Notes under the pieces: model-generated
The model's database searches: none
What the model was told of the DNA's origin: nothing
The model's input: only the letters and a program-made list of their open reading frames with translations
NCBI RefSeq assembly: GCF_005696695.1
Contig: NZ_CP040006.1
Span: 630,001-662,000, forward strand
Direction of reading: 5' to 3'
DNA length: 32,000 bases
Source: Schaalia odontolytica
Lineage (GTDB): Bacteria; Actinomycetota; Actinomycetes; Actinomycetales; Actinomycetaceae
Program-made: the position numbers and the translations under genes
In this document: one piece after another, positions 1 to 32,000 of the stretch
Numbering within the stretch: the first letter of the stretch is position 1
How the letters are laid out: each line of letters starts with the position of its first letter

Positions 1-228
1 GAGGATGAAGGGGTAGGGGTCCCAGGCGGCTTCCTCGCTGATGCCGGCGAGCATCAGGTTCGCGCCGATCCACGCGATGACGAAGATCGTCATGTAGAGG
101 ACGAACTTGGGCGAGCCCATGAAGCGGGCGGTGGCCTCGGCGAAGCGGCCGAAGCCGTCGCCGCTGCCCGACGAGCGGCGGAAGAACCACCGACGCTTGT
201 CGATCGGGTTATCCAAACGATCAGCCAT
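1..228 (-). CDS. DUF1003-family membrane protein, N-terminal part (runs off the window start)
   Basis: My own reverse-strand translation from the ATG (complement of 226-228) gives MADRLDNPIDKRRWFFRRSSGSGDGFGRFAEATARFMGSPKFVLYMTIFVIAWIGANLMLAGISEEAAWDPYPFIL. The TM helix followed by WDPYPFIL matches my recollection of DUF1003. The start overlaps the stop of the upstream gene (221-223) by 8 nt. It is absent from the ORF track because it is open-ended. Confidence 0.65.
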   Translation of the reverse strand, partial: MADRLDNPIDKRRWFFRRSSGSGDGFGRFAEATARFMGSPKFVLYMTIFVIAWIGANLMLAGISEEAAWDPYPFIL

Positions 229-1525
229 CGATGCTCCTTGCCATCATGCGGTCGGTCACGTCGTCGTCGAAGTCTCGCCAGTCCTCGGGCAGCAGCTCGT
301 CAAGGACGTCATCGACCGAGACGGCGCCGTGTAGGTGCCCGTCCTCGTCGACGACGGGCAGGACCGTCAGGTTGTAGGTTGCGAGCAGACGTGTCACGGT
401 CGCGATGTGCGCGTTGGGGTCCACGGACTCGATGTCGCGGTCCAGGATCGTGCCGAGCAGCGTCTGAGGTGGCTCGCGCAGCGCGCGCTGGATGTGGACC
501 ATGCCCAGGTACTGGCCGGTCGGCGTCTCCTGGGGCGGGCGTGCGATGAAGGCGACGGTCGCGATCGAGGCCGGGATGTCCTCGCGTCGCACGGCCGCGA
601 GCATCTGCGCGACGGTCGCGTTGGGACCGAAAATGACGGGCTCGGTGGTCATGAGCGAACCCGCGGTCGACTCGTCGTAGGTCATGAGTCGGCGAACGTC
701 CTCGGCCTCTTCGGGCTCCATGAGGGCGAGCAGGGACTGAGCCTTCGCGGCGGGCAGCTCGGCGACGAGGTCGGCCGCGTCGTCAGGCTGCATGACGTCC
801 AGGACGTCGGCGGCTCGGGCGGCTTCCAGCGCGGAGACGATCGCGATACGGTCGTCGTTACCCAGCTCCTCGAGCACGTCGGCGAGGCGCGCGTCCGTCA
901 GCTGCATGGCGACCGCCATCTTGCGATCCTGGGGGAGCGTGTGCATGAAGTCCGCCAGGTCAGCGGGGCGCATGTCCTCCGTGTACTGCAGCAGCGCGGT
1001 CGCCGCCTGGTTCGAGTCGGTCTTGAGCAGGCCCGACACCTCGGACACGTCGACCGTGAGGGTCTCTCCGCTGCGCGTGAAACCGAGGGAGGACGTACGC
1101 ACGCGCTGGACGTGCAGCGTGGAGATCACCCAGTCCTTGGGACGGCGCTGACGCATCGCGACGTCGAGGATACGCACCTGGCCCGAGCCGTCGTTCATGG
1201 TGACGACGCGGTCGAAGAGCTCGGAGAGTACGAGCGTCTCGATGGGACGCTGCGTGAACGAACGAATGTTGAGCAGGCCCGTCGTGATGACCGAGCCGGC
1301 CTCGATCGCGGTGACTCGAGTGAGCGGCAGGAAGACACGCTTACGCGGGCCGACCTCGACGACGAAGCCGATGACGTTGGCTTCGGATTTCAGCCGAAAG
1401 ATGACAACGACATCGTGGATCTTGCCGACTTGGTCGCCCAAAGGGTCGAAAACACTAGTGCCAGCGAGCTTTCCGATGTAGACGCGGCGGCCCTTGGTGC
1501 CTAGTTCAATAGATGCGATGCTCAC
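221..1525 (-). CDS. PRC-barrel / MgtE N-terminal domain / CBS-pair protein (soluble MgtE-like protein with no transporter domain)
   Basis: 434-aa ORF with a GTG start. The central part (MRPADLADFMHTLPQDRKMAVAMQLTDARLADVLEEL..) resembles the MgtE intracellular N domain. The C-terminal part has CBS-pair character (..YNLTVLPVVDEDGHLHGAVSVDDVLD). It is coupled to the downstream DUF1003 gene by an 8-nt overlap. Confidence 0.8.
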   Translation of the reverse strand: MSIASIELGTKGRRVYIGKLAGTSVFDPLGDQVGKIHDVVVIFRLKSEANVIGFVVEVGPRKRVFLPLTRVTAIEAGSVITTGLLNIRSFTQRPIETLVLSELFDRVVTMNDGSGQVRILDVAMRQRRPKDWVISTLHVQRVRTSSLGFTRSGETLTVDVSEVSGLLKTDSNQAATALLQYTEDMRPADLADFMHTLPQDRKMAVAMQLTDARLADVLEELGNDDRIAIVSALEAARAADVLDVMQPDDAADLVAELPAAKAQSLLALMEPEEAEDVRRLMTYDESTAGSLMTTEPVIFGPNATVAQMLAAVRREDIPASIATVAFIARPPQETPTGQYLGMVHIQRALREPPQTLLGTILDRDIESVDPNAHIATVTRLLATYNLTVLPVVDEDGHLHGAVSVDDVLDELLPEDWRDFDDDVTDRMMARSIDG

Positions 1526-1625
1526 TCTTCCATCTTAGGCTGGTGACCACAGATGCGTACTGATGAGCCGGTCGCCGCATGAACAATGCGTTCCATGCCA
1601 CCGAGGCCGGGACGAAGGAGAAGAA

Positions 1626-2366
1626 ATGGCTGTCGTGATGGACCCGCAGATGCCCACGGGCACCGAGGTCGCCTCGTACGAGACCTACGCGCAGGCGCGT
1701 GCGGGCGTCGACTTCCTGTCGGATGCCGGCTTCGACGTTTCCGCGATCACGATTGTCGGCTCTGACCTGCACCTTGTCGAGCGCGTCAAAGGGCGCCTGA
1801 CGATCGCCCGCGCCTCCCTCTCGGGTGCCTCCAGCGGCGGCCTGTGGGGAGCCCTGGGTGGCATGCTCATGTCCGCCGGGCAAAACGCGGGCGGAACGGG
1901 TTCGTGGGTCGTCGGCGGCATCATCGTCGGCGCCCTGATCGGCATGGCTCTGTCCGCTCTGTCCTTCATCATTCGCGGACGCAGCCGCGACCTCGTGTCC
2001 TCCCAGCAGGTTGTTGCGGAGCGTTACGCGGTCTTGGCCTCGGCCGACATCGACCGCGCCTATCAGATCCTGCAGCGTACCCCCGGCAACCGCGCGCGCG
2101 TCGTGCGCCCGCGTACGGAGCAGGCACGCCCGAAGAAGGATTCCGTCGGCTTCTTCCCCGACGGCCGCCCCCGCTTCGGCGCTGCGACCAAGGACGGGGA
2201 GGTGCCCGGTGGTCGCCAGACGCACGAGGCCACGTCCGCCCAGGCCCACGCCCCCGTGAGCGCGCCCGAGGCCTCGGCCCCTGCAACGAACAGCCCCGAG
2301 AGCGCGGCGTCCGCACATGAGGACGCCCCGGCCTCGTCCCCCGAAAAGGACCAGACCGAGGCGTAA
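1626..2366 (+). CDS. Membrane protein with YflT / general-stress-protein-17M-like N-terminal domain, Gly-rich TM region and Pro/Ala-rich tail
   Basis: Start chosen at the internal ATG at 1626, preceded by GAAGGAGAAGAA. The sequence MAVVMDPQMPTGTEVASYETYAQARAGVDFLSDAGFDVSAITIVGSDLHLVERVKGRL is followed by glycine-zipper hydrophobic segments. The function call rests on family recollection only. Confidence 0.55.
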   Translation: MAVVMDPQMPTGTEVASYETYAQARAGVDFLSDAGFDVSAITIVGSDLHLVERVKGRLTIARASLSGASSGGLWGALGGMLMSAGQNAGGTGSWVVGGIIVGALIGMALSALSFIIRGRSRDLVSSQQVVAERYAVLASADIDRAYQILQRTPGNRARVVRPRTEQARPKKDSVGFFPDGRPRFGAATKDGEVPGGRQTHEATSAQAHAPVSAPEASAPATNSPESAASAHEDAPASSPEKDQTEA

Positions 2367-2386
2367 CCTCAGCGTCTTCGCGCGGC

Positions 2387-3916
2387 TCAGCGGGACTGAA
2401 CGCGCGCGATCCACTCCTCGACGTCGGCGATCGTACGCGGAATGTCCTCGGAGATGCGCGTGACGGTGCCGTCGGCGTTCACGACGACGTCGTCCTCGAT
2501 GCGCACGCCGATGCCCCGGTATTCCTCGGGGATCAGCAGGTCGTCGGCGCGGAAGTACAGGCCCGGCTCGATCGTGAAGACCATGCCCGGCTCCAGCAGC
2601 GCGCCCTGGTAGAGCTCCGCGCGCGCCTTCGCACAGTCGTGCACGTCCAGGCCCAGGTGGTGGCTGGTGCCGTGCGGCATCCAGCGACGGTGCTGCTGGC
2701 CCTCGGGTGCCAGGGACTCTTCCGGGGTGACGGGCAGGATGCCCCACTCATACAGGCGGGCGGCGATGACCTTCATGGCGGCGTCGTGCACGTCCTTGAA
2801 GCGGCAGCCCGGCTCGTTGGCGCGGGTCAGGGCGGCCTCGCAGGCGTCGAGGACGGCCTGGTAGACGCGGGCCTGGACCTCGGTGAAACGACCGTTGACG
2901 GGCAGTGTGCGCGTGATATCGGCGGTGTAGAGGGAGTCGACCTCGACGCCGGCGTCGACGAGCACCAGGTCGCCCTCGCGGACCGTTCCGTCGTTGTCGA
3001 TCCAGTGCAGGGTGTTCGCGTGGTTGCCCGAGGCCGCGATGGTCTCGTATCCCTCGCCGTTGCCCTCCTCGCGGGCGACCGCTCGGAATGCGCCCTCGAT
3101 GACGCGCTCGCCGCGGCGGTGACCCACGGCGCGGGGCAGGACGCGGATGATGTCCTCGAAGCCGGCCTTGGTGACCTCGACCGCGCGGATCATTTCCTCA
3201 AGCTCGAAGGCATCCTTGATGAGGCGAATCTCCGAGAGATGTTCTTCGAGGGCCTCGTCCTCCTTGCGCGCATCCTCTCCCGCGGGCAGCGAAGCCTGCG
3301 TGCGCACCTCGTTGACCATCGCCTCGACGTTGGCGTCGACGCCGCGCACGATGCGCAGCTGCACGGTCCCGGCGTCCTTTGCCAGCACGTCGCGCAGCGT
3401 GTCGATGTGGCGGGTCTCCAGGCCGGTCTGCGCGCTCAGCTCTTCGAGCGAGGGGCGCGCGCCCACCCAGAATTCGCCGTAGCGGGCGTCCGCGTAAAAC
3501 TCCTTGGAGGAACGCGAGGCGCGGGGCTTGAAGAAGAGCAGGGGAGTGTGGGTGCCGTCCTCGTTCGGCTCGAGCACCAGGACGGTGTCCGGCTCCTTCT
3601 CGCCGCCCAGGCCCGACAGGTGCGCGAAGGCGGAGTGCGCGCGGAAACGGTAGTCGCAGTCGTTGGAGCGGACCTTGTAGGGGCCTGCGGGTACGACGAG
3701 GCGCTCGCCCGGGAAGGGGGCGCCGGCCTTGAGCGTGCGGTCGTGCAGGAAGTCGGCAACGCGCTCACGTGCAGGCAGTTCGGAGGGGCGAGGCCCCCAT
3801 CCGGTGCCGATGAAATCGCGGAATGCGGAGGACTGGGGCTGGCGGGAGCGGTTTTCGCCGCGATCGGCCATGGACTGGGAGGCTTCTTCACTCATGGTCA
3901 CTATTCTACGGCTCAT
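2387..3916 (-). CDS. pepP: Xaa-Pro aminopeptidase (aminopeptidase P, peptidase family M24B)
   Basis: 509-aa ORF with metal-ligand motifs typical of M24B: DAGVEVDSLYTADITRT, HGTSHHLGLDVHD, EPGLYF, GVRIEDDVVV. GAGGGG lies 4 nt upstream of the ATG at 3916; an alternative start is at 3895. Confidence 0.9.
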   Translation of the reverse strand: MSRRIVTMSEEASQSMADRGENRSRQPQSSAFRDFIGTGWGPRPSELPARERVADFLHDRTLKAGAPFPGERLVVPAGPYKVRSNDCDYRFRAHSAFAHLSGLGGEKEPDTVLVLEPNEDGTHTPLLFFKPRASRSSKEFYADARYGEFWVGARPSLEELSAQTGLETRHIDTLRDVLAKDAGTVQLRIVRGVDANVEAMVNEVRTQASLPAGEDARKEDEALEEHLSEIRLIKDAFELEEMIRAVEVTKAGFEDIIRVLPRAVGHRRGERVIEGAFRAVAREEGNGEGYETIAASGNHANTLHWIDNDGTVREGDLVLVDAGVEVDSLYTADITRTLPVNGRFTEVQARVYQAVLDACEAALTRANEPGCRFKDVHDAAMKVIAARLYEWGILPVTPEESLAPEGQQHRRWMPHGTSHHLGLDVHDCAKARAELYQGALLEPGMVFTIEPGLYFRADDLLIPEEYRGIGVRIEDDVVVNADGTVTRISEDIPRTIADVEEWIARVQSR

Positions 3917-3947
3917 CGGCCCCTCGGGCGGGCCCGATGGTCATGAC

Positions 3948-4001
3948 AAACCCCGGCCTCATGTCCCTGTGGCGCGCTTAGCGCCGGGAACGAGGCCGGG
4001 G
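3948..4001 (-). terminator. Stem-loop terminator after ansA
   Basis: CCCCGGCCTC (3951-3960) pairs with GAGGCCGGGG (3992-4001). The loop contains a second GGCGC..GCGCC palindrome. On the minus strand the hairpin is followed by TTTGT. It lies 20 nt after the ansA stop. Confidence 0.5.
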
Positions 4002-4021
4002 CCGTGTCGGGTGGAAGAGGC

Positions 4022-5020
4022 TCAGTCCTGGAGGGTGAGCTCTCCGGCGATGGACAGATCCATCCAGCGCTTGAAGTCCGCGCCGCGCTTGCCCTGCGAG
4101 AGCAGGAAGACAGTCTTAGCGTAGAGGGCCTCGAGCGTCATGTCGTGCGCGCCGATCGCACCCAGTTGCGCGAGGGCGTTGCCGGCCTCGTAGTGGCCGA
4201 GCATGACCTCCGCCTGGTAGCACTGGGAGGCGACGATGATCGGAACCTCGGCCTGCGCGAGCTCGGCCAGGACGTCCACGAGCCCCGGCTCGGAGGCGGG
4301 GATGTTGCCCACGCCGAAGGTGCGCAGGATGAGGGCGTCCGGATGGGGCGTCGTCATGGCGCGCAGTCGCGCGGCGCTCATGCCGGGCACCACGTCGATA
4401 ACGGCTACGTCCTGGCGCGTGTACGGGCTCGGATCCTGCCAGCCGGTGCCCGCGCTCGGGGCGCCGTACCAGCGCCACGGGGCGCCCGTGCGCGCCATGG
4501 GGGACACGGAGGGCGACTCGAAGCCGCGGAACGCCCACGACGAGGTCTTGGTGGCGCGGTTGCCGGCCAGGAGCTTATGCCCGAAGAACAGCATGACGCC
4601 TCGTGCGCGGTGCGAAATCGCGGCGCGCAGCGCGCCCGTGACGTTTGACGACGCATCCGAGCCGACGACGCCGAGCGGGTACTGGGAGCCGGTCAGGACG
4701 ACCGGCTTGCCCATGCTCGCCAGCGAGTACGACAGGGCCGCAGCCGAGTAGGCCATCGTGTCCGTGCCGTGCAGGACCAGGAAGGCGTCCGCCTCGTCGG
4801 CGTGCGCGTTGATGTCGTCGATGATGGCCTGCCAGTCCTCGGGGGTAGCCTCCGAGGAGTCGATGAGCGGGTCCAGCGTCGACATCGTGATGTTCGAGGC
4901 CAGCTCGATGCCCTCCAGCTGGGAGCCGAACCACCCCTGCAGGTCCGCGCCGGGGCGCAGACCCTCGGGGGAGTCGACCATGCCGATGGTGCCACCGGCA
5001 TACGTGACGTGAAGACGCAC
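4022..5020 (-). CDS. ansA: L-asparaginase, cytoplasmic type I
   Basis: 332 aa with a GTG start preceded by AAAGGA. N-terminal catalytic motif VTYAGGTIGM and second motif LVLHGTDTMAYSAAAL. Starts 13 nt downstream of the permease stop, so probably in an operon with it. Confidence 0.9.
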   Translation of the reverse strand: MRLHVTYAGGTIGMVDSPEGLRPGADLQGWFGSQLEGIELASNITMSTLDPLIDSSEATPEDWQAIIDDINAHADEADAFLVLHGTDTMAYSAAALSYSLASMGKPVVLTGSQYPLGVVGSDASSNVTGALRAAISHRARGVMLFFGHKLLAGNRATKTSSWAFRGFESPSVSPMARTGAPWRWYGAPSAGTGWQDPSPYTRQDVAVIDVVPGMSAARLRAMTTPHPDALILRTFGVGNIPASEPGLVDVLAELAQAEVPIIVASQCYQAEVMLGHYEAGNALAQLGAIGAHDMTLEALYAKTVFLLSQGKRGADFKRWMDLSIAGELTLQD

Positions 5021-5033
5021 TGTTCGTCCTTTC

Positions 5034-6527
5034 TCAGTCGCCCGCCACCAGGGTTTCCTCGCCCTGCAGCGAGGCGGCGGCCTCGTCGGTCAGGTTACCG
5101 ACGCGATCGCGCACGTAGTACCAGCCGGCGACCATGAGGACGACGACCACGGCGAAGAGCGCGAGGGTCCAACGGCCCGATTCGGAGGTCACGTTGGAGC
5201 CAACGACGACCGCGAAGAAGAGCAGCGCAAGGTAGTTGGTGTAGGGGGCGCCGGGCATGCGGAACTCCGGACGCTGTGCCTCGCCGCGCTTGACCTTGCG
5301 CAGGAACGCCAGGTGCGAGATGAGGATCATCGCCCAGGTGCCGGCGATGCCGATGCCCGCCAGGTCCATAACAATCTCGAATGCGTTCTTAGGGACAAGG
5401 GCATTGAGAACGACACCGAGCAGACCCAGCGACGCGGTGATGATGATGCCGCCGTAGGGGACGTGGTTCTTGTTGAGGCGAGCGGCGAAGCGCGGGCCCT
5501 CGCCCACGAGCGCCATCGAGCGCAGCGTGCGGCCGGTCGCGTACAGGCCGGCGTTGAGCGAGGACAGAGCGGCGGTCAGGACGACGACCTGGATGATGTC
5601 GCCCGCGTGGGGCACGCCGAGGCCGGAGAAGAAGGTCGTGAAGGGAGACTCATCCTTGGAGTAGGCGGTGTAGGGCAGCGCGAAGGCGAAGAGAACGACG
5701 GAGCCAACGTAGAAGAAGAAGATACGAACGACCATCGAGTTGATGGCCTTGGGCAGGATCTTGGCGGCGTCCTTCGCCTCGCCGGCTGCAACGCCCACCA
5801 TCTCGGTGCCGCCGAAAGCGAAGACGACGCCCAGTGTGAGCGCGAAGACGGGGGCCAGGCCCTCAGGGAACCAGCCGCCGGACTCGGAGATGTTGTGGAC
5901 GCCCGCGGTGTACTCGCCGACGTGAGCCTGGGTGATGATCGCCCAGATGGCGACGCCCATGAAGATGAGGATCGTCGCGACCTTGATCATCGCGAACCAG
6001 AATTCGGCCTCGCCGAAGGCCTTGACGCTCATCATGTTGAGGACAAAGACGAGTGCGAGCGCGATGAGGGCGATGACCCACTGGGGGACGCTCTCAAACA
6101 TGTTCCAGTAGTGCATGTAGAGCGCCACGGCGGTGATGTCAGCCATGACGGTGACCGCCCAGTCCAGGAAGAAGAACCAGCCGGTGATGAACGCACCCTT
6201 TTCGCCCAGGAACTCGCGGGCGTAGGACACGAACGCGCCCGAGGAGGGGCGGCGCACCGCCAGCTCGCCGAGGGCTCGGACCATCAGGAACGCGAAGATG
6301 CCACACACCGCGTAGGCGAAGGCCAGTGCGGGGCCGCCCTGGGCCAGTCGACCGCCGGCACCCAGGAACAGGCCGGTGCCGATCGAACCGCCGATGGCGA
6401 TCATCTGGATGTGTCGGTTTTTCAGAGCCTTGTTGTACCCGGCGTCTCCCGCGTCAGTCGCGGTGGACACCTGGGTCTGATCCTTGTCAGACACGTGTGT
6501 ACTCCAATCGGTGTTGAGGGAGGCCAA
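5034..6527 (-). CDS. ansP: APC-family amino-acid permease, probable L-asparagine permease
   Basis: 497 aa with about 12 hydrophobic segments. APC signature NRHIQMIAIGGSIGTGLFLGAGGRLA. The substrate is inferred from the operon with the asparaginase. Confidence 0.85.
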   Translation of the reverse strand: MASLNTDWSTHVSDKDQTQVSTATDAGDAGYNKALKNRHIQMIAIGGSIGTGLFLGAGGRLAQGGPALAFAYAVCGIFAFLMVRALGELAVRRPSSGAFVSYAREFLGEKGAFITGWFFFLDWAVTVMADITAVALYMHYWNMFESVPQWVIALIALALVFVLNMMSVKAFGEAEFWFAMIKVATILIFMGVAIWAIITQAHVGEYTAGVHNISESGGWFPEGLAPVFALTLGVVFAFGGTEMVGVAAGEAKDAAKILPKAINSMVVRIFFFYVGSVVLFAFALPYTAYSKDESPFTTFFSGLGVPHAGDIIQVVVLTAALSSLNAGLYATGRTLRSMALVGEGPRFAARLNKNHVPYGGIIITASLGLLGVVLNALVPKNAFEIVMDLAGIGIAGTWAMILISHLAFLRKVKRGEAQRPEFRMPGAPYTNYLALLFFAVVVGSNVTSESGRWTLALFAVVVVLMVAGWYYVRDRVGNLTDEAAASLQGEETLVAGD

Positions 6528-6732
6528 ATGGCCGTGTGATGCCAGTTTCCTACAGTCGACAGCTCGTCGCTGCAGGTGAGCGGTTAACCGAAAAGGGTGG
6601 TGTCGAGACGGGAGAACGTGCAGAAAACAGGGTCAAGACCGGTCAAAAATGGGGTTTTTGTGAGGCCTCCTGACGCGCGCGGGTGGTGTTCGTCCGCGCG
6701 GTTGTGTGATCGGATTAATGGGGTAGTCTCAA

Positions 6733-7581
6733 ATGGTGAAGCGAATTGACCCCCACACTCATAGCGCGTATTCAGACGGGACGGATACGCCCGCGCAGCT
6801 CCTGTTTATTGCTGCTCAGGCCGGGCTGGATGCCATCGCGCTGACGGACCATGACACGACGACCGGATGGGACGAGGCCGCGGCCGCCGTTGCGGACACC
6901 GGCGTGAGCCTCATCCGGGGCGCTGAGATGTCGTGCTCGTCCTCGGGGATCACCGTGCACCTCCTGGCCTACCTCTTCGACCCGGCCAGCCCCAGCCTCG
7001 TCGATAATTTCCGACGCACGCGCGAGGACCGCGAGACGCGCGCCGCGCGCATGGTCGAAAACCTGTCGGCCGACTACCCGATTACGTTGGACGACGTGCT
7101 CGCCTTCGCGCCTGAGGGCGGCCCCGTGGGGCGCCCGCACATCGCGGACGCGCTCGTCGCTGCCGGCGCATTCCCCGACCGCAGTGCCGCCTTCGTCAAG
7201 GCCCTGCACCCGTCCGGCCCCTACTACGTGCACCACTGGGCGCCCGACCCGGTCGAGGCCGTGCGATGCGTGCGCGAGGCCGGGGGAGTGCCGGTCCTGG
7301 CCCATCCCCGAGCCCGTAAGCGCCAGCACCTGCTGCCCGAGGCAGTCATCGCCGACATGGCGGCGGCCGGCCTCTTCGGCATCGAGCGCGACCACCGCGA
7401 CCACGCCCCCGAGGACCGCGCCGACGTCGAGCGCATCGCCCGCGAGTTGGGCCTGGCGATGTTCGGCTCCTCCGACTACCACGGGACGGGCAAGCCGAAC
7501 CGTATCGGCGAAAACACGACGGACCCGCAGGTGATCGCCGAGGTCATCGCGCAGGGCGCCATCGAGGTGATCGAGCCGTGA
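6733..7581 (+). CDS. PHP-domain metal-dependent phosphoesterase (TrpH/YciV-like)
   Basis: 282 aa with PHP motifs RIDPHTHSAYSDGT, ALTDHDT and VLAHP. Confidence 0.85.
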   Translation: MVKRIDPHTHSAYSDGTDTPAQLLFIAAQAGLDAIALTDHDTTTGWDEAAAAVADTGVSLIRGAEMSCSSSGITVHLLAYLFDPASPSLVDNFRRTREDRETRAARMVENLSADYPITLDDVLAFAPEGGPVGRPHIADALVAAGAFPDRSAAFVKALHPSGPYYVHHWAPDPVEAVRCVREAGGVPVLAHPRARKRQHLLPEAVIADMAAAGLFGIERDHRDHAPEDRADVERIARELGLAMFGSSDYHGTGKPNRIGENTTDPQVIAEVIAQGAIEVIEP

Positions 7582-8207
7582 GCCTCTTCGACGTCACACT
7601 CTTCGCGACTGCCTTCGCGACGCTGACGGTCATCATGGACCCCATCGGGACCGTGCCCGTCTTCCTGGGCCTCACCGCCCGATACTCCCAGCCCAAGCAG
7701 CGCCGCGCCGCCATCCAGGCCACCTCCGTCTCCTTCGGCGTCATCCTAACCTTCGCGATCCTGGGTGGGCAGATCCTGCGCCTCCTGCATATTTCGATGG
7801 AGGCCCTCCAGCTCTCCGGCGGCGTCCTGCTCTTCCTGGTCGCCATGGAACTCCTCATGGGCACTGATTCGTCCTCTCCTGACACGGGGGACGAGGGCGT
7901 GAACGTCGCGCTCGTCCCGCTGGGGACGCCGCTGCTCGCCGGCCCCGGCTCGATCGTCGCCGTCATGGTGGCCGTCGGACAGGCCGGCACGAACGTGGGG
8001 TCGTGGATCGCTGTCATCGTCGCCGTCGTGCTCGCGCACATCGTGATGTGGCTGACGATGCGCTTCTCACTCATGCTGTCCAGGATGCTCGGCCCCGGCG
8101 GCATCATGCTGCTGACAAAGATCTCCGGCCTGCTGCTGGCGGCCATTGCGACGCAGCTCATCATGGAGGGAATCTTCCAGTTCATTGCGACCGCCAAGCT
8201 CTCCTGA
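7578..8207 (+). CDS. MarC-family (UPF0056) integral membrane protein
   Basis: 209 aa with 6 hydrophobic segments and the N-terminal motif VIMDPIGTVPVFLGL. The GTG start overlaps the PHP gene stop as GTGA (4-nt overlap). Confidence 0.85.
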   Translation: MSLFDVTLFATAFATLTVIMDPIGTVPVFLGLTARYSQPKQRRAAIQATSVSFGVILTFAILGGQILRLLHISMEALQLSGGVLLFLVAMELLMGTDSSSPDTGDEGVNVALVPLGTPLLAGPGSIVAVMVAVGQAGTNVGSWIAVIVAVVLAHIVMWLTMRFSLMLSRMLGPGGIMLLTKISGLLLAAIATQLIMEGIFQFIATAKLS

Positions 8208-8408
8208 CCTGGTTGTTCTCCCGCGCAGCGGAGCCGAACAAAGCCCCGCGAAAAAGTGGGGTGCGACTCGCCGATGCGTGATTTTCGAAAATCTGTGCGT
8301 AATGGTCAGGAAGTGTTGTAGGGTGGGTGAGAACGCCGTGACGCGACACGGCCCGCACTGGTCAGGGTCACGCATTCATCCCTCACCACAATTGTTCCAG
8401 GAGAAACA

Positions 8409-8984
8409 ATGAAGAAGACGACCTCGTCTCTGTTCGCCGCCACCGCGGCGCTTGGTCTGATCGCCGCTTCGGCCGGCGTTGCTTTCGCCGCCGAGCCCGT
8501 CACCGATCCCTCGACCCCGGCCACCGAGGCCCCGGCCACCGAGGCCCCGTCCACCGAGACCCCCTCGACCCCGGCCCCCGAGGCACCCGCCGAAGAGACG
8601 CCCTCGACCCCGGCCCCCGAGCAGCCCTCGACCCCGGCCGACGACAACACCCCGGGCGACAACAACACCGGCGGCTCTTCTGAGACCCCTGCTGTCTCCG
8701 ATGATTCTTCGGTCCCCGCCGCCGATCAGGGTGGCGCTGGCGCTGCCTCCGGCCCCGTCGGCACCACCGGCGTGACCACCCGCGGCCAGATCTCCACCGG
8801 CAACGGCCCGGCCCCCGTCTCCGCTCGTGGCGGCATCCGCAACACGAACGCCCCGGCCGGCACCCCCGCCGCCTCGAACCCGACGCTCGCCAACACCGGC
8901 TCCGTCGCTTCGATCGCCGCTGGCGCTGGCGTTATCGCGCTGGCCGGTGGCGTGACCCTGGTGGTTGCTCGCAAGCGCCACTGA
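8409..8984 (+). CDS. Small Pro/Thr/Glu-rich cell-wall-anchored surface protein with an LAxTG sorting signal
   Basis: Signal peptide MKKTTSSLFAATAALGLIAASAGVAFA. Low-complexity PSTPAPE-type repeats. C-terminal LANTG, then a hydrophobic stretch, then ARKRH. RBS AGGAGA lies upstream. Confidence 0.8.
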   Translation: MKKTTSSLFAATAALGLIAASAGVAFAAEPVTDPSTPATEAPATEAPSTETPSTPAPEAPAEETPSTPAPEQPSTPADDNTPGDNNTGGSSETPAVSDDSSVPAADQGGAGAASGPVGTTGVTTRGQISTGNGPAPVSARGGIRNTNAPAGTPAASNPTLANTGSVASIAAGAGVIALAGGVTLVVARKRH

Positions 8985-9007
8985 GGCATTTTCGCCTGAC
9001 AAGTAAC

Positions 9008-9040
9008 GCGGGCCCGCTCGATCCGAGCGGGCCCGCGTTT
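9008..9040. terminator. GC-rich hairpin terminator
   Basis: CGCGGGCCCGCTCG (9008-9020) pairs with CGAGCGGGCCCGCG (9024-9037) across a 3-nt loop, followed by TTTT. It lies 24 nt after the stop of the 8409-8984 gene. Confidence 0.65.
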
Positions 9041-9253
9041 TGTCTAGTTTGCGCAGATCACGTGATAGTTGTGCACGAACGTGCAGTTAAAAACCGCGAA
9101 TTTGCACCGAAAAGTCATCGTTTCGCCTTGAAATGATGCGTGCATCACATGCACAATGGAACTACCGAAAGTCACCATGAATTGAGCCCTCATGATGAAC
9201 CGGTGATGGGAAGTGGCACCACTCATCAAGAGCGGTGCCACTTTCCTGTTGAT

Positions 9254-9287
9254 GCGTCCCTGCGGAGCGTGCCCCCCGCAGGGACGC
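9254..9287 (-). terminator. Hairpin downstream of the 9308-10807 gene (possible terminator without a U-tract)
   Basis: GCGTCCCTGCGG (9254-9265) pairs with CCGCAGGGACGC (9276-9287). It lies 21 nt after the minus-strand stop codon. No T-run follows on the minus strand. Confidence 0.4.
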
Positions 9288-9307
9288 GCCCTGCGGGGGA
9301 TGGTCCG

Positions 9308-10807
9308 TCAGTGCTGACGGCGGCGCAGAGCCAGAGCTCCCAGGCCTGCCAGACCCGCCATGATGGCCGCTCCGGCCAGCATCGGGGTGTCAGCGCCCGT
9401 GCGAGCAAGGTTGCCGCTCGGGGTTGCGGACGGGGCGGGAGTGGGGGTCGTCGGCTCGGGCGTCGGGGAATCCGACGGCGCCGGCATGGTCGGCTCTTCG
9501 GTGGGAACCGTGCACTCGCTGTCCGTGCCGGTCAGCCAGTTGTGCAGGACGATCGGGGCCAGGACCGGGGAGTCCTTGAGGGTCTCGCCGGTCAGAATGC
9601 CGTTGATGTTGAAGGAGAAGCCGGAGTTGGCCGGCATGTGCTTGATCGTGACGGTGATGGTCTTGCCGTCCTCGCTGACCTTGATCTCGCCCAGGCCCTC
9701 GACGGTGTTCGTGAAGCCGTTACCCTGCAGCGCGCCAGCGCCGGGGTTGGAGATCGTGTTGATCGTGGAGGCGTCGAACTTCAGGCCCTGGACGGCCTTG
9801 ATCGTCAGCGTCGCGTTGGTGAGGTCCTTGTGGGTGGCGCCGTACAGGCGCAGGGTGCGCGAGTCGCCGACCTTCGGGTCGGTACCGGTGGCGACGAACC
9901 AGCCGTCAGCGTTGGCCTCGCCCCACTTGGGCTCCTCAGAACCCCAGGAGCCCGCGTACTTGGAGCGCTCGTTGATGTCGCGCGAGTAGGGGCTCCACAC
10001 GGTGCGGTCCACGGTCGTGGCCTGGCACTTGGTGAGTTCGGGGGTCTCGGGGGTGGGCAGGTCGCCGCACACCTGGCCGTCGGCCGGGAACTGGGCGCCG
10101 ACCAGGTTGGCGGACGCGGTCGAGGACTCGGCGCCCTCGGGGAAGGTGCCCGTGAACTGGAAGACAGTGCCGGTGTTGGCGTCGAGGCCCTTGTTCAGCG
10201 TGATGGTCCAGATGTTCTTCGCGGCGTCGGTCAGAATGGCGGTGAAGTCACCGTCGTTCCACGTGTACTCGGCTTCACGAGGGCCCCAGGACTGCATGAA
10301 GGCGTTGAGGCCCGCGCGGGTCTCAAGCTTGCCGATGAACGTAGTGTCGGCCATGTCGTCGGGCAGGTCGACGGTGATCGTCGTGCCGGCGGCCAGCTTG
10401 TTCTTCGTGGCCACGGGGAAGCGCCAGTTCTGCATGGAACCGGCGATCCAGTGGTTGGCCTCGAACATACCCGGGGCCTTGTAGGTCTCGGTGTTGAAGT
10501 TCGTCGAGATCTTCGAGGTGTAGCCGTTGTTCGAGCCGGTGGCGATCGTGTTGACGGAGCCGTCGGCGTTACGGGTGATGTCGGCGGGGTTCACCAGCTC
10601 GGGGTGGTGGGCCAGGATGTCCGTGTCGAGGATCGCCGCGGCGGTCCAGTCGGCGCGGCAGGCGGTGGACTTGTCGCCGTTGGCGGTGCCGGGGCCCGTG
10701 GGCTGGTTTTCGTCGGAGGGCGAGGCCATGGCGGGGCCTGCGATCAGGGCGGTCGCGAGCGTGGCGCTCAGAGCCGTCGCGATGGTCAACCTATGCGTCA
10801 GTTTCAT
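9308..10807 (-). CDS. LAxTG-anchored surface protein with an unrecognised ~400-aa ectodomain (possible adhesin)
   Basis: Signal peptide MKLTHRLTIATALSATLATALIAGPAMA. Pro/Thr linker EEPTMPAPSDSPTPEPTTPTPAPSATPS. Sorting signal LARTG, then a hydrophobic stretch, then RRRQH. I cannot assign a domain family to the body. Confidence 0.8.
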   Translation of the reverse strand: MKLTHRLTIATALSATLATALIAGPAMASPSDENQPTGPGTANGDKSTACRADWTAAAILDTDILAHHPELVNPADITRNADGSVNTIATGSNNGYTSKISTNFNTETYKAPGMFEANHWIAGSMQNWRFPVATKNKLAAGTTITVDLPDDMADTTFIGKLETRAGLNAFMQSWGPREAEYTWNDGDFTAILTDAAKNIWTITLNKGLDANTGTVFQFTGTFPEGAESSTASANLVGAQFPADGQVCGDLPTPETPELTKCQATTVDRTVWSPYSRDINERSKYAGSWGSEEPKWGEANADGWFVATGTDPKVGDSRTLRLYGATHKDLTNATLTIKAVQGLKFDASTINTISNPGAGALQGNGFTNTVEGLGEIKVSEDGKTITVTIKHMPANSGFSFNINGILTGETLKDSPVLAPIVLHNWLTGTDSECTVPTEEPTMPAPSDSPTPEPTTPTPAPSATPSGNLARTGADTPMLAGAAIMAGLAGLGALALRRRQH

Positions 10808-11198
10808 CGTATTCCTCGTGTTGAAGGTGATTCAGTCTCAAGAATACTGGCCGTGTGGACTATTGTTAGCCCGGTCAGCATTGGTTACATGAGAACCTTA
10901 GTCCATGAACACTGACCGTGTCTCACGTTTGCGAAAAATCATTGAGGGAGTATTTCGCAACTTGCTGCAGGTGGGGATTAGTTGTCGTTTGTAAATGCGC
11001 GCCAACCTGGGCCTTTAGTCATGGGTGGTAATTGACAGGTGGATTCCGTCACGTGGCCGGGGGTGGGGTTTCTCCCAGTGCTGTGTCAGAGCAGGGAATT
11101 GGGCCGTGTACTCGCTACCCTCTAGAGTTGAAGCCATCCCCGACCCGGGGCGCTCGCCCCCGCGGCGGGCACGGCGCAGTTACACAAAAGGAAATCGT

Positions 11199-13565
11199 AT
11201 GACGCTGGATCTGACGCAGTCGCTGCCCTCTCACGTGCGCGCGACCTCTGGACGCCCCGTTGAAGATTCGACCCTGATGGAAGTGTGGCAGGGACTCTCC
11301 GCCGCAATCGTCGATCAGATCGCCGATAACTGGGCCGCCACCACGGAGCGTTACGCCAAGGGCCGTCAGGAACACTACTTCTCCGCCGAGTTCCTCATGG
11401 GTCGAGCCCTGCTCAACAACCTGTCGAACCTCGGCCTCGTCGAGAAGGCTCGCGAAGCCCTCGCCGCCTACGGCCTCGACCTCGGCCAGGTCCTCGAAGA
11501 GGAGCCGGATGCTGCCCTCGGTAACGGTGGCCTCGGCCGCCTCGCCGCCTGCTTCCTGGACTCCTGCGCCACCCTCGACCTGCCCGTGCGTGGCTACGGC
11601 ATCCTGTACCGCTACGGCCTGTTCAAGCAGCTCTTCGACAACGGCTTCCAGACCGAGCACCCGGATCCGTGGATGGAAGAGGGCTACCCCTTCGTCATCC
11701 GCCGCGAAGAGCGCTCCCGCATCGTCTCCTACGCCGACCTGACCGTGCGCGCCGTCCCCTATGACATCGCGATCACCGGCTACGGCACCAAGAACGTGGG
11801 CACCCTGCGCCTGTGGAAGGCGGAGCCCATCGAGGAATTCGACTACGACGCCTTCAACTCCCAGCGCTTCACCGACGCCATCGTCGACCGTGAGCGCACC
11901 ATGGACATCTCCCGCGTCCTGTACCCCAACGACACCACGTTCGAGGGCAAGGTCCTGCGCGTGCGCCAGCAGTACTTCTTCTGCTCCGCCTCCCTGCAGG
12001 AAATCGTCGCCAACTACGTGCGTCACCACGGCACCGACCTGACCGGCTTCGCCGAGTACAACGCCGTCCAGCTCAACGACACCCACCCGGTCCTCGCCAT
12101 CCCCGAGCTCATGCGCATCCTCATGGACGAGCATGGCCTCGGCTGGGAAGAGGCCTGGAAGGTCGTCTCCAAGACCTTCGCCTACACGAACCACACGGTT
12201 CTGGCCGAGGCCCTCGAGACCTGGGATATCCACATCTTTGATCGCCTGTTCCCGCGCATCGCCGAGATCGTCCGCGAGATCGACCGTCGCTTCCGCATCG
12301 ACATGGCCGAGCGCGGCCTCGACCAGGGCACCATCGACTACATGGCTCCTGTCGCCGGCAACACCGTGCGCATGGCTTGGATCGCCTGCTACGCGTCGTA
12401 CTCCATCAACGGCGTCGCCGCGCTCCACACGGAGATCATCAAGCGCGACACCCTCAAGGAATGGCACGCCATCTGGCCCGAGCGCTTCAACAACAAGACC
12501 AACGGCGTGACCCCGCGCCGCTGGCTCAAGCAGTGCAACCCCCGCCTGGCCGCCCTCCTCGACGAGGTCACCGGCTCCGACGCGTGGGTCCGTGACCTCA
12601 CCGAACTCTCCAAGTTCACCGAGGCCGGCACCGACGAGGTGCTCGAGCGCCTGGCCGAGATCAAGCACGCCAACAAGGTTGACTTCGCCGCGTGGGTCAA
12701 GGAGCGTGAGGGCGTCGAGATCGACCCCGACGCGATCTTCGACGTTCAGATCAAGCGTCTGCACGAGTACAAGCGTCAGCTGCTCAATGCCTTCTATGTC
12801 CTGGACCTGTACTTCCGCATGAAGGACGACCCGACGCTGGACACCCCCAACCGCGTGTTCATCTTCGGTGCGAAGGCTGCCCCCGGCTACATCCGCGCCA
12901 AGGCCATCATCAAGCTCATCAACGCCATCGCGGAGCTGGTGAACAACGACGAGGACATCAACGGCCGCATCAAGGTCGTCTTCGTCCACAACTACAACGT
13001 CTCGCCCGCCGAGCACATCATCCCCGCCGCCGACGTCTCCGAGCAGATCTCGATGGCCGGCAAGGAGGCCTCGGGCACGTCCAACATGAAGTTCATGATG
13101 AACGGCGCCCTCACTCTGGGCACCCTGGACGGCGCGAACGTTGAGATTCTCGAGGCCGTGGGCGACGAGAACGCCTACATCTTCGGCGCGACCGACGATG
13201 AGCTGCCCGAGCTGCGTCGCCACTACGACCCCCGTTGGCACTACGAGAACGTCCCCGGCCTCAAGCGCGTCATCGACGCCCTGACCGACGGCACGCTCGA
13301 CGACTCCAACTCCGGCTGGTTCCACGACATCCGCCACTCGATCCTCGAGGGCGGCTACGACCCGGCCGACGTGTACTACGTCCTCGGTGACTTTGCCGCG
13401 TACCGCGAGACCAAGGACCGCATGGCCGCCGACTACCGCGACCAGAAGGCCTGGAACGCTCGCGTGTGGGCGAACATCTCCCGCTCCGGCCGTTTCTCCT
13501 CGGACCGCACGATCTCCGACTACGCTCGCGAGGTCTGGCACATCGAGGGTGAGCCGATCGACTGA
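11199..13565 (+). CDS. glgP: Glycogen / maltodextrin phosphorylase (GT35)
   Basis: Start moved to the ATG at 11199, preceded by AAAAGGAAA, giving about 788 aa, the usual family length. PLP-lysine region EASGTSNMKFMMNGALTLGTLDGANVE. The upstream 58 codons of the track ORF are Arg/Pro-rich and non-homologous. Confidence 0.92.
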   Translation: MTLDLTQSLPSHVRATSGRPVEDSTLMEVWQGLSAAIVDQIADNWAATTERYAKGRQEHYFSAEFLMGRALLNNLSNLGLVEKAREALAAYGLDLGQVLEEEPDAALGNGGLGRLAACFLDSCATLDLPVRGYGILYRYGLFKQLFDNGFQTEHPDPWMEEGYPFVIRREERSRIVSYADLTVRAVPYDIAITGYGTKNVGTLRLWKAEPIEEFDYDAFNSQRFTDAIVDRERTMDISRVLYPNDTTFEGKVLRVRQQYFFCSASLQEIVANYVRHHGTDLTGFAEYNAVQLNDTHPVLAIPELMRILMDEHGLGWEEAWKVVSKTFAYTNHTVLAEALETWDIHIFDRLFPRIAEIVREIDRRFRIDMAERGLDQGTIDYMAPVAGNTVRMAWIACYASYSINGVAALHTEIIKRDTLKEWHAIWPERFNNKTNGVTPRRWLKQCNPRLAALLDEVTGSDAWVRDLTELSKFTEAGTDEVLERLAEIKHANKVDFAAWVKEREGVEIDPDAIFDVQIKRLHEYKRQLLNAFYVLDLYFRMKDDPTLDTPNRVFIFGAKAAPGYIRAKAIIKLINAIAELVNNDEDINGRIKVVFVHNYNVSPAEHIIPAADVSEQISMAGKEASGTSNMKFMMNGALTLGTLDGANVEILEAVGDENAYIFGATDDELPELRRHYDPRWHYENVPGLKRVIDALTDGTLDDSNSGWFHDIRHSILEGGYDPADVYYVLGDFAAYRETKDRMAADYRDQKAWNARVWANISRSGRFSSDRTISDYAREVWHIEGEPID

Positions 13566-13577
13566 CGCATTCGCGTA

Positions 13578-13620
13578 GGGGAGGCCCGGAACCGCACGGT
13601 TCCGGGCCTCCCTTGTTGTG
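13578..13620 (+). terminator. Intrinsic terminator of glgP
   Basis: GGGGAGGCCCGGAACCG pairs with CGGTTCCGGGCCTCCC (13578-13612), followed by TTGTTGTG. Confidence 0.7.
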
Positions 13621-13655
13621 TCAAGGCGTGTGGGTGTATCACCATGCGACCCAAC

Positions 13656-13713
13656 TGTATTAGTGGGTTGACACAGTTAGGTATCTGTGTCATTGTATTA
13701 GTGTATTAATACA
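13656..13713 (+). promoter_or_regulatory. Promoter plus repeated operator half-sites upstream of the GntR/YtrA regulator
   Basis: This is the only AT-rich patch in the region. TGTATTAGTG occurs at 13656-13665 and again at 13694-13703. A perfect 12-bp palindrome TGTATTAATACA lies at 13702-13713. TTGACA (13668-13673), a 17-nt spacer and CATTGT (13691-13696) fit a promoter. AGGAGGGA RBS at 13721-13728. Confidence 0.5.
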
Positions 13714-13735
13714 GCAAGACAGGAGGGACGCGTCG

Positions 13736-14098
13736 ATGCGCATCGATGACACCCGCCCCATCTGGATCCAGCTGGCCGACAGCTTCCGCGCCCGTATCAC
13801 CGACGGCACGTGGAAGCCCGGCCAGAAGATCCCCTCCGTCCGCGACCTCGCCATCGAGGCCGGCACCAACCCCAACACCGTCCAGCGAGCCCTCGCCGCC
13901 CTCGACGACGAAGGACTGACCGTCCCCAAGCGGACAGCCGGACGGTATGTCGCCACCGACGACTCTGCGCTGCATGCCCTCCGCCAGGAGGACGCGCGCG
14001 CTGCGGCCGACGCCTTCATCCGCGCCTGCCGAGCCCTCGGCGTCGATGTTGAAGGTGCCCACGGCCTCGTCGATGAACGCTGGAACGCGGACCTGTAA
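13736..14098 (+). CDS. GntR-family transcriptional regulator, short YtrA subfamily
   Basis: 120 aa with the winged-HTH region KIPSVRDLAIEAGTNPNTVQRALAALDDEGL. Its short length and the downstream ABC genes are typical of YtrA-type modules. Confidence 0.85.
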   Translation: MRIDDTRPIWIQLADSFRARITDGTWKPGQKIPSVRDLAIEAGTNPNTVQRALAALDDEGLTVPKRTAGRYVATDDSALHALRQEDARAAADAFIRACRALGVDVEGAHGLVDERWNADL

Positions 14099-14116
14099 AC
14101 CAGGAGGACAACTCTC

Positions 14117-14845
14117 ATGACCACCCAACCCACAGGCGCTGCCGCGGCCGGCCCCGGCCTCGTCGAGGTCACCGGCCTGACGAAGAGCTACCGCTCGACC
14201 CCCGCCCTGCGCGACTACAACCTGAGCCTCGAGTCTGGCCACATCGTCGGCCTCATGGGCCCCAACGGCTGCGGCAAGACCACGCTGCTCAAGATCCTCG
14301 CCGGAGTCCTCTCCGACTATCAGGGCACCGTCACCATCGACGGGCACGCGCCCGGCGTTGCCACTAAGGCGATCGTCTCCTATCTGCCCGACGCCGACTT
14401 CCTGAACACCGACTGGACCGCTGCGGACGCCATCCGCGTCTACTCCACGTTCTTTGCTGACTTCGACGCCGACAAGGCCGCCTCGATGATCAACTTCTTC
14501 GGACTGCCCACCGACCGCCGCCTCGGCGAGATGAGCAAGGGCATGGGGGAGAAGCTCCAGATCAGCCTCATCATGTCCCGGCGCGCCCGCGTGTACCTGC
14601 TCGACGAGCCCATCAGCGGCGTCGATCCGGCGACTCGTGACGTCATCCTCGACGGCATCCTGCGCGAGTTCGACCCGGCCTCGCTGCTCATCATGTCCAC
14701 CCACCTCATTTCCGACATCGAGCATTTCGTCGACTACGCGCTCTTCATGAAGGACGGACAGGTCTTCCTGCAGGGCGACGCCGACGACCTGCGGGCCACC
14801 CACGGCGATTCCCTCGACGCCATCTTCCGGAAGGAGTACCGCTGA
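14117..14845 (+). CDS. ABC transporter ATP-binding protein
   Basis: Walker A GLMGPNGCGKTT, signature-like MSKGMGEKLQ, Walker B VYLLDEP. AGGAGG RBS. Confidence 0.9.
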   Translation: MTTQPTGAAAAGPGLVEVTGLTKSYRSTPALRDYNLSLESGHIVGLMGPNGCGKTTLLKILAGVLSDYQGTVTIDGHAPGVATKAIVSYLPDADFLNTDWTAADAIRVYSTFFADFDADKAASMINFFGLPTDRRLGEMSKGMGEKLQISLIMSRRARVYLLDEPISGVDPATRDVILDGILREFDPASLLIMSTHLISDIEHFVDYALFMKDGQVFLQGDADDLRATHGDSLDAIFRKEYR

Positions 14846-15657
14846 TGTACGCCAAACTGCTTGCCTACGAAATCCGGTCGCGCGCCGTGGCGGACGCGCG
14901 CTCCTTCGGGGCGTTCATCGTCACTATTGCCGTCGCGTCGGGAATCGTTGCCGCGGGGCTGCCGGGGATCAGCGGCTCCACCGCTGTCCTCGCCTACGCC
15001 CTCTGTTCTCTCACGCCGGTCGCCTGCGCGATCGCAGCGATGGCCGACTACTGGAAGACCCTGTATGGGCAGCGCGGCTACTTCACGATGAGCCTGCCGA
15101 TCTCCGGAAAGGTCATCTTCTGGGCAAAGAACACCCGCATCATGATTGAGTGCCTCCTGGCCCTCGTCCTGGCCGTCGGCGGAATCCTCGCCGTCGCTTC
15201 AGCCGCCGCGTGGAGCGACGGTATCAGCCTCGCCGAGTACACGGCCGGACCGCGTTCGCTCGTGGCCGGAGTTCCCACCTCCACCGTGGCCCTCATGATC
15301 GCCGTTCAGGTCATCCTGTCGATGTCCTGGGTCGTACAGGCCTGCGCCGCCATGACGATCGGCGCTGAAGGACGCTTCAACCACCTCGGCTTCGGCGCGC
15401 CCATCATCGGTTTCGTCCTGCTGTACATCGTGAACCAGGTGCTTTCCACGGTTGGCACGTTCTTCCTTCCGCTGTCCGTCACGACTGATGGCCACTTCTC
15501 CACAGAGATCATGTGGACCTCGTACCGCGCGACGATGGGAACCGACGGTCACCCGAACGTCATCGGCATCGGCTCCTATGTCCTCGTGCCCCTGTTCGCC
15601 CTGATCCTGGGCGTGTGGGCCTCCCGCTCGATTGAGAAGCACACGTCCTTGCGCTGA
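14845..15657 (+). CDS. ABC exporter membrane component (ABC-2-like, no recognisable family motif)
   Basis: 270 aa with about 6 hydrophobic segments. Its ATG overlaps the ATPase stop by 1 nt (TGATG). The function is inferred from operon position. Confidence 0.65.
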   Translation: MYAKLLAYEIRSRAVADARSFGAFIVTIAVASGIVAAGLPGISGSTAVLAYALCSLTPVACAIAAMADYWKTLYGQRGYFTMSLPISGKVIFWAKNTRIMIECLLALVLAVGGILAVASAAAWSDGISLAEYTAGPRSLVAGVPTSTVALMIAVQVILSMSWVVQACAAMTIGAEGRFNHLGFGAPIIGFVLLYIVNQVLSTVGTFFLPLSVTTDGHFSTEIMWTSYRATMGTDGHPNVIGIGSYVLVPLFALILGVWASRSIEKHTSLR

Positions 15658-15679
15658 TGGTGTGATGCGCTGAGGGGCA

Positions 15680-15720
15680 GGCGGCGGTGGGATAGGGTTG
15701 TTGCATCCGATCCCGCCGCC
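15680..15720 (+). terminator. GC-rich hairpin after the ABC operon
   Basis: GGCGGCGG-T-GGGAT (15680-15693) pairs with ATCCC-GCCGCC (15710-15720). No T-tract follows. Confidence 0.4.
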
Positions 15721-15742
15721 GACTTGTCCGTGAGGAGCGCTT

Positions 15743-16732
15743 ATGACCGCTGGAGGACCGCAGTTTAGCGCCACACCCCAGAATCCCGACCTGCTGCGGT
15801 GGGTCGGCATTCAGGTCCTGCTGCTCGTGATCGCATGGATGATCGGCGTGGTCGTGCGCCGCCTCCTGGCTTCGCGCATGACGATGTCCACGGCCTCGGC
15901 GACCCTCACCGGCCTCGGGGGCCTGTGGGGCGGCCTGCTGGTCGCAGGCTGGATCTTCTCGTCCTCCGACACGTGGCGTCCCGCGATGATCGGCGTGGCC
16001 GCCCTGGTGGCCGCCATCGTGGTCGTTATTGTCTCCCTGATCGTCGCCTACCTGCATCCGCGCCCCGGCCTTGAGCCCATCGCCGAGGTCGCCAAGCGCG
16101 GCGAATCCGACTCCCTCGAATTCAAGTCCAGCGCCCGCTGGAACATGCGCGCCGGCAAGCGCGACGACGCCATGGAAACCGTCATCGCGAAGACGGTCGC
16201 CGCGTTCATGAACTCCGGCGGCGGCACCCTCCTCATCGGCGTCGACGACGACGGGCGCCTCATTGGTCTGGGCCCCGACTACGCGACCCTCAAGACCCCG
16301 GACGCCGACCGCTTCGAGCTGTGGATCCGCGACCTGTGGGGCCAGCGCCTGGGCACCAACGCGGCCGCGCTGCCCCTCCTCGACTTCGCCGAGGCCTCGG
16401 ACCCCCAGGAGGGCTACGAGCGTCAGGAGGTGTGTCGGGTGACGATCCCGCCGTCCACGCGCCCCGTGTATCTCAAGGGCCCCAAGGGTAAGGGCGAGGC
16501 CGAGCTGTGGGTGCGCGTCGGCAACTCGACGCGGCGCCTCGAGGTCGCCGACGCCGTGCAGTACGTGGCCACGCGCTGGCCCGAATCTGTGCGCGTTTCG
16601 CCGCTGACTCGCATCCGCCTGTTCCTCACCATGACCCGCCACCGCGACACCCCCACCCGCCTGCCGCGCGTCGTCGAGCGCGTCCTCACGGAGCGCGCGA
16701 AGCACGGTGTCGGGGTGTCTGAGGGGGAGTGA
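15743..16732 (+). CDS. Membrane-anchored AlbA_2 (Schlafen-like / divergent AAA_4) domain protein
   Basis: 329 aa with GAGGAG RBS. Three N-terminal hydrophobic helices (LLRWVGIQVLLLVIAWMIGVVV, GLGGLWGGLLVAGWIF, AMIGVAALVAAIVVVIVSLIVAYL). These are followed by motifs I recognise from AlbA_2 domains: ESDSLEFKSS, AFMNSGGGTLLIGVDDDGRLIGL, LWVRVGNSTRRL. It lacks the C-terminal HATPase/HTH region usual in bacterial AlbA_2 proteins. Confidence 0.75.
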   Translation: MTAGGPQFSATPQNPDLLRWVGIQVLLLVIAWMIGVVVRRLLASRMTMSTASATLTGLGGLWGGLLVAGWIFSSSDTWRPAMIGVAALVAAIVVVIVSLIVAYLHPRPGLEPIAEVAKRGESDSLEFKSSARWNMRAGKRDDAMETVIAKTVAAFMNSGGGTLLIGVDDDGRLIGLGPDYATLKTPDADRFELWIRDLWGQRLGTNAAALPLLDFAEASDPQEGYERQEVCRVTIPPSTRPVYLKGPKGKGEAELWVRVGNSTRRLEVADAVQYVATRWPESVRVSPLTRIRLFLTMTRHRDTPTRLPRVVERVLTERAKHGVGVSEGE

Positions 16733-16864
16733 GCCGGGCTGTTCTGCGAAGCGGAGCTGGCGGTGGCGTGGGTGCGTTTGAACCCTGTTCTTGTCGAGAC
16801 GGATTTGCCCGACGTGGGGCGGTGAGTGGGCTAGGTGTAAAGCTCGCGGCGGTACACTGTGAGC

Positions 16865-17779
16865 ATGGGTAAACGAATTCTTGGGTGGCTGCGGCAAAGG
16901 CGAGTTGCAGTGATGTATGGAGTGTTATGGTGTTTCTCGTTCTTCGTTATCGCAGTGTTTTTTCATAAAACTCTCACTGATATCGCGCATCGTGCTGATG
17001 GGGAGATTGCTGAAGCCTGCGTGGTGATGTATGTGATTTCTGTTGTTCTCAGTGTGGCTTACGTTTTCTTCGGATTGTCGATTCGCCAGGGGAAACGACG
17101 TCTTTGTGTGACTATGCAATTGCTGGCATTTGCCATACTTGTGACAATATTTCGCTCTGTGTTTGATGTGCTTGGTGGTGAGGGGCTTGCGTTTTCCATT
17201 GGAACACCTACTTCTGGAGTAGTATCGGTCTATGAAGTGTTCTTTATGTGGGCGCTTTTTCTTGTGGGGGTAGGAATTCAAATTACTTTGATCTCCAATG
17301 AAGCTCGACGTGCTGAAATGAATATGCTTCATGGTGGAGTTCTTGTTATCGTAGGTATTCTGCTGCCTAAAATGCTCGATTCCTATTCACTGCTTCGTGC
17401 TCACTGCTACGAGGTGCAATGTGGTAATGGTGAGCTCGGTAGTATCGTGCTATTTGAAATGGCTGTCTCCTACGCTGCTGCTCTAGCTGTAATGTTCGTG
17501 TTTGGGATCGTCTCTCCTTCTATTCGTACTTCTATACGCAGAATTACTGGAGAAAATGAATTTGAATGCGTAATGCATTCTGATGATGTTCCACATCATT
17601 GTGATCATCCCGCCGCTTTTTGCGTAGAAAAGGAATCGTTTGACAAGAGTGCATTGGCAGGCTCTTCCACCGGCTTAAGTGGTGTTGCTCTATCCAAGCA
17701 GCTGATGAGTGCTGTTGTTGGTGGTCTCGTCGCCGGCGCGTGTTTCTCGGTTGTGAACCGTCTCTTCAGTCGCCGCTGA
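16865..17779 (+). CDS. Orphan polytopic membrane protein encoded in low-GC DNA (no family recognised)
   Basis: An uninterrupted reading frame of over 900 nt, unlikely by chance in DNA where my 60-nt hand counts gave 50%, 40% and 33% G+C. The neighbouring gene gave 75%. At least 6 hydrophobic segments, a Cys/His-rich tail (HCYEVQCGNGE, FECVMHSDDVPHHCDHPAAFC) and a C-terminal hydrophobic helix. There is no SD sequence. TACACT (16853-16858) lies 6 nt before the ATG at 16865, consistent with a leaderless mRNA. Alternative starts are GTG 16859 and ATG 16910. Confidence 0.6.
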   Translation: MGKRILGWLRQRRVAVMYGVLWCFSFFVIAVFFHKTLTDIAHRADGEIAEACVVMYVISVVLSVAYVFFGLSIRQGKRRLCVTMQLLAFAILVTIFRSVFDVLGGEGLAFSIGTPTSGVVSVYEVFFMWALFLVGVGIQITLISNEARRAEMNMLHGGVLVIVGILLPKMLDSYSLLRAHCYEVQCGNGELGSIVLFEMAVSYAAALAVMFVFGIVSPSIRTSIRRITGENEFECVMHSDDVPHHCDHPAAFCVEKESFDKSALAGSSTGLSGVALSKQLMSAVVGGLVAGACFSVVNRLFSRR

Positions 17780-17832
17780 ACTGCGTTGCCTTGCACTTTG
17801 ACTGGTGAATCGAGGAGTGTTCCCACATTGTG

Positions 17833-18000
17833 GCTTGTTACTAAGTGGTGTTACACCACTTAGCGGGGTATTACACCAGCTCGGAGGTGGTGTAATGCTC
17901 CCTAACTGGTGTAATGCTCCCTAACTGGTGCAGGGCTGTCTGCTGCGGCTCGGTTGGACGCTAGTTGGAGCTACTACGGAGTAGCTCTTACCGCGACGGA
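17833..18000 (+). repeat. Macro-unit A (168 bp)
   Basis: Perfect hairpin CTAAGTGGTG-TTA-CACCACTTAG (17841-17863). Hairpin GGGGTATTACACCAGC / GGTGGTGTAATGCTCC (17865-17901). Perfect 19-bp tandem duplication TGGTGTAATGCTCCCTAAC (17888-17906 and 17907-17925). Closing word TGGTGCAGGGCTG. Tetraloop hairpin at 17967-17988. Confidence 0.8.
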
Positions 18001-18168
18001 GCTTGTTGGACAGTGGCATTGCACTAGTTAGCGCAGCGTTGCACTGGATAGTAGGCAGTGTAATGCCCTCCTATCTAGTGCATTGCTGTCGTATCTAGTG
18101 CAGTGCTGCGCGGCCCGGGCCTGTTAGTTGTTTGCGGAGGACGTTGCGACGTCCGGTTCCATAACGAT
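18001..18168 (+). repeat. Macro-unit B (168 bp)
   Basis: Forward words TTGCACTAG (18019) and TTGCACTGG (18039). Reverse words AGTGTAATGCC (18057), CTAGTGCAT (18075) and CTAGTGCAG (18095). A 20-bp direct repeat TATCTAGTGCAnTGCTG occurs twice. Tetraloop hairpin GGACGT-TGCG-ACGTCC at 18139-18154. Confidence 0.8.
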
Positions 18169-18316
18169 GCTTGTTACCGATGAGGCGGTGCACCCGATCC
18201 GTAGGCATTACACCCCTTCTGATCGGGTGTATCGCGACGGATCGGGTGCAGCGCTGCCTGGCCAGGACCTGTCGTACGCCGGCATGTGCAGTGTCAGCGA
18301 GGATACCCACGTCCAA
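18169..18316 (+). repeat. Macro-unit C (148 bp, one micro-unit shorter than A and B)
   Basis: GCGGTGCACCCGATCC (18185-18200) pairs at 15 of 16 positions with GGATCGGGTGCAGCGC (18239-18254). There is an inner arm pair TACACCC / GGGTGTA. The closing word GGTGCAGCGCTG is shared with A and B. Confidence 0.75.
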
Positions 18317-18430
18317 GCTTGTTACTGATGAGGTGTTGCACCCGATCGGGAAGATTCAACCCGATCAGAAAGGGTTGAACCTTCCCCAACGGGTTGAATG
18401 TTCCCGATCAGGTTGAATCTTGTCGCGCCC
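18317..18430 (+). repeat. Macro-unit D (terminal and more diverged)
   Basis: The first 31 nt are nearly identical to unit C (GCTTGTTACyGATGAGG..TGCACCCGATC). They are followed by ATTCAACCCGATC (18354-18366) and three reverse copies: GGGTTGAAC, CGGGTTGAATG and GATCAGGTTGAAT (18406-18418). Confidence 0.7.
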
Positions 18431-18444
18431 TGAGGTCCCAAACA

Positions 18445-18482
18445 GGGGAGGGGCCCAAGCCTCTCGGCTCGGACCCCTCCTC
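18445..18482 (-). terminator. Terminator of the DEAD-box helicase gene
   Basis: GGGGAGGGGCC (18445-18455) pairs with GGACCCCTCC (18471-18480). On the minus strand the hairpin is followed by TGTTTGGG. It lies 30 nt after the minus-strand stop. Confidence 0.55.
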
Positions 18483-18511
18483 ACGTCACATCAACGCAGC
18501 GCGCTATCGCC

Positions 18512-20278
18512 TCACTCGCCGCCCTTGCGGCGGCGGATGCGCTTGCGGGCGCGGGGCGCGCCCTCAGGTGCCTCACCCGAACGCTGCGAGTGCTCGCCGC
18601 GGCCACGGCCACGCGTGCCGCGGTCAGAGCGGCCGCCCTTGCCGGCGTTCAGCGTGCGATCGCCGTCTTGGGAGCCTCGACGCGACCCGCGCGAACGCGA
18701 CGCGTCGGAGGAAGCAGCCGAACCACCACGCGACGAACGACCGCGGCCGCCACGCGAGCCACCACGCGAGCCACCGGAACCCGAACGCGAGCCGCCACGG
18801 CCTCGTCCCTCGGAACGGGGAGCGGAGCCGCCCAGGTCCTCGAGGACCTCGGCGTCCAGGCCTGCGCGCGTGCGCTTGGCGCGCGGCAGACGACCGGTCG
18901 TGCCCTCCGGGATATCCAGGTCGGTGAACAGGTGGGGGGAGGTGTGGTAGGTCTCGAGCGGATCCGGCACGCCCAGGCCCAGTGCCTTGGAGATGAGCGA
19001 CCAGCGCGGCGTGTCGTCCCAGTCGACGAAGGTGACGGCCGTGCCCGAGTTGCCCGCGCGGCCCGTGCGGCCGATGCGGTGGATGTAGATCTTCTCGTCT
19101 TCGGGGCACTGGTAGTTGATGACGTGCGTGACGTCGTCGACGTCGATGCCTCGCGCGGCGACGTCGGTGGCGACCAGGACGTCGACCTTGCCGTTACGGA
19201 AGGCACGCAGAGCCTGCTCGCGGGCGCCCTGGCCCAGATCGCCGTGCAGTGAGCCGACCGCGAAGCCGCGGGCGGTCAGGTCCTCGCCCAGGCGGGCGGC
19301 GGTGCGCTTGGTGCGGCAGAAGATGACGGTGCGTCCGCGCCCCTCGGCCTGGAGGATGCGGGAGACGACCTCCACCTTGTTCATGGCGTGAACACGGTAG
19401 ATGACCTGCTTGACCGTGTTGACGGTCTGGTTCTGGTCGTCGGGATCCTGCGCGCGGATGTGGGTCGGCTGGACCATGAAGCGGCGGGCGAGGGCCACGA
19501 CGGGGCCGGGCATGGTCGCGGAGAACAGCATGGTGTGGCGGTTCTCGGGGACACGGCTGAGCAGCGTCTCGACGTCGGGCAGGAAGCCCAGGTCGAGCAT
19601 CTCGTCGGCCTCGTCGAGGACGACGGTCTCCACGCCGGACAGGTGCAGGTGGCCCTTGCGCAGCAGGTCGATGAGGCGGCCGGGCGTGCCCACGACGATG
19701 TCTGCGCCACGCTGGAGGGCCTCGATCTGGGGCTCGAAGGCGACGCCGCCGTAGATTTCGACGATGCGGGTCGACAGGTACTTGGCGGCCTCGCGCAGGT
19801 CCTGGGCGACCTGCTTGGTGAGCTCGCGGGTCGGCAGGATGATGAGCGCCTGCGGCTTGTTCGGGTTGAGGAGGTCCTCGTAGCCCTCTTCGTCGGGCGC
19901 GATGACGTCCTCGAGGACGGGGATGCCGAAGCCGAGGGTCTTGCCGGTGCCGGTCTTGGCCTGGCCGATGATGTCGTGGCGGTCCAGCGCGGGGCCGAGG
20001 GTGAGGGCCTGGATCGGGAAGGGGTGCGTGATGCCCTTGTCTTCGAGGGCGTCGACGATCGGGTCGGTGACGCCGAAGTCCGCGAAAGACTTCTTGTCGA
20101 GGTCCTCGCCCTTGCCGGTGATGTCCGGGGTGGCATCTTCGACCTCGGGGGCTGCGGGCTTGATGTTGCCGAGGCGGACGACGCCTGCGGAGTATTCGAC
20201 GGACGAGGCCGGGGTGGCCTTCTCGGTGGCGTCAACGTCGGTGGTGGGCACAGTTGCCTCAGTGCTCGTGTTGGTCAC
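18512..20278 (-). CDS. rhlE: DEAD-box ATP-dependent RNA helicase with an Arg/Gly/Ser-rich C-terminal tail
   Basis: 588 aa with a GTG start. Q motif ..HPFPIQ, motif I AKTGTGKT, Ia PTRELT, II VLDEADEM, III SAT, VI HRIGRTGRAG. The tail reads RGRGGSRSGSGGSRGGSRGGRGRSSRGG. The symbol is assigned by analogy to mycobacterial Rv3211. Confidence 0.92.
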   Translation of the reverse strand: MTNTSTEATVPTTDVDATEKATPASSVEYSAGVVRLGNIKPAAPEVEDATPDITGKGEDLDKKSFADFGVTDPIVDALEDKGITHPFPIQALTLGPALDRHDIIGQAKTGTGKTLGFGIPVLEDVIAPDEEGYEDLLNPNKPQALIILPTRELTKQVAQDLREAAKYLSTRIVEIYGGVAFEPQIEALQRGADIVVGTPGRLIDLLRKGHLHLSGVETVVLDEADEMLDLGFLPDVETLLSRVPENRHTMLFSATMPGPVVALARRFMVQPTHIRAQDPDDQNQTVNTVKQVIYRVHAMNKVEVVSRILQAEGRGRTVIFCRTKRTAARLGEDLTARGFAVGSLHGDLGQGAREQALRAFRNGKVDVLVATDVAARGIDVDDVTHVINYQCPEDEKIYIHRIGRTGRAGNSGTAVTFVDWDDTPRWSLISKALGLGVPDPLETYHTSPHLFTDLDIPEGTTGRLPRAKRTRAGLDAEVLEDLGGSAPRSEGRGRGGSRSGSGGSRGGSRGGRGRSSRGGSAASSDASRSRGSRRGSQDGDRTLNAGKGGRSDRGTRGRGRGEHSQRSGEAPEGAPRARKRIRRRKGGE

Positions 20279-20489
20279 GATCTACCTTGTCTCCCGGGCT
20301 TTTCCGGGGTTGGGGTCGGTGCCGATCGCGCATTATCTGGCGCGGGGAAACTCGTCCGCGCGTAGGTGTTATGTCTCAAGAATGCGACCGGTCTTCCGGT
20401 GGTCACCTTTCAGTGTAATGGTGTGTGACGAGTTCGCGGGGGAGGGGCTGGTCACAGAGACTGCCGACAATCGCGAAGAACAGGGTTCC

Positions 20490-21161
20490 ATGCACCGGGC
20501 CGCGAGGCTTGTCAGGCACTATGCTGGAGTCATGGCACACGAGTTTGAATCCGTCCCCGCCGACGACGCCGAAGTCCTTGGTATTCTCGCCTATTCGTCG
20601 CTCGCGTTTATGACGCGCCTGGCGAAGGACGGCGAGCAGGCCCCCACGTTCGAGGCTCACGTGGAGCATGCGCGCATGGCCGCGCAGTGCTTCAAGCTCT
20701 ACCAGCAGCTGGAGGTGTGGAGTGCGCACCGCCGCTTTGATCTGCTGGCGGCTGGTGATGCGTTCTCGGGCGCGTACGACGATCTGGATGCGCGCACGCG
20801 TCCGACGACGTTCGCGGAGCGCGCTGTCAAGACGTTTATTACCCGCGGCATGCTGGGCGACATGCTGATCCGCGTCGCGCAGGTGCACGGCCTGTTCGAG
20901 GGCATCGAGGACGTGTGGCCCTTCGAGCAGGGGCACTGGGTGCGCGCACACCTGGGCCCGCAGATTGAGGCTGACGAGCAGCTGTCGGCGCGCCTGTCCC
21001 TGTGGGGTCGCCGTGTGGCGGGCGAGGCCCTCGGCCTGGTGCGCGCGACGCTGTTCACCTACCCGTCGCTGGCTGCGTCCCCGGAAAACGTCGATGAGAT
21101 CACGGAGTACGTGATTAAGCGCCACGGGGAGCGCATGAAGGACATTCACCTGAAGGCCTGA
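20490..21161 (+). CDS. Conserved actinobacterial protein, probably the ferritin-like-fold family found divergent from rhlE (Rv3210c-like)
   Basis: This is the real C-terminal part of the track ORF 19902-21161; the first ~160 codons are antisense to the helicase gene. Candidate starts are 20382, 20418, 20490 and 20532, and the choice is uncertain. The helical, acidic composition and the gene position match my recollection of this family. There is no diagnostic motif I can verify by eye. Confidence 0.55.
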   Translation: MHRAARLVRHYAGVMAHEFESVPADDAEVLGILAYSSLAFMTRLAKDGEQAPTFEAHVEHARMAAQCFKLYQQLEVWSAHRRFDLLAAGDAFSGAYDDLDARTRPTTFAERAVKTFITRGMLGDMLIRVAQVHGLFEGIEDVWPFEQGHWVRAHLGPQIEADEQLSARLSLWGRRVAGEALGLVRATLFTYPSLAASPENVDEITEYVIKRHGERMKDIHLKA

Positions 21162-21176
21162 GGCCACAGGGTATAG

Positions 21177-21233
21177 ACGAGGCCGGGGTTCCTCGGGCGG
21201 TATCGCGACCGCTCGGGTTCCCCGGCCTCGTTC
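21177..21233. terminator. Bidirectional hairpin terminator between convergent genes
   Basis: GACGAGGCCGGGG (21177-21189) pairs with CCCCGGCCTCGTT (21220-21232). It sits between the stops at 21161 (+) and 21247 (-). Confidence 0.65.
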
Positions 21234-21246
21234 GTCTGGGCGCGAA

Positions 21247-21474
21247 TCAGTGGATCGCGAAGCCGACGCGGCGCTCGGTCTTGGCGGCGATCTGCACGTA
21301 TGCGAGGGCGTGGGCGGGCACGATGGTGCGCTGGCCCTTGGTGTCGGTGAGGTCGAGGACGCCGTTGGTGGCGGCAAGGGCCTCGTGAACCTTGGCCATG
21401 AGCTCGCTTTCGGTCATGTCGACGTCGAGACCGAGCTGACGCGTGTTGTCGCGGATGCCGATGAAGATCTCCAT
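21247..21474 (-). CDS. DUF3107 protein (homologue of mycobacterial TB9.4 / Rv3208A)
   Basis: 75 aa, MEIFIGIRDNTRQLGLDVDMTESELMAKVHEAL...VGF. AAGGAG RBS. The size, the N-terminal ME(I/V)xIGI pattern and the position next to adnA fit the family. Confidence 0.8.
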   Translation of the reverse strand: MEIFIGIRDNTRQLGLDVDMTESELMAKVHEALAATNGVLDLTDTKGQRTIVPAHALAYVQIAAKTERRVGFAIH

Positions 21475-21552
21475 GATGACTCCTTGCTGGTAAATATCGT
21501 CATGGCCATCATATGTGCCGCAGATGTGGGTGGGGTCTGCGAGTATTGCGTT

Positions 21553-24500
21553 ATGAGCGAAATTCAGGTCAGGTTGCGCAGCCGCAGCGCCGATTGGTGG
21601 CGTCTGCCGGAGCTGAACGCGCGCCAGCGTGCGGTTGTGGACGCGGTGCGCTTGGGTGACGTGATTGCGCGCGGCGCCCCGTCCTCAGGCCGCTCGACGT
21701 GTGCCCTGGCCGTCTTCGAGGAGGCGGCCTCCCAGGGCCGCTCCGCGCTTATTCTCGCTCCCGATCGCACGCGCGCCGACGTGCTGACCCCGCGCGCGCA
21801 GGCGCTTGGCCCGGATTCGGTGCGCCCGGTGCGTACCCCCGCCTCTTTTGCCTATCAGGTGGTGGCTACGTGGCGCACCCAGCGCGACGTGCCGTTGGAG
21901 GGGGTCGAGCTGGTGACGGGCGCGGCTCAGGACCAGATGCTCGCCGAGGCCCTGGAGTCCGTGGAGGCACCGTGGCCCGAGGACATTGGCCCGCAGATGC
22001 GCGCGATGCCGGCGTTCCGCGCGGAGTTGCGCAACCTGGTGGCCCGCGCGGGCGAGGCCGGGATGGACGCGTCCTCCCTGTCCGAGGCCGGGGCCCGGTT
22101 CGGCCGTCCGGAGTGGCAGGGCGCGGGCGCGATCATTGCTGCGCTGGAGGAGGGGCCCGAGCGTTCCCCGGAGTATCCGCGCACCCTGCGCGTGGACCTG
22201 TCGCGTATCCAGGCGCTCGCGGCCGATCTGATCGACGCGTGGGAGCAGGACGCGCCGAAGCGCGGCGTGCAGGCGCCGTGCCCGGTGCCCGACGTGGTGA
22301 TCATCGATGACCTGCAAGATTGCACGCCTTCGACGCTGAGGCTGCTGGAGGCCTGCCGCGACGCGGGTGCCCGGATCGTCGCCTTCTCGGATTCCGACGT
22401 GGCCGTGGCTGGGTATCGCGGCGGCGAGCCGCACATGGACCGCAGGCTTGCCAGTGCTCTTGGTGTCGAGATCGCTGAGCTGGGCCAGGTCTACGACATG
22501 TCCCGCGCCGTGCGGGAGCTGGCGCGCCAGGCATGCGCGCGCATCGCCCAGTCCGGATCGCCCGCCCGGCGCGAGGCCGACGTTGCGGACGATGCTCCTG
22601 AGGGCACTTTGGTGACCCACTTGGGCGCCACGCCCTCGCAGATGGGGGCCCTCATCGCGCGTGCCCTGCGGGCCCACCACCTGCATGATGGCATCGACTT
22701 TTCGGAGCAGGTTGTCATCGTGCGCAGCTCCTCGATGGTCGCCGAGACACGTCGCTACCTGGAGCGCGGCGGCGTGCCCGTCGCGGGAGGCAGTCGCGCC
22801 TTCGACTTTGCAACACAGCCGACCACGCGCCTGCTCCTGGACCTCGTGACCATGCCGACGGGCCAGAGCGACACGGACGTGGCCGTGCGCCGCGAACTCG
22901 CCGAGCGCCTCCTGCCTTCGCCCCTCGTGCGCGCCGACGCGCTCGCGGTCCACCGGCTGCTGCGCCGCCTGAACGCCGCACGCGCCCAGGCCGCGGAGCA
23001 GGCCGGAGACGAGACCGCGCCGATCCCGCTGACGGCTGCCGACCTTGTCAGTGACCCGCAGGCGTGGAGGCCTGTCATCGAGCAGGCCGAGCAGGCCGGC
23101 GGCAAACGGGCCCGCGCCGCCGCAATGCTCGCGCGCCCACTCGAGACCGCCGCGCGCCTGTGGGAGCTGGGTATGAGCGGGAGTGCGCGCCCCCAGGAGC
23201 GCTTGTGGTCCCTGTGGGAGGCGTCCGGGGTGGCCAGCGAGTGGCGCTCGCGGGCCATCGCCTCGGATGACTCGTCGGGCTGGTACGACGATCAGCTGGA
23301 CGCCGTCGTGGCGCTCCTGCGCGTGGCCGACGTGTGGGAGCAGCGCAACCCCGCCGGCTCCGCCGTGGGCTTCGCATCGGAGCTGCTGGCCGGCTCGGTC
23401 CCCATCGACACGATTTCACGCGTGGGCGTGCGCCCGGGCGGCGTCGAGGTCCTCACCCCCGCGCAGGCGATGGGTCGCCACTGGCAGGTCGTCGTCCTCG
23501 CTGGCCTGCAGGATGGGGCATGGCCGAACCTGCGCCTGCGCGACCGGATCCTGCGCGCTGACCTTCTCGCGGACGTGGGTGCGGGCCGCGTCGCCGTGGG
23601 CGAGGATGGGCGCGAGGAGCTCATCGACTCGACGAGGGCAGCTCGGCGCGCGGTGACGGACGACGAGTATCGCCTCTTCGTCGCGGCCGTGACGCGCTCG
23701 CGCAGCATCGTGCACGCCGGTGCGGTGCGCTCGGAGGACGCCGCGCCTTCGGTCTTCTTCGATCTGGTTGCGCGCCTGGCGGGCACGCATCGAGAAAATG
23801 ACATTGTGCCGGTGGATTCGGTGGAGGCACCGCTGTCCCTGTCCGGTCACATCGCGGACCTGCGGGCGCGCGCGGCGAACCCTGACGATCCGGCCGACGC
23901 TCAGCTTGCCGCCACTCTGTTGGCTCTGATGGCGCGCGAAGACGTACTCTCTGCGCAGCCGCAGCGGTGGCTGGGGGCGGGCGGTACGCCCACGACTGAC
24001 GCGGAGTACGCGGGTGAGCTCACGCTGTCTCCCTCGCAATTCGAGCGCGCGCTGGCGTGCCCGCTGCGCTGGTTCCTCACTACGATCGGAGCGGATGGCC
24101 CATCGAACGCGGCAGCCAGCCTCGGTACCCTGATTCACGCCGTGGCCGAGGAACACCCGCACGGCACGCCGGAGGAACTCACCGAGGCACTCGAGGCTCG
24201 CATCGAGGAGCTGGGCTACAACCTGGACACGTGGGCGGGGCGTGTCGCCGACCGGCACGCCCGCGACATCGTGAACAACCTGGCCTCCTACGTCGTCGGC
24301 GTACCCGGTGAGGTCACGGTGGAACAGACGGTGTCGGCCGAGGTTGAGGGCGTGACCATCCGGGGCCGGATGGACCGCCTCGAGCACGTCGACGAGGGGG
24401 TGCGCGTCACCGACCTGAAGACCGGAAAGAGCGGATATTCGGCGAAGACCGTCCCCGATAATCCGCAGCTGGCGGCGTACCAGATGGCCTTGCTTGCCTC

Positions 24501-24738
24501 GGGCGAGAGGGTCGCGGGAGCGCGCATTGCCCTGCTTGGCGACGATAAGCTGAAGTATTTCGATCAGCCGCGCCTTGAGGGGCAGGCCCTGGAGGATTGG
24601 CACGATAAGCTCCGCTCAGTCGCGGTGGATGCGAGAGGCCCCTACTTTGAGGCGCGTCCCTCGGATGCGGCCTGCGCGTACTGTTCTTTCGATCGGCTGT
24701 GCCCGGCACGCGAGCGTGGCCACAAGGTGGTGGAGTGA
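21553..24738 (+). CDS. adnA: AdnA-type helicase-nuclease subunit (UvrD-like motor with degenerate Walker A, plus a RecB-family nuclease with a 4-Cys cluster)
   Basis: Start placed at the ATG at 21553 (MSEIQVRL..), because the track ORF's first 101 codons are antisense to DUF3107. Motif I reads GAPSSGRST (Arg in place of Lys), motif II reads VVIIDDLQD, motif VI reads VAAVTRSR. Nuclease motifs are GRMDRLEH..VRVTDLKTGK and QLAAYQ. Cysteines: ALACPLRW and, at the C-terminus, CAYCSFDRLC. Confidence 0.85.
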   Translation: MSEIQVRLRSRSADWWRLPELNARQRAVVDAVRLGDVIARGAPSSGRSTCALAVFEEAASQGRSALILAPDRTRADVLTPRAQALGPDSVRPVRTPASFAYQVVATWRTQRDVPLEGVELVTGAAQDQMLAEALESVEAPWPEDIGPQMRAMPAFRAELRNLVARAGEAGMDASSLSEAGARFGRPEWQGAGAIIAALEEGPERSPEYPRTLRVDLSRIQALAADLIDAWEQDAPKRGVQAPCPVPDVVIIDDLQDCTPSTLRLLEACRDAGARIVAFSDSDVAVAGYRGGEPHMDRRLASALGVEIAELGQVYDMSRAVRELARQACARIAQSGSPARREADVADDAPEGTLVTHLGATPSQMGALIARALRAHHLHDGIDFSEQVVIVRSSSMVAETRRYLERGGVPVAGGSRAFDFATQPTTRLLLDLVTMPTGQSDTDVAVRRELAERLLPSPLVRADALAVHRLLRRLNAARAQAAEQAGDETAPIPLTAADLVSDPQAWRPVIEQAEQAGGKRARAAAMLARPLETAARLWELGMSGSARPQERLWSLWEASGVASEWRSRAIASDDSSGWYDDQLDAVVALLRVADVWEQRNPAGSAVGFASELLAGSVPIDTISRVGVRPGGVEVLTPAQAMGRHWQVVVLAGLQDGAWPNLRLRDRILRADLLADVGAGRVAVGEDGREELIDSTRAARRAVTDDEYRLFVAAVTRSRSIVHAGAVRSEDAAPSVFFDLVARLAGTHRENDIVPVDSVEAPLSLSGHIADLRARAANPDDPADAQLAATLLALMAREDVLSAQPQRWLGAGGTPTTDAEYAGELTLSPSQFERALACPLRWFLTTIGADGPSNAAASLGTLIHAVAEEHPHGTPEELTEALEARIEELGYNLDTWAGRVADRHARDIVNNLASYVVGVPGEVTVEQTVSAEVEGVTIRGRMDRLEHVDEGVRVTDLKTGKSGYSAKTVPDNPQLAAYQMALLASGERVAGARIALLGDDKLKYFDQPRLEGQALEDWHDKLRSVAVDARGPYFEARPSDAACAYCSFDRLCPARERGHKVVE

Positions 24739-24757
24739 CGTGGAAAAGGACAGAGCG

Positions 24758-27700
24758 ATGAATCTTGGTGCCCTGCAGATCCAGGCAATCGTTGACGCGA
24801 CGAAGACGCCGACGCCCGAGCAGGTGCGCGTGGTCGAGGCTCCGCGCCGCCCGCTCCTCGTCGTGGCGGGCGCCGGGTCGGGCAAGACCGAGACCATGTC
24901 GATGCGGGTCCTCTGGCTCCTGGCGAACCATCCGGACCTGACCCCGTCGTCGATCCTTGGCCTCACCTTCACGCGCAAGGCCGCCGGCGAGCTGGGGGAG
25001 CGCCTGCGTGAGCGAATCCGACTGCTCTCTCGCGAGATGCCCCAGCTGCGTGAGCGCCTCGACGAGGACCCGGTGGCGCTGACCTACAACTCCTTCGCCG
25101 AACGCATCGTGTCCGAGCACGGGATGCGTATCGGGATCGACCCGGACTTTTCGATGCTGTCCGAGGCCGGGGCGATCGACCTCATGACGCAGATCGTTGA
25201 GTCGTGGCCCACCGACCTGGATGATGAGCTCACCCCGGCTGGCGTCGTTGGAAAGGTCCTGCACCTCGCGGGCGAAATTGCGGAGCATGGCTACACGGTG
25301 GAGCGTGCGCGCGAGGTCTTGGAGGAGTTTGGGCGCGAGCTCGAGCAGGTGGGGCGCGGGAACAAGGAGTCTCGCAAGGCCATGGACGTGAATTCGCGTC
25401 GCATCGCCTTCTTGGGTCCGATCGCCGCCTACCAGCAGCGAAAACGCGAGATGGGCGTCCTGGATTTTTCCGATCAGTTGGTTCTGGCCACGCGCATCGT
25501 GCGCGAGGCACCGGCGGTTCGTGCGTCCCTGCGCGAGGAATTCCGCGCGGTCCTGCTCGACGAGTTCCAGGACACCTCGGTGATCCAGATGGACCTGCTG
25601 TCAATGCTCTTCGCAGATCATGCGGTCACCGCAGTGGGAGACCCGAATCAGGCGATTTACGGTTGGAGGGGAGCCTCGGCCTCGTCCCTTGAGTCCTTCT
25701 TGGATCGGTTCCAGACGGGTGAGACGGAGGAGAGGCAGACCCTCACCCTGTCGACTGCCTGGCGAAACGACGTGTCGATCCTGGATGCTGCGAACAGGGT
25801 GGCGGCGCCCCTGCGTGAGGTGCCCTCCTTCCAGGTGGGCAAGCAGCAGCTCAAGGCGCAGTCCCCCGTCCTGGTTCCCAGGGGTGGGGCGGGGCCCGGA
25901 GCCGTCGACATTGCTTTCACGCAGGACTACGACGAGGCGCTCGGCGCGATGGTCGATTTCGTGCAGCGGGTGCGCTCGAAGCCGGTTAAGGACGGCAAGC
26001 GGCGCAGCGTCGCCGTGTTGAGCAGGCAGCGTCGGGACTTTCCGTTGATCGACGATGCCCTGCGTGAGGCTGGCATCCCCACGGAGATTGTGGGCTTGGG
26101 CGGGCTGCTCGATCAGCCTGCCGTGCAGGATGTGCGCGCCGCCTTGGAACTGGCATACGACGTGGAGGCATCCCCGTGGCTGGCTCGTCTGCTGGCTGGT
26201 ATTGACCTGGGCGCGGCCGACCTGATGGCGCTGGGTGACTGGGCGCGTTTCCTGGCACGTCAGGAGGGCGTTAACCCTCATCAGGCGATCCTTTTGGATG
26301 CGGTGGATTCCCCTCCGAAGCCCGGGTGGGCGGCCGAGGGGCGGCCTGCGATCAGCGAGGAGGCGGTGCGCCGCGTGCGCCTGTTGGCTGAGCGCCTGCG
26401 TCAGGTCCGTGAGGGGGTGGGGCGTTCGATCACCGAGCAGGTGGAGCGGGCGATCCTCATCATGGGCACCCTGGATGATGTGATTGCGGATCCGCTGTCG
26501 ATGGGTGGGCGTGCGGCGCTCGATGAGTTCATTTCTGTGGCTGCTGCCTACGAGCAAGAGACTCCGGGTGCGTCCCTCGGGTCTTTCCTGGCGTATCTGG
26601 ACATGGCGGAGAAACGTGAGGATGGGCTGGATGCTCCGCTGGGCGAGCCGGACCCGAACGCCGTGCAGATCCTGACCGTCCACGGCTCGAAGGGCCTTGA
26701 ATGGGATGGGGTTGTGGTGTTTGGGCTGGCCGATGGCTCGTTCCCCCTGCATAAGAGCAAGAGCCGGCCGTGGACGGATGATCCTCCCGCGAACAAGGCT
26801 TGGGTGACCGACGCCGGCTCGTTGCCGCATCCGTTGCGAGGGGATCGAGCAGATCTGCCGCCTTTTGAGTTCGACGTTGAGGGGGCAAAGAATCCGTCGA
26901 CTGCCTTCAAGCAGTGGCTGGAGGGCGAGTACGGTGCTTCCCTCGGGGAGCACGCGGAGCGTGAGGAGCGTCGCCTGGCCTACGTGGCCATGACACGTGC
27001 GCGCAGCGCTCAGCTGCTGGTGGGCTCCTGGACGTCTGGGTTCAATAAGAAGGTGACGCATCCATCGCGCTATCTGATGGATGCCAGCGCCCAGCTCTTC
27101 GAGCACACGCCTGGCGCCTCGTCGGGCACGGTCGGTGCCATTGAAGACCCGCAGATGTGGTCCAACGGGCGGTGGCGTGACCACGCCGTGAAGTCCTCGG
27201 TGGGGGAGGGCAGGTGCTTGATGATGCCTGTCCCTCAGGCCGAGGAGGGCAGTGAGCAGGGCGCGGTTGCGCGGGTGTTCGAGACCTTCCCACAGGCGCC
27301 TGGCCCCTCGCGTCAGCGCGTTGCGGCTGCCGCTGCAGCAGTGCAGGCTCAGATCGACGCGATGCCTCAGGATCAGGATGTGTACGAGGCCTTGGCACAG
27401 TTGGGGGATAACCCCGCGGTGCGCGATACGGTCGCACTCATTGAGGAGTATCACCTCAGCCTGGAGACGCCGGTTGTGGACCTATGGGCCGAGCGTGTTC
27501 CCGCGACGTCCGTGTCGGCCCTCCTTCAGGATGCTGATGAGTTCGCGCGCGACATGCGGCGCCCGATGCCGACTCGTCCCAGCTCGTTCTCCGCGCTGGG
27601 CACCGCGTTTCATGCGTGGGTGGAGCGCGAGCTTCACCTCGCGAGCGCGGATCCGGCCTCGGAGATCACCGCGGGTAACGAGGTGGGTGCGGGTGAGGAT

Positions 27701-28186
27701 GCCGCGCTCGCCGGCGGTGACGACGCGGCGGACGAGGCCCTGCTGACGGACGGTGAGCGCGAGCGCCTGGAGCGGCTGCGCGCGAACTTCCGCGCCTTTG
27801 TCGCGAACGAGCTGTCGGACTACCGGGCCGTCGCGATCGAGGAGGCCTTCTCGGTGGAGGTAGGCGGCGTGTCCGTCCAGGGCCGCATCGACGCCGTGTT
27901 CGAGCGCGTGCGCGGCGATGGTCCCCGCTACCTGGTCGTCGACTGGAAGAGCGGACGCCCGGTGACCGCCACGACCAAGCCGGACAAGGTCGCGTACTTC
28001 GTGACTCAGCTGCGCCTGTACCAGCGCGCGTGGGCGACCCGCATGGGCGTGGATGCATCCGAGGTGGGCGCGATGGTCGCCTTCCTGGCGGGCCCCTCGC
28101 ACCACACGCTCGAGAGCCTCGAGGCCATGCTGGGGACGGGGGCGTCGTCCCTGGACGAGGCGCTGCGCCATGTTTTGGATTTTTAA
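24758..28186 (+). CDS. adnB: AdnB-type helicase-nuclease subunit (active UvrD/PcrA-like motor plus RecB-family nuclease)
   Basis: Start at the ATG at 24758, preceded by AAGGA 8 nt upstream; GTG 24740 is an alternative. Walker A AGAGSGKT, motif II LLDEFQDTS, motif V TVHGSKGLEWD, motif VI YVAMTRAR. Nuclease motifs are GRIDAVF..LVVDWKSGR and QLRLYQ. The nuclease domain has no cysteines. Confidence 0.9.
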   Translation: MNLGALQIQAIVDATKTPTPEQVRVVEAPRRPLLVVAGAGSGKTETMSMRVLWLLANHPDLTPSSILGLTFTRKAAGELGERLRERIRLLSREMPQLRERLDEDPVALTYNSFAERIVSEHGMRIGIDPDFSMLSEAGAIDLMTQIVESWPTDLDDELTPAGVVGKVLHLAGEIAEHGYTVERAREVLEEFGRELEQVGRGNKESRKAMDVNSRRIAFLGPIAAYQQRKREMGVLDFSDQLVLATRIVREAPAVRASLREEFRAVLLDEFQDTSVIQMDLLSMLFADHAVTAVGDPNQAIYGWRGASASSLESFLDRFQTGETEERQTLTLSTAWRNDVSILDAANRVAAPLREVPSFQVGKQQLKAQSPVLVPRGGAGPGAVDIAFTQDYDEALGAMVDFVQRVRSKPVKDGKRRSVAVLSRQRRDFPLIDDALREAGIPTEIVGLGGLLDQPAVQDVRAALELAYDVEASPWLARLLAGIDLGAADLMALGDWARFLARQEGVNPHQAILLDAVDSPPKPGWAAEGRPAISEEAVRRVRLLAERLRQVREGVGRSITEQVERAILIMGTLDDVIADPLSMGGRAALDEFISVAAAYEQETPGASLGSFLAYLDMAEKREDGLDAPLGEPDPNAVQILTVHGSKGLEWDGVVVFGLADGSFPLHKSKSRPWTDDPPANKAWVTDAGSLPHPLRGDRADLPPFEFDVEGAKNPSTAFKQWLEGEYGASLGEHAEREERRLAYVAMTRARSAQLLVGSWTSGFNKKVTHPSRYLMDASAQLFEHTPGASSGTVGAIEDPQMWSNGRWRDHAVKSSVGEGRCLMMPVPQAEEGSEQGAVARVFETFPQAPGPSRQRVAAAAAAVQAQIDAMPQDQDVYEALAQLGDNPAVRDTVALIEEYHLSLETPVVDLWAERVPATSVSALLQDADEFARDMRRPMPTRPSSFSALGTAFHAWVERELHLASADPASEITAGNEVGAGEDAALAGGDDAADEALLTDGERERLERLRANFRAFVANELSDYRAVAIEEAFSVEVGGVSVQGRIDAVFERVRGDGPRYLVVDWKSGRPVTATTKPDKVAYFVTQLRLYQRAWATRMGVDASEVGAMVAFLAGPSHHTLESLEAMLGTGASSLDEALRHVLDF

Positions 28187-28396
28187 AATCCCTGTTTATT
28201 CAAACTGGATGGGTGACAGGCTGACAAGGGTTTGACAAAAACGCTTGCAAAGCCTGTCATCCTCGCCCTCAAAAGCCTTCACAGGCTCGTCAGACTTAAT
28301 CGCCCCCTGTGGCGAATGCGCAATTCTCCCTTGTGTGCCCTGCTCAGAGGATGGTACAGTTGTCCTGTCAATTTCAATGACGAGAGACGGCACTTT

Positions 28397-28410
28397 CGGG
28401 AACGTTCCCG
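28397..28410. promoter_or_regulatory. Perfect 14-bp palindrome in the leader of the sugar-binding protein gene
   Basis: CGGGAACGTTCCCG lies 69 nt upstream of the GTG start at 28479. It is followed by a CGCGTT..AACGCG inverted repeat (28415-28436). Confidence 0.3.
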
Positions 28411-28478
28411 GAGTCGCGTTACAGAGAGGCAACGCGATCAACGGAACCCCGGTGCCCCTGACAAGGAAGGAGCGCAGC

Positions 28479-29732
28479 GTGCGCCCCACTATCTCCAAGT
28501 ACCTCGCACTCGGTGCGACCGCCTCGGCCTTCGCCCTGCTCGCAGGTGCGTGCGGCTCGGGAAGCGCCAGCTCTGGCGGTGGTGCTAGCTCGGACCAGGT
28601 CCACCAGATGTACACCTGGGTCTCCACGGACAACGACCGCGCCCAGTGGCAGTCCTTCGTCGACGCGGCCAAGGAGAAGGATCCCAACTTCACCCTGACC
28701 TTCGACGGCCCCGCCTTCAACGACTACTGGACCAAGGTCAAGACCCGTATGGTTGCCTCGGACGCGCCCTGCATCCTCACCACGCAGGCCGCCCGTGCGC
28801 AGGAGCTGTCCGGCCTGCTTGAGCCTCTCGACTCCTACATGGAAGCCGCCGGCATCAAGGCCTCCGACTACAACGCTGCGATGATGCAGGGTATGACGGT
28901 GGACGGACATGTTCTGGCTCTGCCCTACGACGCTGAGCCCGACGTCCTGTACTACAACCGTGAAATGTTCGAGAAGGCTGGCCTGCAGGCCCCCTCGACC
29001 TCCTACACGACCGAGCAGTTCCTCAAGGATGCCAAGGCCCTGACGGGTGATGGTAAGTACGGCATGGCCGTCAAGCCGCTCCTCCTGGGCAACGCCCCCG
29101 GCGACTTCGGCATCGCCTTTGGCGGCCAGGTTTCTGCGGACGGCAAGAACACCCTGACGGATCCCAAGTTTGTCGAGGGCGTCCAGTTCGCCTTTGACCT
29201 GGTCCACAAGGAGCAGGTTGCGGTTGCCCCGAACGCCGCCGACAACGATGGCCCCGCGCAGACCGCCTTCACCTCCGGCACCGCTGCGATGATCGTGGAC
29301 GGCCCGTGGATGTACGGCTCCTTCGAGAAGGAGCTGGGCGATAAGCTCGGCGTCGCCGTTATTCCGACCCCCACGGGTCAGCCCCGTGCGGTCATCCAGG
29401 GTTCCGGCTTTGGTATCGCGAAGTCCTGCCCGGACAAGCAGGCGGCCTTCGACGTGCTGAAGCAGCTCGTGACCCCCGAGGTCATCGGCACCGTTGCTGA
29501 CAAGCAGGGCACCGTCCCCTCCGTCGAGTCCGCGATGGACAAGTGGGCGGCCAACAAGCCCGAGGACAGCGCCGAGGCTGTTCGCGTCCTCCTTGAGAAT
29601 GGCACCCCGCTGGTGACGACCACGACGTGGAACCAGATCAACACGTCCTTCCAGCAGTACTCGCCTGAGGGCTTCCGCGGCACCAAGACCGCTCAGGATA
29701 TCCTCACCGATCTGCAGAACTCCGCTGGCTGA
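28479..29732 (+). CDS. Carbohydrate ABC transporter substrate-binding protein (family 1), probable lipoprotein
   Basis: GTG start at 28479, preceded by GGAAGGAG. Signal peptide VRPTISKYLALGATASAFALLAGAC followed by GSGSASSGGG. The body is typical of sugar-binding proteins (..ALPYDAEPDVLYYNREMFEKAGL.., ..MIVDGPWMYG..). Confidence 0.88.
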   Translation: MRPTISKYLALGATASAFALLAGACGSGSASSGGGASSDQVHQMYTWVSTDNDRAQWQSFVDAAKEKDPNFTLTFDGPAFNDYWTKVKTRMVASDAPCILTTQAARAQELSGLLEPLDSYMEAAGIKASDYNAAMMQGMTVDGHVLALPYDAEPDVLYYNREMFEKAGLQAPSTSYTTEQFLKDAKALTGDGKYGMAVKPLLLGNAPGDFGIAFGGQVSADGKNTLTDPKFVEGVQFAFDLVHKEQVAVAPNAADNDGPAQTAFTSGTAAMIVDGPWMYGSFEKELGDKLGVAVIPTPTGQPRAVIQGSGFGIAKSCPDKQAAFDVLKQLVTPEVIGTVADKQGTVPSVESAMDKWAANKPEDSAEAVRVLLENGTPLVTTTTWNQINTSFQQYSPEGFRGTKTAQDILTDLQNSAG

Positions 29733-29747
29733 TCCCAGCTCACCATG

Positions 29748-29800
29748 AACGAGGCCGGGGCTACCTTCTCGGTTCCCCGGCCTCGTTTCGTGGGTTTCTT
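29748..29800 (+). terminator. Intra-operon terminator/attenuator after the binding-protein gene
   Basis: AACGAGGCCGGGG (29748-29760) pairs with CCCCGGCCTCGTT (29775-29787), followed by TCGTGGGTTTCTTTCC. Confidence 0.65.
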
Positions 29801-29801
29801 T

Positions 29802-29817
29802 CCGTTAGCGCTAACGG
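29802..29817. promoter_or_regulatory. Perfect 16-bp palindrome, candidate LacI-type operator upstream of the permease genes
   Basis: CCGTTAGCGCTAACGG has a central CG and TTAGCGCTAA arms, resembling the general LacI-family operator pattern. No LacI-family gene is present in the window. Confidence 0.35.
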
Positions 29818-29874
29818 CGGCGTGAGCGGGACTGTGGAACCCACTGACATTCGACGGAAAGGTGTGCATAGCTT

Positions 29875-30858
29875 ATGAGCGTTGACACTGTGAAACCCGG
29901 TCGCGAGGCGCCCTCGGGCGCGGCGGGCGCGGGGGAGGCGAAGGCCTCCAAGCGCGGCAAAAACTCCGCGCGCGCTGAGGGTCGGCGGGGCGATGGCCTG
30001 CGCGCCCTCGTCTACCTGTCGCCCGGAATGATGGGCTTCCTTCTCTTCATCGTCCTGCCTCTGATCGCGTCCCTCGTGATCTCCTTCTACGACTGGTCGA
30101 TCTTCGGCGGCGGCCGCTTCATCGGAGTGGAAAACTACCGGCGCATGCTCAGCGGCGAGGACCCGGCGTTCTGGACGGTCATGCGCAACACCGTCGTGTT
30201 CGCCGCCTGCTACACGGCGCTGAACCTGGTGATCTCGATCGGCCTGAGCTACTGGCTCCAGCGCGTTCCCGAGTGGCTCAGCCGCGTCCTGCGCGTCATC
30301 TTCTTCATCCCGGTTGTCACGCCGATGGTCGGTAACGCGCTGATCTGGCGCCTCATGCTCTCCGACAACGGCGTGGTCAACTCGGCCCTGGCCGTCTTCG
30401 GGATCGAGCACATCCCCTTCCTGAACCACCCGGCTCTTGCGATGGGTTCGCTGCTCATGATGAGCCTGTGGCAGGGCCTGGGCTACAACATCGTCGTGCT
30501 CACGGCAGGCCTCAACGGCCTGAATACCTCGGTGCTCGAGGCCGCGACGATCGACGGCTGCAACGGCGTTCAGCGCTTCTTCAAGGTCGTATTCCCGATG
30601 ATTTCCCCGACCGTCTTCTTCTGCACGGTCATGACGATCATCGGCGCCTTCAAGGTCTTCGCTCAGCCCTACTTCCTAACGCTGGGCGGCCCGGGCGAGG
30701 CGACCAACACGATCGTGCTGGCCCTGTACCGCAACGGTTTCTCTTTCGACAAGCTCGGCTACGCGTCCGCGATGGCGTGGGTGCTTTTCGTGATTGTTAT
30801 GACGGTGACGGCCCTGCAGTTCGCTGGCCAGAAGAAGTGGGTGAATTACGATGCATAA
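29875..30858 (+). CDS. Carbohydrate ABC transporter permease (MalF/UgpA-like)
   Basis: 327 aa with 6 TM segments and the EAA loop LEAATIDGCNGVQRFFKVVFPMISP. Confidence 0.9.
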   Translation: MSVDTVKPGREAPSGAAGAGEAKASKRGKNSARAEGRRGDGLRALVYLSPGMMGFLLFIVLPLIASLVISFYDWSIFGGGRFIGVENYRRMLSGEDPAFWTVMRNTVVFAACYTALNLVISIGLSYWLQRVPEWLSRVLRVIFFIPVVTPMVGNALIWRLMLSDNGVVNSALAVFGIEHIPFLNHPALAMGSLLMMSLWQGLGYNIVVLTAGLNGLNTSVLEAATIDGCNGVQRFFKVVFPMISPTVFFCTVMTIIGAFKVFAQPYFLTLGGPGEATNTIVLALYRNGFSFDKLGYASAMAWVLFVIVMTVTALQFAGQKKWVNYDA

Positions 30859-31675
30859 CAAGAAGCGTCTTTCCACGATCATTTCGGTTGTCCTGCTCGG
30901 GATTATCGCGGTCGGTTTCCTGTTCCCCTTCGTGTGGATGGTCGCGACCTCCCTTAAGCCCACAACAGAGGTCTTCAGCCTGAGTCCGACCGGCAGTCGA
31001 ATCGCCTGGGATAACTATCCGTCTGCTCTTAACTCTATTCCGTTTGGCCGAGTTGTCCTCAACTCCTTCATCGTTTCGCTGGCAGGTGCGGCCCTCGTGG
31101 TCGTCGTGTCGGTTCTGTCCGCCTACGCGTTCGCGCGTCTGCGCTTCAGGGGTCGCGATCACCTGTTCATGCTGTTCCTGGGCACGCTGGTCCTGCCCCA
31201 GGAAGTCCTCGTGATCCCGCTGTACATCGGTATGCAGCGCATGGGCCTGGTGAACTCCTACTTTGCCCTTATCGTGCCCTTCGCGTTCGGCGCTTTCGGC
31301 GCGTTCCTAATCCGGCAGTTCCTCATGTCCCTTCCCCTCGAGTTCGAGGAGGCGGCTCGTATTGACGGCTGCAGCGACTGGAAGATCCTGACGAAGATCC
31401 TGCTGCCCCTGCTCAAGGCTCCGATCACTGTGGTGGGCGTGTTCGCGTTTATCGACTACTGGTCCGCGTTCCTGTGGCCCCTCATCGTGGTTAACGATTC
31501 GTCGCTGGCGACGATCCCGCTGGGCCTGCAGATGTTCTCGGGTGAGCGCGGCACCGACTGGGGCCCGCTGATGGCCGCGGTGACGATGACGACGATCCCG
31601 TCGATCCTGCTGGTCGTGTTCCTGCAGAAGCAGCTGGAAAAGGGCGTCACCCTGGGCGCCTTCGGAGGACGATGA
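30851..31675 (+). CDS. Carbohydrate ABC transporter permease (MalG/UgpE-like)
   Basis: 274 aa with the EAA loop EEAARIDGCSDWKILTKILLPLLKAP. Overlaps the preceding gene by 8 nt. Confidence 0.9.
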   Translation: MHNKKRLSTIISVVLLGIIAVGFLFPFVWMVATSLKPTTEVFSLSPTGSRIAWDNYPSALNSIPFGRVVLNSFIVSLAGAALVVVVSVLSAYAFARLRFRGRDHLFMLFLGTLVLPQEVLVIPLYIGMQRMGLVNSYFALIVPFAFGAFGAFLIRQFLMSLPLEFEEAARIDGCSDWKILTKILLPLLKAPITVVGVFAFIDYWSAFLWPLIVVNDSSLATIPLGLQMFSGERGTDWGPLMAAVTMTTIPSILLVVFLQKQLEKGVTLGAFGGR

Positions 31676-32000
31676 CGAACATGAGTGACACGATGACCGA
31701 TACCGAGCGCTGGAGTGCGCTGTCCCGCCCGACCCCGCAGTGGTTTGAGGACGCCCCGCTGGGTATCTTCGTCCACTGGGGTCCCTACTCGGTCCCCGCG
31801 TGGGCCGAGGACCACGGGGAGCTGGGTGTCGAGGAGGACTGGGAGGCCTGGTTCACCCACAACTCCTACGCGGAGTGGTACTTCAACACGATTCGTATCC
31901 CGGGTTCCCCGGCCGCGCTGCGCCACAAGGACCTGTACGGGTCGGCCTCGTACGACGCGTTCCTGGATGCGTGGGACCCCGACGCGTGGGATCCGGCTGA
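31672..32000 (+). CDS. GH29 alpha-L-fucosidase, N-terminal part (runs off the window end)
   Basis: My own frame-1 translation from the ATG at 31672 (ATGA overlap with the permease stop) gives MTNMSDTMTDTERWSALSRPTPQWFEDAPLGIFVHWGPYSVPAWAE.. The GIFxHWGxYSVPA motif is characteristic of GH29. It is absent from the ORF track because it is open-ended. Confidence 0.75.
   Translation, partial: MTNMSDTMTDTERWSALSRPTPQWFEDAPLGIFVHWGPYSVPAWAEDHGELGVEEDWEAWFTHNSYAEWYFNTIRIPGSPAALRHKDLYGSASYDAFLDAWDPDAWDPA

Follow-up and report, generated by a model that had tools for sequence, protein, structure and literature searches.

Replacement-type flexible genomic islands are exemplified by the O-antigen wzy/wzx, type IV pilin and pyoverdine-receptor regions of Pseudomonas aeruginosa, and pherotype loci by staphylococcal agrBDC and Bacillus comQXP. 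REP/BIME- or BOX-like repeats occur as tens to hundreds of dispersed copies per genome, and in ToxIN-like type III toxin-antitoxin systems the gene of an endoribonuclease toxin is preceded by a tandem array of short, identical RNA repeats. Schaalia odontolytica, an abundant oral commensal, serves as the model host for the Saccharibacteria epibiont TM7x; to our knowledge, the basis of strain compatibility as an epibiont host is poorly understood.

The locus described here, a low-GC membrane protein gene followed by an array of hairpin repeats, was analysed within 32,000 nucleotides of S. odontolytica DNA (the whole stretch, called the window below). It resembled the P. aeruginosa replacement islands in several respects: fixed position, sharp edges formed by conserved flanks, alleles too divergent to align, atypical low-GC codon usage, decoupling from strain phylogeny, and envelope products. 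It differed from them in encoding a single small protein with six transmembrane (TM) helices and very small external loops, in lacking a biosynthetic cluster and in having its variation centred on TM1-3; no link to a glycan, a pilus or a siderophore was found. With agrBDC and comQXP it shared a hypervariable block within conserved bounds, a variable polytopic membrane domain and discrete specificity groups shared across lineages, but there was no gene for a peptide precursor, histidine kinase or response regulator in or beside the divergent block, and no co-varying partner gene of the membrane protein was identified. The membrane immunity proteins of pore-forming or membrane-acting bacteriocins, polymorphic toxins and CPBP/Abi systems are likewise small and polytopic, with highly variable TM regions, and the clustering of the gene with a CPBP/Rce1-like protease (several relatives), an ABC transporter and a YtrA-type GntR regulator recalls CPBP/Abi-associated immunity. 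Unlike those proteins, the product showed no sequence or fold similarity to any known one, was encoded by a single copy and not by an immunity-gene array, and had no toxin or bacteriocin gene nearby.

We consider it fairly probable that this is a resident replacement locus and not an acquired island, that is, one slot occupied by deeply diverged alleles of one membrane protein under balancing selection.

The low-GC gene, its neighbourhood and its product

The left part of the locus contained the following features (window coordinates):

13736-14098, + strand: YtrA-like GntR regulator (Pfam)
14117-14845, + strand: ABC ATPase (Pfam)
14845-15657, + strand: permease, 270 amino acids, without a Pfam match; closes the conserved upstream part (13736-15657)
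15743-16732, + strand: membrane-anchored AlbA_2/Schlafen-domain protein, 329 amino acids (PF04326, E=2e-16), left flank
16754-16825, + strand: 3' remnant of an ankyrin-repeat gene, 23 codons and a stop, translated as ELAVAWVRLNPVLVETDLPDVGR
16826-16864, + strand: conserved promoter region, TACACT plus an R-arm-like motif
16865-17779, + strand: hypervariable membrane protein gene, 304 amino acids from the ATG; alternative start GTG at 16859

The original prediction had described an abrupt change of composition from hand counts of five 60-nt samples, and recomputation returned identical values (75.0, 50.0, 40.0, 33.3 and 55.0% G+C). GC content was 46.4% in the ORF (16865-17779) and 55.8% in the array (17780-18430), vs. 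66.3% and 66.8% in the rest of the window (about 66-70%), and the ORF together with the array formed the sole GC dip of this kind in the 32 kb. The codon-usage check proposed at the time gave a GC3 of 0.41 for the ORF, the only low-GC3 gene of the window, and of at least 0.81 for all the others. In base composition the ORF was thus as atypical as is expected of a genomic island (46% vs. 66% GC; GC3 0.41 vs. at least 0.81). Since the adjacent membrane permease had a GC3 of 0.86 and the other genes at least 0.81 (0.91 for the AlbA_2 gene), the GC drop is a property of synonymous sites and not an effect of hydrophobic residues. GC3 was low in every allele of every relative (mean of 0.47 for 38 alleles vs. 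0.85-0.91 in the flanks).

The reading frame ran from GTG 16859 or ATG 16865 to the stop at 17777-17779 (304-306 open codons). The original prediction had pointed out that it stays open for over 900 nt despite its AT-rich composition; among 2000 shuffles of matched composition, the longest open run had a mean of 86 codons and a maximum of 237. The product was identical to QCT35040.1 (FBF35_02810) of S. odontolytica, annotated as “hypothetical protein”.

A leaderless start had also been proposed, and comparison with relatives agreed with it. TACACT (16853-16858), a -10-like TANNNT hexamer located 6 nt before ATG 16865, was invariant in sequence and in distance from the ATG in 10 of 12 relatives carrying very different alleles, with a variable 6-nt spacer, and no Shine-Dalgarno sequence was present ahead of the ATG. 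This arrangement (TANNNT 6-7 nt before the start, no Shine-Dalgarno) is that of leaderless actinobacterial genes. The conserved hexamer supports a putative leaderless promoter, from which the gene would be transcribed on its own (TACACT, 6 nt, ATG). A sigma-70 scan returned no consensus promoter. The R-arm-like motif of this region, GGTGTAAAGCTC at 16834-16845 (motif match), and the -10 region together make up an imperfect inverted repeat.

The parent gene of the ankyrin-repeat remnant, encoding 363 amino acids, was intact in most relatives and deleted in the S. odontolytica strain of the window; the intact protein of one relative (L004) ended in ELAVEWVRLNPVLVEADLPDVGR, compared with ELAVAWVRLNPVLVETDLPDVGR followed by the stop in the remnant. 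Ankyrin Pfam hits of the intact 363-aa protein were sub-threshold (best Ank_5, E=1e-4, 22.8 bits vs. a curated cut-off of 27).

The ORF had been called an orphan; this did not hold, as at least 179 homologs were found, which all came from Actinomycetaceae and had neither a Pfam nor a PDB nor a viral match. The membrane gene was the last of a cluster ordered GntR, ABC ATPase, permease, CPBP/Rce1-like protease (present in several relatives), AlbA_2, x and membrane gene, and it kept this position across Schaalia, Pauljensenia and Actinomyces and as far as Trueperella. The GntR, ABC ATPase and permease genes were upstream of it, with unchanged lengths, in all relatives, distant ones included, and the AlbA_2 protein was 93-97% identical in most of them. 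The CPBP protease and ABC genes are a hint of an antimicrobial-peptide or envelope function. The presence/absence comparison, suggested earlier as a check of the island, showed that the gene occupies an unchanged site in Trueperella and in the majority of genomes of Schaalia, Pauljensenia and Actinomyces, and is missing in a minority of strains; an island was not borne out.

In the predicted layout of the protein the N-terminus is inside the cell and is followed by six TM helices, an acidic, disordered linker spanning residues 233-276, and a conserved hydrophobic helix at the C-terminus whose last residues are RR (AF2 model of the 304-aa protein, pLDDT 75.8). With a cytoplasmic linker, the terminal RR goes against the positive-inside rule. 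Two segments had been quoted as a Cys/His-rich, cytoplasmic-looking part. The first, HCYEVQCGNGE, was indeed present and both of its Cys (C181, C186) were invariant in the alignment, but it corresponded to the TM5-TM6 loop, predicted to be extracellular by the positive-inside rule; the second, FECVMHSDDVPHHCDHPAAFC, was allele-specific and lay in the non-conserved disordered linker. Other invariant residues of the alignment included G113, S121, Y123, E124 and P168. Conservation reached 71-74% in TM5 and the C-terminus (per-region analysis), and variability peaked in TM1 to TM3 plus loops 1 and 2.

Pfam, NCBIfam, PADLOC and PHROGs gave zero matches for the ORF protein, and a Pfam scan of the 38 alignment members at E up to 1 returned scattered noise only. 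No match to the protein was found with a PDB sequence profile or with Foldseek of the predicted model against PDB and viral structures, and a profile search of a 5.8-billion-protein set likewise failed to connect it to a known family or fold. These results support a real polytopic membrane protein for which no known family is matched, as originally predicted.

The hairpin repeat array

The membrane gene was followed by these features:

17780-17832, + strand: conserved spacer with a small hairpin, after the stop codon
17833-18000, + strand: repeat unit type A; leader GCTTGTT, arms R0-F1-F2-R1-R2-R3 (~106 nt, long hairpin), tail of ~60 nt
18001-18168, + strand: repeat unit type B, collinear with A, every stem difference compensated
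18169-18316, + strand: repeat unit type C; 3' arm GACGGATCGGGTGYAKCGC in 2 copies (2-5 in relatives)
18317-18430, + strand: repeat unit type D, as a rule the final unit ahead of the putative terminator
18447-18480, unstranded: G+C-rich hairpin GGAGGGGCCCAAGCC...GGCTCGGACCCCTCC, an inverted repeat conserved in relatives, between the array and the helicase stop
18512-20278, - strand: DEAD-box RNA helicase (Pfam), conserved right flank, convergent, 91-97% identity in relatives

The array consisted of four modular, collinear unit types (A-D, about 110-168 nt each), every unit containing 5-6 copies of one half-site in both orientations. The structured nature claimed for it was confirmed: hairpin folding energies ranged from -50 to -62 kcal/mol (z -5 to -8) with stems of about 25-40 bp, 98.3% of cells were paired, and there were 5 compensated pairs, a covariation reached in none of 500 shuffles. 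The number of G.U pairs was 237 if the array was read on the + strand, vs. 85 on the - strand. Covariation and G.U bias favour the + strand as the one presumably transcribed. The inner-hairpin loop of unit D (18362-18370, GATCAGAAA) was inverted with respect to most relatives (CTTCTGATC). The hairpin at 18447-18480 is probably a terminator; a terminator scan performed no better than chance. In some strains a malic-enzyme gene was located inside the array.

A scan with one A/B-type pattern placed repeat units at five or more loci: the array and at least four others, beside unrelated genes and without the membrane gene. Three long contigs had only two A/B-type loci each. Copies grouped by locus and not by genome (97-99% identity between orthologs, 85-93% between paralogs), which indicates no recent spread; within-genome homogenisation of the copies was rejected on the same clustering. 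No Rfam family scored at its gathering threshold, and relaxing the search to E up to 10 added generic miRNA-hairpin matches only; scans of viral contigs for two unit patterns gave no matches. Small RNAs or repeats of Schaalia were the subject of no paper that the literature search turned up, and the literature on TM7x/phage and on Esx/epibiont (preprint) concerns other loci. The family is a conserved non-coding element of the clade, apparently undescribed.

The units resembled BOX elements of Streptococcus pneumoniae and REP/BIME of enterobacteria in having a leader, variable internal repeats and a tail, in forming stable hairpins from imperfect palindromes, and in their modular, dispersed occurrence at extragenic positions 3' of genes with copy numbers differing between strains. 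They differed from both in being present at about five loci among the matches listed, in their four collinear types and in their old, locus-stable copies; no sequence similarity and no Rfam hit linked them to either. With the tandem small-RNA families LhrC1-5 of Listeria and Qrr of Vibrio they shared structured tandem units, further copies elsewhere and conservation across species, but their hairpins were far longer (about 25-40 bp) and, by eye, no conserved -10-like element preceded the individual units. CRISPR, integron attC, retron, DGR, iteron origin and IS110 bridge RNA were rejected, with no cas, integrase, reverse transcriptase, rep or recombinase gene present. A ToxIN-like type III toxin-antitoxin system was rejected as well, since the array is downstream of the gene, is made of four unit types of ~168 nt and accompanies a six-TM protein without a nuclease domain.

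Units that are dispersed, modular, palindromic, variable in copy number and extragenic, 3' between convergent genes, could be selfish DNA of the REP/BIME, BOX or MITE type, lodged here by chance and with no function for the cell, and the malic-enzyme gene found in some arrays suggests a recombination-prone site. This explanation is rather unlikely: about five loci were found among the matches listed and not hundreds, neither a RAYT/IS200-like nor any other transposase was present within the window, the stems were kept by compensatory changes, and the strand bias is typical of RNA.

The gene and the array might instead form one functional unit, in which hairpin RNAs regulate or neutralise the protein, in the manner of a type III antitoxin or of a cis-regulatory 3' UTR, or in which proteins bound to the repeats control the gene. 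The start of the first unit 55-58 nt past the stop in nearly all Schaalia relatives, the R-arm-like GGTGTAAAGCTC of the promoter region and the half-sites in both orientations are in line with such a pairing; the original prediction had noted the place of the protein next to a structured array. We give it little probability: the same unit types stood at the four or more other loci beside unrelated genes, Trueperella and other distant homologs had the membrane gene without an array, some Schaalia strains kept the array in the absence of the gene, array make-up did not follow allele type, and the G.U strand bias speaks against purely double-stranded protein sites. For a resident replacement locus, units A-D would be members of a dispersed, old and conserved long-hairpin family and not a dedicated partner of the gene. 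Reading of their + strand would yield a structured 3' region, with transcript stabilisation or termination as its probable role.

Allelic divergence and proposed maintenance of the alleles

The divergence between relatives was confined to one segment of the locus:

16900-17700, + strand: divergence bubble, ~50% nucleotide identity vs. more than 90% in the flanks (sliding identity, relatives)

Between strains the flanking proteins were 93-98% identical and the membrane protein 24-91%, with amino-acid identities in the slot spanning 24-100% overall. For the same genome pairs, dN and dS were 0.52 and 1.41 in the membrane gene vs. 0.035 and 0.22 in AlbA_2, a dS about 6-fold above that of the neighbouring gene and near saturation. 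Omega was 0.3-0.45 for the membrane gene and 0.09-0.27 for its neighbour; overall values stayed under 1, and only short segments (loop 2) exceeded 1, on saturated dS. All 38 full-length alleles recovered from the loci had an intact frame, as did the 179 or more database proteins.

Allele identity was almost uncoupled from flank identity (correlation of 0.17). Two loci with AlbA_2 79-80% identical (L010 and L095) had 91% identity in the core of the membrane protein, and the opposite was seen for L011 and L015 (AlbA_2 95-97%, core 40-46%). Alleles fell into discrete classes, with the same class recurring on divergent genomic backgrounds; an allele with 24-26% identity (P0165-type) sat in the same chromosomal slot, and close alleles were mosaics of blocks with 98% and 78% identity. 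In the closest informative pair the flanks had a dS of 0.16 and the alleles were fully diverged. No pair with different alleles at a flank identity of at least 97% was present in the genomes sampled, so that polymorphism inside a single species is something that we infer. A fixed position with a sharply divergent block, high dS and decoupling of allele and background are the features of a balanced or replacement locus.

Neutral decay, in which a dispensable, weakly constrained or dying ORF drifts fast to AT and gains diversity without selection, is quite improbable. The gene is dispensable in some strains, its omega is above that of its neighbour and its GC3 is near the expectation from AT-biased mutation, as decay would predict, but the frame is intact in all the alleles and database proteins mentioned, omega is well under 1, invariant residues exist, TM5 and the C-terminus are conserved, the same allele is found on divergent backgrounds, and loss of constraint at the protein level cannot produce a 6-fold excess of dS.

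If the divergence arose in a local hypermutation hot spot, through targeted mutagenesis or through error-prone repair of an AT-rich segment flanked by hairpins and with neither ancient alleles nor recombination, both dN and dS would be raised within sharp limits, as observed; the segment adjoins long palindromes, and the inverted loop of unit D is a sign of template switching. This is nevertheless very improbable given the discrete classes, the recurrence of the same class on divergent backgrounds and the mosaic blocks of close alleles; the window contained no DGR-type reverse transcriptase or template repeat, and the low-GC homolog of Trueperella has no array.

A recently acquired low-GC island, in which a mobile element would have brought a toxin, abortive-infection or exclusion membrane protein, as first proposed for its compositional break and low GC3 and compatible with a gene that is missing in some strains and has no known family, is hardly credible: it is largely refuted by synteny (an unchanged place in a cluster that different genera share), every allele is low-GC in every relative, and the protein had no relatives in phage and plasmid collections (tblastn) or in viral structure searches, with PADLOC and PHROGs empty. 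Neither patchy site occupancy with cargo relatives in other taxa or mobile elements nor mobility genes were found; as had been noted, there was no tRNA within the 32-kb window and no integrase, transposase or phage gene among its genes (domain searches), and no direct repeats bounded the low-GC segment. As to a toxin, abortive-infection or exclusion role of the protein itself, the results speak neither for nor against it.

In the resident replacement locus that we favour, homologous recombination at conserved edges would exchange the alleles; on the 5' side the edge would be the promoter plus the first 14 codons, and on the 3' side the C-terminal helix plus the hairpin array. Balancing (negative frequency-dependent) selection would maintain the alleles because the protein acts as a putative membrane-embedded specificity determinant. 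The determinant could be what an antagonist acting at or in the membrane targets, or an immunity factor that protects against it; such an antagonist would be a bacteriocin, a phage or a Saccharibacteria epibiont. The conserved outward-facing core (loop 3, TM5, CxxxxC loop and TM6) would carry the basic function.

Allele identities of 24-100% among near-identical neighbourhoods show what appears to be the signature of a long-running recognition conflict, which makes the membrane gene a candidate, open to direct testing, for a determinant of host range or of immunity to antagonists acting on the membrane. A broader, joint reading is unlikely to hold in full: the protein would be the hypervariable sensor or recognition surface of a new envelope defence/compatibility module (with AlbA_2, the CPBP protease and the ABC transporter), units A-D a new class of long-hairpin regulatory RNA, and the GC3 of the gene at mutational equilibrium where recombination is blocked. 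If it were true, alleles would set the susceptibility of strains to phages, Saccharibacteria epibionts or competitor toxins.

The low GC3 of all alleles is most simply a by-product of blocked recombination: alleles too divergent to recombine inside the bubble would escape gBGC and codon selection, and AT-biased mutation would prevail. The conserved C-terminal part, which would recombine, likewise had just ~53% GC, an observation that counts against this gBGC account. Another low-GC locus lies beside mdh. GC3 is about 0.9 across the genome and 0.4-0.5 in this native membrane gene; the locus warns against equating low GC with foreign DNA, and bears on the debate over biased gene conversion in bacteria.

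Composition and family of the membrane protein gene

The features of the window considered here are the following.

14845-15657: ABC permease, 270 aa
15743-16732, plus strand: AlbA_2 gene, left flank
16754-16825: remnant of an ankyrin-like gene (last 23 codons and stop), between the AlbA_2 and membrane protein genes
16865-17779, plus strand: membrane protein gene (FBF35_02810), whose fixed chromosomal position is called the slot
17833, 18001, 18169 and 18317: starts of the four units of the hairpin array
18512-20278, minus strand: convergent DEAD-box helicase gene, right flank

The G+C content was 46.4% in the membrane protein ORF and 55.8% in the array (17780-18430), as against 66.3% and 66.8% in the remaining window, where all other 500-nt blocks reached at least 58%. 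The abrupt compositional break described in the original prediction was real and accurately measured, its five 60-nt counts being identical on recounting (75.0, 50.0, 40.0, 33.3 and 55.0%). GC3 was 0.41 in the membrane protein ORF, compared with 0.91 in the AlbA_2 gene, 0.89 in the helicase gene, 0.86 (a normal value) in the adjacent membrane permease, and 0.81 or more in all remaining coding-looking ORFs of the window. The GC deficit sits at synonymous sites, which is striking at a natively located membrane protein locus. The length of the frame, already pointed out, is unexpected at such composition: 304 codons, against a mean longest frame of 86 and a maximum of 237 in 2000 shuffles. The database annotation of FBF35_02810 (304 aa) agreed in length with translation starting at the 16865 ATG, and the protein was identical to QCT35040.1/WP_131726634.1, a “hypothetical protein” of Schaalia odontolytica.

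The ORF had been called an orphan, which did not hold: at least 179 homologs (30-100% identity) were found, each lacking a Pfam domain. The family is narrow, since just 61 representatives were present among 1.84 billion 50%-identity clusters, and genome matches were exclusively Actinomycetaceae (Schaalia, Pauljensenia, oral “Actinomyces sp.” strains and Trueperella pyogenes). One metagenome-assembled contig (CAKMQM010000052.1, locus L020) was labelled “uncultured Xylanimonas sp.”; its flanks and array were 86-97% identical to the window (flanks alone, 92-97%), and it is probably mis-binned or mislabelled. The failure to place the protein in a known family was borne out, as it had no match in Pfam, NCBIfam, PADLOC, PHROGs, PDB sequences and profile search, or Foldseek against PDB and viral models (best TM-score below 0.35), and no relative in phage and plasmid records.

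A hypervariable gene in a conserved neighbourhood

The region had been read as an acquired island with the ORF as cargo; the slot gene is instead natively located in a conserved cluster of relatives. Gene order in all relatives examined was GntR (120 aa), ABC ATPase (242 aa), permease (270 aa), AlbA_2 (329 aa), membrane protein gene and convergent DEAD-box helicase, and most Schaalia genomes had an extra 363-aa ankyrin-like gene immediately upstream of the membrane protein gene. As this gene is intact in most relatives and left a 3' remnant in the window, it was lost by deletion in the window strain, as in L001 (a relative's locus). The cluster persisted around distant homologs (about 25-35% identity), where a CPBP/Rce1-like protease gene and a small DUF2249 gene were frequent additions; in Trueperella pyogenes the order was ABC ATPase, permease, CPBP, DUF2249, homolog, more genes and DEAD helicase. 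One distant homolog (P0161), on a short contig, had a different right-hand context. The remark that tRNA, integrase and transposase genes were not visible was correct: the window contained 0 tRNAs, and its other genes were ordinary housekeeping genes free of integrase, transposase and phage domains. The AlbA_2/Schlafen-domain protein had a membrane anchor of several helices at its N-terminus (residues about 20-115), conserved across the cluster, an unusual architecture for this domain.

Flanking proteins were mostly 93-99% identical to those of three relatives' loci (L001, L004 and L007), with 76-97% for the permease, and the membrane protein was 84, 43 and 43% identical respectively. Nucleotide identity exceeded 90% as far as about 16850, fell to about 50% across 16900-17700 and returned to 86-99% from about 17750; the C-terminal helix and the entire array are therefore conserved. 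For the same genome pairs, dN and dS were 0.52 and 1.41 for the membrane protein gene and 0.035 and 0.22 for AlbA_2; omega for the former was 0.27-0.43 (median 0.45 over 161 less-saturated pairs). Loop 1, TM2 and loop 2 were the most variable (22-29% identity; local dN/dS 0.65-1.6, on saturated dS), and the N-terminus, TM5 and C-terminus retained 71-74% identity with lower dS.

Allele type did not track genomic background, the overall correlation between flank and allele identity being 0.17. Two loci (L010 and L095) had the most divergent AlbA_2 (79-80%), yet a membrane protein core 91% identical to that of the window, and two others (L011 and L015) had AlbA_2 and helicase at 95-97% and a core at 40-46%. 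The helicase in L010 and L095 stayed at 95%, and AlbA_2 elsewhere was at 93-97%; the AlbA_2 of these two loci may be a second recombinant block adjoining the slot. The allele in the slot of L047 shared no more than about 24-26% identity with that of the window but retained the conserved core motifs. In the presence/absence comparison proposed earlier, the gene lay at the same site in relatives, against the island reading; the slot was empty in L074, L078, L058 and L099, where the array came directly after the upstream gene, and in L097, where a malic-enzyme gene did.

From these sequence features we infer that the slot is a replacement locus under balancing selection, because synonymous divergence is about 6-fold above that of the flanks, the edges are sharp, discrete alleles are common to different backgrounds, and a conserved core under purifying selection is combined with presence/absence polymorphism. 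Recent transfer, a decaying gene and simple fast evolution do not match these features. GC3 was low in 38 of 38 full-length alleles (mean 0.47) and the gene was the low-GC spot in each relative, for which the simplest explanation would be that it follows from the divergence: if effective recombination were lacking within the divergent block (about 16900-17700), GC-biased gene conversion would cease and codon selection would be weak, giving a low GC3. Loci of this type have precedents; what is new is the protein family, together with its cluster and the family of repeats, and the hypervariable membrane protein locus was previously undescribed.

Topology and promoter of the membrane protein gene

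The AlphaFold model (mean pLDDT 75.8, core about 90) agreed with the expected six or more hydrophobic helices and C-terminal anchor, giving six long helices, a disordered segment (residues 233-286) and a C-terminal helix. K+R counts per loop in 32 alleles, read by the positive-inside rule, gave a clean pattern, predicting the N-terminus (MGKRILGWLRQRRV, 4.6 K+R), loops 2 and 4 and the post-TM6 segment inside, and loops 1, 3 and 5 outside. The C-terminal helix (KQLMSAAVSGLVAGACFSVVNRLFSRR) was conserved, and the RR at its end misfits a simple 7-TM topology. Near-invariant or invariant residues of the alignment concentrated on the predicted outer side: G113, S121, Y123 and E124 (loop 3 and start of TM4), GGVLxIxGILxPKxLES (TM5), and C181 and C186 (loop 5). 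Of the two Cys/His patches thought to be cytoplasmic, the first was a conserved CxxxxC loop but is predicted to be extracytoplasmic, and the second lay in the non-conserved linker. That variation centres on TM1-TM3 and the two loops beside them suggests that recognition takes place at the membrane or inside it. The YtrA-type GntR regulator, ABC transporter and CPBP protease weakly suggest an envelope or antimicrobial-peptide theme, and candidate roles of the membrane protein are those of a target, of an immunity component or of a sensor.

The 40 nt upstream of the gene were conserved across unrelated alleles. TACACT was invariant, with a constant distance of 6 nt to the ATG across a spacer that varied (GTGAGC, GGGCGA, GTAAAT, GTGAAG, GTAGAG) and contained no Shine-Dalgarno sequence, in support of the leaderless transcript suggested earlier. 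A scan with the sigma-70 consensus, which is not expected to fit actinobacterial promoters, found no promoter. In the promoter region, GGTGTAAAGCTC (16834-16845) was similar to the unit A R arm (GGTGTAATGCTC) and, with GTACACT, made an inverted repeat, though an imperfect one, around the -10 hexamer; nearly all alleles conserved GTAAAGC. GGTGTAAAGCTC could be an operator common to the array arms, or a coincidence.

The hairpin array

Each array unit comprised a GCTTGTT leader, a short reverse arm (R0), forward arms F1 and F2, 2-5 tandem 19-20-nt reverse arms (R1 onward) and a tail of about 60 nt. Types A-D recurred in relatives in varying order and number (ABCD, AC, CD, ABCC, ACDB, ACC, BCCD, ABD, AAD, BCAC). 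The structure attributed to the array was supported by folding and covariation. Every unit folded as a long hairpin (-50 to -62 kcal/mol, z -5 to -8); types A and B aligned collinearly, with the consensus hairpin paired in 98.3% of cells and five consensus pairs switching between GC and AU or UA and CG. This covariation was reached in 0 of 500 shuffles and slid registers dropped to 19-57% pairing, although most compensations separate type A from type B and thus represent few independent events. Reading as RNA, or single-stranded DNA, in the direction of the membrane protein gene is favoured because G.U pairs were in excess on the plus strand (237 vs. 85 on the minus strand) and plus-strand folds of types A-C were about 8 kcal/mol more stable. 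Rfam gave no match for the array, and this modular hairpin repeat family was previously undescribed.

A scan of metagenome contigs with the A/B pattern found at least 120 loci; among the matches listed, about 70 were the slot locus and about 50 lay in at least four other loci, mostly between convergent housekeeping genes. The supposed link between gene and array stood as an adjacency conserved within the Schaalia group but not as a dedicated functional pairing, given the arrays at other loci and the gene without array in Trueperella. The most likely role of the array is that of a structured 3' region, acting as a stabiliser, a terminator or an insulator where genes converge, and incidentally that of a conserved recombination anchor. 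Its units could possibly be independent small RNAs, or REP/BOX-like selfish repeats; unit A copies grouped by locus (orthologs 97-99%) and not by genome (paralogs 85-93%), and are therefore old, stable and not recently spreading.

The array adjoining malate dehydrogenase was also downstream of a low-GC ORF (about 560 aa, no family, GC 0.47, GC3 0.50), present only in some strains (41-1726 in L040 and 421-2091 in L031, both reverse-complemented). Its product combined TM helices at the N-terminus with a Cys/Asn/Thr-rich domain and had no Pfam match, and a sugar-transferase-like gene took its place in L122; the site may be another replacement locus. A malic-enzyme gene had repeat units on either side in several strains, which suggests that the array is a site of gene insertion or loss; in L004 this gene (9680-11329) lay between unit-C matches at 9235-9301 and 11422-11657. 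The 9-nt inner loop of unit D (18362-18370) was GATCAGAAA in the window and L001, and CTTCTGATC, its near reverse complement, in six other loci (L007, L011, L015, L017, L020 and L021), a hairpin-loop inversion of the kind that template switching at palindromes typically produces.

Follow-up and report, generated by a model that had tools for sequence, protein, structure and literature searches.

Strain-Variable Hairpin Repeats between Two Convergent Genes of Schaalia odontolytica: Likely One Cluster of a Dispersed, Lineage-Specific Family

The Locus and Its Neighboring Genes

The repeats described here lie in a 32-kb stretch of the Schaalia odontolytica chromosome (32,000 nucleotides, hereafter the window), where they occupy a 730-bp gap between two convergent genes. 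The upstream neighbor, ORF X (16859–17779, + strand), falls outside the repeat family and encodes a low-GC membrane protein (GC 0.48–0.54) that belongs to no Pfam family. The preliminary description of this DNA had considered it a strain-specific island, a view which has to be abandoned: ORF X is a genuine gene, for which 179 homologues of 30–100% identity were found, none of them with a Pfam domain, and, while hypervariable, it holds the same position in most related genomes. The convergent neighbor is a DEAD-box RNA helicase gene (18512–20278, − strand; Pfam DEAD, 2.9e-46, and Helicase_C, 3.9e-33). Downstream of its stop codon, a GC-rich hairpin at 18447–18480 (− strand) is conserved in the related sequences L001, L004, L007 and L010. 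This hairpin is probably the terminator of the helicase gene itself and not a member of the repeat family; a simple terminator scan left it unscored on account of its short T-run.

Three genes are gained or lost beside the array among relatives: ORF X, a gene for a 363-aa protein and a malic-enzyme gene. The array runs in the direction of ORF X and, where it is present, of the malic-enzyme gene, which in some strains has units on either side. ORF X is missing in L025, L033 and L040, and the array persists there. The possibility that the malic-enzyme gene is a cassette within a unit was rejected, since the seemingly truncated unit upstream is closed by its own GTGCAGCG word and the gene is followed by complete units. 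An interpretation of the neighbors as a defence system was also discarded: PADLOC returned only generic P-loop matches (ABC ATPase) and one weak match, to the 363-aa protein. A small GntR-type regulator and a protein with an AlbA_2 DNA-binding domain are encoded near the array. The only insertion sequence seen (in L036) is inserted beside a B unit and has no common ends on inspection.

Architecture of the Array

The gap is filled by four co-oriented macro-units, A to D, which begin with GCTTGT(T) on the + strand at 17833, 18001, 18169 and 18317, and the initially reported spacings of 168, 168 and 148 bp are thereby borne out. They have a common layout: a GCTTGTT leader, an imperfect hairpin of 70–100 nt, the word GTGCAGnGCTG and a spacer of about 60 nt. 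Each hairpin is made of two forward and two to three reverse micro-repeats of 19–20 nt, whose sequences differ between units A–D on a constant layout. The conserved 3′ word (GTGCAGGGCTG, GTGCAGTGCTG and GTGCAGCGCTG, at 17926, 18098 and 18246) was correctly assigned to units A, B and C, but it closes the hairpin about 60 nt ahead of the next unit instead of forming the end of the unit, as had been proposed.

A degenerate partial unit, which we call 'pre' (17783–17832, + strand), precedes the array; it consists of TTGCAC...CTGGTGAAT and a spacer-like tail running into unit A, and relatives retain it downstream of the ORF X stop. Macro-unit A (17833–18000, + strand) has its leader at 17833–17839, forward micro-repeats with the core TTACACC at about 17847–17886 (+ strand), reverse ones at 17888–17906 and 17907–17925, the terminal word GTGCAGGGCTG at 17926–17936 and a spacer at 17937–18000. 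Its first micro-repeat is a perfect 11/11 palindrome (CTAAGTGGTGT/ACACCACTTAG) that is nearly invariant across 97 copies. Macro-unit B (18001–18168, + strand; leader 18001–18007) contains forward micro-repeats with the core TTGCACT at 18016–18051 (+ strand), reverse ones at 18057–18096, GTGCAGTGCTG at 18098–18108 and a spacer at 18109–18168. In macro-unit C (18169–18316, + strand; leader 18169–18175), the forward micro-repeats GTGCACCCGATC then TTACACCCC (18185–18224, + strand) are followed by reverse ones at 18221–18254, GTGCAGCGCTG at 18246–18256 and a spacer at 18257–18316. The last unit before the helicase terminator, macro-unit D (18317–18430, + strand; leader 18317–18323), carries the forward micro-repeats TTGCACCCGATC then TTCAACCCGATC at 18332–18371 (+ strand) and reverse copies of GGGTTGAA, with a period of 19, at 18372–18421.

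Unit C has one reverse micro-repeat less than A and B, in agreement with the claim that it is one micro-unit shorter. The core TTRCAC and its complement GTGYAA, also recognized at the outset, are concentrated here: 10 of the 17 matches in the window fall within 17791–18341, and within each unit the forward copies take the left side, the reverse copies the right. No reading frame is open throughout the array, so that the description of every frame as broken by stops holds for its whole length, but ORFs of 66–81 aa do occur inside it.

Pairwise global alignments of the units, compared with shuffled controls, demonstrate that the array is real. The A-B pair, for which 65–70% identity had been estimated by hand, shows 70% (z = 15), and B-C (73%, z = 12.6), C-D (69%, z = 13.6) and A-D (65%, z = 12) are comparable; the A-C similarity is weaker (61%, z = 4.3), and that of B-D (61%, z = 1.1) does not rise above shuffles. 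The top ungapped self-match lags over 17783–18430 are 148, 168, 318, 20 and 19. Tandem Repeats Finder, suggested as a further check, detected the micro level, with a period of 19 at 17888–17930 and 18372–18421, but not the macro-units, because these are too diverged. Altogether, the view of a highly organized, non-coding region that is not a simple satellite is supported, as is its distinction from CRISPR: the micro-repeats abut in both orientations, the macro-units are 61–73% alike and no cas domains are found in the window.

Hairpin Folding and Sequence Constraint

Raw minimum free energy in a sliding window is non-discriminating in DNA of 65–70% GC; in its place, inverted repeats were searched for and BLAST was run with units A–D. 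Every unit forms a long imperfect hairpin with arms of 31–40 nt and 74–82% complementarity, and inverted-repeat finding detected no long hairpins in the 32-kb window other than those of the array. The preliminary description had overlooked these hairpins. The minimum free energy of the unit RNAs ranges from −50 to −63 kcal/mol; z is −5.0 to −6.4 for the + strand, and the − strand gives similar values. The hairpins of units A (17847–17918; −53.2 kcal/mol, z = −5.0) and C (18183–18259; −51.6 kcal/mol, z = −6.2) are close in energy to that of unit D (−50 kcal/mol, z = −5.7; 34-nt arms, 82% complementary), and the most stable is that of unit B (18013–18109; −63.2 kcal/mol, z = −6.4; 40-nt arms, 78% complementary).

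The + strand folds better than the − strand in 96 of 111 units, but since the + strand shuffles likewise fold better, this is largely an effect of base composition. Using an unbiased alignment of the arms, we found a strong strand asymmetry of wobble-type mismatches (G:T versus A:C) in types A (300:55) and B (173:55), and no such asymmetry in types C (119:119) and D (24:37). The sign of the GC skew relative to unit orientation is inconsistent. Within type A, for which 97 distinct related copies with a mean column identity of 93% were collected, covariation does not exceed that of shuffles, the copies showing too little variation. A comparison of the window with L001 gives 87.5–96% identity for the hairpin cores, against 89–93% for third codon positions of the flanking genes and 57–78% for the spacers. 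The hairpin cores are thus retained or homogenized among copies, and the spacers drift fast; core conservation could stem from gene conversion instead of selection.

Rfam 15 gave no match in the window at gathering thresholds, and at E values up to 10 over the array region only chance-level matches to miRNA hairpins. A scan found no promoter-like site, and none was seen by eye in the leader.

Variation of the Array among Strains

The composition of the array differs among strains, and more than 40 compositions were found. Other arrays read, for example, A-B-D-A (L112) or D-A-B-D (L091), with type D as the terminal unit in most related arrays, and in 251 of 253 cases two adjacent units point the same way. 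The layout is common to at least four sequence types (A–D), and an apparent fifth, the GGATAGG type, was recognized by eye at other loci; type D and the GGATAGG type do not have the TTRCAC/GTGYAA core. When 12 contexts were compared, similarity began about 25 nt before the leader, which is short and single-stranded, (G/A)CTTGTT, with a weak CCGCA motif 6–8 nt upstream, and stopped at the terminal word. In the basic module of the family, this closing word of the hairpin reads GTGCAGnGC. Spacer clusters pair with different hairpin types, and the junctions between modules are located at GCTTGTT and GTGCAGCGC. The copy number of the reverse micro-repeats lies between 2 and 11.7. In the only clean presence/absence pair, L112 and L149, the extra unit is flanked by a duplication of about 55 nt from the neighboring unit, with no short target duplication, so that this extra unit looks like a product of unequal recombination.

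Dispersal beyond the Locus

Genomes were scanned with a 23-nt exact word of unit C (18207–18229), which matches 24 genome-assembly stretches, all from the Schaalia-group lineage. Nine of these have no syntenic markers, and at least seven of the nine are at other loci; L036 and L039 are short edges of the present locus and not separate loci. The other unit C sites lie downstream of cysS, beside a TPP riboswitch, and between subtilase and P-type ATPase genes, and in one metagenome-assembled genome unit C copies are present both on a 787-kb and on a 728-kb contig. The idea that a second type of locus is the leader of an rRNA operon was rejected: no rRNA was found, only the TPP riboswitch in L026, and the site is downstream of cysS. 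A 25-nt exact word of unit A matches at least 120 metagenome stretches, 63 of them at this locus and 57 without a match to its marker genes. These 57 form about 8 further context clusters, some with their own arrays of 3–5 units, and single contigs carry 2–3 separate unit A sites.

In these exact-word scans, types C and A turned up only in the Schaalia/Pauljensenia/oral Actinomyces group. Apart from the present locus, at least nine chromosomal contexts contain the family, whose units stand alone or in arrays with a maximum of 6, and the copies sit between housekeeping genes, mostly convergent pairs, with mobile-element genes absent nearby. No integrase, Y1 transposase or other recombinase was found in the 32-kb window or beside about 10 other contexts, no RAYT gene in the window or beside other copies, and no unit match in phage, plasmid and viral collections. 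Judged against classical REP or BOX families, the copy number per genome seems to be low. The preliminary description had taken the array for an element specific to this locus, and had itself named many dispersed copies as the mark of a REP/MITE-like family; the scans with the unit C and unit A words found such copies, which makes the array a REP/BOX-like genomic repeat and not an element special to this locus.

Comparison with Known Repeat Families

The family resembles most closely the BIME, BOX and NIME elements. The BIMEs of enterobacteria (bacterial interspersed mosaic elements), composed of REP sequences, are likewise intergenic and dispersed, are often situated at 3′ ends or in the gaps of convergent gene pairs, form hairpins, and cluster as strain-variable mosaics in which palindromic units are combined with more than one type of spacer motif. 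The roles proposed for BIME and REP elements are protection of mRNA 3′ ends and termination. REP units themselves, however, are single palindromes of about 35 nt (about 20–40 nt), with a conserved 5′ tetranucleotide, alternating orientation and hundreds of copies, whereas the Schaalia units are compound hairpins of 70–100 nt, with a 7-nt leader, co-oriented and seemingly low in copy number. Of the features that define REP, BIME and REPIN families, we thus found the dispersal (at least nine other contexts in one lineage) but not the single short palindrome in alternating orientation. REPINs are REP doublets forming hairpins and are mobilized by RAYT transposases. They share with the Schaalia units a hairpin of inverted short-repeat copies, a conserved word alongside, and dispersed copies that stay similar, but contain one plus one repeat instead of two plus two to twelve, and the Schaalia units have no GTAG-type word.

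The BOX elements of Streptococcus pneumoniae (boxA-boxB(n)-boxC) are also modular, with a sub-repeat in variable tandem copy number, a stable stem-loop, a dispersed, intergenic and non-coding location and no known transposase. The correspondence is one of behavior only, namely 2–11.7 reverse micro-repeats, stem-loops and dispersal. We claim no sequence relation, BOX belongs to another phylum and its sub-repeat measures 45 nt against 19–20 nt here; in the Schaalia family, moreover, micro-repeats form both arms, several types follow one layout, and the arrays are co-oriented with spacers. In the NIME/dRS3 system of Neisseria, 20-nt repeats and variable segments of 50–150 nt build strain-variable intergenic mosaics that indicate hot spots where genes are gained and lost, as is the case here for ORF X, the 363-aa gene and the malic-enzyme gene. 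The dRS3 units flank variable segments, however, and are not arms of one long hairpin. They are also the target of a recombinase-driven prophage, a link not seen for the Schaalia repeats.

Integron attC sites and CALINs are similar in having co-oriented imperfect hairpins with conserved shape and divergent sequence, and a gene is bracketed in some Schaalia strains. By inspection, the attC cores RYYYAAC/GTTRRRY are not consistently present; only the B leader, GTTGGAC, fits, and it is placed 5′ of the hairpin, while the 3′ foot of the Schaalia units is GTGCAGnGCTG. The spacing of 148–168 bp encloses no conserved ORF, the 32 kb contain no integrase, and the sites are scattered among housekeeping genes and not gathered on one platform. 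As to MITEs, the arms are inverted, with the leader and the terminal word outside or at the feet of the hairpin and not inverted copies of each other, and the L112/L149 pair shows no short target-site duplication. The proposal of an undescribed class therefore stands in part: no published description of these repeats was found and their layout is unusual, so that the family may be previously undescribed, but mosaic intergenic hairpin repeats as such are already known.

Origin and Possible Function of the Repeats

We consider it likely that the array is one cluster of lineage-specific, interspersed, mosaic, hairpin-forming intergenic repeats of the Schaalia odontolytica/Pauljensenia/oral 'Actinomyces sp.' group. 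As judged from the sequences, the two conserved words would be the points at which hairpin and spacer modules are linked, in numerous combinations, and unequal recombination or template switching at both words would let the arrays grow, shrink and reshuffle, while slippage of the 19-nt micro-repeats would alter copy number. The repeats may accumulate where they are harmless, chiefly in the promoter-free gaps of convergent genes. There they would probably be transcribed as 3′ untranslated sequence and form stem-loops which, by analogy with REP and BOX, could impede read-through or 3′ exonucleases. Ahead of the repeats, several neighboring genes already possess a terminator hairpin, which indicates that the repeats are not needed as terminators.

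A different origin would be that the units are sites of a single-strand-specific recombinase or transposase (either of the HUH/Y1 type that acts on REPINs and IS200/IS605 ends or of an integron-like type), an enzyme that reads a folded hairpin of conserved shape and cuts the adjoining single-stranded word, GCTTGTT or GTGCAGCGC. It would account for the near-complete co-orientation (251 of 253 adjacent pairs), for the spread to new loci with paralogous copies 93% alike across them, and for junctions placed exactly at two words that are short for RecA-type recombination. The position of the leader 6–14 nt 5′ of the hairpin foot and of the conserved word at the 3′ foot, the layout kept while sequence diverges between types, and the bracketing of the malic-enzyme gene in some strains would fit as well. 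We nevertheless regard these sites as unlikely, given that no recombinase gene occurs in the 32-kb window or by the roughly 10 other contexts, that the clean presence/absence case displays a duplication of about 55 nt and no short target duplication, that the integron core GTTRRRY fits unit B only, on the wrong side of the hairpin, and that the malic-enzyme gene has complete units on both sides and is not inside one. Still less probable is the extended form of this proposal, in which folded single-strand sites and a hypothetical recombinase shuffle the modules and move the malic-enzyme gene, ORF X and the 363-aa gene through hot spots. We know of no report of integrons in this phylum; if the proposal is true, Actinomycetaceae would possess a system akin to integrons or REPINs.

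The stability of the hairpins, the + strand-only richness of types A and B in G:U-compatible mismatches, the cores conserved relative to the spacers and the shared direction with ORF X and, where present, the malic-enzyme gene could also be read as signs of structured RNAs, acting in cis or independently, that serve neighboring genes in a specific way, for example 3′-UTR control of the ORF X or helicase mRNA, RNA function being then the reason for the units and not a by-product. This reading appears doubtful, because the same units adjoin unrelated genes at many loci, the array remains where ORF X is absent, and unit number and order vary freely among strains; furthermore, types C and D have no strand asymmetry, and the scans gave no promoter-like site, no Rfam match and no covariation in type A. 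Lastly, the micro-repeats might be iteron-like double-stranded DNA sites, about two helical turns apart and in two orientations, for a nucleoid, partition or regulatory protein. Their regular 19–20 bp period, the core common to types A–C, the nearly invariant palindrome of type A (11/11, 97 copies) and the genes for the GntR-type regulator and the AlbA_2 protein nearby are in favor of such sites. They are very improbable all the same: the core is missing from type D and the GGATAGG type, one protein could not read all types, units are present at loci without those regulator genes, and the reverse copies grow from 2 to about 12 unmatched by the forward ones, which resembles slippage more than a tuned array.

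Significance

The dispersed intergenic repeats that we favor do not represent a new class of genetic element and open no long-standing question. The building of one hairpin design, two forward and several reverse copies, from unrelated micro-repeats could point to an enzyme that reads structure or to a general origin of hairpins. The oral commensal group concerned includes the host of Saccharibacteria epibionts, and mosaic intergenic repeats in so common a group are relevant to genome assembly and annotation. The more than 40 array compositions distinguish strains and are of interest for strain typing, and the repeats flag variable regions of the chromosome.

Organization of the array and its hairpin units

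The gap between the stop of ORF X on the + strand (17779) and that of the DEAD-box helicase gene on the − strand (18512) measures 732 bp, and its layout matches the preliminary description of an organized gap between convergent genes, with the leader GCTTGT(T) occurring as a word at each of the four proposed unit starts (17833, 18001, 18169 and 18317 for units A to D). In pairwise alignments, self-similarity exceeded that of shuffled controls for A-B (70% identity, z = 15), B-C (73%, z = 12.6), C-D (69%, z = 13.6) and A-D (65%, z = 12.1); it was weaker for A-C (z = 4.3) and not above shuffles for B-D (z = 1.1). The top ungapped self-match lags of the array were 148, 168, 318, 20 and 19, and Tandem Repeats Finder, proposed as a check on the nested array, detected the 19-nt micro level (17888-17930 and 18372-18421) and did not report the macro-units. 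Within the 32-kb window, TTRCAC/GTGYAA occurs 17 times, ten of them in the 550-bp array stretch, where the forward orientation occupies the left side of each unit and the reverse orientation the right. The word GTGCAGnGCTG, thought to end units A, B and C, is present in all three, where it closes a hairpin, with about 60 nt left before the next unit begins, and not the macro-unit itself. A separate 12-nt tandem repeat (18719-18775, 4.8 copies, CGAGCCACCACG) lies in the 3' part of the helicase gene and corresponds to the repetitive arginine/glycine-rich C-terminal tail of the helicase.

Every macro-unit is a long imperfect hairpin, a feature that had been missed. Its left arm consists of two forward micro-repeats and its right arm of two or three reverse ones, with arms of 31-40 nt that are 74-82% complementary. 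Units A to D share one layout, in which the GCTTGTT leader stands 6-14 nt before the foot of the hairpin and the terminal word is followed by a spacer of about 60 nt; the micro-repeat differs in each unit (A, TTACACCA; B, TTGCACTAG; C, GTGCACCCGATC; D, TTCAACCCGATC). Folded as RNA, the + strand of the units gave −50 to −63 kcal/mol (z = −5.0 to −6.4), with similar z-scores for the − strand, and the array units are the only long hairpins within the window. An Rfam search returned no family match to the array, a promoter scan found no promoter-like site in it, and the ordinary chromosomal genes of the window include no integrase, transposase or cas gene. At other loci, an apparent fifth hairpin type adjoins A units, its GGATAGG micro-repeats (about 19-20 nt each) again arranged as two or three forward copies followed by three reverse ones; it is found at 5195-5290 of the related stretch L055 and at about 7565-7680 on the − strand of the related stretch L134, and its core (GGATAGGT/ACCTATCC) is unrelated to those of the other types.

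Conservation of cores and mosaic construction

Between the window and the related stretch L001, identity of the hairpin cores is 96% for A, 93% for B, 87.5% for C and 95% for D, as compared with 89-93% at third codon positions of four flanking genes and only 57-78% in the spacers. Copies of A reach 93% mean column identity over 97 distinct copies from all contexts. Thus, either selection acts on the cores or conversion among copies homogenizes them. Signs of a working strand are mixed. In 96 of 111 units the + strand is the better folder, but its shuffles show the same advantage. When arm mismatches were scored with G:T and A:C treated alike, a strong excess of G:T was seen in types A (300:55) and B (173:55) and none in types C (119:119) and D (24:37). 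Pairing in type A is 96.8%, with covariation not above shuffles.

When A units from 12 contexts were aligned, similarity started about 25 nt upstream of the leader, took in a weak CCGCA motif and ended directly after the terminal word unless a further module adjoined. Adjacent units are co-oriented in 251 of 253 pairs, arrays hold one to six units, and more than 40 compositions exist. The spacers form about 13 clusters, combined with different hairpin types (one cluster links A to B, C to A, C to B and D to A), and by inspection the junctions between modules lie at the two conserved words. When two stretches that differ by one extra A unit (L112 and L149) were compared, no short target duplication was seen. 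Instead, about 55 nt of the neighboring D unit are duplicated around the extra unit, a pattern more suggestive of unequal recombination than of cut-and-paste insertion.

The locus in relatives

ORF X is a real gene (16859-17779) with 179 homologues at 30-100% identity, a low GC content (0.48-0.54) and neither a Pfam family nor a PADLOC match; judged from its sequence, it looks like a membrane protein. On contigs carrying homologues, the gene order is glycogen phosphorylase, GntR, ABC ATPase, a 270-aa protein, an AlbA_2-domain protein, sometimes a 363-aa protein, ORF X, the array and the helicase. ORF X is 35-84% identical between genomes whose flanking proteins are 97-99% identical, and it is absent from three stretches (L025, L033 and L040), in which the AlbA_2 gene directly precedes the array. 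It is therefore a hypervariable gene at a conserved position, and not the strain-specific island previously proposed. The 363-aa gene, which precedes ORF X in many relatives (4869-5960 in the related stretch L010) and is absent from the window, seems to form with it a polymorphic membrane-protein locus.

The array is present at this locus in all relatives compared, with variable content: A-B-C-D in the window and L001, A-D-C-C in L004, C-D in L007, A-C followed by a malic-enzyme gene and C-C in L010, and many further compositions. At this locus, units have 2 to 4 reverse micro-repeats; in another stretch, a C-type unit lying downstream of cysS (L035, 4121-4342) has expanded to 11.7 tandem reverse copies of 19 nt (87% matches), its forward copies staying at the usual two. 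The malic-enzyme gene, absent from the window, lies between two repeat-unit blocks (7680-9329 in L010; also in L014-L017, L023, L028, L040 and L041), with its own upstream region and a terminator hairpin, and complete repeat units stand at both borders of its gain or loss. In one assembly (L036, about 1-1250), an insertion sequence interrupts the A-B spacer and directly adjoins the B unit; its visible part comprises the end of a transposase ORF and a short tail of non-coding sequence.

Dispersal of the family

With one genome taken per species, a scan for a 23-nt word at the top of hairpin C matched 24 stretches, all of the Schaalia odontolytica, Pauljensenia or oral 'Actinomyces sp.' lineage; two stand under other genus names and carry the window locus at 97-99% protein identity. 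Three stretches are recorded as Xylanimonas cellulosilytica 352_XCEL (L036), an uncultured Xylanimonas MAG (L037) and Sanguibacter keddieii 250_SKED (L040). These organism names are probably wrong: L037 and L040 hold a Schaalia-type locus whose helicase and other gene products are 97-99% identical to those of the window, and L036 has B and C units at 98-99% nucleotide identity. Genes of the window locus accompany 15 of the 24 matches and nine lack a syntenic marker, two of these (L036 and L039) being short pieces that are edges of the window locus by sequence. Elsewhere, unit C is found downstream of cysS (L018, L020 and L035), between subtilase and P-type ATPase genes (L022) and next to a TPP riboswitch (L026, 1913-2020, − strand, 60.4 bits), about 470 bp from a C-A pair; the L026 repeats lie in a non-coding region of about 1.9 kb upstream of the riboswitch-controlled operon, not between convergent genes. 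One MAG has copies of unit C on two contigs (787 kb and 728 kb).

At least 120 metagenome stretches matched a 25-nt word taken from hairpin A. Among the matches listed, 63 are at the window locus and 57 have no match to its marker genes; the latter form about eight further context clusters and include a few edges of the window locus in which ORF X is too divergent for a marker match (such as L139 and L140). Single long contigs among these matches carry two or three separate sites. Arrays in other contexts read, for example, A-B-D-A (L112) and D-A-B-D (L091), and at other loci the genes on either side of a copy have housekeeping functions and mostly converge (ABC ATPase and RNase H; diacylglycerol kinase and prephenate dehydratase; an unknown gene and nicotinate phosphoribosyltransferase; an aminopeptidase C-terminal domain protein and a CAP-domain protein). 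No match to the units was obtained among viral contigs, phage genomes or plasmids. Occurring in many contexts within one lineage, the element is a dispersed, lineage-specific repeat family; the preliminary description, which named dispersal as the decisive test, had held it to be locus-specific. A different repeat of about 110 bp, with terminal inverted words (TCGCACGTAATT ... AATTACGTGCGA) and an inner palindrome around GGAATTGCAACG, recurs beside hairpin units (two tandem − strand copies in L134, about 7320-7215 and 7085-6975; also in L019, L020, L026 and L035) and looks like a separate MITE-like family.

Origin, possible role and relation to known elements

The array is thus a cluster of a dispersed family of mosaic hairpin repeats with conserved cores, fast-changing spacers and strain-variable arrays, which sits mostly in gaps between convergent genes. 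The two conserved words are the probable points at which arrays change, through unequal recombination or template switching, and slippage would alter the number of micro-repeats. A rival reading, a recombinase system that reads single-strand structure, would best account for the co-orientation of units and for junctions at short words, but no candidate enzyme was seen in the window or beside about 10 other contexts, and no target duplication accompanies the one indel.

Repeats would be kept where they disrupt no promoter and, if transcribed as 3' untranslated sequence, the stem-loops would block read-through or exonucleases, a barrier role that has been proposed for REP and BOX elements. A locus-specific regulatory RNA is made unlikely by the dispersal of the units over other loci and by arrays that persist where ORF X is missing. 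Reading the micro-repeats as protein-binding iterons on duplex DNA fits poorly with their sequences, which are unrelated to each other.

In its behavior the family resembles BIMEs, BOX elements and the NIMEs of Neisseria, but it belongs to none of them. It differs from REP sequences, whose hallmarks are a single short palindrome and alternating orientation, from MITEs in lacking target duplication in the one case tested, and from integrons, attC cores and integrase being absent here; the array also fails the definition of a CRISPR, as had been noted. A literature search found no paper describing these repeats, yet they are not a new class of element. The structure is real and tidy, its moderate interest coming from a compound-hairpin layout common to several unrelated micro-repeats, and the family can serve to mark variable regions.

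Follow-up and report, generated by a model that had tools for sequence, protein, structure and literature searches.

An apparently undescribed family of dispersed hairpin-forming repeats in the intergenic DNA of the Schaalia odontolytica group

Introduction

The intergenic DNA of bacteria carries several kinds of short, dispersed and foldable repeats, among them the REP and REPIN elements that are recognised by RAYT (Y1 HUH) transposases. The BOX elements of the pneumococcus consist of boxA and boxC ends placed around a variable number of tandem boxB modules, and they have the potential to form a stem-loop (PMC3049150). Together with the RUP, SPRITE and IS elements of the same organism, they show the same bias towards gaps between convergent genes as the repeats described below, and this bias has been taken to mean that parasitic elements are tolerated when they lie downstream of genes (Croucher et al. 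2011, PMC3049150).

Here we describe an array of four hairpin-forming units that lies within a 32,000-nucleotide stretch of DNA, referred to below as the window. The window is chromosomal DNA of a bacterium of the Schaalia (formerly Actinomyces) odontolytica group, and within this host group S. odontolytica is the model host of the epibiont TM7x. We consider that the region probably consists of four tandem copies, one per subfamily, of a dispersed extragenic palindromic repeat that is specific to the S. odontolytica group. We read it as an extragenic palindromic element resembling REP/BIME or BOX, of which no description from the Actinomycetaceae appears to exist.

Setting and Architecture of the Array

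In the window, the array lies in a 730-bp gap between two convergent genes, a membrane-protein ORF, whose stop codon precedes the start of unit A by 43 nt, and a gene for a DEAD-box RNA helicase that is 98% identical to its homologues in Schaalia sp. ORNL0103 and S. odontolytica UMB0018. The terminator-like hairpin region of the helicase gene is 91% conserved between species, and a scan of the window for tRNA and tmRNA genes found none. The features are collected in Table 1.

Table 1. Repeat units, linkers and flanking genes of the array (positions are those of the window).
Feature	Position	Strand	Description
Upstream flanking gene, membrane-protein ORF	16859..17779	+	low GC (46-50%); no Pfam match
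Unit A (subfamily A)	17823..17946	+	nhmmer unit profile, 100 bits
Unit A leader	17823-17839		CCACA-TTGTG-GCTTGTT
Unit A R0/F1 hairpin	17841-17863		
Unit A forward word F2	17865-17882		
Unit A reverse word R1	17884-17906		
Unit A reverse word R2	17907-17925		
Unit A reverse word R3	17926-17946		ending ...TGGTGCAGGGCTG
A-B linker	17947..17990	.	mean pairwise identity 58% (five species), against 88% for unit cores
Unit B (subfamily B)	17991..18116	+	word TTGCACTAG; nhmmer profile; inverted repeats
Unit B leader	17991-18007		CCGCG-ACGGA-GCTTGTT
Unit B nested 40-nt arms	18016-18055 and 18067-18106		
B-C linker	18117..18158	.	poorly conserved; mean pairwise identity 59%
Unit C (subfamily C)	18159..18256	+	word GTGCACCCGATCC; nhmmer profile; inverted repeats; fold z -5.1
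Unit C leader	18159-18175		CCATA-ACGAT-GCTTGTT
Unit C arms	18185-18202 and 18237-18254		
C-D linker	18257..18306	.	mean pairwise identity 88%
Unit D (subfamily D)	18307..18425	+	words TTGCACCCGATCGGG and ATTCAACCC; nhmmer profile; inverted repeats; fold z -5.6
Unit D leader	18307-18323		CCACG-TCCAA-GCTTGTT
Unit D arms	18340-18373 and 18380-18413		
Unit D F2/R1 loop	18363-18371		GATCAGAAA; inverted relative to nearly all other copies
Terminator-like hairpin of the helicase gene	18447..18480	-	inverted repeat with 15-nt arms; outside the repeat units
Downstream flanking gene, DEAD-box RNA helicase	18512..20278	-	convergent; DEAD and Helicase_C domains

The units are about 105-125 nt long and share a common order of parts. 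A leader, CCGCG-N5-GCTTGTT, is followed by a short reverse half-word (R0), by two forward words (F1 and F2) and then by reverse words. Forward and reverse words are each 19-20 nt long. When the four macro-units of the window were aligned, the mean column identity was 68% and GCTTGTT started each of them. The non-palindromic leader is the most conserved feature of the element in all subfamilies and contexts, with 1.1-2.0 bits per position, compared with about 0-0.4 bits at positions further upstream. The leader was also compared with the sequence following the last word for its ability to form a closing helix, and the real leader-tail pairs performed no better than permuted ones (5.38 versus 5.43 +/- 0.03).

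The number of reverse words ranges from 1 to 10 per unit, with a mode of three (174 of 263 units), and successive reverse words are spaced by 19 nt (368 times) or 20 nt (110 times). In unit A they are detected by TRF as a 19-nt tandem repeat of 2.3 copies with 100% identity at 17888-17930, while unit C carries only two reverse words in the window and, in the alignment, one extra 19-nt reverse word in other species. In subfamilies A-C the final reverse word ends ...GGTGCAGCGCTGC and homology stops just after it. These three subfamilies also have a word core, T(T/G)RCAC / GTGYA(A/T/G), in common, which in subfamily D takes the form TTCAAC / GTTGAA. The inverted words can form a long interrupted hairpin, either with F1/R2 nested around F2/R1 or as R0/F1 together with F2/R1.

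Unit cores are 88-93% identical among five species, except for that of unit C (79%) owing to the difference in word number. The units are separated by linkers of 40-60 nt, and two of the linkers and the spacer preceding the array are only 58-64% identical among the same species, the exception being the C-D linker (88%). Since the third codon positions of the adjacent helicase gene are themselves 90-94% identical, the case for constraint on the cores rests on the contrast with adjacent intergenic DNA: the cores change more slowly than neighbouring non-coding DNA but no more slowly than the synonymous sites of a conserved gene.

The array is also changeable at the DNA level. At the orthologous locus, identified by the helicase gene, there are 1-8 units per species and both their number and their order differ. 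In L001, L005, L016 and several metagenome contigs the array is interrupted by a malic-enzyme gene that the window lacks, and units occur on either side of it. Moreover, in unit D the F2/R1 hairpin loop is exactly inverted, with GATCAGAA in place of TTCTGATC. Among 118 C/D-type units, three have this inversion (those of the window and of two close relatives, L169 and L104), and the inversion in unit D is a DNA-level event between inverted words.

Base Pairing and Covariation

The earlier note on this DNA had quoted particular forward and reverse words for each unit, and all of them lie at the positions given there. In unit A, TTACACCAC/G lies at 17851-59 and 17871-79 and faces TGGTGTAA at 17888-95 and 17907-14, while in unit B TTGCACTAG/TTGCACTGG at 18019-27 and 18039-47 faces CTAGTGCAT/CTAGTGCAG at 18075-83 and 18095-103. 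For unit C the pair is GGTGCACCCGATCC at 18187-200 and GGATCGGGTGCAGC at 18239-52, and for unit D it is ATTCAACCCGATC at 18354-66 and GATCAGGTTGAAT at 18406-18. The helices that had been written out were recovered independently by a repeat search, with complementarity of 100% for 17841-51/17853-63, 83% for 17865-82/17884-901 and 94% for 18185-202/18237-54, and the same search showed that units B and D also carry nested arms of 34-40 nt.

Folding was among the checks that had been suggested. As RNA, all four units are more stable than their dinucleotide shuffles, with z-scores of -4.3 to -6.6 and none of 200 shuffles reaching the native value; unit A folds at -53.2 kcal/mol (z -4.3) and unit B at -64 kcal/mol (z -6.5). 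Folded as DNA, the four units gave z-scores of -4.1 to -6.3 against such shuffles.

Covariation was examined by aligning 81 distinct units taken from the orthologous helicase locus of 25 related genomes. Unprompted, RNAalifold predicted the nested helices F1/R2 and F2/R1, and two-sided changes occurred in 7 of its 16 predicted pairs. When the helices were specified, F2/R1 was 90.5% paired. In this helix 110 cells had changed on both sides; column shuffles gave 47.8 +/- 5, and none of 500 attained the observed number, although the 81 units share descent and the independent covariation events amount to a handful of subfamily founders. All slid registers of F2/R1 scored far lower. The two compensatory changes that had been reported between units A and B are real, pair 42-62 passing from A-T to G-C and pair 46-58 from C-G to T-A. 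This first pair does not covary inside subfamily C, where 42-62 is A-T 7, A-C 11, G-T 3 and G-C 2.

The proposal that base pairing is under selection stands in part: pairing is kept by compensatory change across subfamilies, but the substitutions did not arise at this locus. Because compensatory change conserves the pairing of forward and reverse words across subfamilies, some single-stranded hairpin state, in RNA or in ssDNA, is very likely to be relevant to the element.

The word pattern can also be viewed as a set of double-stranded DNA sites for a protein (nucleoid-associated, gyrase or partition-like), placed two helical turns apart, with the symmetry of an oligomer giving rise to the inverted order. 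The strict spacing of 19-20 bp and the word core common to subfamilies A-C are consistent with such sites, and REP/BIME elements are reported to bind several proteins (PMC2817692). Against this, the subfamilies differ at several word positions with the two arms changing together, which is predicted by pairing and not by recognition by a single protein, and no regulator, rep or par gene is consistently adjacent. We consider this explanation very improbable.

Dispersal of the Repeat Family

In a first view the element seemed confined to a single locus, given that all units of 79 helicase-anchored loci lie downstream of the helicase gene and share one orientation. This candidate explanation was overturned when public viral and metagenome collections were scanned with a degenerate pattern made up of the leader and the first two words. 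The pattern matched one IMG/VR contig and at least 120 metagenome contigs, and after masking of the units the flanks of these 121 viral and metagenome contigs fell into at least 27 similarity clusters. A nhmmer unit profile detected at least 408 units in at least 147 loci, arranged in arrays of one to six and sometimes in opposed orientation. These units, counted over pooled contigs, were intergenic throughout. No similarity to the units was found in phage and plasmid databases.

The helicase, membrane-protein, malic-enzyme or Schlafen-domain genes of the present locus are found on only about a quarter of the contigs listed. The other neighbours are unrelated housekeeping genes, including those for an HtrA-like protease, a chorismate-binding enzyme, lactate/malate dehydrogenase, diacylglycerol kinase, prephenate dehydratase, RNase H, PurU and ABC ATPases. 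An ISL3 transposase gene was observed about 1 kb from the array in L001.

Among the matches listed, every subfamily from A to D was found in 9-14 genomic contexts, with 14 for subfamily A and 9, including the IMG/VR contig, for subfamily B; hybrids and further subtypes also exist. It follows from this distribution that the compensatory changes between units A, B, C and D mark the divergence of old subfamilies and are not the product of evolution at this locus.

Gene orientation around the arrays was inferred from a crude GC3-based gene call. Among the matches listed, convergent genes flank 43 of 62 arrays, and the same holds for 11 of the 14 context clusters in which calls were obtained for both neighbours; only two arrays were assigned to gaps between divergent genes. 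Units occur in both orientations relative to their neighbours. Their orientation relative to local GC skew is inconsistent outside the helicase locus, and on contigs of 6-15 kb it is unreliable.

The observed dynamics also bear on the idea of a functionless duplication family in which template switching and gene conversion (quasi-palindrome correction) keep the words alike without selection. The exact loop inversion is a DNA-level event between arms of the type envisaged, words and units are quickly gained and lost, and subfamily C mixes A/G and T/C freely at pair 42-62. However, the cores are far better conserved than the adjacent linkers across species, and the most conserved part of all is the non-palindromic leader, which palindrome correction cannot maintain. 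Furthermore, a copying mechanism is required for the family to have reached at least about 20 unlinked contexts. On balance, purely neutral correction strikes us as improbable.

Strand Preference and the Switch Model

The earlier note had mildly favoured a plus-strand transcript on the grounds that G-T pairs become A-C mismatches on the opposite strand. Plus-strand folds are more stable in absolute energy for units A to C, but the plus-strand shuffles are also lower in energy and the minus-strand z-scores are equal or better, so that folding provides no preference for either strand. In minimum-energy structures computed without G-U pairs for 261 unique units, single mismatches were G-T in 158 cases versus A-C in 38, and the same-base mismatches of these units consisted of 137 G-G and 112 T-T versus 29 C-C and 18 A-A. 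About 214 G-T mismatches are expected from composition, and those observed are not enriched and, if anything, under-represented. The asymmetry reflects a surplus of G/T-rich reverse words and not selection for wobble pairs.

The excess of reverse over forward arms had been seen as permitting mutually exclusive pairings, as in a switch. It corresponds instead to a length-variable micro-tandem repeat of 19-20 nt present in 1-10 copies, and a locus-specific RNA switch is contradicted by the dispersal of the repeat, copies of which lie beside unrelated genes in at least about 20 contexts. Moreover, since most units are flanked by convergent gene ends, there is nothing downstream to regulate. Alternative pairings do exist in silico, since on the plus strand the minimum-energy structures of units A, B and D have frequencies of only 0.05-0.07.

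Several negative results argue against a dedicated RNA gene. There were no Rfam matches at the gathering score in the window, and with E-values up to 10 the region 17600-18700 yielded only chance-level hits of the miRNA type. A sigma-70 promoter and terminator scan revealed no promoter-like site within the array, and inspection by eye of the surroundings of the conserved leader showed no -10/-35 or ECF-type motifs consistent across subfamilies. A cis-regulatory switch or an sRNA gene should show a fixed position and strand, or its own promoter and terminator, and neither was found; the covariation-supported pairs that are expected of such RNAs are present, with the changes mapping between subfamilies.

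Nevertheless, some of the evidence is compatible with a functional structured-RNA family, consisting of ~110-nt sRNAs or of 3'-UTR modules (terminators, stabilisers or insulators) with one strand transcribed. Its stems would be those kept by compensatory changes between subfamilies, its folds are very stable, its cores are conserved relative to the linkers, the position just 3' of genes would place it in read-through 3' regions, and the alternative pairings of units A, B and D would suit an RNA. We judge such a family to be unlikely, given that there is no Rfam match, no sigma-70-like promoter and no upstream information beyond the CCGCG leader. In addition, no U-tracts follow the hairpins, and in the places inspected, at the helicase gene (Table 1) and at the left-hand gene in L126, the flanking gene has a terminator hairpin of its own between stop codon and unit. 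Units face either way relative to adjacent genes, with no strand signal beyond composition; the number of reverse words is unconstrained, from 1 to 10; and the loop can be inverted without loss of the copy.

Comparison with Described Repeats and Arrays

BOX of Streptococcus pneumoniae is the closest architectural analogue of the Schaalia units, in terms of organisation and not of descent, since there is no sequence relationship. Both are dispersed intergenic composites with a variable short tandem module and a stem-loop that could form if transcribed, and both are commoner than expected in convergent gaps, often occur in clusters with other repeat families and vary in length from strain to strain. 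By analogy with BOX, the Schaalia element has fixed parts, namely the leader with the forward words and the terminal GGTGCAGCGCTGC word, on either side of 1-10 internal reverse words. In contrast to BOX, the variable module of the Schaalia units is a hairpin arm and not a neutral insert, terminal inverted repeats are lacking, four stem subfamilies share one leader, and the host is a high-GC actinobacterium.

REP, BIME and REPIN elements, some definitions of which are given in PMC2817692, resemble the Schaalia units in being extragenic, dispersed and clustered hairpins of several sequence classes with compensatory differences in their stems. A short conserved motif lies 5' of the hairpin in both, recognition of an ssDNA hairpin is plausible for both, and the many extragenic dispersed copies typical of REP/BIME families are present here (at least 408 units in at least 147 loci). 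They differ in that the Schaalia word is not self-complementary and the words are ordered forward-forward-reverse-reverse-reverse and do not alternate. Moreover, the leader is CCGCG-N5-GCTTGTT here and GTAG in REP, and no RAYT was found in the fetched loci.

MITEs such as Correia/NEMIS, RUP and ERIC are, like the Schaalia units, non-coding, dispersed and foldable sequences of about 100-170 bp that are tolerated 3' of genes. However, the left end of the Schaalia unit (CCGCG..GCTTGTT) and its right end (..GTGCAGCGCTGC) are not inverted copies of one another, no target duplication was seen, and our searches found no related autonomous element. Tandem structured RNAs (tandem riboswitches and LhrC, Qrr or ToxI-type arrays) likewise combine tandem organisation, conserved hairpins and covariation. 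The Schaalia units differ from them in having no promoter, terminator, expression platform or consistent downstream gene, and in occurring in both orientations.

Several other types of array were considered and rejected. Integron attC sites are each bounded by R''/R' core sites (RYYYAAC...GTTRRRY) and have an integrase nearby. In the window no recombinase occurs among the ten ORFs scanned (11025 to 28186), and GTTRC starts each unit but the matching inverse core is absent at the end. An iteron origin or partition centromere would share the 19-20-bp phasing, but the neighbours are unrelated housekeeping genes and there is no plasmid or phage match. For parS/DnaA-box arrays, Ter sites, Tn7/Tn5053-type ends, retron msd and type III antitoxin arrays the context, the partner gene or the motif did not fit. 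Since the strict definitions of REP, MITE and BOX each failed on at least one point, the element is placed in the general kind and in no named family.

A Possible Mode of Maintenance

The combination of a conserved leader of single-stranded appearance and an adjacent subfamily-specific hairpin appears, by analogy, to match the logic of the REP/REPIN elements that RAYT recognises, and on this basis we favour an extragenic palindromic element with a single-stranded hairpin. The hairpin would then be what the element needs, acting in single-stranded form. It may be needed as ssDNA during copying or mobilisation, as in REP/REPIN elements, or, in the manner of stabilisers or terminators of the REP/BOX type, within the RNA of adjacent transcripts at their 3' ends. 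The covariation between units A to D would have been inherited from the subfamily founders rather than selected at this locus, while local word number would change by slippage and the arrays by unequal recombination.

A mobilising enzyme was looked for in about 1.6 Mb of fetched loci, where a tblastn search for Y1/HUH transposases with an approximate IS200 TnpA sequence as query gave a best E-value of 0.8. No transposase was present among the nearest-neighbour genes in the 20 of 42 neighbour-protein clusters, and in L080, that were scanned. Nor was a clean empty-versus-filled site with target duplication found, the two usable comparisons revealing replaced sequence and not a simple insertion, and the flanks inspected showed no target duplication. 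Two more specific forms of the element can be put forward tentatively, although we think it unlikely that either applies: an actinobacterial counterpart of REPINs, in which leader and subfamily-specific hairpin would form a conserved single-stranded signal for a putative, possibly domesticated, ssDNA nuclease or transposase, with four specificity classes existing side by side, or a multi-copy ~110-nt RNA family that insulates convergent transcription units in these oral bacteria.

Significance

In the literature on intergenic repeats, extragenic palindromes or RAYT in Schaalia and Actinomyces we found no description of this repeat family, and it appears that a hairpin-forming intergenic family had gone undescribed in the Actinomycetaceae, an object of an ordinary kind in a new lineage. 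A general lesson is that convincing covariation between neighbouring repeats need not point to an RNA gene, as a selfish or structural repeat family can be its source. Such repeats can confound both assembly and sRNA prediction. They also lend themselves to strain typing and act as markers of recombination hot spots, as illustrated by the malic-enzyme gene that comes and goes within the array. If a mobilising enzyme or an RNA role were to be found, REP/REPIN-type biology would be extended to the high-GC Gram-positive bacteria.

Genes Adjoining the Array

The membrane-protein ORF that borders the repeat array yielded no Pfam match and has a GC content of 46-50%, compared with about 66% for the window. 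Its alleles are highly divergent between strains, with 86-90% identity in some contigs and just 31-42% in many others carrying the same locus. The nearby Schlafen AlbA_2-domain gene is kept at the array locus across strains (71-98% identity, metagenome contigs). In Schaalia sp. ORNL0103 (locus L001) the membrane-protein gene is adjoined by an ISL3-family transposase gene, which is absent from the window.

The same repeat units were also present at the helicase loci of three GTDB records titled as other genera, Sanguibacter keddieii 250_SKED, Xylanimonas cellulosilytica 352_XCEL and Trueperella pyogenes 331_TPYO (L005, L007 and L025, respectively). These loci show 96%, 96% and 77% identity, respectively, to the Schaalia window. 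The three records probably carry either a wrong label or contaminating sequence.

Features at the array and at other unit-bearing loci (L numbers; related genomes and metagenome contigs)
Feature	Locus	Position	Remark
Schlafen AlbA_2-domain protein gene	window	15743-16732	two genes upstream of array
Membrane-protein ORF	window	16859-17779	low GC
Inverted F2/R1 loop	window	18363-18371	unit D
Inverted F2/R1 loop	L169	near 3253	
Inverted F2/R1 loop	L104	near 301	
ISL3-family transposase	L001	12067-13443	
Malic-enzyme gene inside array	L001	8356-10005	
Malic-enzyme gene inside array	L005	8710-10359	
Malic-enzyme gene inside array	L016	8887-10581	
Malic-enzyme gene inside array	L086, L118, L142, L168, L174		
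AT-richer second repeat	L080	10388-10500	
AT-richer second repeat	L165	3670-3685, 10184-10199	
AT-richer second repeat	L084, L088, L103, L124, L145, L149, L152, others		
GGATAGGTTAT / ATAACCTATCCGC word clusters	L138	about 13800-13910	
GGATAGGTTAT / ATAACCTATCCGC word clusters	L187, L124, L127		

Other Repeats and Possible Repeats Associated with the Units

In other contexts (16 loci), a second, AT-richer repeat is frequently found at most a few hundred bases from the units; it is absent from the window. The full copy at L080 extends over roughly 110 bp and its ends form the inverted repeat AATTTCGCACGTAATT. Such intergenic spaces resemble repeat "junkyards". Clustered GGATAGGTTAT / ATAACCTATCCGC words, oriented both ways, occur in the flanks of units at four loci and could constitute iteron-like or DnaA-box-like sites, or a separate repeat family. 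Moreover, a GC-rich segment, CCGGCCAGGCCCTGCCGCCGCCCAC, which appears to be a further short dispersed repeat, recurs upstream of units at L138, L187, L124 and L080, the last carrying it twice.

Rearrangements within the Array

The loop of the hairpin formed by the second forward and first reverse words (F2/R1) reads CAACCC-GATCAGAA-GGGTTG in unit D of the window and in copies at L169 and L104, an exact inversion relative to the CAACCC-(C/G)TTCTGATC-GGGTTG of the 115 other units of subfamilies C and D. This inversion is a DNA-level flip between inverted words.

On a larger scale, the array of some genomes encloses a malic-enzyme gene (549-564 aa) with units flanking it on either side, whereas the gene is missing altogether from the window, L013, L014, L022 and L057, and this distribution suggests that it has been gained or lost through recombination between repeat units.
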